Shown here piece by piece: positions 1 through 64,000 of a stretch of 64,000 bases of DNA; the first letter of the stretch is position 1, and every line of letters starts with the position of its first letter. The position numbers and the translations under genes are program-made. The stretch is from Bacteroidota bacterium (GTDB lineage: Bacteria > Bacteroidota > Bacteroidia > AKYH767-A > 2013-40CM-41-45). Location of the stretch: contig JANLRG010000511.1 of assembly GCA_031361545.1 (NCBI GenBank), positions 91-64,090 on the forward strand, given 5' to 3'. A model generated the notes under the pieces. The model was not told where the DNA came from. It searched no databases and was given only the letters and a program-made list of their open reading frames with translations.

Positions 1-138
1 TTCCATTCTCAATTCTCAATTCTCAATTTTCAATCCTATCTTCCATCCTCAATTTTCAATCCTAAATTGTACATTCTCAATTTTCCATACTCAATTTTCA
101 ATCCTATCTTCCATTCTCAATTTTCCATTCTCAATTTT
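1..138. repeat. family A intergenic repeat: degenerate tandem 7-nt units (TCTCAAT / TTTTCAA / TTCCATC); truncated by window start
   Basis: Direct reading: more than 15 consecutive heptad-like units with a CTCAAT or TTCAAT core. The same unit family recurs at 27648-27880, 32277-32480 and 40781-40845. It ends exactly at the hflX stop codon. Confidence 0.8.
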
Positions 139-1332
139 TCAATCCTCTTCCGTTCTTCCTGGCAATGAATTCGGGTATCTTTTAAAATGAATCTCTTTTA
201 TTTCCTTCAATAGTTTGATGCGTAATTCTTCTATATTTATTTTTTTAGCGGCAGAAATAAATAAAGAAGTTCCTTCAATTCTACTGATCCAACTTTTCTT
301 TAAATCTTCTAAGGAAACATTTTCACTAGTTGATGGTGTAAGGTCATCGGCTTCTTTTTCAATCCATCGATAAGCATCAATTTTATTAAAAATAAGAATT
401 ACTTTTTTATCACTCGCACCGATATCAACTAAGGTCTGATTCACAACATTGATCTGATCTTCAAATTGCGGATGTGAAATATCTACCACATGCAATAAAA
501 TATCTGCTTCTCTCACTTCATCCAATGTAGATTTAAAACTTTCAATCAGATCATGAGGAAGTTTGCGAATAAACCCAACCGTGTCTGATAATAAAAATGG
601 AATTCTATCATACACCAGTTTCCTAACCGTTGTATCTAATGTTGCAAACAATTTATTTTCTGCGAATACTTCGCTCTTACTTAACAACGTCATCAAAGTT
701 GACTTCCCAACGTTTGTATATCCCACTAAGGCTACGCGAACAAATTCTCCTCGCTGCTTTCTTTGTGTCTGACTTTGCTTTTCAAAATCACGCAGCTTCC
801 CTTTTAGTTTGGTTAGCTTATCTTTAATTACTCGTCTATCTGTTTCAATTTCTGATTCACCCGGACCACGCATTCCAATTCCTCCGCGCTGTTTTTCAAG
901 GTGAGTCCACATTCGAGTAAGACGAGGAAGAAGATATTGATATTGTGCTAATTCAACTTGTGCTTTTGCTTGCGCGGTGCGCGCACGATTTGCAAAAATA
1001 TCAAGAATTAAATTATTTCGATCTAGCACCCTACAATCAAGGGCCTTTTCAATATTTCTAATTTGCGATCCACTTAACTCATCATCAAATATGGCTAACT
1101 TGACATCATTGGCTTTCATGTACTCACCAATCTGAAGCAACTTTCCACTTCCAATAAATGTTTTGGAATCGGGATGATCCATCTTTTGTGTAAATCTCTT
1201 TAGCGTATGAGCTCCTGCTGTTTCTGCTAAAAACGCTAGCTCATCGAGGTATTCACCGACCTGTTCTTCACTCTGATTTCTTTGAATCAATCCTACTAAA
1301 ATTGCTAACTCTTTTGAATGTGTCTCTTCCAT
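139..1332 (-). CDS. hflX: GTPase HflX
   Basis: HflX N-terminal domain (LVGLIQRNQSEEQVGEYLDELAFLAETAGA) plus a G-domain with a GYTNVGKST P-loop and DTVGF. The ORF-track start at 1335 is TTG; the ATG one codon in (1332) is used. Confidence 0.9.
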   Translation of the reverse strand: MEETHSKELAILVGLIQRNQSEEQVGEYLDELAFLAETAGAHTLKRFTQKMDHPDSKTFIGSGKLLQIGEYMKANDVKLAIFDDELSGSQIRNIEKALDCRVLDRNNLILDIFANRARTAQAKAQVELAQYQYLLPRLTRMWTHLEKQRGGIGMRGPGESEIETDRRVIKDKLTKLKGKLRDFEKQSQTQRKQRGEFVRVALVGYTNVGKSTLMTLLSKSEVFAENKLFATLDTTVRKLVYDRIPFLLSDTVGFIRKLPHDLIESFKSTLDEVREADILLHVVDISHPQFEDQINVVNQTLVDIGASDKKVILIFNKIDAYRWIEKEADDLTPSTSENVSLEDLKKSWISRIEGTSLFISAAKKINIEELRIKLLKEIKEIHFKRYPNSLPGRTEED

Positions 1333-1345
1333 CAATCGATCAATA

Positions 1346-1993
1346 TTATTCTACAGTTGGTTTTTGAATTTTCATTGTGCCAACATAATTTGCTACTGCG
1401 GCAATGTTTTCATCACTTAAAATCAGATTGTATCCTGGCATTTTACTCTTGCTCCCTTCTTTCACCATTTGTTGAATATCATCCATTCCAAATTGAGAAA
1501 TAGTTAAGTCTTTAGCCCCGCGATACATTTTTTTGCCATCCGCTCCATGACAGAAAACACAATTTTCAAAGTAAACTTTTGCCCCTAGAGCAGTGCTACT
1601 AGTTGCATTGCCATGCATTGTTACATTGGCAGCAATGAATGGTTTATTCTTACTAGCTTCCGACAAACCATAGGCTCCAATAATTAAGAGCAATGCAAAA
1701 AAAGCTAAACCTTTGTTTTGTTTTTTGAAACCAATAATTGCAATTGGAATACTAGAGAACACTAATATTAATTTAATTATCTGAAGTACTTTGATGCCTC
1801 CTAAAATTAAGAACAACCAAATTCCCGTCGCTAAGAAACTAAAACTAATTATCATTTCAGGAACTTTGGTAATTCGTGAATAATTTTCTAGCTTTCTCTT
1901 ACTGGTAAAAAGAAGGATAGTTTTGATTAAATAGGTTATTAAAAATAACATCACGGATATTCCATGGATGCGAGCAAGTAAAATTGAGTCCAT
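1346..1993 (-). CDS. membrane-anchored c-type cytochrome (several N-terminal TM helices, C-terminal class I cytochrome c domain)
   Basis: CxxCH haem-binding motif (CVFCHGADG) near the C-terminus and a hydrophobic N-terminal half. It sits 10 bp upstream of hflX on the same strand. Confidence 0.7.
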   Translation of the reverse strand: MDSILLARIHGISVMLFLITYLIKTILLFTSKRKLENYSRITKVPEMIISFSFLATGIWLFLILGGIKVLQIIKLILVFSSIPIAIIGFKKQNKGLAFFALLLIIGAYGLSEASKNKPFIAANVTMHGNATSSTALGAKVYFENCVFCHGADGKKMYRGAKDLTISQFGMDDIQQMVKEGSKSKMPGYNLILSDENIAAVANYVGTMKIQKPTVE

Positions 1994-2534
1994 ACTAATA
2001 TGTTTGTGGTAAAAATAAGAAAAATCTAACGAGTACTACGGTAAAAATAGTATTCTAATGAACACTTGAAACAATCGTTTAATAAAATGTTCAAAGCAAA
2101 AAAATGCTGTCAGGCTTGAATGGCAACATTTCTGAAAAGCTGATTTTTTAAATTAAATTTATTATTCTTTTTCCTTGTGAGGGATGTTATATTATTCTCT
2201 TACGGTTGCTGCAAATTGATTTTATGCATAGGAGCGGCGGTTTCTACCAATCTAATCTTTGCTGCCAAAAGTTTATGTTTTTCAACTTCCTTGAATAGTC
2301 CGAGATTGGCTTCTGCTAGTCCCATGATTAGGAGGGAATCGACATCACTAAGACTTATTATTACATCGTTGAAATAATTTTTTAATTCACGCTTCTCTCT
2401 TTCTTCCACTGTTTTTTTTGTGATTTTTTTGACGAATTCCCATTAGATTGTTAACCAAAAATTAGCCGATAATTAATTGAAACTTGCCAGCAGTATGAAG
2501 CAAAATACTATCTTTCGTGACTCAAATATTATTT

Positions 2535-5500
2535 ATGAAAAGAATATTTACCATCCTTTCACTATCGGTTTGTTATTCGTTGGCATATTCCCAACAAACA
2601 TTTCCTGTAAATGGCCCAATGGATAAGCGGCATACTATTTTTGTTTTTAAAAATGCTGTGCTTCATGTTGATTACAAAACAACAATCAATAATGCAACAT
2701 TAATTATTCAAGATGGAAAAATCATTGACGAAGGAGAAAATCTTTCTTACACTCCAGATGCTGTGGTATTTGATTTAAATAAAAAACATATTTATCCTTC
2801 TTTGATTGATATCTTTTCCGATTATGGATTGCCTGAGGTGAAAAAAGCATATGATAGAAATGAAGTCCCGCAATTTTTAAGCAATACTCGTGGCGCTTAT
2901 GATTGGAATCAAGCAGTAAAGCCAGAAGTTGAAGCACACAGAAAGTTTGTAGTCGATGCAAGAAAAGCAGATGAACTACGGAAACTAGGATTCGGCGTGG
3001 TCAATACAATTAGTCGTGATGGAATTGTAAGGGGAACTTCATCAGTTGTTCTATTGGCTGATGAAAAAGAAAACGATGTCGTTTTACAATATCGTGCCAG
3101 CTCAAATTTTTCGTTCGATAAGGGTTCTTCCACTCAAGATTATCCGGCTTCTTTAATGGGAGCCATTGCATTGATTCGCCAAACTTATTATGATGCGGAC
3201 TGGTATATGAATGGTGGTTATAAAGTAGAGTTTAATATTTCTTTAAATTCATTTAATGGAAATAAAAACTTGCCGCAGATTTTTGAAGCGAATGAAAAGC
3301 AAAATGATTTAAGAGCAGCAAAGATTGGAAAAGAATTTGGTGTAAACTTTATTATCAAAGGCGGGACAGATGAATATGAAAGAATTGAAGAAATAAAAAA
3401 TTCGGGAAATGCTTTTATTCTCCCTCTCAATTTTCCAGAAGGATATGATTTTACTGATCCATACGATGCTTTGAACGTGACCTTACATCAATTAAAATCA
3501 TGGGAGTTAGCCCCAACTAATCCTGCGACTTTTGTAAAAAACAATATTCAATTTGCCATCACTTCATCAGACTTAAAAAACAAAAATGAATTTTGGAAAA
3601 ATCTTCACAAAGCTTTTGACAATGGGCTAACCGAAGAAGAAGCTCTCAAGGCATTAACGTACACTCCATCTGCAATGTTGAAAATGGAGAATGAAATTGG
3701 AGCGCTACGGAAAAATATGAGTGCTAATTTTATTATCACTAGTTCTAATTTTTCTAATAAGGAAAATGTAATATTTGAGAATTGGGTTAATGGAAATCGA
3801 TATCAACTCTCAGATCCGAATGTGAAAAATTTAACGGGAAATTATACTCTTCAAATTGATAATAAAAAACCTCTACGTGTAAAAATTTCTGGTGACGCTT
3901 CAAATTATGAAGGAGCCATTTATGAAGATACAACATCTAGCAAAATAAAAATTTCGCAAGTGGGAGCAACAGTTACAATGAGTTTTGAGTTGAAGAAAGG
4001 GGAGATGCAAGGAAGTTATCGTCTGAGTAGTGAAACAATGATTCCACAATTAAATGGAAATGTTCTTTTGCCAAATGGTGATTGGAGGAAATGGTCTTTG
4101 AAATATGATTCACTATTTGTAAAAGCAATTCCTAAGCAAGACTCAATTAAAAGCGACAGCACTAAAGGAGTAGTATTTTTTCCTAACATGGCTTTTGGAT
4201 TTAAAGAATTGCCTAAAGCAAAAACTTATTTAATTACGAATGCAACTATTTGGACGAATGAAGCCGATGGGATATTGAAGAATTCAGATATTCTTTTTAC
4301 TGAAGGAAAAATTAAACAAATAGGAAAAAATATTTCTGCTCCCTCAGGTGCTGAAGTCATTGATGGAACTAACTTAAATGTAACGCCAGGCATTATTGAT
4401 GAACACTCTCATATTGCAGTTTCTCAGTCGGTAAATGAAGGAACACAATCTTCTAGCGCTGAAGTTAGAATTGCTGACGTAATTGATGCAGATGATATTC
4501 AAATTTATCGTCAGTTGTCTGGTGGAGTTACTACATCCCATTTACTTCACGGTAGTGCTAATGCAATAGGTGGACAAACTCAACTGATTAAATTGCGTTG
4601 GGGTCAATCACCTGAAAAGTTGAAATTTGCCGGCGCTCCCGGATTTATAAAATTTGCGCTCGGAGAAAATGTGAAGCAAAGCAATTGGGGCGATAATCAA
4701 GTTACACGTTTTCCTCAAAGCAGAATGGGAGTAGAGCAAGTCTATATGGATTATTTTGGAAGAGCGACGACTTATAATTCTGCGATGTCATTAGCTTCTG
4801 CAACTGTTACGAAAAAGGGAACGGTTACCAATTCAATTCCTGTCAGACGTGATTTAGAATTGGATGCTTTGGTCGAAATTATAAAAGGGCGAAGGTTTAT
4901 TACTTGCCATAGTTATGTTCAAAGTGAAATTAATATGTTGATGCATGTTGCCGACACGTTTGGTTTTAAAGTAAATACTTTTACGCACATTCTTGAAGGA
5001 TATAAAGTCGCAGATAAAATGAAAGCCCATGGCGTGAGTGGTGTTTCAACATTTGCTGATTGGTGGGCTTATAAGTATGAAGTGTATGAAGCGATTCCTT
5101 ACAACGGTGCTATCATGCACAGTATGGGATTGAATGTTTCTTATAATTCTGATGATGCAGAAATGGCTAGGCGATTGAATCAGGAAGCTGCAAAAGCTGT
5201 CATGTACGGAGGAGTGAGTGAAGAAGAGGCGTTCAAATTTGTCTCTTTAAATCCTGCAAAAATGTTACATATCGATAATCAAACAGGAAGTTTGAAAGTT
5301 GGAAAAGATGCAGACATCGTTTTGTGGAATGCAAATCCATTATCAATTTATGCTAAACCACTAAAAACATTTGTTGATGGCATCCTCTATTTCGATGGTC
5401 AAAGAGACGAACAAATGCGAAAAGAAATTGTATCTGAAAAAGTGCGTCTCATTAAAAAAATGACGGAGGCTAAAAATAAAGGCGAGGGAATGCAAAAACC

Positions 5501-5561
5501 TGCTTTCAAGGCTACAGAATTAAAGCATTGCAATGAAATGGAATTAATATTACCTAGATAA
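2535..5561 (+). CDS. secreted amidohydrolase-family protein, two-domain (about 1000 aa)
   Basis: Signal peptide (MKRIFTILSLSVCYSLAYSQ). Metal-dependent amidohydrolase motifs (HSHIAVSQSV, HGSANAIGG, GSDD-like D near the C-terminus). The ORF-track start 2517 is GTG; the first ATG is 2535. Confidence 0.75.
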   Translation: MKRIFTILSLSVCYSLAYSQQTFPVNGPMDKRHTIFVFKNAVLHVDYKTTINNATLIIQDGKIIDEGENLSYTPDAVVFDLNKKHIYPSLIDIFSDYGLPEVKKAYDRNEVPQFLSNTRGAYDWNQAVKPEVEAHRKFVVDARKADELRKLGFGVVNTISRDGIVRGTSSVVLLADEKENDVVLQYRASSNFSFDKGSSTQDYPASLMGAIALIRQTYYDADWYMNGGYKVEFNISLNSFNGNKNLPQIFEANEKQNDLRAAKIGKEFGVNFIIKGGTDEYERIEEIKNSGNAFILPLNFPEGYDFTDPYDALNVTLHQLKSWELAPTNPATFVKNNIQFAITSSDLKNKNEFWKNLHKAFDNGLTEEEALKALTYTPSAMLKMENEIGALRKNMSANFIITSSNFSNKENVIFENWVNGNRYQLSDPNVKNLTGNYTLQIDNKKPLRVKISGDASNYEGAIYEDTTSSKIKISQVGATVTMSFELKKGEMQGSYRLSSETMIPQLNGNVLLPNGDWRKWSLKYDSLFVKAIPKQDSIKSDSTKGVVFFPNMAFGFKELPKAKTYLITNATIWTNEADGILKNSDILFTEGKIKQIGKNISAPSGAEVIDGTNLNVTPGIIDEHSHIAVSQSVNEGTQSSSAEVRIADVIDADDIQIYRQLSGGVTTSHLLHGSANAIGGQTQLIKLRWGQSPEKLKFAGAPGFIKFALGENVKQSNWGDNQVTRFPQSRMGVEQVYMDYFGRATTYNSAMSLASATVTKKGTVTNSIPVRRDLELDALVEIIKGRRFITCHSYVQSEINMLMHVADTFGFKVNTFTHILEGYKVADKMKAHGVSGVSTFADWWAYKYEVYEAIPYNGAIMHSMGLNVSYNSDDAEMARRLNQEAAKAVMYGGVSEEEAFKFVSLNPAKMLHIDNQTGSLKVGKDADIVLWNANPLSIYAKPLKTFVDGILYFDGQRDEQMRKEIVSEKVRLIKKMTEAKNKGEGMQKPAFKATELKHCNEMELILPR

Positions 5562-5580
5562 TTTATTTTTAATAGTTACT

Positions 5581-6906
5581 ATGAAAAAGTCAATCTATAT
5601 CTTATTTATGATAGTCGGTTTAAATGCTAAAGCACAAAATCCAACACCGGCTTTAAAGCAATCTCAAAGAATATTAATACTAAACGGGACAGCGCATTTA
5701 GGAAATGGAAAAGTTATTCAAAATTCTGCAATAGGATTTGAAAACGGAAAGTTCACGCTCGTTTCTGATGCGACACTAATTAAAATTGATCGAACAAAAT
5801 TTGATAAAATAATTGATGCAGCAGGAAAACAAGTTTATCCTGGTCTCATTGAAATGAATTCGAGTATCGGTCTGACGGAAATAGATTTGGTTCGATCAAC
5901 ACTCGATAATAATGAAGTTGGAGAATTCAATCCAAACGTACGGAGTATCATTGCTTATAATACCGATTCAAAAATTATTCCTACCGTAAGATGTAATGGA
6001 GTTTTATTGGCCCAAATTGTTCCTGATGGTGGAGTGATTAGTGGATTGTCGAGTGTTGTTCAATTGGATGGTTGGAATTGGGAAGATGCTGTTTATAAAA
6101 TGGACGAAGGCGTTCACGTTAATTGGCCGCGAATGTTTGTCTATAAGGGCCCTGGCGCCGATTCAATAGCCGTTCAACAAAATAAAATACAAAAGCAGTT
6201 AAGTCAATTGCAGTTATTTTTTCAAGAAGCAAAATCATATTGTAGTTTGACTCCTGAAAATAATGGAAAAATTTCCTCTGACAAAACAACAACTGACAAG
6301 AATATAAAGTTCGAAGCCATGCGAAAATTATTTGACGGCACTAAAACGATGTATGTCCATTGTGGCTATGTACAAGAAATTATTAGCGCAGTTGAAATGG
6401 GAGAAAAGTTTGGAATCAGAACTTGCATTGTAGGTGGATATGATTCATATCGCGTATTGGATCTTTTAAAATCTAAAAATATTTCAGTTGTATTGGGCAG
6501 AACTCATTCACTTCCTCCTCGTGAAGATGATGATGTAGATCTTCCTTATAAATTACCAGCAATATTGGCAAAGTCGGGTATTAACTATGCAATTTCAGTG
6601 GACGGTTCATGGCAGTCTAGAAATCTTGCTTTCAATGCAGGTACTTCTGCAGGTTATGGTTTAACACAGGAAGAGGCGCTTATGTCTATTACAAGTAACC
6701 CGGCAAAAATTTTGGGCATTGATAAAATAGCAGGGACGATTGAAGAAGGCAAAGATGCTACCTTAGTTATTTCTGATGGAGATATTCTTGACATGAGAAC
6801 AAATCATGTTGTAGAAGCTTTTATTGTGGGCAAAGAAATAAATTTGGATAATATTCAGAAACAACTTTATCACAAGTATCTTAATAAATACGGACTAAAT
6901 AAATAA
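5581..6906 (+). CDS. secreted amidohydrolase-family protein (about 440 aa)
   Basis: Signal peptide. Amidohydrolase-like fold signatures (VHCGYVQE, AISVDGS, GDILDM). It is a paralogous partner of the upstream gene, and these are often paired in Bacteroidota. Confidence 0.65.
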   Translation: MKKSIYILFMIVGLNAKAQNPTPALKQSQRILILNGTAHLGNGKVIQNSAIGFENGKFTLVSDATLIKIDRTKFDKIIDAAGKQVYPGLIEMNSSIGLTEIDLVRSTLDNNEVGEFNPNVRSIIAYNTDSKIIPTVRCNGVLLAQIVPDGGVISGLSSVVQLDGWNWEDAVYKMDEGVHVNWPRMFVYKGPGADSIAVQQNKIQKQLSQLQLFFQEAKSYCSLTPENNGKISSDKTTTDKNIKFEAMRKLFDGTKTMYVHCGYVQEIISAVEMGEKFGIRTCIVGGYDSYRVLDLLKSKNISVVLGRTHSLPPREDDDVDLPYKLPAILAKSGINYAISVDGSWQSRNLAFNAGTSAGYGLTQEEALMSITSNPAKILGIDKIAGTIEEGKDATLVISDGDILDMRTNHVVEAFIVGKEINLDNIQKQLYHKYLNKYGLNK

Positions 6907-6912
6907 CAACTA

Positions 6913-8982
6913 ATGAAAATGAAATTTGCAAATATTGTTTTAATCAGTTCAATTGTTCTTGCATTCGCTTGTGGAAATAATAACAAAGGCGCCGAATCAG
7001 CTTCTGCAAAAATGGAAGATACTTCATTTGATTTCATTGCAGATCGATTCGCAGATATTCAAGTGTTGCGCTATAAGATTCATGATTTCGATAAACTGTC
7101 TTTGCAACAGAAAGAACTCGCATATTATTTAGCACAAGCAGGATTGTCGGGAAGAGATATTTTTTATGATCAAAAATATCGTTATGGAATAGCATTGAGA
7201 AAAACGTTGGAAAATATTCTTCAATCTTATCAAGGCGAAAAAAAAGGTGAAGAATGGGATAAGTTTATTCTTTATTGTAACAGATTTTTTTTCGCCAATG
7301 GGAATCATCATCATTATTCTGCAGATAAAATTATTCCGACCTGCTCACAAGAATATTTTAATTCGCTGATAGAGAAAAGCGATAAAAGTAAATTTCCTTG
7401 GTTTGGAATTAATCAAGATGAGGCGCAGGTTTCTTTGATGAAAGTTATTTTCGATTCTACTTTCGATCCTAAAAATGTGGATCTCTCGGCTAAAGATGTA
7501 ATTGCTTCAAGTTGCAATAATTTTTATCAAGGCTTAACACAAGTAGAAGTTGAAGATTATTACAATGTAATTAAGAAAAAGGATTCGACGAATCGTTCGC
7601 AGATTGGATTCAATTCACAGTTAGTTAAAGAGAACGGACAAATTGTTGAGAAAACTTGGAAGCAAGGAGGAATGTATGGACCAGCGATTGATAAAATAAT
7701 TTATTGGCTGCAAAAAGCCATTTCAGTAGCGGAAAATAATCAGCAGAAGACAACATTTGAAGCATTAATAAAATTTTATCAGTCTGGCGATCCAAAAGAA
7801 TTTGATAATTATAGTATTGCTTGGGTTGGCGATACTACTTCTCACGTTGATGCTGTCAATGGATTTATTGAAGTTTATCAAGATGCTTTGCAAAAGAAAT
7901 CAGCATTCGAAAGTGTTGTTTCAATGAAAGACATGGAGGCGACTAAGCGTATTGCTGCTGTCTCTCATGAAGCGCAATGGTTTGAAGATAATTCTCCGAT
8001 TATGAAAGAACATAAAAAAGCTAACGTGAAAGGAATTACTGCTAAAGTTATTACTGTTATTTTAGAAAGCGGTGATGCTGCTCCTGCCACTCCCATTGGA
8101 ATTAATTTACCAAATAACGAATGGATACGGGAAGAGATAGGTTCAAAATCTGTTTCACTAAGTAATATTATTGAGGCGTATAATTTTTATAAATCGAAGT
8201 CGCCAATGATCGATGAATTTGGATCAAGTGATTCGTTGAAAGAGAGAGTAAGAAAATTTGCAGCTTTTGCTGGTGAATTGCACACAAATTTACATGAAGT
8301 CATCGGTCATGCTTCGGGAAAATTAAACGAAGGAGTTGGGTCCACAGATCAAACCCTAAAGAATTATGCTGGAGTATTGGAAGAAGCAAGAGCTGATCTG
8401 GTTGGGTTGTATTATATCATGGATCAAAAATTAGTTGACATCGGTGTAAGTCCATCGATGGAAGTTGGCAAAGCAGAATATGATTCTTACATTTTGAATG
8501 GTTTAATGACTCAGTTGCAGCGAATAGAACCGGGGAAGAATTTGGAGGAAGCACACATGAGAAACAGACAACTTATTTCTGGATGGGCATTGAAGAATGG
8601 TGAGAAGGATAAAGTTATTGAGAGAATCAATCGTGATGGAAAAACATTTTTTGTTATCAATGACTATGGAAAACTAAGAACTTTGTTTGGTCAATTACTT
8701 CGAGAAATACAACGTGTAAAGTCTGAAGGAGATTTTAAAGGCGGAAAAATGTTGGTTGAAACATTTGGTGTGAAAGTAGATCAAGCATTATTGACAGAAG
8801 TGCATTCTCGTTTTGAAAAATTAAATATAGCTCCGTATATGGGCTTCATCCAACCAAAATTGATTCCAGTTATGGATGGTGATCGGATGACTGATGTGAA
8901 AGTAGAATATCCAAAAAGTCTAATTACTCAAATGTTAGATTATGGAAATAACTATAGTTTTCTTCCTGCATATTGGAAGTAA
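6913..8982 (+). CDS. peptidase family M49 (dipeptidyl-peptidase III-like) lipoprotein
   Basis: HEVIGH (HExxGH) followed by EEARAD (EExRAE/D), the two zinc-binding motifs of M49. N-terminal lipoprotein-like signal (LAFACG). Confidence 0.75.
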   Translation: MKMKFANIVLISSIVLAFACGNNNKGAESASAKMEDTSFDFIADRFADIQVLRYKIHDFDKLSLQQKELAYYLAQAGLSGRDIFYDQKYRYGIALRKTLENILQSYQGEKKGEEWDKFILYCNRFFFANGNHHHYSADKIIPTCSQEYFNSLIEKSDKSKFPWFGINQDEAQVSLMKVIFDSTFDPKNVDLSAKDVIASSCNNFYQGLTQVEVEDYYNVIKKKDSTNRSQIGFNSQLVKENGQIVEKTWKQGGMYGPAIDKIIYWLQKAISVAENNQQKTTFEALIKFYQSGDPKEFDNYSIAWVGDTTSHVDAVNGFIEVYQDALQKKSAFESVVSMKDMEATKRIAAVSHEAQWFEDNSPIMKEHKKANVKGITAKVITVILESGDAAPATPIGINLPNNEWIREEIGSKSVSLSNIIEAYNFYKSKSPMIDEFGSSDSLKERVRKFAAFAGELHTNLHEVIGHASGKLNEGVGSTDQTLKNYAGVLEEARADLVGLYYIMDQKLVDIGVSPSMEVGKAEYDSYILNGLMTQLQRIEPGKNLEEAHMRNRQLISGWALKNGEKDKVIERINRDGKTFFVINDYGKLRTLFGQLLREIQRVKSEGDFKGGKMLVETFGVKVDQALLTEVHSRFEKLNIAPYMGFIQPKLIPVMDGDRMTDVKVEYPKSLITQMLDYGNNYSFLPAYWK

Positions 8983-9007
8983 GAAAAAATATTAATGTAA
9001 AATTAAA

Positions 9008-9041
9008 AAGCGAATCTGAAATTTCAGAGTCGCTTTTTTTA
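9008..9041. terminator. bidirectional rho-independent terminator between convergent M49 and MIP genes
   Basis: Hairpin GCGAATCTGAA / TTCAGAGTCGC with one mismatch, flanked by an A-run upstream and a T7 run downstream. Confidence 0.7.
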
Positions 9042-9683
9042 TGCCATTATTTTATTTTTCCAAAGCCATGCCATCGAAATGGCTCCAATAAAAGGTCCAC
9101 AGATATAAATCCATAGTGAATTGAGGTTTCCTGAAATCAGAGCTGGCGCAATTGTTCGTGCGGGGTTCATTGATGCCCCACAAATTGGTCCAGCAAAATT
9201 TGCTTCCAGAAAAACGGTAAACCCTATTGCAAGTGCAGGGATGTATTTGGAATGATGAAAAAATTTCTCCGAAAATAAAATTACTGCCATCAAAATAAAT
9301 GTTAAAACTACTTCAAGGATAAACGACTCTAAATAACTTCCGGCAGGAATTGTATTTCCTAAATTGATGTTTTGTGGGAAGAGAGAATGCAGAAGCAAAG
9401 TAGCGGTGAGTCCACCAGCAATCTGACTAATGATATAGGGAAGAATTTTTTTTCGTTGAAACCAACCAACAATTGCTAAGCTTACACTAACAGCAGGATT
9501 AATATGAGATCCGGAAAATTTTCCTAACAATAGAATCATCAGTGTGACAACTAGTCCAAATGAAATAGCTATTCCGCTTACACCAAGAATTCCATTGTAT
9601 TCTTCATTAATGATTATTGAGCCTGTCCCAACTAAGACTAGTGAAAAAGTCCCAATAAATTCTGAAAGGATTTTTTTGATCAT
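9039..9683 (-). CDS. MIP-family channel (aquaporin/aquaglyceroporin) in an ars operon context (AqpS-like role)
   Basis: Two NPA boxes (HINPAVS, SMNPART) and six TM segments. It overlaps the arsC stop by 4 bp (ATGA). Confidence 0.85.
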   Translation of the reverse strand: MIKKILSEFIGTFSLVLVGTGSIIINEEYNGILGVSGIAISFGLVVTLMILLLGKFSGSHINPAVSVSLAIVGWFQRKKILPYIISQIAGGLTATLLLHSLFPQNINLGNTIPAGSYLESFILEVVLTFILMAVILFSEKFFHHSKYIPALAIGFTVFLEANFAGPICGASMNPARTIAPALISGNLNSLWIYICGPFIGAISMAWLWKNKIMA

Positions 9684-10111
9684 GCAGAAACACTATGAAT
9701 AAAATCAAGGACAGCAGTTTTAATTTGATCACGAATTTTGATAGTCATAATCAATTGCTCTTCTTCGGTTCCAGTGAATGAGGATGGATCTTCGAAAGAC
9801 CAATTGATTTTTTTATGCGGGCCAGTAAAAAGTGGACATCTTGATGCATTTGCTTCGTCACAAACGGTAATGACAAAATCAAAAGATTTTCCTTCTCTGT
9901 GGAAGTCGAATACATTTTTTGTTTTATTCTGACTGATGTCAATTCCATCCATTGCCATTGCTTTTATTGCGAATGGATTTAATGTTCCAGCTTCTAACCC
10001 TGCGCTTTCAGCCATGAATAAATCATTTGCAAATTTTTTCAAATATGCTTCACCCATCTGACTGCGAGCTGAGTTGTGAATGCAGAGAAACAGTACTTTA
10101 ATTTGTTTCAT
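9680..10111 (-). CDS. arsC: arsenate reductase, LMW-PTP (thioredoxin-coupled) type
   Basis: CX5R P-loop (LCIHNSARSQMGEAYL) at the N-terminus, about 140 aa. The second in-frame ATG is used as the start (MKQIKVLFLC); the ORF could also start at 10120. Confidence 0.85.
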   Translation of the reverse strand: MKQIKVLFLCIHNSARSQMGEAYLKKFANDLFMAESAGLEAGTLNPFAIKAMAMDGIDISQNKTKNVFDFHREGKSFDFVITVCDEANASRCPLFTGPHKKINWSFEDPSSFTGTEEEQLIMTIKIRDQIKTAVLDFIHSVSA

Positions 10112-10565
10112 GTACTTCATTTTTTTGTGGGGAACAACAAGCTTGAGTTTCCTTCATCTCATAATGCGGATCATTAAATTCGGCGTCTTCGTGAAAATAA
10201 TAAACTTCCCATTTAACACCATCTGGATCTGTTACCCAAAATTTATCTTGTTTTGCATAACAACAATTTGTTCCAACTTCTTCTTTGGTCACTAGATTTT
10301 TCTTTTTTGCTTCCCACAGTTTGATGTTTAAATCTTCAATTGTTTCCACTTGAAATCCAAGATGGCCGAAATTTGATTGGACACGATTTTTATTTTCTAC
10401 AAATGAAATAATCAGTGAAGGATCGGATAAAGAATATTTTGCATAACCCGATTTTATTTTGGTTGGTGCTTGATTAAAAAATGAAGTATAGAATTCTGTT
10501 GATTTTTGTATGTCGGCTACATAGAGACTAACATGCATTCTTGGAAATTGATTTTTCATCGTCAT
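10098..10565 (-). CDS. VOC/glyoxalase-family protein, ArsI/CadI-like (candidate C-As lyase or metal-binding)
   Basis: Glyoxalase/dioxygenase fold cues (MHVSLYVADIQKSTEFY, GHLGFQVE). Vicinal Cys pair in TNCCYAKQDKFWVTDPDGVKWE and a second CC near the C-terminus. The start is moved to the internal ATG because the long ORF would overlap arsR by 113 nt. Confidence 0.55.
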   Translation of the reverse strand: MTMKNQFPRMHVSLYVADIQKSTEFYTSFFNQAPTKIKSGYAKYSLSDPSLIISFVENKNRVQSNFGHLGFQVETIEDLNIKLWEAKKKNLVTKEEVGTNCCYAKQDKFWVTDPDGVKWEVYYFHEDAEFNDPHYEMKETQACCSPQKNEVHETN

Positions 10566-10587
10566 TGAATTATTTTGAATTATTTTA

Positions 10588-10920
10588 TTAGCAACATTTA
10601 GGATTATTAGTATTTGTTTTAGCAAAAAATTCGCTGAACTGTTTTTCGAACAATTCGAATGTTTTCCAATTAATACAATAGCAGGATTTTGCTCCATCAA
10701 TAGAGCCTGTAATTAATCCGGCTTTTAGTAATTCTTTGAGATGTTGAGATACGGTTGACTGTGCCAATGGTAGAACGGAAACAATTTCTCCGCAAATACA
10801 ACTTTCTTGTTTGGCAATTTCTTTCAAAATAGCTACTCGAGCAGGATGACTGATTGCGTTAGCAAAGTTGGCGAGGAGATTTTCTTTTTGATTGAAAAGA
10901 TCTTTTTTATTGGTTGCCAT
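10588..10920 (-). CDS. arsR: ArsR/SmtB-family metalloregulator
   Basis: Winged HTH with a CxC metal site (ESCICGEIVSVLPLAQSTVSQHLKELLKAGL). It is the first gene of the ars cluster. Confidence 0.85.
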   Translation of the reverse strand: MATNKKDLFNQKENLLANFANAISHPARVAILKEIAKQESCICGEIVSVLPLAQSTVSQHLKELLKAGLITGSIDGAKSCYCINWKTFELFEKQFSEFFAKTNTNNPKCC

Positions 10921-10935
10921 GTTTTATTAATAGTA

Positions 10936-10953
10936 TATCGTAAATATACGATA
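10936..10953. promoter_or_regulatory. 18-bp near-perfect palindrome TATCGTAAATATACGATA immediately upstream of arsR; candidate ArsR operator
   Basis: Inverted repeat read directly, 16-33 bp upstream of the arsR ATG. ArsR/SmtB repressors bind imperfect inverted repeats overlapping their own promoter. Confidence 0.45.
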
Positions 10954-11130
10954 AAAATTAATAGAAAAAAGAATTATCAAATAATTTTATTAAAATGATT
11001 TTTGGCGAATAAAATGGAGTTTAAGGAGTATTTTTATTGATAACGGAAAAAATAGCAAAGGTCTACATGATGAGAGTGAAAAATTAGAACTAATTATATA
11101 CGTTAAAAATTTATTTCAAATGTTCTAGTT

Positions 11131-11622
11131 TCAACTATAAAGAAATTGCATGATGGTCACATCAAGGAGTCTTCCGAATTTAAAACCGACTTCTTTCATT
11201 TCGCCGACTAACCGGTAACCAATTTTTTCATGAATGTGTATGCTGGATTTGTTTTCGCTAGCAATTCTAGAAATCACGGTATGATTATTTAATTCTTTGC
11301 CGGAAAGAGTAACAATTTGTAACAATTGTGACCCAATTTTTTTACCTCTGTTTTCATGGTGGATATAAACAGAAACTTCTACGGTAGTGTCATAAGCACA
11401 ACGATCGCTGTATGGACTTAGTGAAGCCCATCCAACGATCGTATTGTTTTGTTCTGCCACCAAAATCGGATGATTCTTCTTGTGATTATTGAACCATTCA
11501 ATTTGCTTTTCTATCGTTCTTGGAGAAGTATCGAATGTTGCCGTGGTATTTAAAATGGCCTCATTGTAAATTTCTAAAATAAAAGGTTGATCATTAAGCG
11601 TTGCTGTCCGAATATTTATCAT
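11131..11622 (-). CDS. GNAT family N-acetyltransferase
   Basis: Acetyl-CoA binding motif region (HENRGKKIGSQLL), about 160 aa. Confidence 0.7.
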   Translation of the reverse strand: MINIRTATLNDQPFILEIYNEAILNTTATFDTSPRTIEKQIEWFNNHKKNHPILVAEQNNTIVGWASLSPYSDRCAYDTTVEVSVYIHHENRGKKIGSQLLQIVTLSGKELNNHTVISRIASENKSSIHIHEKIGYRLVGEMKEVGFKFGRLLDVTIMQFLYS

Positions 11623-11667
11623 TTTTCAAAGGTACAGATTAGCCGATATTTATTCAAGAGTTGTTTC

Positions 11668-12189
11668 TTATAGCGTAAAGCGGAAAGATAAAGCTCCATC
11701 AAAGTAACCGTAAAATCCAGGAATAAAATCAACTTGTGGTTTAACATCTAATCCAATTGTTATTGGTGCTCCTTTGAATTTATATTCTAACCCAAGAATA
11801 AAATCTGCTCCAATAAAAACATTACTTGAATAGGCTCCATCAGGATAATCTGTGGAATAGTATTTATATCCTTTGTTTTTGTAATAATAATAATAACCGT
11901 AGTTGTAATCACCTTGAAAAAACCCAACGTGAGCTCCGCCGCCATAAAACCATTTTAGCCCATCAGCGTTTGGAAATGTTTGATGCTTTTCATATAAACC
12001 TGTAATGGTAAATGCATGTCTTCCAAATCCTAATATTCCTTCAAGAGCTGTCGTACTTCCTGTGAAGTGTTTTACAGTTATCCCCGAATTGAGCCCAGCC
12101 AATCGAAAACCTATTCCTGTTTTATAATCTTGTGCTCGAATTGCTGTAGTCAATACTACTAAAGCAATAATCATCATTATTTTTTTCAT
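11668..12189 (-). CDS. small outer-membrane beta-barrel protein (porin-like / OmpW-like)
   Basis: Signal peptide, alternating amphipathic strands, C-terminal aromatic residue (SFRFTL). Unusual Tyr-rich loop (GDYNYGYYYYYKNKGYKYYSTDY). Confidence 0.55.
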   Translation of the reverse strand: MKKIMMIIALVVLTTAIRAQDYKTGIGFRLAGLNSGITVKHFTGSTTALEGILGFGRHAFTITGLYEKHQTFPNADGLKWFYGGGAHVGFFQGDYNYGYYYYYKNKGYKYYSTDYPDGAYSSNVFIGADFILGLEYKFKGAPITIGLDVKPQVDFIPGFYGYFDGALSFRFTL

Positions 12190-12283
12190 GTGCTTACTTT
12201 TAAATGTTTCTTACTATTATTTAAACTAATTTAAGTTTTAATTAAAATCGAACATTCTTTTACTTGAAATAATGTTCAATGTT

Positions 12284-14149
12284 TCATTTTGATTGAAGTA
12301 TTTCATCAATCGTTTGTTGAGTAATAGAATGATAATTTGGTCGTGCTGTAGTATAAATTTCTTTGGCCATTTCTTTTCCCTTTTCTGTTTTCACCATAGC
12401 AATGAATAAGGGTTTTACAAATTTGCGTCTTCCAATTTGATTTAAAAATTCTTTCAAAGCAGGATATGCTACCTCATAATTATTTTCAATAGATTTTTCT
12501 AGCCAAGCAAAAAGAATCTCTGAGTTTCCTGATGTTGTAAAATGAAAAGCATCATCTAGATCTTTCATCTGCAAGATAGTCATCTTTTCTGGTAATAGAT
12601 TTATAAACCGTAACCACTCATAGGTTGAATAACCACTCGTCTTAAGTTGGTGCGCATTGCCATTCATCTTCCACTGTTCCACTTGCTTTGCAACTTCAGT
12701 AAATTTGACAGAAGTAATTGTTGGACAATTTTTAGGTAAACCAGGACTATAAATCCACTCTTCAATATTTATTTTCTTTTCCAATTCAGAATCGTTATTC
12801 AGTAAATCTCTTTTATATTCTTCTATAAATTGTTCTGTTGTAATTGTTCCAAATGCATGTTTGTGAAAATAGTTTTTTAAAAATTGATCGAATTTTTCTC
12901 GACCTACATTTTCTTCAATAAGTCGTAAAAGGAAATGTCCTTTTTCATAGGCAATATCATTCACCGCATCATCAGGATCTCTTCCTTCTAAATTTAATTT
13001 TAAATGTGTATCTGAACTTGTATCTCCTAAATCTGTAATAGTGTTTTTTAAATCTTCTAAACCTAATAACGATTGCATGTCAGCAAAATCTTTTCCATAC
13101 AACGTTTCCATTATACGTAATTCGAAGTAAACTGTAAATCCTTCATTCATCCAGAAGTCATTCCAAGTTGCATTAGTTACTAAATTTCCACTCCAACTAT
13201 GAGCCAACTCATGTGCGACTAACGAAGTTAAAGAACGATCTCCTGCTAAAATTGTTGGAGTTGCAAAAGTTAACATTGGATTTTCCATTCCCCCAAAAGG
13301 AAAGCTAGGAGGAAGAACAATTAAATCATATCGTCCCCAAGCATATTTTCCATACAAATTTTCTGCGACGTTCACCATCTTTGGTAAATCGGCAAATTCA
13401 TAAACTGCCCGATCGATGGTCACGCTTTCAGCATAAACACCAGTACGATTATCCAATGGTTTGAATTCAAAATCACCTACAGCTAACGCTAGTAAATAAG
13501 CAGGAATTGGATGAGGCATTTTGAAATGATAAATTCCTGAATCATTTTTTTTCTGTGGATTTTCTGCACTCATTGCAGCCATCAGTTGACGAGGAACTTT
13601 GACATCGGCCTCGTAGGTAAATCGAATTCCCGGACTATCCTGAATAGGGACCCATGTCCTTGCAAGAATTGCTTGTGATTGTGTAAATAAAAAAGGCTGC
13701 TTCTTTCCCGCTGTTTGCTCTGGCGAAAGCCACTGTAAAGCTGACGCTCCTGGTGATGTAGAATAGAAAATAATTATATTTTTTGTTTCTGGAAGTAAAT
13801 CAACAATCAATTCGCTCCCTAGAAAAGCAACCGGTTTTTTTAATTCAAATTTTAAATTGGTATTCCCTTCTGCTGACTTCACTGAATCAATTGTGAGGTC
13901 TCTCGTATCTAAATGTATTTTCGTTGAATTGTTTTTTCTCTCAATGGTCAATGTTGCATTTCCTTTTATAATTTTTTGATTGAAATCTACTTCTATATTC
14001 AATGCCAAATGTTTTACAAAAGCTTCTTCTGTTATTGCAAATGAATGTGGGTCTTTTCGTGTGTAGATTGTCATTTCTTTTTTTGGTTTATTTGTGCAAG
14101 ACCAAGCAACTGTACTTACCATGATTATCGCCAGGATAAATTTTATCAT
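12284..14149 (-). CDS. M1-family aminopeptidase (leukotriene A4 hydrolase / aminopeptidase N-like), secreted
   Basis: GAMEN-like (FGGMEN) and HELAHSWSGN ... WMNEGFTVY (HExxH-18-E) zinc motif. Lipoprotein-type signal. Confidence 0.85.
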   Translation of the reverse strand: MIKFILAIIMVSTVAWSCTNKPKKEMTIYTRKDPHSFAITEEAFVKHLALNIEVDFNQKIIKGNATLTIERKNNSTKIHLDTRDLTIDSVKSAEGNTNLKFELKKPVAFLGSELIVDLLPETKNIIIFYSTSPGASALQWLSPEQTAGKKQPFLFTQSQAILARTWVPIQDSPGIRFTYEADVKVPRQLMAAMSAENPQKKNDSGIYHFKMPHPIPAYLLALAVGDFEFKPLDNRTGVYAESVTIDRAVYEFADLPKMVNVAENLYGKYAWGRYDLIVLPPSFPFGGMENPMLTFATPTILAGDRSLTSLVAHELAHSWSGNLVTNATWNDFWMNEGFTVYFELRIMETLYGKDFADMQSLLGLEDLKNTITDLGDTSSDTHLKLNLEGRDPDDAVNDIAYEKGHFLLRLIEENVGREKFDQFLKNYFHKHAFGTITTEQFIEEYKRDLLNNDSELEKKINIEEWIYSPGLPKNCPTITSVKFTEVAKQVEQWKMNGNAHQLKTSGYSTYEWLRFINLLPEKMTILQMKDLDDAFHFTTSGNSEILFAWLEKSIENNYEVAYPALKEFLNQIGRRKFVKPLFIAMVKTEKGKEMAKEIYTTARPNYHSITQQTIDEILQSK

Positions 14150-14171
14150 ATAGCAAAGTTAATAAAAAGAA

Positions 14172-14220
14172 AATGGTGATTAACAGACTTGCATTTGCAA
14201 ATTGTCTGTCAATCACCATT
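14172..14220 (-). terminator. long hairpin (17-bp stem, one mismatch) after the M36 protease gene
   Basis: AATGGTGATTAACAGAC ... GTCTGTCAATCACCATT, followed by a T-rich tract on the minus strand. Confidence 0.5.
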
Positions 14221-14243
14221 TCAAAGTGATTTATGAATTGATT

Positions 14244-17200
14244 TTAATCTTGCTTGTTCACGACTATTTTTTTAGAAATAGTTTGGCCATTCTCAGTAAC
14301 ACTTACAACAATGAATGATGTTGCGAGATTGTTTATCGTGCGACTGAATAGAGTTCCTTTGTTAAATATTTCAGAAAAAATAATTTGTCCTAATGGATCG
14401 GTTACTCTTATCTGAGCATCTTTTGCTGCATGATCAAATTGAATTGAGAATTGATCATTCTTTCCATTGATGGTAATAGATTGATGACTAATTTCTGCAA
14501 CTCCATTTGCACTGATTGTAATTACTTGAGCGTAATCTGCAGTACATCCTTCTGTTGTTTCAATGTGAAGGATGATTGTGTATGTACCATCAGTTGTAAA
14601 TACATGAACAGGATTCACATCTGTTGATGTATTGCCATCACCAAAATTCCACGAATAAGAAGTGATATTTCCTGCAGAGGTGTTGGTGAAGTTTACTGTT
14701 AAACCTACAGCGGAATATGTATAACTACTTACTGGATTTACAACGGTAACTGCAACCATTGCAGGTGCGCTCGAACAAGGAAGAACTTGCACTTGCCAGT
14801 CGTAACTATAGTAATAATATGTTAGTTGATTTGAAGTGCTATTGCTAGAAGTGATGCTCACTAATCCGCCAATTGTATATGGATAACTAGCTCCAGCATT
14901 GTTACGATACAAATTACTTCCTGCAGAAACACCTAATTGATAATCGCCTGGTGTTTGAATGTCAAAATTCAAAGTTACTCTGCTTTGACCATCAGGGACA
15001 GAAAGTGTTAAGGATTGAATTAATGTGCCAGTCGAATTGTAGAGATTGAAAGTTCGGTCTGTTGTTCCCGTTGCATAAACCAAAACAGAGATCAATCGCA
15101 TTGGCCCATAGGTAGTGAAATACTCTTTCCCTTCAAACGCTGTGTTGTGATATCCTCCAGCCGCGAAAGTATTATCTGTAGGACCTACATTTTGTAAAGG
15201 AGTAGGAGTAAGTTGTCTTACAGTATAATTCGTGTTTGACACTAAAGAAGGAGTTGTAAACGATAATGTATTTGCAACGAGATTGTTTAGATTGTCATAC
15301 CATTCAGCTGCATTACCTGCAGTTACTACCGCTGTTAAAGTTGTAGTTGCCGATGGACAAATTGTAGTTATTCCAGAAACAGTAGGAGCAGGATCTAATG
15401 TTATAGTGATGTAGGATGTTTTTGTTATCGCATCATTACCTATAGCATTTGTTACAGTTAAAATTACTGTATATGTTCCGGGACTTGAATAAGTATGCGT
15501 TGGATTTTGAAGTGCAGAAATTCCTCCATCACCAAAATCCCATGCCCATTGTTGCGGAATGTCTGTTGATTGATCAGTAAAATGAATGATACCAAAACAA
15601 GTTGTAGTAACATCTGCTGTGAATTGCGCAATAGGAGCGACAGTCGGACTCTGACAGAATGTTGGAATAGAGAAATCTTCTGTTTCATCACCTGCTGTAT
15701 TCGCGCTTCCTTGGTTTGCATTGAAGCCCATTCCTCTTCTTGCAAAAACTTGCCAGATTAAACATTTGTGTATGCCACCATATAAATTATCATCTGCTGC
15801 TAGAATTGCATCGCGTCCATCTAAAAATCCAGGACCACATGGTTGAAGTTTCATTCCTTCAATTACTAAATGCATTGCGATATTATTTCCACTTGTTCCA
15901 TTGATCCAATCAGGATCAAAACCACTCAGATCAACCAATGCCCAATTTAAATCCCATAAAACGGTACACCATACTTCACCAATGTCATGAACTTCTCCAC
16001 TTACGGCAAGAAAACTATAAGTTTCAGGATCGATAGACATATCGGTACTGTAAGGATATCTTCTGATGCCGGCACCAGTTGGAATTTCACCTAAGGCAAA
16101 CGTTCCTACGCCTCTCGCATCAACACCTAAGTCTCCAACTTTTGCTGTAAACATTAAAGCAAACCAATCGCTCCATCCTTCACCACCTTGTTCACCATTA
16201 CTCAAACAATTGCTGTTACTTGGTCCACCTGTTAGACGGTTTGAAACCCCGTGTCCAAATTCGTGAGAAACGATACCATTATCAAGTGAACCGTCGATTC
16301 CCACAGGGGCAGTAGGAGGTGGATTCAATGTTCCGTTGACAGCACCACTTGATAAAGTTGTTCTAATTAAATTTCCATCTACTTGAGAAATCATCACAGC
16401 AGGAATAGTGACTGAAGCACCGTTACCATTATCTCCCATTGCAAAGGGAGCAGAAGCAATATTGTTGATGACAATTACAGCAACCGCTCCAGCATTTTGA
16501 GCTGCTAAAACTTTATCGACGAAATTACATACACCTCTGTCGAGTAATGCAATTTTTCCATTCACATCAACGCCGTTGATTAGTGCGCTACATGCATCTG
16601 AATTTGGAGCTGCTCCATCATCAACTAAAATAATATCTTGGGTAATTGGGACAGTTACACTTGGACCGAAACCAGCACCAGCCACTATATAAGAACCAGC
16701 AATTCCAGCAGGGCTATTGATCACAAGTGTTGAAGAAGTGTTTCCACTCCATAAGTACATTTGCATCCGACCATTTTGTCCGTCATTCGGTGTTGAAAAA
16801 TTAGCATTGTTGGTTCCTCCGCCATCTTGAGATTCTGCAATTACATAATCGGTACCAGCTCCATTTCCGGAATAATTAGTCTCCTGAAAATTTCCTGCTG
16901 CTTCATCAAAACCATAGTGAGAAAGGTAGTCGTGAACCATGTTGTTGACATAAAACAAATTCACATTGGCGGCATCTGTATAGGTAGTTGGTGATTGCGT
17001 AAAGTTGATTGGAAAATCAAAAGTCAGACTTGCTGTTCCATCAGGAGAAGTTCCAGGAGCGTCTATATTGGCGATATCATCATAAGCAAAAACATTATTT
17101 CCCCGTGTAATAGTATATTCTGGTCCGGGAATGCCATCCGTATCATGCCAACCGAAAGGAGAGGCAATACCATCAGATGGATCTGTCACAAGTACAGAGC

Positions 17201-17996
17201 TGCCGAAGGATGGGGCTTCCAAGGGAAAAGGATAGACGCGATAAGTAGCAATAGCATTTGTTGAATTTCCTGAAGCTGCGCGAAAAGGAACAGACAATGA
17301 TTTTGCTGGAGAAATTTCTTTTATTTCTGATTGTCCAAAGTCGCATGAAACAGTCCAGTCATTTTTATTGAGATAGTTTCCTGTTACTGCATCGATGCGT
17401 ATATTCCACCAGTGACTTCCATCAATCATTCGGAGATTTACATTGTATGCTAAACGGATTTGCTGATTGATTGGAAGAAAAACCAAGTCAACATTAATAG
17501 TTGTAAGTGACACGCCTCCTTTTGAAAAAATATAATTGTGAGTTAAATTGTTACTAGTAATGAGTTGAAGTTCCTCAGAAATTTTCAATCCCAAATGGTC
17601 TATTGCTTTTTCAACAGCAGTTTTAGGGGCGATACTTGCAACAGAAGTGTTGGCATTTCCTTTTGCATTTGAAACAATTCTTTTAGCAAATGAAACAACT
17701 TGATTGTTTTTTATTGAAACAGATGAAACACTATTGAAAATTTTTATTCCATCAATTGTTTGTTGAACGTAAGCATGTGTTACGCCGGATTTTTGATCGA
17801 CATACAGATCGGAGAATATCCAATTCGATAAATCATCGTCTGTCAAATTAAAAACGCGCTGATTTGTTTTCAAGTACTCATTGATGAGCGTCTTTGATTT
17901 TTTTTGATTGACAAGTTGGTTTGAATTGCTTGCCGCAAAATTAGGCGACATGCAAATCAGCGTCAGTAATAATGCTGAGAGTAATTTTTTGTACAT
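14244..17996 (-). CDS. M36 (fungalysin)-type zinc metalloprotease with PA domain, PKD repeats and T9SS C-terminal sorting domain
   Basis: HEFGHGVSNRL (HExxH) and the GEGWSDW motif typical of M36. FTP/PepSY-like propeptide region. PKD-like (WAWDFGDGG, WNFGDGNTS) modules. C-terminal Por_Secre_tail-like end. Confidence 0.75.
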   Translation of the reverse strand: MYKKLLSALLLTLICMSPNFAASNSNQLVNQKKSKTLINEYLKTNQRVFNLTDDDLSNWIFSDLYVDQKSGVTHAYVQQTIDGIKIFNSVSSVSIKNNQVVSFAKRIVSNAKGNANTSVASIAPKTAVEKAIDHLGLKISEELQLITSNNLTHNYIFSKGGVSLTTINVDLVFLPINQQIRLAYNVNLRMIDGSHWWNIRIDAVTGNYLNKNDWTVSCDFGQSEIKEISPAKSLSVPFRAASGNSTNAIATYRVYPFPLEAPSFGSSVLVTDPSDGIASPFGWHDTDGIPGPEYTITRGNNVFAYDDIANIDAPGTSPDGTASLTFDFPINFTQSPTTYTDAANVNLFYVNNMVHDYLSHYGFDEAAGNFQETNYSGNGAGTDYVIAESQDGGGTNNANFSTPNDGQNGRMQMYLWSGNTSSTLVINSPAGIAGSYIVAGAGFGPSVTVPITQDIILVDDGAAPNSDACSALINGVDVNGKIALLDRGVCNFVDKVLAAQNAGAVAVIVINNIASAPFAMGDNGNGASVTIPAVMISQVDGNLIRTTLSSGAVNGTLNPPPTAPVGIDGSLDNGIVSHEFGHGVSNRLTGGPSNSNCLSNGEQGGEGWSDWFALMFTAKVGDLGVDARGVGTFALGEIPTGAGIRRYPYSTDMSIDPETYSFLAVSGEVHDIGEVWCTVLWDLNWALVDLSGFDPDWINGTSGNNIAMHLVIEGMKLQPCGPGFLDGRDAILAADDNLYGGIHKCLIWQVFARRGMGFNANQGSANTAGDETEDFSIPTFCQSPTVAPIAQFTADVTTTCFGIIHFTDQSTDIPQQWAWDFGDGGISALQNPTHTYSSPGTYTVILTVTNAIGNDAITKTSYITITLDPAPTVSGITTICPSATTTLTAVVTAGNAAEWYDNLNNLVANTLSFTTPSLVSNTNYTVRQLTPTPLQNVGPTDNTFAAGGYHNTAFEGKEYFTTYGPMRLISVLVYATGTTDRTFNLYNSTGTLIQSLTLSVPDGQSRVTLNFDIQTPGDYQLGVSAGSNLYRNNAGASYPYTIGGLVSITSSNSTSNQLTYYYYSYDWQVQVLPCSSAPAMVAVTVVNPVSSYTYSAVGLTVNFTNTSAGNITSYSWNFGDGNTSTDVNPVHVFTTDGTYTIILHIETTEGCTADYAQVITISANGVAEISHQSITINGKNDQFSIQFDHAAKDAQIRVTDPLGQIIFSEIFNKGTLFSRTINNLATSFIVVSVTENGQTISKKIVVNKQD

Positions 17997-18806
17997 TGTT
18001 TAGAGGAATAATTGTTGAATTGTAAATCTTGAGTTAATTAAAAGGAATAGTGGTTCTACTTTGTCAGTGAATTGCTATTTTCAATTCTTTTCAAATATAT
18101 ATAAAAGAAATGAGTCAAAATATAACTAAAAGTGGGTGTTAAGACCCGTCTTTCTTGCAAAAACAGGGTATGAGAGATAAAGGTTGTGAGTACAATGAAA
18201 GAGTGTACGAGATTTGACTTGGATTTAAATAAGAATTGCCAAATTCCTGTTGAAGATTTTCAAGATCCGTTCAAAGTTCTATTTTCCTATTTTTTGTTTC
18301 AGTCGAGCTAAAACGGTTGTTGAATGATCTTAAAAAAGCTATTTTCCAATTTTGTTCTTTGCAAAAGCTAACAAATTTTAGTTACCACTTTACAACTACT
18401 TATTCACAACAGTAAATTAGTGTTGAGTATCAAGACAAAGAATTATTCTTTGGAGTTCTCAATGCCAAAGACGATTCTGCAAGTACGAATTATAAACAAA
18501 TTTTGTTCAAAACGCTTGAAAGCCTTGTCAGGCAAGGGTTTTGGAGGTCTTTACTTAATTACAAACATAGCGAGGTGGATAATTGTCAATAAAAATTGAA
18601 GTTAGTCCTTGCATATGTATGATAAAAAAAGAATTTTTGTTCAGGTGATCGGGAATTAAATAAACCGATAATTCAAAAAAATTTAAAGCTTAAAGAGAAC
18701 GTTATCTCTTCGGTTCGATGATTATCATTTAAAAGTCGAAATGAAAGGGACTGGGAATTTTAGCCTCTATACCGAACCACAATACTGAACCACATTTTTA
18801 AAAGTC

Positions 18807-19772
18807 ATGAAAAAAGAAATTCTATTAGAAGAAAACAAAGATCGCTTCGTGCTATTCCCTATTAAATATCCAAAAATCTGGGAGATGTATAAAAGATCTG
18901 AACAAAGTTTTTGGACCGCTGAAGAAGTAGATCTTCATGCAGATTTGAAAGATTGGGAAAATTTAAAAGACGGAGAGCGTCATTTCATTAAACACGTTCT
19001 TGCTTTTTTTGCAGCAAGCGATGGAATAGTGAATGAAAATTTGGCGATTAATTTTATGAATGAAGTGCAATTGCCTGAAGCACGTTGTTTTTATGGTTTT
19101 CAAATTATGATGGAGAACATCCATTCTGAAATGTACTCTCTATTAATCGACACTTATATAAAAGACTCTGCCGAGAAAACTCATTTGCTACATGCTATAG
19201 ATACTGTTCCTTGTGTAACGAAGAAAGCTGAATGGGCATTAAGATGGATTTCTAATGGATCTTTCGCAGAACGCTTAATTGCTTTTGCTGCTGTAGAAGG
19301 AATTTTCTTCTCTGGATCTTTCTGCTCAATATTTTGGTTGAAGAAACGTGGATTGATGCCCGGTCTAAGTACGTCGAACGAATTTATTAGTCGTGATGAA
19401 GGAATGCATTGTGATTTCGCTTGCTTGCTTTATGACATGCTTGAAAATAAACTTCCACAATCTCAGGTTACAGAAATTATTCGTGATGCTGTTCGCATCG
19501 AACATGAATTCGTGACGGATGCATTACCGGTTTCTTTAATTGGTATGAATTCTAAATTAATGTGTCAGTATATCGAATTTGTTGCTGATCGCCTTTTAGT
19601 TTCGCTTGGCTGTGAGAAAACTTTTATGAGTACGAATCCTTTCGACTTTATGGAAATGATTTCTCTTCAAGGAAAAACAAACTTCTTTGAAAAGAGAGTG
19701 AGCGAATATAAAAAAGCTTCTGTTGGACAACTTCAAGAGGAAAACCTCTTTAAACTAGACGAAGATTTTTGA
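18807..19772 (+). CDS. nrdB: class Ia ribonucleotide reductase beta subunit (R2)
   Basis: Di-iron ligand motifs and a radical Tyr region (ENIHSEMYS; EGIFFSGSF; SRDEGMH). Confidence 0.9.
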
Positions 19773-19866
19773 TTACCCGCGATTGTCAAAAAATAATTTC
19801 AATCAATAATAAAAGTTCTTTGATAAATAAGCTTGTTCAATTTACTTCATTCGGTAACAAGAATAA

Positions 19867-20649
19867 ATGACCAATTCAACGTCGTACAAATTAGTTGAGA
19901 AAAGATCATTCCGCAAAATTTGCAGAATTTTCTTTCAATTCTTTTTAGGAGATACGCTGAACTCTTTTATTCTTCTACTTAAGAAAAATAGAAAGTATCA
20001 CTTCGATAATTCAAAATATATCGGGATAAATCTAGGGAGCAGTACAGATAATCCACCACGGTGGATTGGCTTGAGTGGCGGCGTCACAATATTTTTTGTG
20101 AATCTTCCAAAGTTTCTTCTTTACCTAGCTTTCCCTTTTTCTTTGAGAAGTAAAAAACAATCCTTCAGTGATTTTTATAAGGAAGTTAAAACAGGAAAAG
20201 TGATTCATCACAATTTGTTTTATGGAATTCCTTTTAAGAATGATACTGTACAAAATGTTTTCTCCAGTCATTTTGTTGAACATCTAACTTATGATTCTGC
20301 TCGCTTCTTATTGGCGGAATCGTTTCGTGTTCTTCAACCAGGCGGATTCATTCGGATTTTAGTTCCATCACTTCAAAGTGAAGTAGAGAAAATGAAACAG
20401 GCTATTGAAGAGTTTGAAAAAGGAAACAACCAAGCAATCCAGACGTTCGTTACTGAACCTTATCAGGATTTGATGGACTCCTTCAGTCATCACCATTTTA
20501 TGTATGATGGACCAGCTCTTCAAAAAATTATTTCTGAAGTGGGATTCTCAGAAGTAGAAATTAAACAACTTGGAGAAGGAAAATTTCCTGATTTAAATTT
20601 GCTTGAAAAAAGAAAAAGCGTAATTGTTGAAGCGAAAAAACCTTTATAA
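19867..20649 (+). CDS. class I SAM-dependent methyltransferase-like protein (Methyltransf_11-like, degenerate motif I) inserted between nrdB and nrdA
   Basis: Motif II/III-like IPFKNDTVQNVFSSHFVEHL and post-motif LLAESFRVLQPGGFIRI. Motif I is non-canonical (GINLGSS). Confidence 0.45.
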   Translation: MTNSTSYKLVEKRSFRKICRIFFQFFLGDTLNSFILLLKKNRKYHFDNSKYIGINLGSSTDNPPRWIGLSGGVTIFFVNLPKFLLYLAFPFSLRSKKQSFSDFYKEVKTGKVIHHNLFYGIPFKNDTVQNVFSSHFVEHLTYDSARFLLAESFRVLQPGGFIRILVPSLQSEVEKMKQAIEEFEKGNNQAIQTFVTEPYQDLMDSFSHHHFMYDGPALQKIISEVGFSEVEIKQLGEGKFPDLNLLEKRKSVIVEAKKPL

Positions 20650-20707
20650 TTTAATTAGTGAAAGTTAACCAACGTACTTTTCACTTAACACCTAAACAAC
20701 CATTTTT

Positions 20708-23086
20708 ATGTACGTAATCAAAAGAGACGGAAGAAAAGAAACAGTGAAATTTGACAAAGTCACTGCACGCATTGAAAAACTAGCCTACAGCCTTTCTGAA
20801 CATGTGGATACTTTCGCAGTTGCTCAAAAAGTAATTGAAGGTATTTATGATGGAGTAACTTCATCGCAATTAGATAGTCTCGCTGCTGAAATTGCAGCTT
20901 CAATGACTACACGTCACCCTGATTACGCTATTCTTGCCGCTCGTATTGCTGTCAGTAATCTTCACAAAAACACAAAGAAATCTTTCAGCGAAACGATGAA
21001 AGATTTATATGAATACATCGATCCAAAAACTTTAAAGAAAGCTCCGCTATTAGCAGAAGATGTGTTCAATTTAATTTGGAGTAATCGCGATTTACTCGAT
21101 TCAACAATTATTTATGATAGAGATTTCGGCTATGATTATTTTGGATTCAAGACACTAGAGAAATCATATTTACTTAAGTTAAGTGGCAAGATTGCAGAGC
21201 GCCCGCAACACATGCTAATGCGTGTCTCTATCGGTATTCACAAAAATGATATTGAGTCTGCCATAGAAACTTATAATTTTATGAGCGAACGCTGGTTCAC
21301 TCATGCAACTCCCACACTATTTAATGCTGGCACACCAAAGCCTCAGTTGAGTTCTTGTTTTCTTTTGCAAATGGAAGAAGATAGTATTGATGGAATTTAC
21401 AATACACTTAAAAACTGTGCGAAAATTTCTCAGTCTGCTGGTGGTATAGGTTTGAGTATTCATAATATTCGTGCTACTGGGTCTTACATTCGTGGTACCA
21501 ATGGAACATCGAATGGAATTGTTCCGATGCTTCGTGTGTTTAACGATACAGCTCGATATGTTGATCAAGGTGGAGGAAAACGAAAAGGATCATTTGCAAT
21601 TTATCTCGAACCATGGCATGCCGATATTTTCGATTTTCTTGAATTGAAAAAAAATCACGGTAAAGAAGAGATTCGTGCTCGTGATTTATTCTATGCTATG
21701 TGGATTTCTGATTTGTTTATGGAAAGAGTGGAAGCTGATGGCGAATGGAGTTTGTTCTGTCCGAGTGAGGCTCCCGGATTAGCGGATTGCTACGGTGATA
21801 AGTTTCGTGAACTTTATGCTCGTTACGAAGAAGAAGGTCGCGCTCGTAAGACTGTAAAAGCTCAAGAACTTTGGTTTGCAATTTTGGAATCGCAAATTGA
21901 AACAGGAACTCCTTACATGCTTTATAAAGATGCATGCAATGAAAAGAGCAATCAGAAAAATTTGGGAACGATTAAAAGTTCAAATTTGTGTACTGAAATT
22001 GTGGAATACACCGCTAAGGATGAAATTGCTGTTTGTAATTTAGCATCGATAGCTCTTCCGCGATTTGTTATCAACGGAAAATTTGATCACCAAAAATTAT
22101 TTGATATCACTTATGTGATTACAAAAAATTTGAATAAAGTAATTGACATCAATTATTATCCGGTAATAGAAGCAAGAAATAGTAATATGCGTCATCGCCC
22201 AATTGGAATTGGTGTTCAAGGACTCGCAGATGCTTTTATCTTGATGCGCATGCCATTTGATAGCGAAGGAGCTCGTGAATTAAATAAAGAAATTCATGAA
22301 ACGATTTATTATGCTTCAATGACAGCATCGAAAGATCTTGCTAAAAAAGATGGAGCTTACGAAACGTATGAAGGATCGCCGGTTTCTCAAGGAATATTTC
22401 AGTACGATATGTGGAATGTTACTCCAACCGATCGTTGGGAATGGGATGTATTAAAAGAAGAAGTGAAAAAATATGGAGTAAGAAATTCTTTATTGCTCGC
22501 TCCAATGCCAACAGCAAGTACGTCACAGATTTTAGGAAACAACGAATGTTTTGAGCCATACACTTCCAATATTTATTCGAGACGTGTATTAAGTGGAGAA
22601 TTTCCAATTGTGAACAAACATTTGCTAAAAGATTTGGTGAAATTAAATTTGTGGAATGAAAACATGAAAAATAAAATCATCGGCGCAAATGGTTCGGTTC
22701 AAGATATTGATGAGATTCCTGCCGATTTAAAAGAAATCTATAAAACCGTTTGGGAAATTAAGCAGCGAACGATCATTGACATGGCAGCTGATCGTGGTGC
22801 TTATATTTGTCAGAGTCAGTCGTTGAATTTATTTATTCAAGATGCCAATTTTGCCAAACTTACATCAATGCATTTTTATGCTTGGAAGAAAGGATTGAAA
22901 ACTGGAATGTATTATCTAAGAACAAAATCTGCTGCTGATGCAATCAAATTCACCGTAGAGCAATCGTACCTAAAACAACCCGTAATAAATTCATTAGAGT
23001 TATTGGAAGTTGATAAAGAAGAAGCTTTTGCTCAAATGGCTTGCTCGCTTGATAATCCGGAGTCTTGCGAAGCATGTGGTAGCTAA
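20708..23086 (+). CDS. nrdA: class Ia ribonucleotide reductase alpha subunit (R1)
   Basis: ATP-cone ([20 protein letters not shown]). Catalytic Cys region (NLCTEIV). C-terminal CxxC thiol pair (CEACGS). Confidence 0.9.
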
Positions 23087-23114
23087 AAATATATGCTTTT
23101 GTACATAGTGCAAG

Positions 23115-23146
23115 CCCTTTCGTTCATCTAACGGGAGGGTTTTTTA
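23115..23146 (+). terminator. rho-independent terminator after nrdA
   Basis: CCCTTTCG-loop-CGGGAGGG hairpin followed by TTTTTT. Confidence 0.6.
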
Positions 23147-23556
23147 ATTGATCTTCATTTTATGTTAAACCATTTTTCTTTGATAACAAGAACTCTTTAA
23201 AATATTTCCTCTTCATTATTTTTGTGGATTTAATTGAACGTTCATTTATCAACTTTCATTGGTTGCTTTTTAATCGAAGTTCTAAGGGCGTGATTTCTGA
23301 ATTTACAATCATTAATAATGTCTGTTTCCATCAACTTGTCAATGTTAATAATATAGTTTTAGGTTATCCAATCGCTAAAAGATGTACCCTAATTTCGTTT
23401 ACTATTAATAAGTTTCATAAAACCAGATTTCCGCTCATCGATGATTGAGTTAGTTGTCTGAATAATAGTTTCTGTTCCGAATGTTTCAACAATTCCTTCA
23501 CCTGATAGCACTACGATAAATGGGACTAGAACAATTTCCATAGTAAACACACAAAA

Positions 23557-25725
23557 ATGAAAACAATTCAATTAATTTTTTCATGGCTAGTCATTTTATG
23601 CATGGGTTTTATTATCAACTCATGCAAATTAATTGATAAAGCCAATATGAAATATCATGATCTCGCATATTCGCAAGCAATACCTATTTATAAAAAGGTA
23701 CTTGCAAAAGACTCTACGAATTTTGACGCGTGGTCAAAATTTGGTGATTGTTACAAAGCAAATAATCAAACACTTCTGGCAGAAGAATGCTATGCGAAAG
23801 TTGCACAATCTCCGAATTCTAAAAACATTAATAAATTAAATTATGCGGAGATGTTGATGGGAAATCAAAAATATCAGGAAGCATTGAATTGGATGACTCT
23901 TTACTCAAAGAATGAAGCAGAAGACCAAAGAGCCAAAGACCGATTAGCCGGCCTCAATCATATTGAAAGTTTTTTTACGGAGAAGGATAATTACAAGATA
24001 AAAAAATTGAATATCAATACTTCTGAAGCAGATTTTGGTCCAGCTTTTTACAAAGAAGGAATTGTTTTTACCTCGTCTGGGTACGATTCAAAATCTAAAA
24101 CAGGAAAACACAGTTGGACTGGAAAAAAATATTATTCATTATTTTATGCTATTGGAAAAGATACAACTTTCAAAGCGCCGGTAACTTTTTTGGAGGGGAT
24201 AGAAGGGAAGTATAATAATTCATCTTTATGCTTCAATCGACAAGGAACCGAAATGATTCTTACCAGAAACAGTACTGATAAGAAAATTAGGGAGAAGGAT
24301 GAGGGCCTCGTTTTTAAATTGAAACTGTATTTTTCGTATTTGGTAAACGGTAAATGGTCAGAGGTTGTTCCTTTTCAATACAACAGTGACGAATATTCAT
24401 GTGCCCATGCCGCTCTCAATAAAGATGGCAGTAAATTATATTTTTCATCTGATATGCCTGGAACTTATGGTGGGATGGATTTATGGGTTAGCAATCGCAC
24501 AAGTAACGGTTGGGACATCCCTAAAAATTTAGGTTCAACAATTAATACATTGGGAAATGAAGTTTTTCCCTCTGTAGCAGATAATGGAACTGTTTATTTT
24601 TCTTCCAATGGCCATGAAGGTATTGGTGGGTTAGATCTTTATTCTACTATAGACTCTGCTCAAGGTTTTTCTCGTCCTATAAACTTAGGCGCACCATTCA
24701 ATAGTTCTGATGATGACTTTGGACTGATTTACGATAGCACTCAAACAAAAGGATACTTTAGTTCTAATAGAACTCACCAAGGTTATAATGATGATATATT
24801 TTGTATTCAGAAATTCTCTGTCAAATTAAAAGGGTTAGTCGCTGATAAAAATACCAATCAGCTTTTGGCAGCAGCCAATATTCGTATCGTTCAGGATGAT
24901 GTTGATGCTGCAAATAAACAAACAGATATTGATGGTTCATTTACCTCTAATCTTTTACCCAATAAAAACTATTTGATCATTACCGAAAAAGAAAAATATC
25001 AACCCGACACGCTCAGATTATTAGCGTCAGAAATTAAATCTTCGGGCGATTCTATGACAGTTCAAATTGGATTGAATAATAATATTGCTATAATTGGAAA
25101 AATTACGAATGAAGCAGTCGGATCTTCAATTGAAAATTCTCCCGTTCTGTTAATTGATAGAGATAGAAATGATACTTTAAAAACTTCTTCTGATAAAGAG
25201 GGGAATTATAAATTTGATAAATTGCGTCGTGACACTCGTTACAGAATATTTGCTGATGGAACACTTTGCGATTCAAAAACTATTGACACTTCTACTAATT
25301 CAATTTCAGGAAATAACACTTTGCATATAGATCTGGCTCTTTATTGTCTGACTGCAAATATGATTTTGAAAAACATTTATTATGATCTCGATAAAGCAAA
25401 CATTCGTCCTGATGCTGCAAAAGAACTTGATAAATTGGTGGCCTTACTAAAAAAATATCCTAGCATTAAAATTGAACTCGGTTCTCATACCGATTGCAGA
25501 GCTTCTGTCGCTTATAATTTAGGTTTGTCAAAACGAAGAGCAGAAGCTGCGGTTTATTATTTGGAAAAGAATGGGATTAGTAGAAGAAGATTAATTGCAA
25601 TTGGTTATGGAGAAAGTAAACCTGTCAATAAGTGCGAATGTGAAGGCAACCAATTTGTAGTTTGTACAGAAGAGGAACATCAACTCAATAGAAGAACTGA
25701 AATTAAAATTATTTCAATTGAGTAG
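23557..25725 (+). CDS. OmpA-family protein with TPR, WD40/TolB-like beta-propeller and a C-terminal OmpA peptidoglycan-binding domain
   Basis: C-terminal OmpA domain (NIYYDLDKANIRPD ... LSKRRAEAAVYYL ... NRRTEIKI). Tandem propeller blades with the DLW/DLY pattern. It ends with a TAG stop. Confidence 0.8.
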   Translation: MKTIQLIFSWLVILCMGFIINSCKLIDKANMKYHDLAYSQAIPIYKKVLAKDSTNFDAWSKFGDCYKANNQTLLAEECYAKVAQSPNSKNINKLNYAEMLMGNQKYQEALNWMTLYSKNEAEDQRAKDRLAGLNHIESFFTEKDNYKIKKLNINTSEADFGPAFYKEGIVFTSSGYDSKSKTGKHSWTGKKYYSLFYAIGKDTTFKAPVTFLEGIEGKYNNSSLCFNRQGTEMILTRNSTDKKIREKDEGLVFKLKLYFSYLVNGKWSEVVPFQYNSDEYSCAHAALNKDGSKLYFSSDMPGTYGGMDLWVSNRTSNGWDIPKNLGSTINTLGNEVFPSVADNGTVYFSSNGHEGIGGLDLYSTIDSAQGFSRPINLGAPFNSSDDDFGLIYDSTQTKGYFSSNRTHQGYNDDIFCIQKFSVKLKGLVADKNTNQLLAAANIRIVQDDVDAANKQTDIDGSFTSNLLPNKNYLIITEKEKYQPDTLRLLASEIKSSGDSMTVQIGLNNNIAIIGKITNEAVGSSIENSPVLLIDRDRNDTLKTSSDKEGNYKFDKLRRDTRYRIFADGTLCDSKTIDTSTNSISGNNTLHIDLALYCLTANMILKNIYYDLDKANIRPDAAKELDKLVALLKKYPSIKIELGSHTDCRASVAYNLGLSKRRAEAAVYYLEKNGISRRRLIAIGYGESKPVNKCECEGNQFVVCTEEEHQLNRRTEIKIISIE

Positions 25726-25772
25726 TAGAAGAATTGATATTATCATTACAACTCAAAGTGAATAGTAATTGA

Positions 25773-25811
25773 AACGGGGAAATTGAATTTATTCAGTTCC
25801 CCGTTTTTTTA
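25773..25811 (+). terminator. rho-independent terminator
   Basis: AACGGGGA ... TCCCCGTT perfect stem followed by T7. Confidence 0.75.
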
Positions 25812-25936
25812 TTATTAATAGTTTAAAAAGATGTGAATCGAATTAATTCGGGATGAAAGATGAATTATCATAATTGTTTTTTCTATGTTTCCCGATTATT
25901 TCTAATTTGGTATTTCACAAGTTAAATTATGCAATT

Positions 25937-27547
25937 ATGAAAAGAATATTTACTATCTCATTATTGATTCTGTTAATCAATACTTACCAATCATTTTCTC
26001 AAACTTATCATCCTTTTAATGTAACGGCGTACGATTCTGTGCAATCAACTGGATATTATTTTTTCTGCCCCTATCGTCTATCCGCTTATCCGACATTTCC
26101 TTCCGGTAGTCAACATCAAATGATTCTTGATCACAAAGGCAATGTTGTGTACTATAGAAGTGTTGCAGGATCTTTTGCCGGTGATTTTAAATTGCAACCC
26201 AATGGACAAATTTCATATTGTGGTAGAAATAATTTTTTCCTGATGGATAGCTCTTTTACTGTAGTCGATTCTGTTACTACAAAAAATGGTGTGATGTTGG
26301 ACATTCATGATTTGCAAATTCTTCCCAATGGTCACTATTTAATTTTAGGAAATGAAGACGTACAACGAGATATGAGTAGTTATCCGATTTTCCTCCATAA
26401 CAATACTGTCGGAAGTGTAAATGCTGTAATCACTGCTTATGTAATTCAGGAATTGGATGCTGCGAAAAATGTTGTTTTCGAATGGCACTCCATCGATCAT
26501 TATGGTTTGGATGATGCCGATGATTTTTGGTTAACGGATACCGCACGAGTGGATTGGACTCATGTGAATTCAATAGAGATGGATTTTGACGGAAACTTTT
26601 TAGTGTCTAGCAGACACTTTGATGAGATTACTAAAATTAGTAGAGCCGATAGTTCTATCATTTGGCGAATGGGAGGGAAGAGAAATCAATTTACATTTAT
26701 AGGCGATAGCCTTCAATTTCTTTCGCAACATGATAGTCGCCGATTGGCCAACGGAAATTTATCGCTGTTCGACAACGGAAGACCATTGAATCCTATGCAT
26801 TATGCAGCAGCTAAAGAGTATACTCTTGATGAAATAAATTTAACTGCAACCTTGGTATGGAGTCATAATGAAGGAACAAATCAGTGGAGTCGCTCACAAG
26901 GTAATGCACAGAGGTTGCAAAATTCCAATACATTGATTAGCTACGGAAATTTACTTCCGACGCCAATCGTATTCAATGTAGTGGATTCATTGCAAAATAA
27001 AATTTTCGAAGTTCAATTTCCAGATTCTCTTATTTCATACAGAAGTTTTAATTTTAATTCTTTACCATGGAGCTTGAACAGACCACAAATTACTTGTTCA
27101 ATTGTCGGCGGACAACATTTTCTAGTTGCTGAAAGCGGCCACTCAAAATATATTTGGTCCACAGGTGATAGCACACAAAGCATTCCTGTTTCAACCACGG
27201 GCGATTTTCACGTTTTTGTTCCAATTGGTGATAGCGGATTTATTTCATCAGAAATTCTATCTGTAGCCGACACCTCTGACCCTTGCGGATTAATTAACTA
27301 CGTAAATATTGTAAGTGATAATAGTTTCCTGCTCTATCCAAATCCTGCTGAGAATACAATCAATATCACTAATAAAAATAAAGTTGAAGCAGTCTATGAA
27401 ATTTGGGATGTCGTTGGACGAAAAGTTAAAACTGGAAAATTGTCTGAGAATGAAAAATCAGAAATTGATGTAAGCAAACTTTCAAGTGGTGTTTACTTCT
27501 TCCGATTAGAAAATAAATTAAGCAAATTCATTATTCGAAGACAATAA
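25937..27547 (+). CDS. secreted beta-propeller protein, arylsulfotransferase (ASST)-like, with T9SS C-terminal sorting domain
   Basis: Signal peptide (MKRIFTISLLILL). ASST-like blades (HDLQILPNGHYLILGNE; WTHVNSIEMDFDGNFLVSSR; RLANGNLSLFDNG). C-terminal Por_Secre_tail (GVYFFRLEN). The start is moved to an internal ATG with a signal peptide. Confidence 0.5.
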   Translation: MKRIFTISLLILLINTYQSFSQTYHPFNVTAYDSVQSTGYYFFCPYRLSAYPTFPSGSQHQMILDHKGNVVYYRSVAGSFAGDFKLQPNGQISYCGRNNFFLMDSSFTVVDSVTTKNGVMLDIHDLQILPNGHYLILGNEDVQRDMSSYPIFLHNNTVGSVNAVITAYVIQELDAAKNVVFEWHSIDHYGLDDADDFWLTDTARVDWTHVNSIEMDFDGNFLVSSRHFDEITKISRADSSIIWRMGGKRNQFTFIGDSLQFLSQHDSRRLANGNLSLFDNGRPLNPMHYAAAKEYTLDEINLTATLVWSHNEGTNQWSRSQGNAQRLQNSNTLISYGNLLPTPIVFNVVDSLQNKIFEVQFPDSLISYRSFNFNSLPWSLNRPQITCSIVGGQHFLVAESGHSKYIWSTGDSTQSIPVSTTGDFHVFVPIGDSGFISSEILSVADTSDPCGLINYVNIVSDNSFLLYPNPAENTINITNKNKVEAVYEIWDVVGRKVKTGKLSENEKSEIDVSKLSSGVYFFRLENKLSKFIIRRQ

Positions 27548-27568
27548 TAATATTTCTTAAAATTAAAA

Positions 27569-27606
27569 AAGTGCGCATTCTATCTTTGGATTGCGCACTT
27601 TTTTTT
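27569..27606 (+). terminator. rho-independent terminator
   Basis: AAGTGCGCA ... TGCGCACTT stem followed by T8. Confidence 0.75.
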
Positions 27607-27647
27607 AAAAGTATATTTCGATAATTATTTTGTTACTCGTAATCCTT

Positions 27648-27880
27648 TTTCAATTCTCAATTCTCAACTGTCCTAAATTATCAATCTTCAATAATTAATC
27701 CTCAATTCTCAATCTTCAATCCTCAATCTTCAATTATCCTCAATCCTCAATCCTCAATCTTCAATTATCCTCAATCCTCAATTCTCAATCTTCAATCTTC
27801 AGTTATTCTCAATCCTCAATTCTCAATCTTCAATCTTCAGTTATTCTCAATCCTCAATTTTCAATTTTCAATCTTCTCAT
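27648..27880. repeat. family A intergenic repeat: about 30 tandem degenerate heptads (TCCTCAA / TCTCAAT / TCTTCAA) with a higher-order unit of about 38 bp
   Basis: Direct reading. For example, TTCAATCTTCAGTTATTCTCAATCCTCAATTCTCAATC occurs twice in tandem. The array overlaps the last few codons of the HNH gene. Confidence 0.85.
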
Positions 27881-28428
27881 ATCTCTACATGTCCCCAATT
27901 CTGGCCAGATTTAATTCTGTACAATTGCATTTCACTAATACCAAATTTGTAAGCAACATCTTTCAAAAGAATTCTTCTATTTTCTTTCGAAATTATTTTT
28001 TTGATTTGACGAACTCGAGCAATGGAAAGCTTCTGACCTTTTACTTTTATTTTTTTACGATAAGCAAGTACTTCCGGATTCTTGTTTTGATGCTCTTCTA
28101 CTTCTGCTTTGGTAGCCCAACTTAAATTACTGACTTTGTTATTTAGTTTGTCGAAGTTGTGATGAATAATGAAGTCTTGATTCCGCTTCGTTTTTTTTAT
28201 AAACATTTGTCCTACCAATTTGTGAACGTAATACTGATAATCATGGTCAGCAACTTTTACTTTTAAAACTAAATAACCATTGACATTTGTTCCCCTCAAA
28301 TTTTTTCTCTCTTCTAAGGATTCTTTAAAACTACAAATGCGACCTCTGTTCGAAATACCATATCGGGTTCGCTGATTCTTAGGATCTATTCGAATTTCTT
28401 TCCACTCTTCTGAAGTTATCTTGACCAT
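27877..28428 (-). CDS. free-standing HNH homing-endonuclease-like protein (NUMOD4 + HNH_3 + C-terminal HTH)
   Basis: NUMOD4-like EEWKEI ... YGISNRGRICS. HNH_3 core IHHNFDKLNNKVSNLSWAT. C-terminal HTH-like AYKFGISEMQLYRIKSG. Phage-type module with no phage neighbours. Confidence 0.7.
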   Translation of the reverse strand: MVKITSEEWKEIRIDPKNQRTRYGISNRGRICSFKESLEERKNLRGTNVNGYLVLKVKVADHDYQYYVHKLVGQMFIKKTKRNQDFIIHHNFDKLNNKVSNLSWATKAEVEEHQNKNPEVLAYRKKIKVKGQKLSIARVRQIKKIISKENRRILLKDVAYKFGISEMQLYRIKSGQNWGHVEI

Positions 28429-28664
28429 TTTTACTGCTATTGGAGTTAGTAGTTGGTAATTTTTAAGCCTTAAAGAGATATACTAATTTCCTTTCCAATC
28501 AGATTGTCGAATGTTTAGATATTATTGGATTCATGATAATTAATCTTTGAAAAACCACCTTAGCAATATACATTTGCCATTATTAAAACCAATCGCCTTC
28601 CAATTTGTTCAAGAATTGGAATTAGTCGAAAAACCACTCTTTAGATCATAATTCTACTCTTAAT

Positions 28665-29351
28665 ATGATTGAATCTCTCAAAGTATTTTACACCTCTGTT
28701 GGTCGTAAACTTGTCATGGCCTTGACCGGATTGTTCCTCTGTACTTTCCTATTGGAACACCTCTATGGAAACCTTCTTCTCTATAAATTAGATGGCGGAA
28801 AAGCTTTCAATGAATACTCCGAATTTATGGCGGGCAATATGCTTATTAGAACAATCGAATTCGGACTGTTTGGTGGTTTTATAATCCATATTCTCGATGC
28901 TCTTTTTATTACGATGTCAAATAAAAAAGCTAGACCTGTTTCTTACGCTGTCAATCATCAATCAAAAAATAGTACTTGGTTCAGTAGGAACATGGGACTT
29001 ACAGGTTCTATCATTCTCTTCTTCCTCATTGTCCATTTACGTACGTTCTTTTTTCCGCATCGCTTTGGGGCACCAGATACTTCCATGAGCTATGATGTTG
29101 CCAATGCTTTTCAAACCAATTGGTATGCAGCACTTTATTTGATTGCAATGGTTATTCTTGGCGCCCATTTAAATCATGGTTTCCAATCTGCCTTCCAAAC
29201 TGTTGGCGCCAACAACCAAAAATTCAGAAAGTCTTTGAAATCGTTCGGTACAGGTTTCGCCCTACTCATTATGATTGGATTCGCTTCCTTTCCAATTATC
29301 TTCTACTTCAACTTGTTTGATGCCGCAACCAATATGGGTATCGCTAAATAA
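28665..29351 (+). CDS. sdhC: succinate dehydrogenase/fumarate reductase cytochrome b subunit (b558 family)
   Basis: Five TM helices with conserved His. It is immediately upstream of the flavoprotein and Fe-S subunits. Confidence 0.8.
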   Translation: MIESLKVFYTSVGRKLVMALTGLFLCTFLLEHLYGNLLLYKLDGGKAFNEYSEFMAGNMLIRTIEFGLFGGFIIHILDALFITMSNKKARPVSYAVNHQSKNSTWFSRNMGLTGSIILFFLIVHLRTFFFPHRFGAPDTSMSYDVANAFQTNWYAALYLIAMVILGAHLNHGFQSAFQTVGANNQKFRKSLKSFGTGFALLIMIGFASFPIIFYFNLFDAATNMGIAK

Positions 29352-29395
29352 TATAAATATTTGTCGCTCCGCGGCTTCACTATAAAGTCTGTTAC

Positions 29396-31318
29396 ATGAT
29401 GAGTAAACTTAACTCCAGAATTCCAGAAGGGCCCCTCGAAAAAAAGTGGGATCAATACAAATCTAAAGTTCGGTTGGTGAATCCGGCAAACAAACGACGC
29501 ATCGAAATAATCGTCGTTGGATCGGGATTAGCCGGCGGTGCTGCCGCTGCAAGTTTAGCGGAACTTGGATATTCTGTAAAATGTTTTTGTTTTCAAGACA
29601 GTCCTCGTCGTGCGCATAGCATAGCAGCTCAAGGTGGAATCAATGCTGCAAAAAACTATTCAAATGATGGTGATAGCGTTTACCGATTATTTTATGATAC
29701 CGTAAAAGGCGGAGACTATAGAGCACGTGAAGCAAATGTTTATCGATTGGCCGAAATTTCTACTTCCATCATTGACCAATGTGTTGCACAAGGTGTTCCA
29801 TTCGCTCGTGAATATGGCGGACTATTAGATAACCGTTCATTCGGCGGTGTTCAAGTCTCTCGAACTTTTTATGCTCGAGGACAAACTGGTCAGCAACTAT
29901 TACTTGGAGCCTACAGTGCCATGTCTCGTCAGATTGCTAAAGGAAATTTGAAAATGTATAACCGTCACGAGATGGTTGAAGTAGTAAAGATTGATGGAAA
30001 AGCTCGCGGTATCATCGCAAGAAATTTAGTGACAGGTGAAATTGAAAGACACTTTGGTCATGCAGTTGTTCTTGCATCTGGAGGCTATGGAAATGTATTT
30101 TACCTTTCAACAAACGCAATGGGTAGCAATGTAACAGCTGCATGGAAAGCTCATAAACAAGGGGCGTATTTTGGAAATCCTTGCTTTACACAAATTCACC
30201 CAACTTGTATTCCAGTGAGTGGAGAATATCAGTCAAAGCTAACTTTGATGAGTGAAAGTTTGCGTAACGATGGACGTGTTTGGGTTCCAAAAGCTAAAGG
30301 CGATAAACGTAAGCCGGAAGAAATTAAAGAAGAGGAAAGAGATTATTATTTGGAACGTCGATATCCTGCATTCGGAAATTTAGTTCCACGCGATGTAGCT
30401 TCAAGAGCTGCTAAACAAGTGTGCGACGATAGTCAAGGTGTCGGTCCGAGTGGACTAGCGGTCTATTTAGATTTCCGTGATGCAATCAATCGTCTTGGAC
30501 GCGATGTAATCAGTGAACGTTATGGGAATCTTTTTGAGATGTATGAAAAAATTACTGGTGACGATCCTTATAAAACTCCTATGAGAATTTATCCTGCTGT
30601 ACATTATACGATGGGCGGACTGTGGGTAGATTATAACTTGATGACAACTGTTCCTGGTTTATATGCATTGGGAGAATGTAATTTCTCTGATCATGGCGCC
30701 AATCGCTTAGGAGCTTCTGCTTTGATGCAAGGATTAGCTGATGGCTATTTTGTAATTCCTTATACAATTGGCGATTATTTAGCTGATGAAATTAGAGTGC
30801 CTGCTATTCCAACTTCTCACCCTGCTTTTGAAGAAGCAGAAAAAAATGTTGTTGATCGAATTAATAAATTGAAAAATATCAATGGCAAACAAACTGTTGA
30901 AGACCTTCATAAAAAGTTAGGCAAGATCATGTGGGAATATTGTGGAATGGCGAGAAATGCTGAAGGCCTCACAAAAGCTTTGCAAATGATTAGAGATTTG
31001 AAAAAAGAATTCTGGTCTGATGTAAAAGTTCCTGGCGATATCAATGAGTTTAATCCTGAACTTGATAAAGCCGGTCGTGTAGCTGACTTTATTGAATTGG
31101 GTGAATTAATGGTGACGGATGCTTTGATGCGTGAAGAATCATGCGGAGGACATTTTCGTGAAGAGTCGCAAACAGAAGATGGTGAAGCAAAACGTGACGA
31201 TGAAAAATTTGCTTTCGTCGCTGCTTGGGAATTTGCCGGTGAAAACGCTCAACCGATTTTGAATAAAGAAGAACTTGTCTTTGATGAAGTTCATCCAACT
31301 CAGAGATCTTATAAATAG
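29396..31318 (+). CDS. sdhA: succinate dehydrogenase/fumarate reductase flavoprotein subunit
   Basis: FAD-binding [10 protein letters not shown]. Covalent-FAD His region ([13 protein letters not shown]). Fumarate-reductase family C-terminus. Confidence 0.9.
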
Positions 31319-31320
31319 GC

Positions 31321-31440
31321 AAGAGAAAAAAGTAAAAAATAAAAAGTAAAAAGTAATAAGGTTAAAAGTCAGAGGTCAGATAAAAAAGTAAAAAGTAATT
31401 AAGTTAACAAGTAAAAAGAATTTTTTTTTGAACCTTGAAC
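31321..31440. repeat. family B intergenic repeat (AAAAGTAA units plus AAGGTTAAAAGTCAGAGGTCAG core) inside the sdhA-sdhB intergenic space, ending in a T9 run
   Basis: The core is the reverse complement of CTGACCTCTGACTTTTAACCTT seen at 32481-32545 and 48690-48850. Confidence 0.75.
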
Positions 31441-31490
31441 ATAAATGACCAAGCAATTAAACTTTGAAGCCAAAACAACAATACATAACA

Positions 31491-32243
31491 ATGGAATCAA
31501 TAAACCTTAAATTAAAAATCTGGAGACAAAAAAACGCCAAATCAACAGGCCGTTTTGAGATTTATGATATGCCAGGTGTAAATACTCACATGTCTTTTTT
31601 GGAAATGATGGATGTCCTCAATGATCGTTTAATTCGTGAAGGCAAAGATCCTGTTGCATTTGATCATGATTGTCGTGAAGGTATTTGTGGGATGTGCAGT
31701 ATGTTTATAAACGGTCGTGCTCACGGCCCAATGAGAGCTACAACAACTTGTCAACTTCACATGCGTCATTTTAGTGATGGAGAAACAATTACCATCGAGC
31801 CATTCAGGGCCAACTCTTTTCCTGTCATTAAAGATTTAGCAGTTGACCGTTCATCATTCGATAAAATTATTCAAGCCGGAGGATATGTTTCTGTCAATAC
31901 TGGAAACGCTCCTGATGCGAATAGTTTACCAATTGAAAAACATAAAGCAGATGAGGCTTTCGATGCCGCTGCTTGTATTGGCTGTGGAGCTTGTGTTGCA
32001 AGTTGTAAAAATGCATCCGCAATGCTTTTCTTATCTGCAAAAGTTTCACAACTGACGCTTCTTCCTCAGGGCGACCCTGAAAGAAGAGAGAGAGTAATGA
32101 ATATGGTCATGACTCATGATGAAGCTGGATTTGGCAACTGTACGAATACAGGAGCTTGTGAAGCAGAATGCCCTAAAGGAATTTCAATTTCTCATATCGC
32201 CCGACTTAATCGCGAATATGTAAGAGCAGCGGTTACAAAATAA
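31491..32243 (+). CDS. sdhB: succinate dehydrogenase/fumarate reductase iron-sulfur subunit
   Basis: 2Fe-2S Cys cluster (CREGICGMC), 4Fe-4S ([11 protein letters not shown]) and 3Fe-4S ([12 protein letters not shown]). The ORF-track start 31464 is TTG; the first ATG 31491 is used. Confidence 0.85.
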
Positions 32244-32260
32244 GGGCAGAGATTGGAAGT

Positions 32261-32545
32261 GATAGGTCAGAGGGAAAAATTGAAAATTGATAATTGTGAA
32301 TTGAAAATTGATAGTAAAAAAATTGATAATTGATAATTGAAGATGGAGAATTGTGAATTGAAAATTGACTATGAAAAATTGAGAATTAATTAATTAAAGA
32401 TTGAGGTTTTGAAATCGAAGTCGTCAAATAATTTTCAGATTTAATATCTTCAATTTTCAATTCTCAATTTCATTCTCATCCCTTTGACCTCTGACTTTTA
32501 GCTCTCTTACTTCTTACTTTGAATTTTGACCTCCACTTTCTTCCC
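32261..32545. repeat. composite inverted repeat element: B(rev)-A(rev)-spacer-A(fwd)-B(fwd) between convergent sdhB and the Cys-rich gene
   Basis: GGTCAGAGGG, then reverse-orientation heptads (TTGAAAATTGA ...) 32277-32400, then forward heptads CTTCAATTTTCAATTCTCAATTTCATTCTC 32447-32480, then TTGACCTCTGACTTTTAGCTCTCTTACTTCTTACTTT. The arms can fold into a long imperfect hairpin. Confidence 0.8.
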
Positions 32546-33112
32546 TTCCAAATGCTCTGCAGCAATCTCTAATTGCTTATACCACTCTTCACCGTATTTT
32601 CTGGTCAACGACTCTTTCAAAAATTTATAAACAGGAACTTTTAAACTATCTCCCAACTTACAAGCGGCCTTGCAAATTGACCAATGATCATAATTAATTG
32701 CTTCTAATCCGGTCTTCTGTTTTGTAATGCGTATAGGATAGAGGTGACAACTAATTGGCTTCTTCCATTCTACTTTTCCCTCATAATATGCTTTCTCAAT
32801 AGCACATTTAGCAATACCTTCTTTATCAAAAAAAGTGTAAGCACATTCTTTTCCTTTGATCAATGGTGTAACCCATTCTTTTTTCTCATACAACAAATAA
32901 CGACCTTGCTTTTCTACTGCTTCAATTCCGGCGGCAGTCATGTACGGCGTAACCTTGTCATAAATTTTATCAATAATTTCTAATTCTTCTTTCTCCAATG
33001 GTGCACCGTAATCACCTTTCACACAACAAGCACCCTTACAGGCGTTCAAGTCGCACACAAATTTTTTATCAAAAATCTCTTCGGAGATTAGGGTATGGTC
33101 GATTGCTAACAT
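32507..33112 (-). CDS. Cys-rich hypothetical protein, DUF3109-like
   Basis: Conserved N-terminal CDLNACKGACCVKGDYGAPL cysteine cluster plus additional Cys pairs. The last ~12 codons lie inside the repeat element. Confidence 0.45.
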   Translation of the reverse strand: MLAIDHTLISEEIFDKKFVCDLNACKGACCVKGDYGAPLEKEELEIIDKIYDKVTPYMTAAGIEAVEKQGRYLLYEKKEWVTPLIKGKECAYTFFDKEGIAKCAIEKAYYEGKVEWKKPISCHLYPIRITKQKTGLEAINYDHWSICKAACKLGDSLKVPVYKFLKESLTRKYGEEWYKQLEIAAEHLEGKKVEVKIQSKK

Positions 33113-33377
33113 TTTGTAAAAATAATGATTTTATTGAGCTTAATGATTGTCAAATGACTTTGATAGAAACAATTTTTCAAAAAACCAATTTCTAAATTAT
33201 TTAACTCATTAAATGTTATCTGAACCCCAAAAGTATATTCAATTTGATTGTGATTTTTTTAGATTAACCTAATAAGGAAATGCTGAATTTGCCTTTTTGT
33301 CTCCTCAAATAGTTTAAAACGAGAAAGCTTTATCGGCCATCCTTTTTTTCTTTCATCCTAAATCAATATCATTGCAC

Positions 33378-35768
33378 ATGTCTTCGGGGTCAAATATAAA
33401 AGCGCGAATTGGGAAATTCCTGTCGATAGTAAAAAAATATTTTACCGCTCTTTTTACAACTCCTTTTCTAGCAAAACACATCAAAAATAAATTTATCCTT
33501 TGGCCTGTTCGTATTTTTCTCTTCCTTATTTATTACATCATCGCCTTACAAATTAATTTTCTTTGGTTGTTTGGATACTTGCCAGATCTAGATGAAATTA
33601 AAAATCCTCAGGTCGCCGTTGGAACAGAACTGCTTTCTAATGATAGTGTTCTTCTTGGTAAATATTACAATGAAAATAGAACGCCAGTTACTTTTGATAA
33701 AATTTCTCCGCTCGCTGTAAAGGCATTAATCGCTACAGAAGATATTCGATTTTATGAACATCATGGTTTGGATTTTCGTTCGCTCTTTGGAAGTGTTGCC
33801 GGAATAGCAACAGGCGCTGAAAGAGGTGGTAGCACAATTACTCAACAGCTGGTGAAAAATATGTACAATACCAGAAAGAAAATCAATATGGGTTTCTTAC
33901 AACATATTCCGTATCTGCGAACGATTGTTGCTAAAACAAAAGAATGGTTAACTTCTTTCAAACTTGAATATTTCTTTTCTAAGAATGAAATTCTAGAAAT
34001 GTATTTTAATACAGTTGACTTTGGAAATAATTCTTTCGGAATAAAAGTAGCTAGCCAAAATTATTTTTCCAAGCAGCCAGCTGATTTAAAATTAGAAGAA
34101 GCTGCATTACTAATCGGTTTGCTTAAAGCAACATCATCGTATAATCCCATCCATAGTAAAGCCAGGTCAAAAGAAAGACGAAATATTGTGCTTTCCCAAA
34201 TGTTGAAATATAATTTCATCGGTCAATCAGTTTATGACAGTGTGGCTAATTTTCCAGTAACTCTGAAATTAAGAAATCACCAATCAAGTGACAATGATTC
34301 TTACATCCGGCAATATGTCGAAAGAACAATCAGACCATGGCTCGAGAAAAAGGGATTCAACTTGTATGAAGATGGGTTGAAAATTTATACGACTATCAAT
34401 TCTCACCTACAGAAATATGCTGAACAGGCTGTAGTAGCGCACATGAGAAAATTGCAAAAAAGTTTCTATGAGCAATGGAAAGGAAAAGATCCTTGGCAAG
34501 ATGATGATGGAAAAGAAATTCCAAATTTTATAGATGACCAAATAAAACAACTTCCCTACTATTCTGAATTGAAAATTAGATATAGAGGAAATATTGATTC
34601 AGTTGATTTAATTCTTCACCAGAAAAAACCAATGAAGTTGTTTTCTTGGAAGGGATATATTGATACTGCAATGTCATCGATCGACTCGCTTAAATATTAT
34701 GGAAAAATATTAAATGTCGGAATGATGAGCTTAGATCCATTCTCTGGAGAAATTCGCGCTTACGTTGGTGGAATCGATTATAATTTTTTCAAATTTGATC
34801 ATGTCACACAAAGTAAAAGACAAGCTGGCTCTACCTTCAAACCGTTTGCTTACTTGGCTGCGTTAGCCGACACTTTTAGTCCTTGCGATGTTTTTATTGA
34901 TAAGCCTGTACAGATTAAATATGAAAATGGCCAAATATGGGAACCGAAAAATAGTAACAACACTTTTAGTTTACTTCAAAAAACTTTGCGACAAGCATTA
35001 GTTCAATCATGTAATTCTATCACCGCACAAGTCACGGAAAAAGTAGGATGGGGAAAAGTTATTGAATACGCGCACAAGGCAGGAATAAAATCGGACTTGG
35101 ATTCGGTGCCATCAATATGTTTGGGATCAAGTGATGTGAATGTTTTTGAAATGGTCAGAGCGTATTCTACTTTTTTAAATAAAGGAAAACGTAGCGACCC
35201 TATTATCGTAAGTAGAATTTATAGTAAGACTGGTGAATTAGTTGGTGAATTTAAAGCACCACAAGTTCAGACAATCGACGAAGAAACAGCATGGCTCATG
35301 TGTTACATGCTTCTTGGTGCTTTGCAAGAACCTGGTGGAACGTCTCGCGCATTATGGGGCTATGATATTTTTCCAAACCATAATGAGATTGCTGGTAAGA
35401 CTGGCACTACTTCAAATTATAGTGATGCTTGGTACATGGGTATGACGCGCGATTTGGTAACGGGCGTATGGGTTGGAGCTGATTATCGTTCCGTACATTT
35501 TAAAAGCGGGAGCGGACAAGGTTCGAGAGCGGCTCTTCCAATCTTTGCTAAAATGTTAGAAGCAGCTTATAAAGATCCTAAAGCAGGATTGGTTCCAGGC
35601 GCATTCCCAAAACCATGGACTAAAATAAATAAACCCTATTTCTGTCCTTTTGTATCAGATAGTTTGGAAATTGATTCTGTAACAGCAGATTCTTTATTCA
35701 ATATGCCAATGGATTCTTTAAAAGAAATTCTTGACACTACATCGAAAGTACTTCCAGTGAACGACTGA
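33378..35768 (+). CDS. mrcA: bifunctional penicillin-binding protein 1A (glycosyltransferase GT51 + transpeptidase)
   Basis: GT51 motifs (ATEDIRFYEHHGLD, GGSTITQQLVKN). Transpeptidase SxxK (STFKPF), SCN and KTGT triads. The ORF-track start 33372 is TTG; the ATG at 33378 is used. Confidence 0.9.
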   Translation: MSSGSNIKARIGKFLSIVKKYFTALFTTPFLAKHIKNKFILWPVRIFLFLIYYIIALQINFLWLFGYLPDLDEIKNPQVAVGTELLSNDSVLLGKYYNENRTPVTFDKISPLAVKALIATEDIRFYEHHGLDFRSLFGSVAGIATGAERGGSTITQQLVKNMYNTRKKINMGFLQHIPYLRTIVAKTKEWLTSFKLEYFFSKNEILEMYFNTVDFGNNSFGIKVASQNYFSKQPADLKLEEAALLIGLLKATSSYNPIHSKARSKERRNIVLSQMLKYNFIGQSVYDSVANFPVTLKLRNHQSSDNDSYIRQYVERTIRPWLEKKGFNLYEDGLKIYTTINSHLQKYAEQAVVAHMRKLQKSFYEQWKGKDPWQDDDGKEIPNFIDDQIKQLPYYSELKIRYRGNIDSVDLILHQKKPMKLFSWKGYIDTAMSSIDSLKYYGKILNVGMMSLDPFSGEIRAYVGGIDYNFFKFDHVTQSKRQAGSTFKPFAYLAALADTFSPCDVFIDKPVQIKYENGQIWEPKNSNNTFSLLQKTLRQALVQSCNSITAQVTEKVGWGKVIEYAHKAGIKSDLDSVPSICLGSSDVNVFEMVRAYSTFLNKGKRSDPIIVSRIYSKTGELVGEFKAPQVQTIDEETAWLMCYMLLGALQEPGGTSRALWGYDIFPNHNEIAGKTGTTSNYSDAWYMGMTRDLVTGVWVGADYRSVHFKSGSGQGSRAALPIFAKMLEAAYKDPKAGLVPGAFPKPWTKINKPYFCPFVSDSLEIDSVTADSLFNMPMDSLKEILDTTSKVLPVND

Positions 35769-35829
35769 TTATTTCTTCGAGGTTATTCCTAGTTTAATAT
35801 GCTTGATGACAATTTCTGTATTGTAAAAA

Positions 35830-37197
35830 CTATTGAGTAACAATTATTTTTCTTGTAAATGTTTTTTGAAGAATCTGGACAGAAATAAAATATATTCCAC
35901 GCTTCGGAAATTCTAGTTGAATTTCATTCTTATCGGTAACAGTACTGAATATCATTCTGCCTACAATGTCTGTCACTAAAATTTTATTCGGTATAGCTGA
36001 ACAAAGAACATTTAATTTACCCTCGGTGACTGGGTTTGGATAAATCGTAAAGTCAATGTTATTATCAATATTTTCTAAGTCTGTTGTTCTTACTAAACAA
36101 TTTGTCATAACTTGAATGGGAAGGGAACTAGAATTAGTAGTTCCATTTCCTAATTGACCATAAGAGTTTAGTCCAAATGCCCATAATGTTCCATCATTTT
36201 TCAAAACTAAAGAATGATTTTGTCCGGCAGAAATAGTAGATGCATTTGTAAGTGTTGTAATTTGAACGGGAGAATGTTGATCAACGTTATTTCCTATTCC
36301 GAGTTGTCCATCCATATTAAAACCCCATGCCCAAACCGTTGAATCTCGTTTTAGTGCTAGTGAATGATAAACACCTGCTGAAATTGCAATGATGTCTGTT
36401 AAATTAATTACCTGCACTGGAGATGGTGTATTCGTTGTTGTCCCATCACCTAATTCTCCTTCATTATTGCTTCCCCACGACCACACTGTGCCATCACTTT
36501 TCAACGCTAATGAAAATGTATTGCCTCCTGAAATTGCTACTATACCTGAAAGAGAAATTTGTGTAGGGATGCTTAATGCTGTCAAAGCTCCATTTCCGTA
36601 AGCATAGCCCCAAGCCCAAACTGTTGAATCATTTCTCAGTGCTAAAGAATGATAGTTGCCTGCAGAAATCGCAATGACGTTATCAAGATTGCTCGCTTGA
36701 ACTGGAATCAGACTAGCAGTAGTGCTGTTGTTTCCCAATTCTCCCCAACCATTATCTCCCCATGCCCACACTGTGCTATCATATTTTAAAGCGAGAGAAT
36801 GCCACGTTCCCCCAGAGGCAGATTTTATTCCTGATAAGGAAGTAATTTGAATTGGAAGCAATGAATTATTGTTTGTCCCATCTCCTAATTGTCCTTGGTC
36901 GTTACTTCCAAAAGTCCAAAGAGTAGAATCAGATTTCACAACTATAACATGCCCGAATCCAGAATTGATAGAAGCAATATTAGAGAGTTGAGTATTTCTT
37001 ATAGGAGTAGAGCTAGGTGTGTTTGTGCCATCACCAAATTGTCCAAAGTTATTGTTGCCCCATGAAATTAAACTATCAGAAAAACAAATAGCGTGCGAAT
37101 GATTTCCTCCAGCTGAAATAGATTGTGCATTAAGATAAATATAATTTGTTAAGAGAATCAAACTAGAAATGAAAATTCGTTGTAAATTTTTTTTCAT
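35830..37197 (-). CDS. RCC1-repeat beta-propeller protein with T9SS C-terminal sorting domain
   Basis: About 7 RCC1 blades (YHSLALK ... DGTVW[AS]WG ... NxxGQLG). C-terminal Por_Secre_tail (GIYFISVQI). Confidence 0.8.
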   Translation of the reverse strand: MKKNLQRIFISSLILLTNYIYLNAQSISAGGNHSHAICFSDSLISWGNNNFGQFGDGTNTPSSTPIRNTQLSNIASINSGFGHVIVVKSDSTLWTFGSNDQGQLGDGTNNNSLLPIQITSLSGIKSASGGTWHSLALKYDSTVWAWGDNGWGELGNNSTTASLIPVQASNLDNVIAISAGNYHSLALRNDSTVWAWGYAYGNGALTALSIPTQISLSGIVAISGGNTFSLALKSDGTVWSWGSNNEGELGDGTTTNTPSPVQVINLTDIIAISAGVYHSLALKRDSTVWAWGFNMDGQLGIGNNVDQHSPVQITTLTNASTISAGQNHSLVLKNDGTLWAFGLNSYGQLGNGTTNSSSLPIQVMTNCLVRTTDLENIDNNIDFTIYPNPVTEGKLNVLCSAIPNKILVTDIVGRMIFSTVTDKNEIQLEFPKRGIYFISVQILQKTFTRKIIVTQ

Positions 37198-37207
37198 GAG
37201 AATTGTT

Positions 37208-37738
37208 TTAGGATTTATGTCTTTTAAAATATTTAATTATCATTCTAATATCTGCCAAGTGGTGATCGTCGTGCTCTGCTATAAAATAAGCCAAATCAAT
37301 TGGGCGAATAAGTTTATTCAAACGAGGGTGAAGCGATTTTAAGTCTTGGGTTTCCTCGTCTAATTTTTCAAATAGCTCTATCAAATGATTTCTTTGTAAA
37401 TTAAATTCACTTAAAAGTTCACCAATTTTTTTATCGTTATGCTGTCCATTTTCTGTTTTTTTGTTTGTCATATCTGCCGGTCTTAGAATCTTTTTTCTAA
37501 GAATAAATTCATGAACTCTTCCTTGGTGAAGTTCTTCTAAATCTATTAAATGGCCAATATGAGTTTTAATACTCCATTTGTTAAAATGAGATTCTGACAA
37601 AAAAGTATCCGACAGTGGAGACACAAGTTCTTTCGCTCTTGAAGTCGTTCCATACAATCGCTCTATAATATTTGGAAGCCCTCCAGTCGGAAAATCAAAA
37701 TTAAACTCACGATCAATCCACTTTGCCCGATGTATCAT
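37208..37738 (-). CDS. DinB/YfiT-like (DinB_2) metal-dependent hydrolase family protein
   Basis: Conserved His triad context (HIGHLIDLEELH ... HDDHHLADI). Confidence 0.55.
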   Translation of the reverse strand: MIHRAKWIDREFNFDFPTGGLPNIIERLYGTTSRAKELVSPLSDTFLSESHFNKWSIKTHIGHLIDLEELHQGRVHEFILRKKILRPADMTNKKTENGQHNDKKIGELLSEFNLQRNHLIELFEKLDEETQDLKSLHPRLNKLIRPIDLAYFIAEHDDHHLADIRMIIKYFKRHKS

Positions 37739-38123
37739 TAGAAAATATATTCTTTGTTGAAGTTACTAAATCTTTCGGCTCAATCACAGGATGAAAGTAA
37801 TTATAAAATGTATTTTTCAAATGACTTGAAGCCATCTGTTAAAAACTATTTTTAGATTAATCGGGCATGCGGATTGAAAACCCTGAGACAGTATAATATT
37901 GAGGTGAATTGTTTGTTATGACTAAATCTTATGGACTAGTTCTAGACTTATTCCGTTTTCAATTTGAAAGAGTAGGGATTTCTTGTATTGAACTGTTATT
38001 GAAATTTAATACAAGAATGCTTAGCAATAATGATATTTGATATTCACAATTCTCCTGAAATTTTATAGTTCTTTTTTTATCATTCTATGATTTCATCTTC
38101 CATTTTTATTAGTTTTGCTACCT

Positions 38124-39674
38124 ATGGCAAGCTCTACTACTGAAGATCTATTCAAAAATATCATTTCCCACTCAAAGGAGTATGGGTTCATTTTTCAATC
38201 CAGTGAAATTTATGATGGCTTAAGTGCCGTCTATGATTACGGACAGAATGGTGTGGAATTGAAAAAAAATATTCGTGAATATTGGTATAAAGCTATGGTT
38301 CAACTCAACGACAATATCGTTGGAATTGATGCCGCAATATTTATGCATCCAACAACTTGGAAAGCTTCTGGTCACGTTGATGCATTCAGCGATCCTTTAA
38401 TCGACAATAAAGATTCTAAAAAACGTTATCGTGCCGATGTTTTAATTGAAGAACATGTAGCAAAGTTGGAAACGAAAATTAATAAGGAAGTTGAAAAAGC
38501 TAGACAACGATTTGGCGAAACTTTTAATTTGGAAACGTATCTCGCTACCAATCCACGTGTCCTAGAATATCAAGGTAAGATCGACGTAATTAATAATCGT
38601 TTTAAAATTGCTTTGGAGAGTAATGATCTCGCCGATGTAAAACAAATTATTCTGGATCTGGAAATAGTTTGCCCGGTTAGTGGCACTCGCAACTGGACAG
38701 ATGTGCGACAGTTTAATTTAATGTTTAGTACACAACTCGGTTCTGTTGCTGAAGATGCGAGTACAATTTATCTAAGACCTGAAACTGCTCAAGGAATTTT
38801 TGTTAACTTTTTAAATGTTCAGAAAACTGGACGAATGAAAATTCCATTTGGCATTGCTCAAACTGGAAAAGCTTTTCGAAATGAAATTGTCGCGCGACAA
38901 TTTATTTTTAGAATGAGAGAATTTGAACAAATGGAAATGCAGTTTTTTATTCGGCCAGGTACAGAGATGGAATGGTATTCTTATTGGAAAGAGAAACGGA
39001 TGGCATGGCATAAGTCATTAGGTTTTCCTGGTAACAAACATCGTTTTCATGATCATTTAAAGTTAGCTCATTATGCGAACGCTGCTTGTGATATTGAATT
39101 TGAATTTCCTTTTGGCTTTAAAGAACTGGAAGGAATCCATTCTCGCACTGACTTCGATCTTCGTAATCACGAACAGTTTTCTGGAAAGAAGCAACAATAT
39201 TTCGATTCTGAATTGAATGAAAATTATATTCCTTATGTACTTGAAACATCGGTAGGATTAGATAGAATGTTTCTGGCCGTGATGTCTCAGGCTTTTGATG
39301 AAGAGAAACTAGAAGATGGAACAGAACGCGTTGTATTGCGTATTCCTGCTTTCTTAGCTCCAATCAAATGTGCGGTATTACCATTGATGAAAAAAGATGG
39401 ACTCCCTGAAAAAGCAAAGGAGATAATGAAAAAACTTCAGCTCGATTATTTAATTTCTTCCGAAGATAAAGATTCAATCGGAAAACGATATCGCCGTCAA
39501 GATGCTATCGGAACTCCGTATTGTATCACGGTCGATCATCAAACTCTGGAAGATAATACAGTCACCATTCGTTATAGAGACACTATGAAACAAGAGCGAA
39601 TTGCTATTGATGCAATCGATGGAATACTTCGCGATACTGTCGATATGAGAAGTGCGTTAGCAAAACTTGTATGA
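38124..39674 (+). CDS. glyQS: glycine--tRNA ligase (dimeric class II type)
   Basis: Class II motifs and GlyRS-specific N-terminus (FQSSEIYDGLSAVYDYG). Anticodon-binding C-terminus. The ORF-track start 38115 is TTG; the ATG at 38124 is used. Confidence 0.9.
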   Translation: MASSTTEDLFKNIISHSKEYGFIFQSSEIYDGLSAVYDYGQNGVELKKNIREYWYKAMVQLNDNIVGIDAAIFMHPTTWKASGHVDAFSDPLIDNKDSKKRYRADVLIEEHVAKLETKINKEVEKARQRFGETFNLETYLATNPRVLEYQGKIDVINNRFKIALESNDLADVKQIILDLEIVCPVSGTRNWTDVRQFNLMFSTQLGSVAEDASTIYLRPETAQGIFVNFLNVQKTGRMKIPFGIAQTGKAFRNEIVARQFIFRMREFEQMEMQFFIRPGTEMEWYSYWKEKRMAWHKSLGFPGNKHRFHDHLKLAHYANAACDIEFEFPFGFKELEGIHSRTDFDLRNHEQFSGKKQQYFDSELNENYIPYVLETSVGLDRMFLAVMSQAFDEEKLEDGTERVVLRIPAFLAPIKCAVLPLMKKDGLPEKAKEIMKKLQLDYLISSEDKDSIGKRYRRQDAIGTPYCITVDHQTLEDNTVTIRYRDTMKQERIAIDAIDGILRDTVDMRSALAKLV

Positions 39675-40755
39675 TTTAATTTTATTCATTTCAACAATCA
39701 TTTTGAAGCCGCAGCTACAACAGCCCAATAATTTCAATATCATTCGGCTTGCAGCAGCGGCTTTTGTAATCTTTAGCCACTCATTTGGATTTTATGGGAG
39801 ACGAGATCCTGTTTATATTTTTTCGAATGGGAAAATTCCCGGCGGACAATTTGCCGTCTATGTTTTTTTTCTACTCAGTGGTTATCTGATTACAAGTAGT
39901 TGGCTAAAAAAAGAAGAAATATTCCCATACCTCAACAAAAGAGTCCGTCGAATTTTTCCTGCATTGATTGTTACTGTTCTAATTTCTATTTTTGTTGTCG
40001 GGCCAGCTTTTTCCAATTTACCTTTCTTAAATTATTTTTCTTCCTCTGAAACGTATTCCTATTTATGGAATATTTCTCTATGGAAAATGAAACTAACATT
40101 ACCCGGAGTATTCGCTTATGATGGAGTGGAGCATACGGTCAATCCTCCGATCTGGACTTTGTTCTTTGAATTCTTGATGTACATTATTATTATTTTATTT
40201 GGTCTCCTTAAAATGTTTGACCGACAAAAAAAATCCATTTACATTCTGTGGACATTTGTTTTGGCTTCATTAGTATTGGTTTTGATAAAAATTTCTCCTG
40301 AGCTTTTTATATTTAAAATAGGAGTAGCCAACTTTGTTCGCTTTTTTCTCTTCTTCTTTGCTGGAGCAATCTTCTTCATTTATTGCAAAGAAAGAAAGAT
40401 TCCAATGATATTTCCAATTGTGTTTTTCGCAATGATGTGCGTATTAAGAAATACAGATTTATTTTTTGTTCCTGCTTTCATTTTTATCATTGCAATCGTT
40501 TTTCGAATTGCATTTCACGAGCAAAGATATGGACAAAGAATTGTGAGCTACGGCGATTTCTCCTATGGAACGTATCTTTACGGATATATTATTCAGAATA
40601 TCGTTTTTCAAATAATTGGCGAAAAATTAAATCCGTGGAGTCTTTTTATTATTTCACTTTTGCTGACGGTCCCGCTTGCAATTTTATCATGGAACATCGT
40701 CGAAAAAAAATTCTTAGATAAATCAAGTACAGCGATTAAAATAATTAATAAGTAA
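39667..40755 (+). CDS. acyltransferase family 3 integral membrane protein
   Basis: IIRLAAAAFVIFSHSF N-terminal signature and about 10 TM helices. It overlaps the glyQS stop. The start codon is uncertain: the ORF-track start is TTG and there is no nearby ATG. Confidence 0.6.
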   Translation: MYDLILFISTIILKPQLQQPNNFNIIRLAAAAFVIFSHSFGFYGRRDPVYIFSNGKIPGGQFAVYVFFLLSGYLITSSWLKKEEIFPYLNKRVRRIFPALIVTVLISIFVVGPAFSNLPFLNYFSSSETYSYLWNISLWKMKLTLPGVFAYDGVEHTVNPPIWTLFFEFLMYIIIILFGLLKMFDRQKKSIYILWTFVLASLVLVLIKISPELFIFKIGVANFVRFFLFFFAGAIFFIYCKERKIPMIFPIVFFAMMCVLRNTDLFFVPAFIFIIAIVFRIAFHEQRYGQRIVSYGDFSYGTYLYGYIIQNIVFQIIGEKLNPWSLFIISLLLTVPLAILSWNIVEKKFLDKSSTAIKIINK

Positions 40756-40850
40756 AAATTAACAAGTAATAAGAGAAGAAGAAAATTGAGAATTGAGAAT
40801 TGGAAATTGAGAATTGAGAACGAAAAATTGAGAATGGAAAACAGCTAAAA
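40751..40850. repeat. composite B(rev)+A(rev) repeat copy (AAGTAAAAATTAACAAGTAATAAG ... GAGAATTGAGAATTGGAAATTGAGAATTGAGAAC)
   Basis: Same heptads in reverse orientation, and an AAGTAA-type segment matching 31390-31428. It abuts the acyltransferase stop. Confidence 0.75.
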
Positions 40851-40991
40851 AACAACGGTTGCATGTCCGTCGGAGTAGTTTGAAATTTATTTATTTGATA
40901 GAAAGGAATTAGAAGAAACAAATTCGTAGCTATAAAAAATTTTGCAATTGAGTTTTTAATTTTTCCTAAAAAAATTGTCCATTAACCATCT

Positions 40992-41399
40992 CTAAATTTT
41001 CTTCATCAACAAATATCCTAAATAAGCTGACGGAAAAGGAATCAAAACACTCGTAATTGAAAACCATGCTTGTTCACCGATTGCTAGAGTGTTTACAAGA
41101 GTAAGAAATGCAAAAATACCCGCTACAATCAGCTGTGGATATTTAGTAACTCCTTCACTTATTTTGGTCGATACAAGTCCTCCAACAAAGGCTGCCAACA
41201 GATAATTGAACAGCTGAAATAGTTTAGCTGATAGAGGCATGTTGTTCATGGCGGCTATCATTGCCTTCGGATCTTTCATATTTATTCCCGATGGCATTGG
41301 AAAAAGTTTTGCACTCAACGATTCCATCAACATTAAAATAATCATTGCCGATAATAATCCGACAATTATGGAGGTAGAATTTTTTCTATTTGTACTCAT
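40992..41399 (-). CDS. hypothetical small membrane protein (4 TM)
   Basis: Hydrophobic segments only. The start is placed at the second ATG (MSTNRK ...). Confidence 0.35.
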   Translation of the reverse strand: MSTNRKNSTSIIVGLLSAMIILMLMESLSAKLFPMPSGINMKDPKAMIAAMNNMPLSAKLFQLFNYLLAAFVGGLVSTKISEGVTKYPQLIVAGIFAFLTLVNTLAIGEQAWFSITSVLIPFPSAYLGYLLMKKI

Positions 41400-41526
41400 T
41401 TTATTTATTTTTGAATTTGTGTGACAGCCTAATTGCAAACATAAATATTGTTGATCGCTTGGGCTTTATTAGATCTCAATAGTAACTTATAATTTATATA
41501 GTTGGATCGAGACTCAAAAAAGTTTT

Positions 41527-41556
41527 CAAAAAAAAATCCTCACGGAAGTGAGGATT
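41527..41556 (-). terminator. rho-independent terminator of the downstream T9SS gene (minus strand)
   Basis: AATCCTCAC-GGAA-GTGAGGATT hairpin preceded on the plus strand by A8, which is a T-run on the minus strand. Confidence 0.7.
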
Positions 41557-41579
41557 TTATTAATAAATATCTGTAATAA

Positions 41580-42338
41580 TTATTTTCTTAAAACGACTCT
41601 TTTAGAAGTTTCACCTTTATCAGATTTTAATTTGATAAAATAAACTCCATCATTCAATTCACTTAAATCAAAAGAGGGATTCGTTTCATTTGAACGAACT
41701 GCATAACGACGAATTTCATTTCCAACTAAGTCTGTGATGATTACTTGAGCATTCATCGGATTGTTGATTGAAAGACTTACTTGTCCTCTCGTTGGATTTG
41801 GATACGCTGCAAAAGCAGCAACAGAAGTTTCTGTTACACCCGTAATTGTGTGGATTGCACAGAAATCATCAAAGGCTACGTTACCAGAATCTTTGTCGTA
41901 AAAGAACTTTACTTTTATGGTTCCCGGTGTTAGGACATAAGATCTAACTGAACTTACACCTGCAGGAATTGGGAAAATGACATCTTTCTGAGTAAAGTTA
42001 ATTCCATCGGAAGATTCTGAAATATAGAATTTACCTTGAGCTAATGATCCACCATTTGAAGCATTTCCTTTCATCCAAAAACTAATTGAATCGTTTCCTG
42101 TAAGGTCTGGAGTAATCATATAAGCGCTATCGATTCCAAATTTATATGAATTCGGACCGCTTGGGCCTGAACTTCCTACACTTGTATAATAGCTAAATCT
42201 CGAAAAATAATTCAACGTCCAACCGTTGTAATTAGCATTCGAAGTTGTTGAATCGTACGTGTTCCAATTTTCGCAAATCTGTGCGTTTGAAACAAGAGCT
42301 GAAATGACTAAGGCAATGAGAGTAAAGAGTTTTTTCAT
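41580..42338 (-). CDS. secreted protein with T9SS C-terminal sorting domain
   Basis: Signal peptide and C-terminal Por_Secre_tail (GVYFIKLKSD ... VVLRK). Confidence 0.6.
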   Translation of the reverse strand: MKKLFTLIALVISALVSNAQICENWNTYDSTTSNANYNGWTLNYFSRFSYYTSVGSSGPSGPNSYKFGIDSAYMITPDLTGNDSISFWMKGNASNGGSLAQGKFYISESSDGINFTQKDVIFPIPAGVSSVRSYVLTPGTIKVKFFYDKDSGNVAFDDFCAIHTITGVTETSVAAFAAYPNPTRGQVSLSINNPMNAQVIITDLVGNEIRRYAVRSNETNPSFDLSELNDGVYFIKLKSDKGETSKRVVLRK

Positions 42339-42535
42339 TTATTTTATTTTTTTTGACTGTCTCAAAGATAAGTAAAATGCTAGATCAGCCAAACATTTTT
42401 AGCCTTTAAAATTGGATTTTTGTCAATCTATAATATGAAATTAACATTGCCTTCATTTTTAATTTTTTGGAAATTAAGTCTAGATTTTGCTTTCAATATG
42501 CCATTTTCAAAATTAATACTAGTTCAAATAGGTCT

Positions 42536-43123
42536 TTATTTTCCATTGAAATCTGACATGGTCCGATCTACGCCAATTCCTATAAAGCTCTTCAGCATTT
42601 GAACTGACAGATCAATTCGCTCCTTCAATGTTTTCTGCTCCTCTTCTCCCCATTGCCCTAAGACATAATCGACCTGTTTTCCTTTTGAAAAATTATTTCC
42701 TACTCCAAAACGCAATCTGTTGTATTCTGTGGTATTCAATACATGGGCGATATCTGTCAATCCATTATGTCCTCCATCACTACCTTTTTTTTTCATTCTT
42801 AAAGTCCCAAAAGGCAAGGCAAGATCATCTGTTACGATCATCACATTCTCCAAAGCAATTTTTTCAATCTGCATCCAAAAGTTCAAGGCCTTACCACTTA
42901 AATTCATATACGTCGTTGGCTTGATAATCACTATTTGTTTGCCTTTGTATTTGGTATGATGAATCATTGCTAACTTATCGGTAGCAAAAAGTTTAGCTGG
43001 TTTAATTTCATCCTTCACTAAATTTTCCGCCAAAGCATCTGCAATTAAAAAGCCGATGTTGTGCCTGGTAAATTCATATTCAGAACCAATGTTGCCCAAA
43101 CCAACGATAAGAAATTTGCTCAT
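42536..43123 (-). CDS. pth: peptidyl-tRNA hydrolase
   Basis: MSKFLIVGLGNIGSEYEFTRHNIGF N-terminal signature. Confidence 0.9.
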   Translation of the reverse strand: MSKFLIVGLGNIGSEYEFTRHNIGFLIADALAENLVKDEIKPAKLFATDKLAMIHHTKYKGKQIVIIKPTTYMNLSGKALNFWMQIEKIALENVMIVTDDLALPFGTLRMKKKGSDGGHNGLTDIAHVLNTTEYNRLRFGVGNNFSKGKQVDYVLGQWGEEEQKTLKERIDLSVQMLKSFIGIGVDRTMSDFNGK

Positions 43124-43251
43124 GGCAACGAAGATAAGAAAGTTGTTAGAAAGGCGATCGACAGGTTTTTAAAATACTTTCAACATTCAATGCTCAACAA
43201 ATTAGTTAAGGTATTTCCACAATTTTTTTTTGGACTTCTATTTCTATCCGT

Positions 43252-43291
43252 CAAAAAAAAAGTCTATCAATCCTAAGATCGATAGACTTTT
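43252..43291. terminator. bidirectional terminator hairpin downstream of rplY
   Basis: A8-AGTCTATC-loop-GATAGACT-T4. Confidence 0.65.
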
Positions 43292-43311
43292 TAATTACAT
43301 AAAATTTGTGA

Positions 43312-43938
43312 TTACTTTTTAGCAGGAGCTGGTGTTGCAGCTTTAGCAGCTGGTGTTGCAGCAGCTTTAGCATCAGTTGTTGCAGCAGAAGCAGCAGCAC
43401 GAGTTGTTTTAACACCTGTGATTACGTTGTTCGGGCTATTTAAAATTTCTACTCCTGGAATAACAATGTCTTTCACACGAACATCGTCGCCAATCTCCAA
43501 TTTATCGATACTGATATCAATAGAATCTGGAAGATCTTTTGGAAGTGCAGAAACTTTTAACTGACGAGATTTCGTTGTTAATTGTCCACCGGCACGAACA
43601 CCAACAGCGTTACCTGAAATTTTTACAGGTATGTCCATAGTGATTTTTTTTGTTTCATCGATTTCTAAAAAATCGATGTGCTGAATTTTATCAGTCACTG
43701 GATGGAACTGAATGTCTTTCATCATGGCTTTGTAAGTAGTGCCTTCTACGTTCAACTCAACTGTGAATACATTTGGCGTGTACACCAGTCCTTTTAGAGA
43801 GAGAGCCGGCGTACTGAAATGGATTTGTTCTTTTCCACCATAAAGTACACATGGAACTTTTCCCTCTGCTCGCAGTTGGATGTTTTCCTGCTTCGTTTGA
43901 GCTGCTCTTTTTGTTCCGTTAATTGAAATTGATTTCAT
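43312..43938 (-). CDS. rplY: 50S ribosomal protein L25 / general stress protein Ctc
   Basis: L25/Ctc N-terminal beta-barrel (RAEGKVPCVLYGG). Ala/Lys-rich tail. Confidence 0.85.
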   Translation of the reverse strand: MKSISINGTKRAAQTKQENIQLRAEGKVPCVLYGGKEQIHFSTPALSLKGLVYTPNVFTVELNVEGTTYKAMMKDIQFHPVTDKIQHIDFLEIDETKKITMDIPVKISGNAVGVRAGGQLTTKSRQLKVSALPKDLPDSIDISIDKLEIGDDVRVKDIVIPGVEILNSPNNVITGVKTTRAAASAATTDAKAAATPAAKAATPAPAKK

Positions 43939-43950
43939 TGTTTTTATTTA

Positions 43951-44916
43951 TTAATTTGATAAGAATAATTCATTGATACTTTCATAAACATAAACGCGAC
44001 GAATAATACGTGCAAACATTTCTGCTGTTGAAATTACTTTTATTTTAGAACACTCTTGACGCAGTGGAATAGTATCTGTCACTACTAATTCTGTGAGTCG
44101 GCTGTTCTCTAATTTTTCATACGCTTTACCTGAAAGAACAGGATGAGTACAGAAAGCGCGTACACTCGTTGCTCCTTTATCGAATAACATATCGGCCGCT
44201 GTTGTAAGCGTACCGGCAGTATCTACAATGTCGTCAACTAGTATGATGTCTTTGCCTTCAACTTCTCCTATGACCATCATGCTATCAATTTCATTGGCTT
44301 TCTTGCGATGCTTGTCGCAAATCACCATTTCTGAATTGAAGAATTTAGCATAAGATCTCGCTCTGTTTACACCGCCCATGTCTGGAGCAGCGATAGTAAG
44401 ATTTGGTAAATTTAATGACTGTATGTAAGGAACGAATAATGATGATGGCTCTAAGTGATCCACTGGAACGTCGAAGAATCCTTGAATCTGCGGAGCGTGT
44501 AAATCCATTGTTACAATGCGTGTAACTCCAGCGGCGCTAAGCAAATTAGCAACTAACTTTGCTGCTATGGAAACTCTCGGTTTATCTTTTCTATCGGAAC
44601 GAGCAAACCCGAAATAAGGAATCACTGCAGTTATATAGTGTGCAGAAGCACGTTTGGCTGCATCAATCAACATCAATAACTCCAACAAATTATCGGAAGG
44701 AGCAAATGTTGATTGGATAATGAAAACATCACAACCTCGTATTGATTCATCGAAGGAAGGTGAAAATTCACCGTCGCTAAATCGAACCACGTTCACGTTT
44801 CCGAGAGGAAGACCGTAACCTGTTGCTATTTTTTCGGCTAAATAGCGTGTTGATGTTCCGGAGAACAATTTTACGGTGCGCTGTTCCATTACCAGACTCA
44901 TTTTTAAGGGCTGCAA
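43951..44916 (-). CDS. prs: ribose-phosphate pyrophosphokinase
   Basis: PRPP synthetase motifs (DLHAPQIQGFF; VDDIVDTAGT). The true start may be an internal ATG (MEQRTVKLFSG). Confidence 0.9.
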   Translation of the reverse strand: MQPLKMSLVMEQRTVKLFSGTSTRYLAEKIATGYGLPLGNVNVVRFSDGEFSPSFDESIRGCDVFIIQSTFAPSDNLLELLMLIDAAKRASAHYITAVIPYFGFARSDRKDKPRVSIAAKLVANLLSAAGVTRIVTMDLHAPQIQGFFDVPVDHLEPSSLFVPYIQSLNLPNLTIAAPDMGGVNRARSYAKFFNSEMVICDKHRKKANEIDSMMVIGEVEGKDIILVDDIVDTAGTLTTAADMLFDKGATSVRAFCTHPVLSGKAYEKLENSRLTELVVTDTIPLRQECSKIKVISTAEMFARIIRRVYVYESINELFLSN

Positions 44917-45293
44917 AGAAAGTAAAAAAGACCGACAAGGTCAAGGAAATAGTACACTTCTCACTTTAATAAAGTGAAAATGGACGATTGATATTGAAGA
45001 ATTTAAATGAGGAATTAGGATAAAAACGAACATAAAATAATGATTGTTTTTTCTAAAACCTGATTGGAGTAAAAATTCAAAGATTATTATTCATTTGTAG
45101 CTGCTTGTAATGATAGCTCACGACGCATTATTTCGAGTTGAACGCTCTTCTAATCTTAAACTCCTCTCTTTTATGATGATATAATCCTATCAAATGAGGT
45201 TTTAAATTTTTATTCTATCATCTTATTCTTAATTTTAGCAGCGTTTCCCTTTGAATGTAAGCCACACATTTTCAGATATAAGCGCCACTTATT

Positions 45294-48200
45294 ATGAATG
45301 GAAGCCATTTGATCACACAATTTTTCCTAAAAACATATTCTCTTTTTTTATCATTTGATAGGAAAAGAGCGGTCGTCTGCTCCATTTTCTTTTGTTCCCT
45401 CTTTCCCGCTAAAGCTCAACTCATATTAAACAATACGCCAACTCCATCTCAATTGGTCAATCTTCTCACTGGACCAGGAGTCACTATTTCAAATGTAGTT
45501 TATACTGGCTCCACTTTAGCACGAGGAAGTTTTACGGCGGCAGGGACAAATTTAGGAATCAACAGTGGAGTGGTGCTTTCTACTGGAGATATTTCTGATG
45601 GTATTGGTCCCAATTTATACGATAGTTCTGGTGTAAATTTCGGTTTACCCGGAGATGCTATTCTGGACGTAATTGCAGGAGCTACTACTCATGATGCAGC
45701 TATTCTTGAATTCGATTTCATTCCACAAAACGATACAATTTCATTTCGTTATGTTTTCGCCAGTGAAGAATATCCGGAATATGTTTGTTCTAATTATAAT
45801 GACGCTTTTGTTTTTAATATTTCTGGTCCGGGTATCGCTGGAACTCAAAATATGGCCATCCTCCCCGGCAGTGCAATTCCTGTTGCCATCAATACTGTAA
45901 ATCCTGGTGTGAGTGGCGCCTTCGGTGGAGGAGGAACTTGCGATACTACACACTCTTCTTACTATGTAAATAATGTTGGAGGAACAACTTTAGAATTTGA
46001 TGGGTTCACAACTGTTCTGACTGCTACTTCTGTCGTTATACCTTGCCAATTATATCACTTACGCATTGCCATTGCAGATGCTGGCGATGGTGTGTGGGAT
46101 AGTGCAGTGTTCTTTGAACAAGGAAGTCTGTCTTCTACACCAGTCATCTATGCAGGCGTTGATCAAACTTTTTGTAAAAATGCTATTGTTAATCTTGGTT
46201 CTCCTGCTGTTTCTGGTTGGACTTACTCTTGGTCACCGACTGTCGGTCTTTCGAATCCTTCAATTTCAAATCCGGTTTTGAATTATACAAATAATGGTCT
46301 TCTTCCAGTTGTTCAAACTTATACTGCCACAGCTAATTCTGGAAGTTGTACGCTGACTGATACGATTTCAATCACCATTAATCCACAACCAACTTCAACT
46401 TTTATTGCACCAACGCCCCTTTGCGCTGGTCAGCTTGGCACACTCACATACACTGGAAATGGAAGTGCAACTTCTTTGTTTGGATGGAATTTTTCTGGTG
46501 CATCGGTTACTGGTAATAATCCGGGCCCGTATCAAATTTCATTTTCATCTCCCGGCGATTATAATGTTTCATTGTATGTTTCAGAAGCAGGCTGCTCTTC
46601 CCCGGTTATTCAAAATACAATTCATGTTTCTCAAAATCCTGTTGCTGCAATTGTGTCTTTAATAAATGCTTGTGCTGGTGATACCATTACATTATCGTCC
46701 GCAGGTAGTCTTGCTGGTGCAACGGCAATTTATAATTGGAATTTCGGAACAGCTACAGTTATCAGTGGTAATAACCAAGGACCATTTCAAGTAGTTGTTT
46801 CTGCTGCCGCTGCAACAAATTTTTCATTAACGATTACTGATAGTTCTTGTGTTTCAAATTCTGTAACCGTTCCTTTCACCGTTAAACCTTTGCCTCTTGC
46901 AACTGTCGTTGCTCCCATCAATGTTTGTTCTGGAACAACGGACACTGTATTTTTTGTTGGAAGTAATTTGGCAGCTTCATCTTATTCGTGGAATTTTCCA
47001 AATGCTATATTGATCAGTGGAGCAGGAGCGGGGCCATTTATTTTAAACTGGAATTCTACAGGTGATCAACCAATTTCTGTTCAAGTGAACGATAATGGTT
47101 GTATTGGAAAAGACTCAACTTTAGTGCATGTAGATCTCCAGCCTGTCGCTGCTTTTTCTAATTTTCCTGTTGCTTGTATGTATGATTATGTTGAATTTAT
47201 TTTTAATGGTATTGCTGACGACAGCACAAAGTATAATTGGATGTTTGTGAATGGATCAGTCTCTAACTCTAACAATGCAGGACCACACGATTTATATTGG
47301 GATAGGGCAGATACTTTTTCTGTTTCATTAATTACGTCGAATGGATCTTGTAGAGACACAGCAATCAATACAATTATTATTAATGAAAAACCGGTAGCAG
47401 ATTATTCTACAACATCAGTTTGTGTGAATGATACAACAGGAATAATTAATAATTCATTTTTTACTGATAGCATTGGAAATATTTTTGAATGGAATTTTGG
47501 AGATTCGACTACGAGCAATGATTTTTCTCCATCACATTTATATTCAACTTATGGAAATTTTAATGCACAACTAATAATTACTACACCAAAAGGATGTAAA
47601 GATACATTAGCAAAAACTGTTGAAGTTTATCCATTGCCAAAAGCGGTTTTTGCTACAGATACAGTTTGCTTCGGATTGTCGAATCATTTTGGAAATTATT
47701 GTTCGATTGTAAATGGAACGATTACAACACAGAGTTGGAATTGGGGAGATACTACAACTGCTATTGGAAATCAAAGTACGCATCACTATTCACAAGCAGG
47801 AGATTATTATGTTCAATTGTTTGTGACTAGTGATAAAGGTTGTAAAGATAGTATTGTGAATGTTGCTAAAGTGATTGAAACTCCTACAGCAATCTTTAAT
47901 CCCGATTTTACTTCTGGTTGTGTACCATTGATGGTTCAATTATTTGATCATACTAATTCAGCAGACGATTCATTAGTCAATTGGCAATGGAGTTTTGGTG
48001 ATGGCTTTTTAAGCATTGATTCATTTCCCGCTCATACTTTTACAGCTCCTGGAATTTATTCATTGTACTTACAAGTTACTACCTCTCGCGGATGTACTAG
48101 CGATACAACTCTGGATCGGTATGTCACAGTTTATCCTGTTCCGCAAGCAAACTTTTCTTTCTCTCCCGAATCTCCAGATGTTATTTTGGCACATGTGAAT

Positions 48201-48656
48201 TTTTATGATCAGTCATCACCAGTAAATTTGTGGTCATGGAATTTTGGTGATAGTACTTTTTCATCGGATCAAAATCCTGATCACCTTTATGATTCAGCAG
48301 GAGTTTATTTCTCTAGTTTAATTGTTACGAGTGAATTTGGATGCAAAGACACTGCATACAGAGAAATTGTTGTGAAAGATGATTATACACTTTGGATACC
48401 AAATGCATTTACTCCTAATGGCGATGGGAAAAATGATATCTTCGAGGTGAAATCAGAAAACGTGATTCATTTCAAAATGGACATCTTTGATAGGTGGGGG
48501 ACATTGATTTTTACTACTGAAAATATTTTAAAAGGTTGGAATGGTGAAGTGAAAAACAGAAAGGCACAAATGGATACTTATGTTTATAGAATTGCAGTTC
48601 ACGATACCACCTCAAAAGAACACATCTACATTGGACATCTTAGTCTTATTTATTGA
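45294..48656 (+). CDS. large secreted adhesin-like protein: N-terminal choice-of-anchor-like domain, multiple PKD-like modules, T9SS type B (gliding motility-associated) C-terminal domain
   Basis: PKD-type WNFGD/WSFGDG repeats. C-terminal hallmark YTLWIPNAFTPNGDGKNDIFEV ... GHLSLIY. Confidence 0.75.
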   Translation: MNGSHLITQFFLKTYSLFLSFDRKRAVVCSIFFCSLFPAKAQLILNNTPTPSQLVNLLTGPGVTISNVVYTGSTLARGSFTAAGTNLGINSGVVLSTGDISDGIGPNLYDSSGVNFGLPGDAILDVIAGATTHDAAILEFDFIPQNDTISFRYVFASEEYPEYVCSNYNDAFVFNISGPGIAGTQNMAILPGSAIPVAINTVNPGVSGAFGGGGTCDTTHSSYYVNNVGGTTLEFDGFTTVLTATSVVIPCQLYHLRIAIADAGDGVWDSAVFFEQGSLSSTPVIYAGVDQTFCKNAIVNLGSPAVSGWTYSWSPTVGLSNPSISNPVLNYTNNGLLPVVQTYTATANSGSCTLTDTISITINPQPTSTFIAPTPLCAGQLGTLTYTGNGSATSLFGWNFSGASVTGNNPGPYQISFSSPGDYNVSLYVSEAGCSSPVIQNTIHVSQNPVAAIVSLINACAGDTITLSSAGSLAGATAIYNWNFGTATVISGNNQGPFQVVVSAAAATNFSLTITDSSCVSNSVTVPFTVKPLPLATVVAPINVCSGTTDTVFFVGSNLAASSYSWNFPNAILISGAGAGPFILNWNSTGDQPISVQVNDNGCIGKDSTLVHVDLQPVAAFSNFPVACMYDYVEFIFNGIADDSTKYNWMFVNGSVSNSNNAGPHDLYWDRADTFSVSLITSNGSCRDTAINTIIINEKPVADYSTTSVCVNDTTGIINNSFFTDSIGNIFEWNFGDSTTSNDFSPSHLYSTYGNFNAQLIITTPKGCKDTLAKTVEVYPLPKAVFATDTVCFGLSNHFGNYCSIVNGTITTQSWNWGDTTTAIGNQSTHHYSQAGDYYVQLFVTSDKGCKDSIVNVAKVIETPTAIFNPDFTSGCVPLMVQLFDHTNSADDSLVNWQWSFGDGFLSIDSFPAHTFTAPGIYSLYLQVTTSRGCTSDTTLDRYVTVYPVPQANFSFSPESPDVILAHVNFYDQSSPVNLWSWNFGDSTFSSDQNPDHLYDSAGVYFSSLIVTSEFGCKDTAYREIVVKDDYTLWIPNAFTPNGDGKNDIFEVKSENVIHFKMDIFDRWGTLIFTTENILKGWNGEVKNRKAQMDTYVYRIAVHDTTSKEHIYIGHLSLIY

Positions 48657-48671
48657 TTATAATTATGAACT

Positions 48672-48900
48672 CATAAGGAATAATTAATAAGGAATAATTA
48701 TTAAGTAATAATTTTTTGACCTCTGACCTCCGACTGTAAACTTTTAACTTTAACCTTATTCCTTAAAACCCCTCTGACTTTTTGAACTTTAATCTTATTC
48801 CTTATTAATTATTATTTATTACTTAAAATTCCTCTGACCCCTGACTTTTAACCTTTAACTTTATTCCTTATTATTTATTAATTAATAATTATTCCTTTAC
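48672..48900. repeat. family B composite repeat with internal inverted arms (ATAAGGAATAATTAATAAGG ... TGACCTCTGACCTCCGACTG ... CTGACTTTTAACCTTTAACTTTATTCCTTATT)
   Basis: The TGACCTCTGAC and TTAACCTTATTCCTTA motifs are shared with 31321-31440 and 32481-32545. It sits between convergent genes. Confidence 0.75.
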
Positions 48901-48903
48901 TTT

Positions 48904-49449
48904 TTAATCATCTTCTCTAATGAGCGAAATTTTATTGTCATCTACATTATACAGCATAGGAACCACAGTAATTTTTGGGTAGCGCAATCGCAATCGTTTT
49001 GCTTCACTCACTGCAAAATCTTGTTCGTTGCCTATTTCATACATAGGAGCAAAATGCATGAAATGGTCTTCAGCATATTTTTTATCCCACCCAGCTTTTT
49101 CAACCAAGCCATTGATAAATAAATCTTTTTTAGAAATTAAATTGACCATGCCGCAATTATTATGACCAATAATTGCAATGTGGTGTATGTCGCCCACAGA
49201 AATTGCATACGACACTTTAAATTCACTGTATCGTAAATTTGCTCCTCCAGCTCGAATGATGAAAGCGAAATTGTCGGGGATGTGTAAATGCTTTCTGTTA
49301 TCCATACACATACCGATAAGTAACTTGGCGTGAATGTAAGTCTCTAATGGTTTATCTAAATTGTGATATTCCAATAGATTTCCAATTGGAGTATCTAAGT
49401 ATTGAGGAAAAATATCTTCTCGTGAATTGATAGCAATCAAACGACTCAT
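48904..49449 (-). CDS. beta-class carbonic anhydrase-like protein
   Basis: CMDNR (CxDxR) and GHNNCG (HxxCG) zinc-ligand motifs separated by about 50 aa, with FIIRAGGANL between them. Confidence 0.45.
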   Translation of the reverse strand: MSRLIAINSREDIFPQYLDTPIGNLLEYHNLDKPLETYIHAKLLIGMCMDNRKHLHIPDNFAFIIRAGGANLRYSEFKVSYAISVGDIHHIAIIGHNNCGMVNLISKKDLFINGLVEKAGWDKKYAEDHFMHFAPMYEIGNEQDFAVSEAKRLRLRYPKITVVPMLYNVDDNKISLIREDD

Positions 49450-49505
49450 GTGTTCTTGTTTTTAGTAAAGAAATAATTTTGTTAAATGAAATAAAAGAGA
49501 AAGAG

Positions 49506-51101
49506 TTATTTCATAGTGCTTTTGATAAATTTCTTTGTGGAAATTACACCGTTGTAATCGCATTTCATCAGATAAATTCCTACTGGCAGACTTTCAATTG
49601 AAATATCAGTTAAAAGGCTATTCACTTTAATCGTTTTTAAGTTGTGACCGTGCAAATCAAAAATGGAAATGAAAGCATCTTCATTATTAAAACTTTTATC
49701 AATACTAATCTGTAATTTGTCAGTCGCAGGGTTTGGTGCAATATTAAATGAAAGGGAATTACTCAATTCTTTAATAGTTGAATTCACGCAAAATATATCA
49801 GACATAGCAGTGATACTATTTTCAGTAAAAACTATAGGAATATTCATTGTGGCTGCAACAGAAGAATTAGAGCCTGTACTATCTGTAAATATTGGCGAAC
49901 CCGTTAAAATAGTTACTGCTTCAGTGTTACATGCACTGTAACCATAAACATACTTCGCAGCAAAAGCACTTCCTAAGGTATCACTTGTCGTGATAATAAA
50001 ACCAGCTTGAATGGCAGACTGATCCTCTGTTAGCAAACCGTAGGCTCTGCTACTGCCAGTAGTTGTACCTGCTAGCTCATAGCTCAACATCGTTCCGGTA
50101 TTCCTATCAATGTGCATGAATAAATTGTGTTCTAATGCGGCGGAATTACTAGTGTGGCCAGACAGAATAATTTCATTGCTTGACATTGTACCAGATCCAA
50201 TATTGTAAGTACGATCAACAGCAGCCGTTCCGTATGTTTTATTGAGATATCGATTTCCATTTAAATCATATTTGACAAATAGCCCATCTAAATTTCCGCT
50301 AACAGTTCCTGTGCTTGAAGCACCAGAAACATAAATCGTATCGCTTGCATCTGTAAATGAATGATAGAATGTCTCCGTACCTGTTCCGCCACTACTCTTT
50401 GACCAGTTTACAAGGCCAGATGAATTTGTACTAATAATATACCCGTCAAAATTAATTCCTGGTGAACGTTGTGTTAAGCCCGTGAAGATATAGTCATTTC
50501 CTGGTGTGATTGAAACACCATTTAATTCCTGATTTAGATTTTGAGAAAATGCTTTGCTCCATAAAATTGTTCCTGCATCGTTCACTTTTATTGCATAACC
50601 CGATTTTAAAGTTGTGCCAAATGAATAAGTGTATCCGGAAATAATCAAATCACCATTGTTGTCAATGGCAAGATCCGTTCCTTCGTCGATGTCTGTCCCA
50701 CCGTAACGATTACTCCATAGTATAGATCCGTCGGCAGCAGTTTTTATCAAAAAAATATCATCATACGGTGGATTATTTTCAAACGTATATCCCATCAGGA
50801 AAAGCTCGCCTGTATTTTTACAAACTATTTTTGTGCTAAAAATATCTATAGAAAATGAAAACGATTTACTCCATTGCAAATTTCCATCATTATCTGTTTT
50901 CACTAATAGTGCATCAGTTAATTGTGATGTTGTATCAATGGTGTTTCCTAAAAAAGCATAGCCGCCATCGGTAGTTCGACACACACTAAAAAATTCATCG
51001 TAGGTATTTGAATTGCCAAAACTCTTTTGAAATTGTGTTTGGCTGAATGCTGTGATTGTACAAAATATAACAGCAATAAAGGTACTCGCTAATTTTTTCA
51101 T
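49506..51101 (-). CDS. secreted beta-propeller-like protein with T9SS C-terminal sorting domain
   Basis: Signal peptide. Repeated ILWSK/YGG blades. C-terminal Por_Secre_tail (GIYLMKCDYNGVISTKKF). Confidence 0.55.
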   Translation of the reverse strand: MKKLASTFIAVIFCTITAFSQTQFQKSFGNSNTYDEFFSVCRTTDGGYAFLGNTIDTTSQLTDALLVKTDNDGNLQWSKSFSFSIDIFSTKIVCKNTGELFLMGYTFENNPPYDDIFLIKTAADGSILWSNRYGGTDIDEGTDLAIDNNGDLIISGYTYSFGTTLKSGYAIKVNDAGTILWSKAFSQNLNQELNGVSITPGNDYIFTGLTQRSPGINFDGYIISTNSSGLVNWSKSSGGTGTETFYHSFTDASDTIYVSGASSTGTVSGNLDGLFVKYDLNGNRYLNKTYGTAAVDRTYNIGSGTMSSNEIILSGHTSNSAALEHNLFMHIDRNTGTMLSYELAGTTTGSSRAYGLLTEDQSAIQAGFIITTSDTLGSAFAAKYVYGYSACNTEAVTILTGSPIFTDSTGSNSSVAATMNIPIVFTENSITAMSDIFCVNSTIKELSNSLSFNIAPNPATDKLQISIDKSFNNEDAFISIFDLHGHNLKTIKVNSLLTDISIESLPVGIYLMKCDYNGVISTKKFIKSTMK

Positions 51102-51507
51102 GGGTGAAATTTTTAATAAACTTTTTATTTTAGCAAAGATATAAAAAGGACGTTTCTAAATACGTGGCCTTGAAAAATCACATTAAATATCTTATCAATT
51201 GTTCATTCCAATTTTATTTTATTCAAAGTCTATTTTGCCATTTTAATTGGTATCTATTACACGGTTGTCAATAAAGAATTTGAACAATTAATCTGATGAT
51301 GAATTTCGAAAGGAGATCAAATGACTGAAATCAGAGTTTATAGTTTTTAAAATGATCTAATTTCTTACAGTTCCCATTGTTTAAGTAACAGAATAATGCA
51401 TTGAACGTAATTAACTACTCAATCAGAAATCTCTTTACAGAGTGTAAGGCATACAGAATATTTAACTGCGAAGACAAAATTGCTTTAACCGAATATACCC
51501 ATTTATC

Positions 51508-54500
51508 ATGGAAAAAAATATTATTAAATCGACTCAATATCCAATTCCGGAGAATGAGCAAGAAAGATTAAATGCACTTAACAGCTATAATATTCTTGAT
51601 ACATTGCCGGAAGATGAATTAGATGCAATTACCAAATTGGCCTCGAATATCTGTAACACACCAATTGCTCTTATTAGTCTGATTGATGGAACACGTCAGT
51701 GGTTTAAATCAAAAGTAGGTCTCGATGTCTCTGAAACTCCACGTGAAATTTCTTTTTGTCAGTACGGCATTATGAATAATTTTATTTATGAAGTTGAAGA
51801 TGCTCAACAGAATGCTATTTTTTCCAATAACCCGCTGGTAACAGGTGACCCTAAAATAAGATTTTATGCAGGTGCTCCCTTAATTGATTCTAATGGATAT
51901 GCTCTTGGAACATTATGTGTAATCGATACTAATCCGAGAATCTTGACTGAAATCCAAAAGGATTCACTTCAACTTTTGGCTAATTCTATTGTTACACAAA
52001 TCACTCTCCGTTCAATCAATTCTGAAATTACTACTGCTAATAAAACACTTCAAAGTTTTTTTGATCTATCGCAAGATTTAATGTGTTTAGCAAAAATGGA
52101 TGGCTATTTTTTAAGAACAAATCCGAGTTTTAGTCGAACACTAGGGTATTCTGAAGTGACGCTACTCTCTTTTCCAATTATTGATTTTGTCCATCCTGAT
52201 GATCAAAAGAAAACGAGTGAGGAGTTGGAAAAATTAAGTAGAGGAGAAAAGACTTTGACATTTGAAACACGCTTTAAAAAAACTGATGGTAATTATTTAT
52301 GGTTTAGCATGAATGCAACGCCTGATATTGAAAAGAAAATTATTTATTCTACAGCGAGAGATATTACGAATGAAAAAATAAGCCAAGAAATAATTAAAGA
52401 AAGCGAAAAGTCTCTCAATCAAGCCCAAAGTATTGCTAAAATTGGTAGCTGGGAATTTAATCTTTTTACGAATGATTTAAAGTGGTCAAATGAAACGTAT
52501 AATATTTTTGGTATCAATCCTCTTTCTTCATCAGATTTATATTCCGAATATCGTTCAAAAATTCATCCCCAAGAAATTTCTCAAATAGATAAATACATTT
52601 AGAATGCCATCAAGTCTGGAGAAGGTTTTACATACGAACACAGAGTTCTGAATAATGATGGTCCCGTTAAATTTGTTGTCGGATTTGGTGAAGTAATATT
52701 TAATAGCAGTGGATCTCCATGTATTCTAAGAGGAACTGTTCAAGATATAACTGAACGGAAAATTTCAGAACAAAAAATACTTAAAAGTGAAGAGTCTCTC
52801 AATACAGCTCAAAACATTTCTAAAATTGGTAGTTATGAACTTGATCTTGACCTTTTGAGCATTAGAGCGTCGAAAGAATTGTATCACATTTTTGAATTAG
52901 ATTATGAAGATGCATTTACTACCGATCTTTATAAAATATGCAGGAGAAAAACACATCCCGCCGATTTAGAAAAATTGGACATAATTGTTAAAAAATCTAT
53001 TGAAGAAGGTACATCTATTAATTTGGAATATAGAATTATTTGTGCAGATGGAACTGTAAAATATATATTGACAAGAGCCAATTTTGAGATTGACAAGAAA
53101 ACACATTCGAAAATTCTAAAAGGAACTGTACAAGATATTACTGAAAGAAAATTAATTGAAAGAGAAATTCTGAAAGCTAAAGAATTGGCTGAACTAGCAG
53201 TCATTGCGAAAGATTCTTTCCTTGCTAATATGAGTCATGAAATTAGAACTCCTATGAATGCAATTATTGGTTTCACAGATTTACTTTGTCAAACACCACT
53301 GAATGAACCACAAAAAGAATATGTAGATTCAGTAAAATTAGCTGGAGAAAATTTACTTTCTATTATTGATGACATTCTCGACTTCTCAAAAATGGAGAAT
53401 GGGAAATTTGAAATTTCACACAAAAGTTTTGGCCTCAAAGAAACTTTATCTGGCGTTTATAAACTACTCAAAGTGAAAGCTGATGAAAAGACGCTGGATT
53501 TTCATCTGTTTCTAGATTCTTCATTACCTGAAAATGTAGTTGGCGATAACTTACGATTAACACAACTTCTAATCAATTTAGCTGGGAATGCCATCAAGTT
53601 TACTAATCAAGGAAGCGTCATTATTAATGTTTCTAGTATTAAACAAATTGATCAATCTTGCCGAATAAAATTTTCTGTGAAAGATACTGGTATTGGAATA
53701 CCATTAGAAAAAAGAAATTCAATCTTTGATCGTTTTACGCAGGCCGACAATGAAATCCATAGAAAATTTGGTGGAACAGGACTCGGATTGAGCATTTCAA
53801 AAAATCTGGTGGAATTGATGGGCGGACAATTGATACTTGAATCGGAAGTAGGCAAAGGCTCAGAATTTTCCTTTGAAATAGAATTTGAAAAAGATAACCA
53901 TAACACAACTGCTATATTGAATCATGTGCACCAAGTAAATCGTTTCAACGGACAGTGTTCTATTTTGGTGTTTGAGGATAATTTACTAAATCATAGATTG
54001 GTGAAAAATGTTTTAACGAATTTTGGATTTAATGTGGGCGTAGCAGAAAATGGAATAGTCGGTCTAGAAAAATTAAAAAATGAAAAATATAATTTGGTAA
54101 TTATGGACTTACAAATGCCAGACATGGATGGCTACACGGCATCTCAAAAAATTAGAAATGAATTGAAATCGAATATTCCAATTATTGCAATGACTGCTCA
54201 TTTTAAGGATGGGGAAAAACAAAAATGCATTGACAATGGAATGAACGATTACATTTCAAAACCCTTTAAACAAAATGATTTATTTAATATTATCTCGGAC
54301 AATTTATTGAAGTATTCGCAAAACCTAAAGCAAAACGAAGATGATGTGACTATCATAGAAAGAAAAGGAATTGTTAACCTGGAATATTTAAAAGACATTT
54401 CGTGTGGTAATCAAAATTTTGAAAAAGAAATGATCGAAATATTTATTTCAAAAGTAATTATAGATGTGGAGAAATTAGAAAAAGCACTTTATAGCAATAA

Positions 54501-54723
54501 TTTTAAAATTGTAAAGCGAACGGCTCATGAATTAATTTCATCAATACCAATTGTCGGACTTGATAATTTAGAATCACAATTGAAATCTATTGAAAAGGAA
54601 GCTGGACAGAAAGTCATAAATGATGAAACGATAGAGAAGTTCGAAGAAATAAAAGCGTGTATTCTTTATTGTATTCCAGATTTAAATGAAATATTAAAAA
54701 ATAATTATTCAACACACATTTAA
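51508..54723 (+). pseudogene. hybrid sensor histidine kinase (GAF - PAS x3 - HisKA/HATPase - REC - HPt) interrupted by one in-frame TAG at 52600-52602
   Basis: The ORFs 51508-52602 and 52855-54723 are in the same frame. The only stop between them is the TAG, which splits a PAS domain. The second ORF's first codon is TTG, with no ATG. HisKA H-box (MSHEIRTPMNAI), N/G boxes, REC (LVIMDLQMPDMDG), HPt. Confidence 0.7.
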
Positions 54724-54755
54724 AAATAACACTCAAGCCCAATTAACACACACCT

Positions 54756-55445
54756 ATGAATTGTATTATTGTTGACGACAACATCATTGCATTAAAAACT
54801 ACAGAACAATATATCCATCGTGTTCCGTATATCAATTTAGTGCAAACATTTAATGACCCTATTACCGCACTTTCTTTTGTTACAGAAAACAAAGTAGATC
54901 TGATTTTTCTGGATGTGGAAATGCCTGAGATGAATGGAATAGAGTTTATAAAATCATTGGCGTATCCTCAACCAATGATTATACTTACAACAACGCATAA
55001 AGATTATGCCCCAGAAGCGTTTGAAAACAACGTAACGGAATACCTTGTTAAGCCAATTGTATTTTCAAGATTTTTAAATGCTGCGGCAAAAGTTAAATCT
55101 ATATATGAAAAACATAAAACAGATGCAGTTGAAAGTGAAAATGCATTCGTAAAAAAAGGGACAGCTATCGTCAAGGTAAATAAAGCAGATGTGCTTTGGA
55201 TAGAAAGTTTAGGTGACTATGTTACGTTGAATACTGAAAGTGAAAAGTTTATTGTGCACTCAACAATGCAAGAGATTATGGAAAAATTTTCAGCCAAAGA
55301 ATTTATGAGGATTCACCGATCTTTTATCATACGCTTAAATAAAATTGTCAATATTGAAGATGATCTAATCTGTTTTGGCGAGAAGAATTTTCCAATCGGG
55401 AAAACCTACCGACAAGAAGTATTTCGAAGATTAAATTTATTATAA
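54756..55445 (+). CDS. LytTR-family response regulator (REC + LytTR DNA-binding)
   Basis: Receiver Asp context (DLIFLDVEMPEMNG) and C-terminal LytTR domain. Confidence 0.85.
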   Translation: MNCIIVDDNIIALKTTEQYIHRVPYINLVQTFNDPITALSFVTENKVDLIFLDVEMPEMNGIEFIKSLAYPQPMIILTTTHKDYAPEAFENNVTEYLVKPIVFSRFLNAAAKVKSIYEKHKTDAVESENAFVKKGTAIVKVNKADVLWIESLGDYVTLNTESEKFIVHSTMQEIMEKFSAKEFMRIHRSFIIRLNKIVNIEDDLICFGEKNFPIGKTYRQEVFRRLNLL

Positions 55446-55451
55446 ATTTTA

Positions 55452-55479
55452 AACAGGATTAATAATCCTGTTTTTTTTT
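55452..55479 (+). terminator. rho-independent terminator
   Basis: AACAGGATT-AATA-AATCCTGTT followed by T9. Confidence 0.75.
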
Positions 55480-55665
55480 GCTTGAGATTGTGGCTCCTTT
55501 TTTTTGATTTTCAATTATTCATTTACATTTAAATTTTGGGCTTAATAATTTTAGCTTTAGTAGATCACCGTTCAACCCCTAAAATCTTCCTTTCATCGAT
55601 GATACTATATAATTGAACGATTTTGGCCCTTATGGGTCTAGCTTGATCGTACTATTGTATCATCA

Positions 55666-58041
55666 ATGCTCACAAATCCCACACACAAATCGAAATCAAC
55701 CGTTGGCACTTCCACACACCAACATACAAGCCATTTGAAATTATGGTTGCTTTCGATTTATATTTTATTTTCTAGTCAATTTGTAAACGCTGGGACTGAT
55801 TTCAGATCAGTTGCTTCTGGTAATTGGAATAGTAACTCTACTTGGGAAATGCTAAGTGGTGGGGCATGGATTCCCGCAACATCAACTCCTACTTCAACAT
55901 CAACTGCAATTACTATTCTTAGTTCTCATGTCGTTACTATTACAGCGAATGTAAGTATTGACAATGTCATTATTAATAATAATGGTGAAGTTGATTTGAA
56001 TAGTGGCGTAACCATAACTATCAAAGCGGGTACTGGAATAGATTTTGACGTTTACGGAAATTTCAAAAATTCCGGAACCGTTAATTTTAATGCTGGCGCA
56101 ACTATGGTTTTTGAAAATGGAGGTGGGTATCAACACAATTTTACTACAGTTGGTGGTACAGTTCCAACTGCGACTTGGAATACCGGTTCAACTTGTGAAA
56201 TTATTGGTTACACAACATATACTGGAAACCCAGCTGGCTTGGCTCAAAATTTTTACAACTTTACTTGGAATTGTCCGAGCCAATCGGCAGGAATTAGTTT
56301 AGGTGGGAGCCTAACAACTGTGAATGGTAATCTTTCGATAATAAATACTGGAACGGGTGATTTTGAATTTGCTAAAACAGTTGTTGCCAATGTTACTGTC
56401 TATGGATCGTTCGTTCAAACTGGTGGAATTTTTATTTTAAATTATACAAGCTCGACTTCTGTACTTAATTTAAAAGGCGCATTCAGTATGATAGGTGGTA
56501 GTCTGCAAAGAGGAGGTGGTTTAGGTAGCATTAATTTTACCGGAACAACACCGCAAGTTTTTTCTAAAACAGGTGGAACAATTTCTGGTGGAATTGATTT
56601 TACAATTTCTTCTGGTGCTGACGTCAATTTTGGAACAAGCATTCTCGATGGTTCAAGTGGAATTTTTACATTGGCAAGTGGTGGAGCAATTAATATAGGA
56701 TCTACTTCAGGAATTTCTACTTCAGGTGCAACTGGAAATATTCAAGTGACAGGCACTCGAACATTTAACACGACAGCTGATTATAATTATAACGGAGTTG
56801 CCGCACAAATTACTGGCAATGGTTTGCCGACTACTGTTAGAAATTTAACTACAAATAATTCTTCAGGATTAACATTAACAAATGATGTGAATGTTACAGG
56901 AACTTTAAATATAACTTCTGGAATCATTACGACCGGAGCAAAAAAAGTTATTCTTGGATCTTCGGCTGCTTCTACAGGAAATTTAGTAAGGACAGCGGGC
57001 TACATTAAAGGAACATTGAAGCGTTGGATTGCTGCTGCTGCAGTCTCCAACATTTTATTTCCTGTTGGTACAGCTACAGATTATAAACCATTAAATTATA
57101 GCTATACTACCGCTCCTGGTACTGGAGGATCAATCACCGTTTATTTTGATAACACCTATACAGGATCAAGATCAATTAACATTCTTGATGCAGGTGATAC
57201 TTTACAAAATGTTGGTCTTGGTTTATGGAATACTAGTGCAGCTGATGGATTGACTGGTGGTGTTTTTAGTTTAGACATGACGGCAACTAATTTACCTGGA
57301 GTTTCTACTTATACTTCATTGCATTTGATTGAAAGAATAAATTCTATATCACCTTGGACAAATCTAGGACTGCATGTAACTACTACTGGTTCCAATTCGG
57401 TTCCAGTTCTTCATCGTACTGGAATGTTTTCTCATATGCAATTTGGAGTTGGCTCGCCCGCTGCAAATCCTTTACCAATTGAATTAATATATTTCAATGC
57501 GAAATACTTGAATGATTTAGTTGATTTTTCATGGGCTACTGCTACTGAAACTAACAATGATTTTTTCACAATTGAGCGTTCTACAGATGGAATAAATTTT
57601 CAACCCATACTATTTCAGTCTGGAGCAGGCAATAGCACTTCAACATTGTACTATACCAATAAAGATAAAAATCCTTCTGAAGGAATAAATTATTATCGTT
57701 TGAAGCAAACAGATTTTGATGGACATACAGGATATTCAGACGTTAAAGTTGTAACTGTTAATCAAAAAATTAAAAAGGAAGAAGCAATTGCACTTGAGAA
57801 TGTAAGTCCGAATCCATTTAATAATGAATTAAAAATTCAGTTTAGTACAATTAAATCAGGAATTGCCGAAATTAAAATTGTTGGAGTTGACTCTAAAGTA
57901 GTTTATTCTTCTAAAGTAATCGTAGAATCGGGAACGAATACTATTTCGATTAATGAAGTTGAACAAATTAAAACTGGAATCTATTTCTTAATAATCATTT
58001 TTAACAATGAAAATATCTCGAGTAAAATAATAAAATATTAA
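55666..58041 (+). CDS. large secreted protein with beta-helix-like Gly/Thr/Asn-rich repeats and T9SS C-terminal sorting domain
   Basis: Signal peptide. Low-complexity T/G/N-rich parallel-beta-helix-like repeats. C-terminal Por_Secre_tail (GIYFLIIIFNNEN). Confidence 0.6.
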   Translation: MLTNPTHKSKSTVGTSTHQHTSHLKLWLLSIYILFSSQFVNAGTDFRSVASGNWNSNSTWEMLSGGAWIPATSTPTSTSTAITILSSHVVTITANVSIDNVIINNNGEVDLNSGVTITIKAGTGIDFDVYGNFKNSGTVNFNAGATMVFENGGGYQHNFTTVGGTVPTATWNTGSTCEIIGYTTYTGNPAGLAQNFYNFTWNCPSQSAGISLGGSLTTVNGNLSIINTGTGDFEFAKTVVANVTVYGSFVQTGGIFILNYTSSTSVLNLKGAFSMIGGSLQRGGGLGSINFTGTTPQVFSKTGGTISGGIDFTISSGADVNFGTSILDGSSGIFTLASGGAINIGSTSGISTSGATGNIQVTGTRTFNTTADYNYNGVAAQITGNGLPTTVRNLTTNNSSGLTLTNDVNVTGTLNITSGIITTGAKKVILGSSAASTGNLVRTAGYIKGTLKRWIAAAAVSNILFPVGTATDYKPLNYSYTTAPGTGGSITVYFDNTYTGSRSINILDAGDTLQNVGLGLWNTSAADGLTGGVFSLDMTATNLPGVSTYTSLHLIERINSISPWTNLGLHVTTTGSNSVPVLHRTGMFSHMQFGVGSPAANPLPIELIYFNAKYLNDLVDFSWATATETNNDFFTIERSTDGINFQPILFQSGAGNSTSTLYYTNKDKNPSEGINYYRLKQTDFDGHTGYSDVKVVTVNQKIKKEEAIALENVSPNPFNNELKIQFSTIKSGIAEIKIVGVDSKVVYSSKVIVESGTNTISINEVEQIKTGIYFLIIIFNNENISSKIIKY

Positions 58042-58651
58042 TTGCTATCACTAAAAGTCTGTGTTATTTTTTATGATAGAATTGATTTGTGTGTTTAAGC
58101 AAAAGATGCCGGTTGTGAGAAAGTTACTGAGAATAGATTATTAATTCTTACTAGCCTTTTTCGCCGGCATTCTTTTTTTCTAGAATTTATTAATGCATTA
58201 TCTCTAAATGAAAATTAAGAATATTCTTATATTGACCGGAAGTTCACAAACTTTTGTAAGAATTGGTAAATTAGTAATCATTAAATAAAGAAGTAATCAT
58301 GTGAACACCTTTTTTAATGGGCGAAGCGCAGAAGACAAGTTTTTATACTTTTCTCTGCGCTTCTATAAAGCATAAGTTCAGAAATGCTTCACTCTCATTT
58401 AAAGAAAAAATATTTATTTTCTTTTCAACCGTTGTTTAGATAAAATTGATTTTCAATTTCCTCTATTAGTCTAAATAAATTCTACTGATTTTTAGTATTG
58501 CTTTTTCTTCTGTTAATACTTCCTCAATCATTGATTATGCTTCTCTCTACTAAAAATTATCTCACGGAAATTATATTCCTTCAATCACCGCTTTATAATG
58601 TGGTCCATTCCGTCTGAGAAATAATTATTCCATAGTGAACCAACAACATTT

Positions 58652-58948
58652 TCAGGCTTTTGATTTTTGATTGATAGATTGAAACACTTTTCCCAACCGC
58701 TCCACATTATTTTGTGTTTGTTCTAGATATGTAGAGAGCGCATCAACTAATTCTTTAGAAGTTGAATTCTTTAAGAGCTTGTGAATCGCTGCTGTGAAAT
58801 CTTTTTCTGCACCAAACATATCTTTCAATTCATCTTCAAAAAAGTCGCGGAGTTTTTGTATTTGTTTTGAAGTGGGTTCTGCTTTTTTGGTTTGAACTTC
58901 ATTTATTTTTGATACTTTTTTAGCAGATTTTGATTTAGCACTTTTCAT
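58652..58948 (-). pseudogene. DUF892 (YciE/YciF ferritin-like) N-terminal fragment with a Lys-rich N-terminal extension; appears truncated
   Basis: FEDELKDMFGAEKDFTAAIHKLLKNSTSKELVDALSTYLEQTQNNVERLGKVFQSI matches the first two helices of DUF892, but the ORF stops after about 70 aa of the roughly 160-aa domain. Confidence 0.45.
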
Positions 58949-59017
58949 ATGTTTACTTTATACAAATTAAATCGTTATTCAATCCTCTTAAAGAATGAAC
59001 CACATATTTTTTTAAAC

Positions 59018-59623
59018 TTATCTTCTCTCACATTCTTTTTGACATGTAATTGCGTGATCGAGATGAGTGCGTAGTGCAGGAAGCATTGAAGTTGCCCATG
59101 AACGTATTTCACTATCGTGAGAATCATTGGCTGCCTTCTCAAATTTGCTAATTGCATCTTTATGCCCATCAACCATCATGTTTGAATAATCTTTATCAAA
59201 ATCTGATGCCTTTGTATCCATTAACTTTTTCTTTGCACTCATTCCATCATCGGTTAATGAAGTTGGAATAGTGATTTGTTTTTTTGCAGCTAATGCTTTT
59301 AAATCTCCTAATGCTTGAGTGTGTTCTGTTTCCATCATTTTCCCCAATTCTTTTACATGAGCTGTTGTGCCTTGGGTTTGTGCTAATTGGCCTAACTGAA
59401 TCTCTTCCAAATTTATTTCTGCAGCATTAACTAAGAATTTTGCATCATCTTCATTTGCATTGTCAAATTTAGCTTCGTTGTGCTCTTCTGCAACTGATTT
59501 TGGATCTTCGTTTCTAGGATTGTTGCATGATGAAAAGGTGACTGCAAATAAAATCATTGCAGCTGCTGATAGAAATTCGATTTTCATAAATCTTGATAGG
59601 AAGGTTTTGATTGCTGTTTTCAT
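59018..59623 (-). CDS. DUF4142 domain lipoprotein (ferritin-like, stress-associated)
   Basis: Lipoprotein signal (TFSSC). Twin DUF4142 half-motifs (DAKFLVNAAEINLEEIQLGQLA ... DFDKDYSNMMVDGHKDAISKFE). Confidence 0.6.
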   Translation of the reverse strand: MKTAIKTFLSRFMKIEFLSAAAMILFAVTFSSCNNPRNEDPKSVAEEHNEAKFDNANEDDAKFLVNAAEINLEEIQLGQLAQTQGTTAHVKELGKMMETEHTQALGDLKALAAKKQITIPTSLTDDGMSAKKKLMDTKASDFDKDYSNMMVDGHKDAISKFEKAANDSHDSEIRSWATSMLPALRTHLDHAITCQKECERR

Positions 59624-59699
59624 TTTGTTTTATTTTTAAATGGATTAGATTTTAGTGTTTTAATTTATTCGTGTTAATTATTTATATTTTCTAATTGGA

Positions 59700-60593
59700 T
59701 TAGCTACTAAATATTTCGGTTTTTGATTCTTGTATTGAATTTACTATACCATCAAGCCCACTTCTTAAAAATATTGCTAAATCATTATTTAGTTTTTCTT
59801 TTTCAGTATAAAATAAACCATGCGGTGCGCCTTGATAAATTAGCATAGCGTTATTGGGAATAAGTTTTGTAGATTCTTTGCCCGTTGGTCCTATTGGAAC
59901 CGTTTTGTCTTCATCGCCATGGATTATTAACGTAGGGACATTTACGGTGTGCATTTCTTTTCTGAAGTCGGTGGTTGCAAAAGCTTTTGCACATTCTTGT
60001 GTTGCTCGTGGCGATGCAAAGGAGCAAAGCATTCTATAATATTCTAAAAGTGGCGTACTTAATGGGCTGCTCAACATCGAAACACCAAAAAATGTTTTCC
60101 CGAAATCATCAATGAAACCAATTCTATCGTGCTTCATATTTTTGGTCATCTCTGCAAAAGCTTCTTCAGGAACCCCTTCTGGATTACTTTCTGTTTTTAA
60201 CATGAAAGGTGTTATGGAAGAAATCAAAACAACTTTTGTAACACCTTTGCCACCATATTTGCTGAAATAGCGAACCACTTCTCCACCACCCATTGAAAAT
60301 CCAATAAGTGTTATGTCTTCTAATTTGAGTTGATCAATCAGTGCTTTTAAATCATCGGTCATTGTATCATAATTGTAACCATCCCAAGGTTTAGATGATT
60401 TCCCGAAACCTCGACGGTCGTAAGCAATTACTCGATGACCACTGTTTACCAAATCATTAATTTGATATTCCCACATTTCATTGCTAAGTGGCCAACCATG
60501 AATAAGGATAATTGGTTTTCCTGTTCCGTAATCAGTGTAGTAAATTCTAATCGGTGTGCCGGTAGCATCTTTGTTTGTTTCTATGTAATTCAT
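59700..60593 (-). CDS. alpha/beta hydrolase (non-haem haloperoxidase / esterase-like)
   Basis: HGWPLS oxyanion region. GFSMGGG nucleophile elbow. C-terminal His (APHGL). Confidence 0.75.
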   Translation of the reverse strand: MNYIETNKDATGTPIRIYYTDYGTGKPIILIHGWPLSNEMWEYQINDLVNSGHRVIAYDRRGFGKSSKPWDGYNYDTMTDDLKALIDQLKLEDITLIGFSMGGGEVVRYFSKYGGKGVTKVVLISSITPFMLKTESNPEGVPEEAFAEMTKNMKHDRIGFIDDFGKTFFGVSMLSSPLSTPLLEYYRMLCSFASPRATQECAKAFATTDFRKEMHTVNVPTLIIHGDEDKTVPIGPTGKESTKLIPNNAMLIYQGAPHGLFYTEKEKLNNDLAIFLRSGLDGIVNSIQESKTEIFSS

Positions 60594-60687
60594 TTTAATT
60601 ATTTAATTTAGTTTTAAATATTTCTTTTATAGTAGCTGTTGAAATTGGTTTTTATACTATTAATTTGAAAGAATTTATCTGTTTAAG

Positions 60688-60870
60688 TTACCTTACATCT
60701 TTTTGCTCTCCCAATTTTTTAATCAGGAATACGATGAGAGAAAAAGAGGCGACTAAAAGAATAATTCCAAAACCCGTTCCTGCTTGGAAAATCCCTCCAA
60801 CAATTGCACAACTAGAAAATATAGCAACTATATAGATGAATAATATACTTAGCGTTATTTTATTTTGCAT
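60688..60870 (-). CDS. hypothetical 60-aa two-TM membrane protein
   Basis: Hydrophobicity only. Confidence 0.3.
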   Translation of the reverse strand: MQNKITLSILFIYIVAIFSSCAIVGGIFQAGTGFGIILLVASFSLIVFLIKKLGEQKDVR

Positions 60871-61124
60871 GGCAAATAAATTAATTTTAAAGAGAAACAG
60901 AATAATTCATAATAGCACATTTTTACGTATTTCCAGATTTTAATTTGGTTAACGGAATGAACTATAAATGAGCCATAAACCAGTTTACATTTCTGTTGAT
61001 GTCAGACGAGTAAGGTTGTAAATTGTTTTTTATCCATTACGCCACCGGACATGTAGAAAAGTCGCAACAAACTAAAACTATTAAGTAAGCACATTATTGA
61101 ATTTATTTTGTGAGATACTTAATC

Positions 61125-61388
61125 TTAAGATTTATTAAAACGATCTTCTACTTTTGATGTTCCACTACTGGCATGATCTTTCAAGCCATTAATTGTGGAT
61201 TCAAATTGATCTGAAACATTTGATATGCTTTCTGAAATTTTCGTCTTTAAATCTTCAGCTACATCGTTCGCTGCATCCATTAATTTTCGGCGTGTTGCTG
61301 AACCTTTGTCTGGAGCAAATAAAATTCCGACAACTGCACCAGCTGCAAAGCCTGCAAGTACTCCTAATACAATTTTTCCTGCACTCAT
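61125..61388 (-). CDS. YtxH-domain (general stress) small membrane protein
   Basis: GVLAGFAAGAVVGILFAPDKGSATRRKL N-terminal signature. Confidence 0.6.
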   Translation of the reverse strand: MSAGKIVLGVLAGFAAGAVVGILFAPDKGSATRRKLMDAANDVAEDLKTKISESISNVSDQFESTINGLKDHASSGTSKVEDRFNKS

Positions 61389-61424
61389 TTTAATTTAGTT
61401 TTATAATTATGTGATTCATTTATT

Positions 61425-61661
61425 TTATACTGCATCCTCTTGCTTAACTAATTTGTTGTAAACGCCCATAATGAGAATTGGGGCCACCCATTGACCTACA
61501 AATAACGAATCGTTTTTTCTGCCGACTAATTTTAACGTTAAAGAGAGAGCCATACCACCTACAGCAATCGCCAGAAATACATCGGAAGGAATTTTTTTTG
61601 TTTGATTTTCGATGGCTTTAGTCGTTACATCTTCTTTAGCAGTTGTGTTTTCCATTTTCAT
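61425..61661 (-). CDS. hypothetical small membrane protein
   Basis: Single TM (FLAIAVGGMALSLTL); co-oriented with the stress cluster. Confidence 0.35.
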   Translation of the reverse strand: MKMENTTAKEDVTTKAIENQTKKIPSDVFLAIAVGGMALSLTLKLVGRKNDSLFVGQWVAPILIMGVYNKLVKQEDAV

Positions 61662-61780
61662 TTTTAGAAAGATAAATTATTTAATTAATTTGTTAGTTTT
61701 TGATTTTATCAGAAATTATTTAAGGAGAGAAAAACTTACGGGATTGTCTCTTCCTAATTTAAATTGAAGACAAAATATTT

Positions 61781-62059
61781 TTAGATTATGTCTTTGTTTC
61801 GCTCTTGACGAGTACTTTGATTATTATCTACGTCGTCTATGTTTACTTGTGGACCTTCTAATTCGTCAGCGGTATCATCAGACTCTTCAGAATTTGATTC
61901 AAGGTCATCGTTTTCTTCTTCTTCATCTTCATCAGTTATATCTGTAGAAGTTGATTCTTCATCACGGTCTTGATTTTTTAAATCATGCTGGCTACCCTTG
62001 TTCTGGTTTTGATCGGTAGGAATTTTTTGCTCCTGCTCGTCTCTGTTGATTTCTGTCAT
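61781..62059 (-). CDS. highly acidic (D/E-rich) intrinsically disordered protein
   Basis: Composition only (DEDEEEENDDLESNSEESDDTADELEG). Confidence 0.35.
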   Translation of the reverse strand: MTEINRDEQEQKIPTDQNQNKGSQHDLKNQDRDEESTSTDITDEDEEEENDDLESNSEESDDTADELEGPQVNIDDVDNNQSTRQERNKDII

Positions 62060-62117
62060 TGCTTGAATTATTTTAAAATGAAATTATTTGCTAAGACAAC
62101 ACACTTAACTTTGTGTA

Positions 62118-62681
62118 CTATTTTATTGGTTTTTTTACGATTATCATTTCTCCGCTCATGTCCATCATTTCCCCTTCTTTCATCATCTTGGATGAGCCAT
62201 CTTTCATTATACATTTTCCATTGGTCATACATTTTGTTCCATTGCTCATAATAATATCGTTCTCCATTAGCATTTTTCGTCCATCTTTCATTATCATCAT
62301 TTTCCCGCCCATCATCATTATATGATCAGCTTTCATTTGATTTTGCATAGGTGGTTCTGACATATTATTTTGATCGTTGATAGTTGGTTGGGTATGATTT
62401 TGGTTTATGTTGTTATCTTCACTTTTGTTAAAAGATGAATCATTTTTCATCATGCCGTTATTGTTTATAGGATCATACTGGATCCGATTGGTGTCTTGTG
62501 GATTTTTATTTTGTTGATCATTCTTGTTTTGATAAATTTGGTTTTGATTATCCGTTCTTTGTTGCGGAGCCAATTGCTTGTTATTGTTTTGCTGAGGATT
62601 AGATTCCTGTGCATTTACGGAGTTAGCTAAAACTGTTATTAAAATCAGGGTGAAGTGGAGTATAATTTTATTTCTTTTCAT
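62118..62681 (-). CDS. secreted Q/N-rich low-complexity protein with Met-rich C-terminal MxKDG-type repeats
   Basis: Signal peptide. About 110 aa of Q/N-rich sequence. Then IMMMGGKMMIMKDGRKMLMENDIIMSNGTKCMTNGKCIMKDGSSKMMKEGEMMDMSGEMIIV. Confidence 0.5.
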   Translation of the reverse strand: MKRNKIILHFTLILITVLANSVNAQESNPQQNNNKQLAPQQRTDNQNQIYQNKNDQQNKNPQDTNRIQYDPINNNGMMKNDSSFNKSEDNNINQNHTQPTINDQNNMSEPPMQNQMKADHIMMMGGKMMIMKDGRKMLMENDIIMSNGTKCMTNGKCIMKDGSSKMMKEGEMMDMSGEMIIVKKPIK

Positions 62682-62888
62682 GTTATTTAAAATTTAAATT
62701 ATTTATTTTATATAGAAGATAGCAGAAGTTGTAAAAATTGAATCTTGTTTGTGTGTTAATTTCTTATTGGTAATTATTTTAAGTTAGGAAGTAAAAAAAC
62801 AAAGAGTTGAATCAATTTAATTTCAGTTTTTAGAATGTTTGGTTTTTTTTAATGATGATTAATATATATGATCTTTGAATATAATTTT

Positions 62889-63218
62889 TTAGATAATATT
62901 TAGAATTGTTTTTGCTGGAGAAACGCTACTCAATTCTAATTGCCGTTTTGTAAAGTTGTGCGTATACCTTTGCAGATACGGATAAAGCGAGTAAGTTATT
63001 TTGGAAAGAATTTGTTTCTCTTTCAGTTGTAGAAATGCCTCTTTGAAGATGTCTTCTGCAATTATTTTATCTTCCGTTAAATTGGAGATGATATCAAACA
63101 TTGCTGGTGCATATTTATCATACACATATCCCCAAGCGTCCAAGTTGTTATCAGAAATCATGGAAAGGATATTTTGGTCTGATATAATTTGAGTTGGATA
63201 CTTCATAATTTGCTTCAC
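62889..63218 (-). CDS. sigma-70 region 2-like protein (short; no recognisable region 4)
   Basis: ILSMISDNNLDAWGYVYDKYAPAMFDIISNLTEDKIIAEDIFKEAFLQLKEK resembles ECF sigma region 2.1-2.2. The ORF is only 109 aa. Confidence 0.4.
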   Translation of the reverse strand: MKQIMKYPTQIISDQNILSMISDNNLDAWGYVYDKYAPAMFDIISNLTEDKIIAEDIFKEAFLQLKEKQILSKITYSLYPYLQRYTHNFTKRQLELSSVSPAKTILNII

Positions 63219-63331
63219 TAAGATGTGTACTGCAAAGTTGGAAATCTTTAAAAAGGTAAGCGTTATAGAACTTTCGAAAAATGTTACATTAATATTGACT
63301 GTAGTCTAAAGAAGAATCAAAAATTTCCAGT

Positions 63332-63691
63332 TCAGTTTTTGAATATAGTTGTAAGCACTAATTTCAATCGTAAGCATTCGACCAACCTAAAGTGCAAAAC
63401 CATTTTCATCATCCGTCTTTGTAGCGAAAAAAATATCGCTTTGAAATCTGTAAACAACTTAGAAAAAAAATGGCGGACATGTGAGGAGAAACACGAAATG
63501 ATTCCGTTAGTCTCAAGAAAATTCATGTACCGCTGTTTCAAAATAATGTTTACTGCGCCAGAACTAAAGTCCAAATCAGTAGCTCCAAAATTTCCTGCAC
63601 AACATGAATATCCAAATACCCATCTGTTATCAATTCCCTGACCAGAAATTTCACCGTACAAAATGAAAAACAAGAATATTATTTTCTTCAT
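63332..63691 (-). CDS. hypothetical secreted protein, possibly a degraded fragment
   Basis: Signal peptide, then a GIDNRWVFGY ... GATDLDF motif. The C-terminal half reads like out-of-frame sequence. Confidence 0.25.
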   Translation of the reverse strand: MKKIIFLFFILYGEISGQGIDNRWVFGYSCCAGNFGATDLDFSSGAVNIILKQRYMNFLETNGIISCFSSHVRHFFSKLFTDFKAIFFSLQRRMMKMVLHFRLVECLRLKLVLTTIFKN

Positions 63692-63738
63692 CTATTTATT
63701 TTGTCGAAATAATTTCAATATAGCTTCTCACATTTGAA

Positions 63739-64000
63739 TTATTGCTTTACAACTTTCATTGTGACCACTTTTTTTGCCGTCCGCATTTGCAAATAATATA
63801 ATCCCGAAGCAAAACCTGTAATATTTATTTGCAAGTATTGCCCGCCATTTATCGAAGTGTATTGCACTGCCTCAATTTGTCCTAATGAATTCACAAGATG
63901 AATTTCAAATACAGGTTCTTGTAGCGATTGATTCACAAACAACACCTCCCGCACCGGGTTCGGGAAAACAGTGAATGCTTCAATTGGAGATTTGATATCT
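63739..64000 (-). CDS. 3' end of a T9SS-sorted protein (C-terminal sorting domain only; gene continues past the window end)
   Basis: Por_Secre_tail-like EPVFEIHLVNSLGQIEAVQYTSINGGQYLQINITGFASGLYYLQMRTAKKVVTMKVVKQ. The reading frame stays open to position 64000. Confidence 0.6.
   Translation of the reverse strand, partial: DIKSPIEAFTVFPNPVREVLFVNQSLQEPVFEIHLVNSLGQIEAVQYTSINGGQYLQINITGFASGLYYLQMRTAKKVVTMKVVKQ

Follow-up and report, generated by a model that had tools for sequence, protein, structure and literature searches.

In a Bacteroidota bacterium, the convergent genes sdhB and DUF3109 are separated by a spacer (32244-32506) that consists of repeats, and the question arises whether this locus represents a REP/BIME-like element, as proposed by a first-pass annotation, or another kind of repetitive DNA, and which role it may play at the ends of genes. 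The locus was analyzed within the window, which is the whole stretch of 64,000 nucleotides (64 kb) studied here. The window has a GC content of 34.6% and encodes the T9SS sorting domains Por_Secre_tail and CHU_C, which are typical of Bacteroidota (Pfam). The spacer is filled by back-to-back, opposed tandem arrays of 7-nt units.

Period-7 arrays in the window

Lag-7 autocorrelation across the 64 kb flagged only the positions 1-143, 27632-27892, 31292-31407, 32243-32409, 40734-40857 and 48664-48915, with no period-7 signal elsewhere in the intergenic DNA of the window. Tandem Repeats Finder reported arrays of period 7 or 14 at the same six loci, exactly those claimed by the first-pass annotation. 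Convergent spacers account for four of the loci, the sdh operon contains a fifth, and the sixth is truncated at the border of the window. Their parts are as follows.

1..143, minus strand: heptads TCTCAAT/TTTCAAT/CCTCAAT on the plus strand (ATTGAGA in the sense of hflX); truncated at the window edge
27632..27892, minus strand: longest array, in which YYTCAAT is repeated ~26 times under a super-period of 38 nt
31319..31440, plus strand: array of the sdhA-sdhB spacer, with AAAAAGT units, AATAAGG-TTAAAAG-TCAGAGG-TCAGA (module B), and AAAAAGT units again
32257..32409, plus strand: left (5') arm of the sdhB-DUF3109 spacer, with GGTCAGAGGG (a module B remnant) followed by ~16-18 units of AATTGAR/AATTGAT
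32410..32445, no strand: apex between the arms, in the minimum-free-energy structure a small, weak hairpin and, after it, a stretch rich in U
32446..32506, minus strand: right (3') arm, with TCAATTT/TCAATTC units followed by CCCTTTGACCTCTGACTTTTAG (module B)
32507..32545, minus strand: repeat-like 3' end of the DUF3109 ORF (TCTTACT twice, TTGACCTCC)
40738..40857, plus strand: AATTAACAAGTAAA twice, then AATTGAG units
48664..48716, plus strand: left arm of a second inverted locus, (ATAAGGAATAATTA)n
48717..48903, minus strand: right arm of the second inverted locus, with module B copies interleaved with CCTTATT/TTATTAA units

The loci have sequence blocks in common that go beyond mere low complexity, as had been claimed. 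Module A (TCAATYYTCAATYYTCAAT, scored as three-unit matches) occurred 14 times in the window versus 0.00 times expected (0 in 100 shuffles), module B (TGACCTCTGAC, ≤1 mismatch) five times versus 0.33 expected, and a longer module B block (TTAAAAGTCAGAGGTCA) was present in four copies within array loci versus 0.22 expected. Both modules thus recur far above shuffles, but they are not the different kinds of sequence for which they had been taken. Module B is itself composed of the heptads AAAAAGT, AATAAGG, TTAAAAG and TCAGAGG, so that the two modules are two flavours of one architecture. In the 48717-48903 arm, module B matches lie at 48717, 48724 and 48835, the first two of which overlap; a further copy had been placed at 40751-40780, where we found AAGTAA-type units only and no TGACCTCTGAC. 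The copies share only the 7-nt units and one 17-nt block of three heptads, which belongs to module B and recurs at three loci. Array lengths range from ~120 to 260 nt with termini that are not conserved, and the longest arrays (~26 units) are over-long compared to chance for their composition. AT-rich low-complexity spacer DNA without higher-order organisation, which the base composition of the window and the degenerate units could suggest, has a negligible probability as an explanation. It is refuted by the 14 module A matches against zero in shuffles, by the confinement of the period-7 signal to the six loci, and by the occurrence of the same architecture in genomes of up to 69% GC.

All seven scorable arrays adjoin a stop codon (−18 to +37 nt), lie downstream of it and are G-rich in sense, which agrees with the earlier statement on stop codons next to every copy. 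In the 1-143 array, the last unit contains the stop codon of hflX (139-141), a gene identified through the Pfam domains GTP-bdg_N, GTP-bdg_M and MMR_HSR1. The 27632-27892 array adjoins the stop codon of an HNH/NUMOD4 gene (27877-27879), in whose sense it is G-rich, and is situated between this codon and a canonical bidirectional terminator (~27566-27608). The 31319-31440 array begins right after the sdhA stop codon (31316-31318) and fills the sdhA-sdhB spacer. The array at 40738-40857 is G-rich in the sense of an acyltransferase gene, whose stop codon (40753-40755) it overlaps, and is followed by a hairpin resembling a terminator of the opposite gene (40853-40872). At the second inverted locus, the left arm begins 16 nt past the stop codon of a PKD/CHU_C adhesin gene, and the right arm adjoins the stop codon (48904-48906) of a beta-carbonic-anhydrase-like gene and is G-rich in its sense.

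In the sdhB-DUF3109 spacer, the left arm is C-poor on the plus strand and begins 14 nt past the sdhB stop codon (32241-32243), and the right arm, which is G-rich in the sense of DUF3109, has 32257-32308 as its pairing partner. The mirror order B-A...A-B described for 32261-32545 is real, with two paired segments of 52 nt (32257-32308 and 32446-32497) at 73% complementarity. A hairpin of ~280 nt had been proposed on this basis. Its folding capacity was upheld, as the RNA of 32244-32506 folds far better than shuffles on the plus strand (−72.8 kcal/mol versus −49.8 ± 4.2; z = −5.4) and also on the minus strand (−51.9 versus −36.4 kcal/mol; z = −3.9). The arms are unequal (~150 nt versus ~60 nt), and 32507-32545 lies inside the DUF3109 ORF. 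This segment includes the DUF3109 stop codon (32507-32509) and falls in the last 19 residues of the protein (end ...EGKKVEVKIQSKK*), past the Pfam model (residues 1-182 of 201). The original C-terminus and stop codon of DUF3109 appear to have been replaced by the array. The inverted pair of the second locus spans 48673-48897, and the RNA fold of 48657-48903 was marginal, being only weakly better than shuffles (z = −2.25). Single arrays without a partner arm make up three of the six loci.

A terminator scan detected no canonical terminator within 32244-32506 or 48657-48903, and neither segment has the short G+C-rich stem-loop and T run of an intrinsic terminator. Canonical terminators were found elsewhere in the window (~27566-27608 and 9006-9040), and two of the array loci also have ordinary terminators alongside. 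A known RNA family was rejected for the arrays because Rfam gave no hits at gathering score across the whole window, with chance-level matches only (E 0.6-0.8) at the sdhB-DUF3109 spacer.

Relation to mobile elements and known heptanucleotide repeats

The unit of REPs is a conserved imperfect palindrome of 20-40 nt, RAYT transposases mobilise them, and BIMEs have defined linkers. The window arrays resemble the REP/BIME elements of Enterobacteria in being extragenic, placed at gene 3' ends or within an operon between convergent or co-directional genes, capable of hairpin formation and present in many copies, and mRNA 3'-end protection is plausible for both. It is supported that the family is dispersed and non-coding, that it is located at the 3' ends of genes and that it is able to form a hairpin, and REP-like behaviour, as a 3'-end or intercistronic hairpin, is a reasonable functional analogy. 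The proposed REP/BIME-like structure did not hold. Unlike REPs, the arrays in the window have no 20-40-nt imperfect palindrome common to all copies, and palindromy is confined to places where two opposed arrays face each other; unlike BIMEs, they lack defined linkers, and their copies are without definite boundaries. A Pfam scan of 46 ORFs of the window detected no RAYT, transposase or reverse transcriptase. The terminal inverted repeats, target-site duplications and defined length of MITEs are likewise absent from the window arrays.

For close strains, the comparison relied on one 4.9-kb contig and two short Logan contigs. With flanks 97-98% identical, strain L001 has the same arrays at the same sites, with indels of 7, 48 and 49 nt inside the arrays. 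Indels of 7 and 48 nt distinguish the 27632-27892 array of a related strain, and the sdhA-sdhB spacer is 49 nt longer in L001. Instead of the presence/absence polymorphism that had been put forward as a hint of mobility, the close strain thus shows gain and loss of units at fixed sites. Among 80 relatives (SdhB 66-84% identical), we found 10 arrays in 512 kb versus 11 array segments in the 64-kb window. The sdhA-sdhB spacer measures 1-12 nt in about half of these relatives and is expanded by unrelated heptads in the remaining ones, several of which make hairpins with the G-rich arm 5' (G-first). These short or unrelated spacers point to arrays that arise in place and not to the insertion of a fixed element. 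The relatives carry canonical terminators at the position after sdhB, and DUF3109 is located beside sdhB in none of the 80.

Non-autonomous mobile elements of a REP/BIME- or MITE-like kind, mobilised by a transposase (RAYT-type or other) from another part of the genome, would be compatible with the recurrence of the multi-heptad module B at three loci, with the recurrence of the same heptad types within a genome, and with short-read contigs that end within the arrays, as assemblies also break at multi-copy elements. We nevertheless consider such elements very improbable, given the lack of a consensus unit, terminal inverted repeats, target-site duplications and fixed length, the 46 scanned ORFs free of transposase, RAYT and reverse transcriptase, strain differences that are unit-number changes at the same sites, and arrays of unrelated sequence at the sdhA-sdhB junction of relatives.

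The arrays are heptanucleotide simple-sequence repeats of the STRR/LSSR class, a known kind, and the family is therefore not an unnamed one. Named STRR heptads are CCCCAGT, TTGGTCA and CAACAGT, and STRR can reportedly form helices and extend one in RNase P RNA. Heptanucleotide STRR have been described in the cyanobacteria Calothrix and Anabaena (Mazel 1990, Vioque 1997; as cited in PMC4692102 and PMC2858038), where, according to the same secondary accounts, they are transcribed with neighbouring genes. Like STRR, the window arrays consist of 7-nt tandem units that form several heptad families per genome and are dispersed in non-coding DNA. Unlike STRR, they occur in a member of the Bacteroidota and not in a heterocyst-forming cyanobacterium, are strongly composite, and contain YYTCAAT, TGACCTC, CCTTATT and ACTTTTT in place of the named heptads. 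LSSR (Mrazek 2007), as summarised in PMC4679880 and PMC4692102, have units of 5-11 nt, most commonly heptanucleotides, in over-long and mainly non-coding arrays of sporadic taxonomic spread, with polymerase slippage as the proposed origin. Over-chance tandem length and unit-number polymorphism between close strains were both observed for the window arrays. In this summarised form, the survey describes no inverted-pair polarity and no orientation toward stop or start codons.

Heptamer repeats have further been studied in Xanthomonas and Nostoc (Rehm 2015, PMC4692102) and, like the window arrays, are dispersed, intergenic and variable in unit number between strains. [quoted passage not shown] Convergent pairs were also found in the window (32257-32497 and 48673-48897). 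The units GGGAATC and GGGGA(C/T)T of Xanthomonas and Nostoc carry GGG tracts and were interpreted there as forming G-quadruplexes, four being the preferred number of units (PMC4692102). The repeated units of the window contain GG at most, with GGG runs only at module B ends, and cannot form quadruplexes. These units obey the same orientation rule, which argues that quadruplexes are not the basis of this grammar.

Heptamer arrays have already been noted in Bacteroidetes genomes (MacGregor 2015, PMC4679880). TAACTGA direct repeats occur in Beggiatoaceae, Cyanobacteria and five Bacteroidetes, mostly in sets of 2-6 units just upstream of start codons, and were proposed as sites of translational regulators; long arrays and 'other heptamer direct repeats' were recorded in Gramella forsetii and Aequorivita (PMC4679880). 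In our sample, the Bacteroidetes MAG L112 (742-952) contains ~30 TAACTGA/TAACTAA units. The window arrays share with TAACTGA the tandem heptamer structure, the intergenic location and the existence of close relatives without arrays at the same junctions, but differ in that all of them follow stop codons and consist of other units.

Orientation of heptad arrays relative to genes

The orientation of heptad arrays was assessed in ~3.4 Mb of fetched loci from many phyla, which were taken from among the matches listed and constitute a taxonomic sample, not a census; as these loci were selected for containing arrays, array densities in them are not representative. Genes were called with a crude longest-ORF caller, so that start positions and some contexts are noisy, and inverted heptad pairs were located with a custom finder. 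Among the matches listed, 74 inverted heptad pairs were found, of which 69 were G-first and four C-first (69/73). Within 25 nt of an ORF the ratio was 50 to 0 in favour of G-first, and all exceptions were located farther off or called intragenic. Far from ORFs, four pairs were G-first and two C-first, and these six pairs are only a weak test of the predicted loss of polarity at a distance from ORFs. Pairs lay at a median of 3 nt from the upstream stop codon, and none occurred in a divergent spacer versus ~8.7 expected, both among the matches listed. In the same set, arrays after stop codons were G-rich in sense in 243 and C-rich in 85 cases, whereas those before start codons were G-rich in 104 and C-rich in 132 (Fisher p = 7e-13). 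The heptad repertoires of the matches listed were contig-specific (22-37% versus 2.6%).

Non-heptadic hairpins at the same loci had no polarity (46 versus 43 and 123 versus 129), by which bidirectional terminators and hairpins in general were rejected as its source. Polarity was predicted by G>C in the 5' arm in 51 versus 2 cases and by stop-codon content in 43 versus 7. Stop-codon content, as the weaker predictor, was thus rejected as the whole cause, and a pure stop-codon filter is an incomplete explanation. Among the mismatches of the arms, those compatible with G-U pairing in the sense transcript were not over-represented (23 versus 31), and strand-specific RNA selection through wobble-compatible mismatches accordingly left no signal. 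TCAAT formed 105 stretches in viral contigs versus 59 for TACAT, 33 for ATCTA and 88 for CTAAT; since these composition-matched controls were of the same order, TCAAT was rejected as a specially favoured heptad.

Origin and possible roles of the arrays

With a probability of roughly 60%, we interpret the arrays as slippage-born heptad repeats of the STRR/LSSR class, which persist only in ORF-compatible orientation and thereby yield hairpin pairs. Slipped-strand gain and loss of whole units, as seen in the strain comparison, would let arrays grow, shrink and diversify. A genome-specific heptad set including module B is common to the loci, and this sharing presumably came about by recombination or gene conversion between arrays. 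Growth of the arrays would continue up to the adjacent ORFs, and only arrays in a compatible orientation would persist. Past a stop codon, the sense strand would be the C-poor one, which is rich in stop codons, and before a start codon it would tend to be the G-poor one, which cannot hold a start codon. The orientation rule itself is established statistically, and selection is its putative cause. Between convergent genes or in a stop-to-start spacer, the rule would give rise to an inverted pair whose G-rich arm is 5' whichever strand is read, and a transcript of either strand is predicted to fold into a long imperfect hairpin. As neither inverted locus has a canonical terminator, the hairpins at 32244-32506 and 48664-48903 probably act as transcript-end barriers. 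Slippage alone leaves unexplained the 17-nt three-heptad block at three loci and the few favoured heptads per genome.

It is possible, although clearly less probable than the slippage origin, that selection acts on the arrays, above all on the inverted pairs, as REP-like RNA elements for termination or attenuation, for blocking 3'-to-5' exonucleases, or for differential operon stability. In that case, the G-first order would ensure that the C-rich, Rho-loading-like arm is never exposed unpaired. The strong fold of 32244-32506 fits such a role, as do the two inverted loci without canonical terminators, which relatives have at the same position. Further agreement comes from the position of pairs at a median of 3 nt past stop codons and never in divergent spacers (among the matches listed), from the unrelated G-first heptad hairpins at the sdhA-sdhB junction of several diverged relatives, and from Xanthomonas, where heptamer repeats coincide with transcript starts or stops more frequently than control repeats do (PMC4692102). 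Selection on such RNAs is harder to reconcile with the lacking excess of G-U-compatible arm changes (23 versus 31), the three single arrays among six loci, the ordinary terminators beside two of the loci, the marginal fold at 48657-48903 (z = −2.25), the rapid change in sequence and length between strains, and the absence of an element from the sdhA-sdhB junction in about half of the relatives.

An unlikely, broader reading regards heptad arrays as pan-bacterial gene punctuation with a fixed grammar, produced or sustained by a dedicated process, or selected for a co-transcriptional role. According to this grammar, a G-rich arm would follow the stop codon, a C-rich arm would precede the next start codon, and neither would occur between divergent genes; a hairpin could, for example, hide a C-rich Rho loading site and so uncouple neighbouring cistrons, and the heptad repertoire of a genome would mirror a factor matched to it. 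This reading is compatible with the near-absolute polarity, which is not seen in ordinary hairpins, and with the repeated appearance of heptad hairpins of unrelated sequence at the sdhA-sdhB junction. Quite improbable, in our view, are multi-site platforms for a protein with a ~7-nt footprint that regulates translation or mRNA fate and to which the heptads of each genome are matched, with cold-shock-domain, S1 or KH proteins on RNA or a nucleoid protein on DNA as candidates. Genome-specific repertoires and the fixed orientation of arrays relative to genes would suit such platforms, and there is a precedent in CspB, of which one protein binds each heptamer of a heptamer repeat, and in S1, Csp or CsrA as proposed binders of TAACTGA upstream of starts (PMC4679880). 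However, many different heptads coexist in one array and one genome, the units degenerate freely, and no sequence is globally favoured (33-88 stretches for control heptads versus 105 for TCAAT in viral contigs).

For annotation, these results mean that such loci should be labelled as heptanucleotide simple-sequence arrays and not as a new mobile-element family. The arrays break short-read assemblies, and they are able to provide stop codons and C-terminal tails or to take the place of existing ones, as for DUF3109, hflX and the acyltransferase. The orientation grammar is common to many unrelated heptads and phyla, which undercuts the G-quadruplex explanation proposed for Xanthomonas and provides a testable handle on the role of heptamer repeats.

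Heptad arrays beside stop codons in the window

Tandem Repeats Finder called arrays of period 7, period 14 or longer compound units at six places, and when the whole window was scanned for lag-7 autocorrelation, a signal appeared only at these same places.

Tandem arrays called by Tandem Repeats Finder
1-138, tandem array
27681-27876, tandem array
31326-31418, tandem array
32276-32478, tandem array
40781-40842, tandem array
48673-48897, tandem array

Three consecutive YYTCAAT units matched 14 times in the window and 0 times in shuffles, TGACCTCTGAC with at most one mismatch matched 5 times (0.33 expected), and TTAAAAGTCAGAGGTCA with up to three mismatches had four copies within the array loci (0.22 expected). 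These results uphold the periodic heptad arrays at six loci described in the first-pass annotation. Both its TCAAT-type arrays (module A) and its second motif (module B) occur above chance. However, module B is itself composed of heptads (AAAAAGT, AATAAGG, TTAAAAG and TCAGAGG), and the modules are therefore flavours of one architecture rather than separate kinds. The gene for ribosomal protein L25/TL5 contains within its 3' end a tandem repeat of 24-nt period (43318-43388; three copies, 80% matches), which is coding and unrelated to the heptad arrays.

The genes beside the arrays of this Bacteroidota host (34.6% GC) were identified by Pfam scans.

Genes neighbouring the arrays
139-1335, - strand, hflX
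25874-27547, + strand, T9SS arylsulfotransferase-like gene
27877-28428, - strand, HNH/NUMOD4 gene
28665-32243, + strand, sdhC, sdhA and sdhB
32507-33112, - strand, DUF3109 gene
39667-40755, + strand, acyltransferase gene
45294-48656, + strand, PKD/CHU_C adhesin gene
48904-49449, - strand, beta-carbonic-anhydrase-like gene

As had been proposed, the arrays abut stop codons: one lies within -18 to +37 nt of each scorable array (7/7), and, read in the direction of the gene that ends there, all seven arrays are rich in G and poor in C. The hflX stop codon (139-141) is inside the last unit of the adjoining array, repeat units at 40738-40755 take in the stop codon of the acyltransferase gene, and the final 13 codons of the DUF3109 gene (32507-32545) are repeat-like, the last 19 residues of the protein being outside the Pfam model. 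The native C-termini and stop codons of these three genes appear to have been replaced by arrays. The right boundary initially assigned to the locus between sdhB and DUF3109, 32545, therefore falls within the latter gene. The window's longest heptad array abuts the stop codon of the HNH/NUMOD4 gene, a free-standing gene of homing-endonuclease type just upstream of the sdhCAB operon. The HNH/NUMOD4 gene keeps this position in L001 and L487, two related strain contigs. Elsewhere, the genes for the small (18807-19772) and large (20708-23086) subunits of ribonucleotide reductase are separated by an inserted ORF of 260 aa (19867-20649, +) that matches methyltransferase domains weakly.

Inverted arrays and their change between strains

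Within 32000-32800, AATTGAA/AATTGAT/AATTGAG units follow one another at 32276-32405 and complementary TTCAATT/TCTCAAT units at 32430-32478, the two stretches being separated by a short apex and flanked by GGTCAGAGGG at left and TGACCTCTGAC at right. The suggested B-A-A-B mirror order of this locus proved real, as the arms at 32257-32308 and 32446-32497 (52 nt each) are 73% complementary and the predicted hairpin is stable: folding energies predicted for the spacer (32244-32506) are -72.8 kcal/mol for the + strand (shuffles -49.8 ± 4.2, z -5.4) and -51.9 kcal/mol for the - strand (z -3.9). Predicted folding of a second inverted locus (48657-48903) was marginal (z -2.25). Rfam searches of the whole window and of the sdhB-DUF3109 locus found nothing. 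No terminator was found downstream of sdhB in the window, whereas canonical terminators are present elsewhere in it. Textbook bidirectional intrinsic terminators (A run, GC-rich stem, T run) lie at ~27566-27608 and ~9006-9040; some convergent junctions of this organism therefore have canonical terminators, and others have heptad arrays.

The metagenome contig L001, from a close strain, encodes an identical SdhB, and its flanks are 97-98% identical to the window. Its arrays occupy the same sites and differ by unit-wise indels, in the HNH array of 7 and 48 nt, in the sdhA-sdhB array of 49 nt. Both ends of L001 lie inside arrays, and a second short-read contig ends 47 nt beyond the HNH stop codon. 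Short-read contigs of the same or a close organism (L001 at both ends, L487 at one) stop inside or just before arrays, so short-read assemblies of array-rich genomes will fragment there.

Among 80 metagenomic loci with SdhB 66-84% identical, only 10 arrays were found in 512 kb, compared with 11 array segments in the 64-kb window. The sdhA-sdhB spacer measures 1-12 nt in about half of these relatives; in the others, unrelated heptad-like repeats lengthen it to 50-150 nt, and in several diverged Flavobacteriia-like relatives a G/T-rich arm is followed by its A/C-rich complement. Downstream of sdhB the relatives have ordinary intrinsic terminators.

Heptad-like hairpins in sdhA-sdhB spacers of relatives (locus, coordinates)
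L441, 3932-4001
L470, 669-753
L445, 3930-4001
L409, 3887-4001
L462, 3841-4001
L479, 3925-4001

These comparisons show that arrays originate in place, repeatedly at the same junction and with differing sequences, and change by whole units, which is the behaviour of simple-sequence repeats and not of a transposed element.

Occurrence and orientation of heptad arrays across phyla

Four YYTCAAT units were matched by 105 stretches in viral contigs and at least 120 in the genome collection. The genome matches listed include Bacteroidota (Prevotella, other Bacteroidales, Saprospiraceae, Lewinellaceae, Chitinophagaceae), Acidobacteriota (Thermoanaerobaculia, Blastocatellia), Chloroflexota, Verrucomicrobiota, candidate-phyla lineages, Desulfonema magnum and a cyanobacterium, at 33 to 69% GC. 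TCAAT was rejected as a special heptad, as the viral contigs also had 33-88 stretches for composition-matched control heptads. The loci each contain several composite heptad arrays. With one seed array per locus excluded, the TCAAT-type share of the remaining arrays was 22-37% in TCAAT-seeded and 2.6% in control-seeded loci. Heptad repertoires are contig-specific and genome-specific, with a three-heptad block shared by several array loci of the window.

A composite heptad array occupies most intergenic spacers of the viral contigs L043 (10 arrays in 8.4 kb), L081 (11 kb), L021 (14 kb) and L045, in the last often extending to the next start codon. The viral contig L364 has an inverted pair of GTCAGAG/GTCAGAT/GTCAGAA units at 2882-2966 (AAGTCAGATGTCAGAGGTCAGAAGTA and its complement), closely like the module B core GTCAGAGGTCAGA. 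L112 (742-952), a Bacteroidetes MAG contig with 33% GC, contains ~30 tandem TAACTGA/TAACTAA units adjoined by further heptad arrays; TAACTGA was reported from Beggiatoaceae and a small number of Bacteroidetes by MacGregor 2015.

Many arrays in the fetched loci form inverted pairs, and hence hairpin stems made of tandem heptads. Pairs were located in all fetched loci and the window with a purpose-written inverted-repeat finder and classed as G-first (G>C in the 5' arm) or C-first.

Polarity of inverted pairs and orientation of arrays
First set (TCAAT-seeded loci and window): 51 G-first, 2 C-first, p = 3e-13
First set, heptads other than TCAA: 20 G-first, 2 C-first
Independent control-seeded set: 18 G-first, 2 C-first, p = 4e-4
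All 74 de-duplicated pairs: 69 G-first, 4 C-first, one with G = C
Arrays after a stop codon: 243 G-rich, 85 C-rich in sense
Arrays before a start codon: 104 G-rich, 132 C-rich in sense

Orientation differed between arrays after stop and before start codons (Fisher odds ratio 3.6, p = 7e-13). Pair polarity is strand-symmetric, and both window pairs are G-first. Gene calls in the fetched loci were crude longest-ORF calls, so orientation and context counts are approximate: 46 pairs lie between co-directional and 11 between convergent genes, and none between divergent genes (~8.7 expected from the spacer-type background). The upstream stop codon lies a median of 3 nt from the pair. Within 25 nt of an ORF, 50 pairs were G-first and 0 C-first, all exceptions being farther away or called intragenic. 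Ordinary perfect hairpins in the same loci lack polarity (terminator-like 46 vs 43, others 123 vs 129). Stop-codon content of the arms predicted polarity less well (43 vs 7) than G>C, and mismatches between the arms were not enriched in changes compatible with G-U pairing in the sense strand (23 vs 31).

Origin of the arrays and relation to known repeats

We propose that slippage would expand arrays until ORFs are reached. After a stop codon, arrays would persist only with a C-poor sense strand, because all three stop codons lack C and, with a 7-nt period, every frame meets a stop codon within 21 nt. Before a start codon, they would persist only with a G-poor sense strand, because a G-free strand excludes ATG, GTG, TTG and a Shine-Dalgarno-like run. 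A hairpin would then follow automatically from opposed arrays. For the two inverted loci, both without canonical terminators, the predicted hairpin probably acts as a transcript-end barrier, which is the weakest step of this proposal. In the main rival explanation, which is less probable, a REP-like RNA hairpin would itself be directly selected. The REP/BIME interpretation initially offered is only partly supported: similar behaviour is possible, but membership is contradicted by the simple-sequence-repeat behaviour. None of the 46 scanned window ORFs encodes a transposase, RAYT or reverse transcriptase.

Heptad arrays have precedents. MacGregor (PMC4679880) reported TAACTGA arrays in Beggiatoaceae, Cyanobacteria and five Bacteroidetes, and also 'other heptamer direct repeats', which close relatives lack, in spacers of Gramella and Aequorivita. 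According to Mrazek, as relayed there, heptanucleotides are the commonest long simple-sequence repeats, with polymerase slippage a possible cause. Rehm et al. (PMC4692102) describe 70-75 pairs of Xanthomonas GGGAATC repeats 'in convergent orientation', on the coding strand 0-50 bp after stop codons and on the non-coding strand just upstream of ORFs. They further report repeat lengths differing between strains, no link to mobile elements, and transcript starts and stops more frequent than at control repeats, and ascribe the behaviour to G-quadruplexes. The original example, cyanobacterial STRR sequences, is also found in the gene for RNase P RNA (Vioque 1997, as cited in PMC2858038). The kind of element is therefore already known, and the sdhB-DUF3109 locus is ordinary for the heptad-array class. 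New here are a Bacteroidota member with its own heptad units and an orientation grammar valid across phyla and for many heptads incapable of quadruplexes; in the incompletely covered literature, we found no paper stating such a grammar. This cross-phylum orientation grammar provides a testable handle on the heptad-array class.
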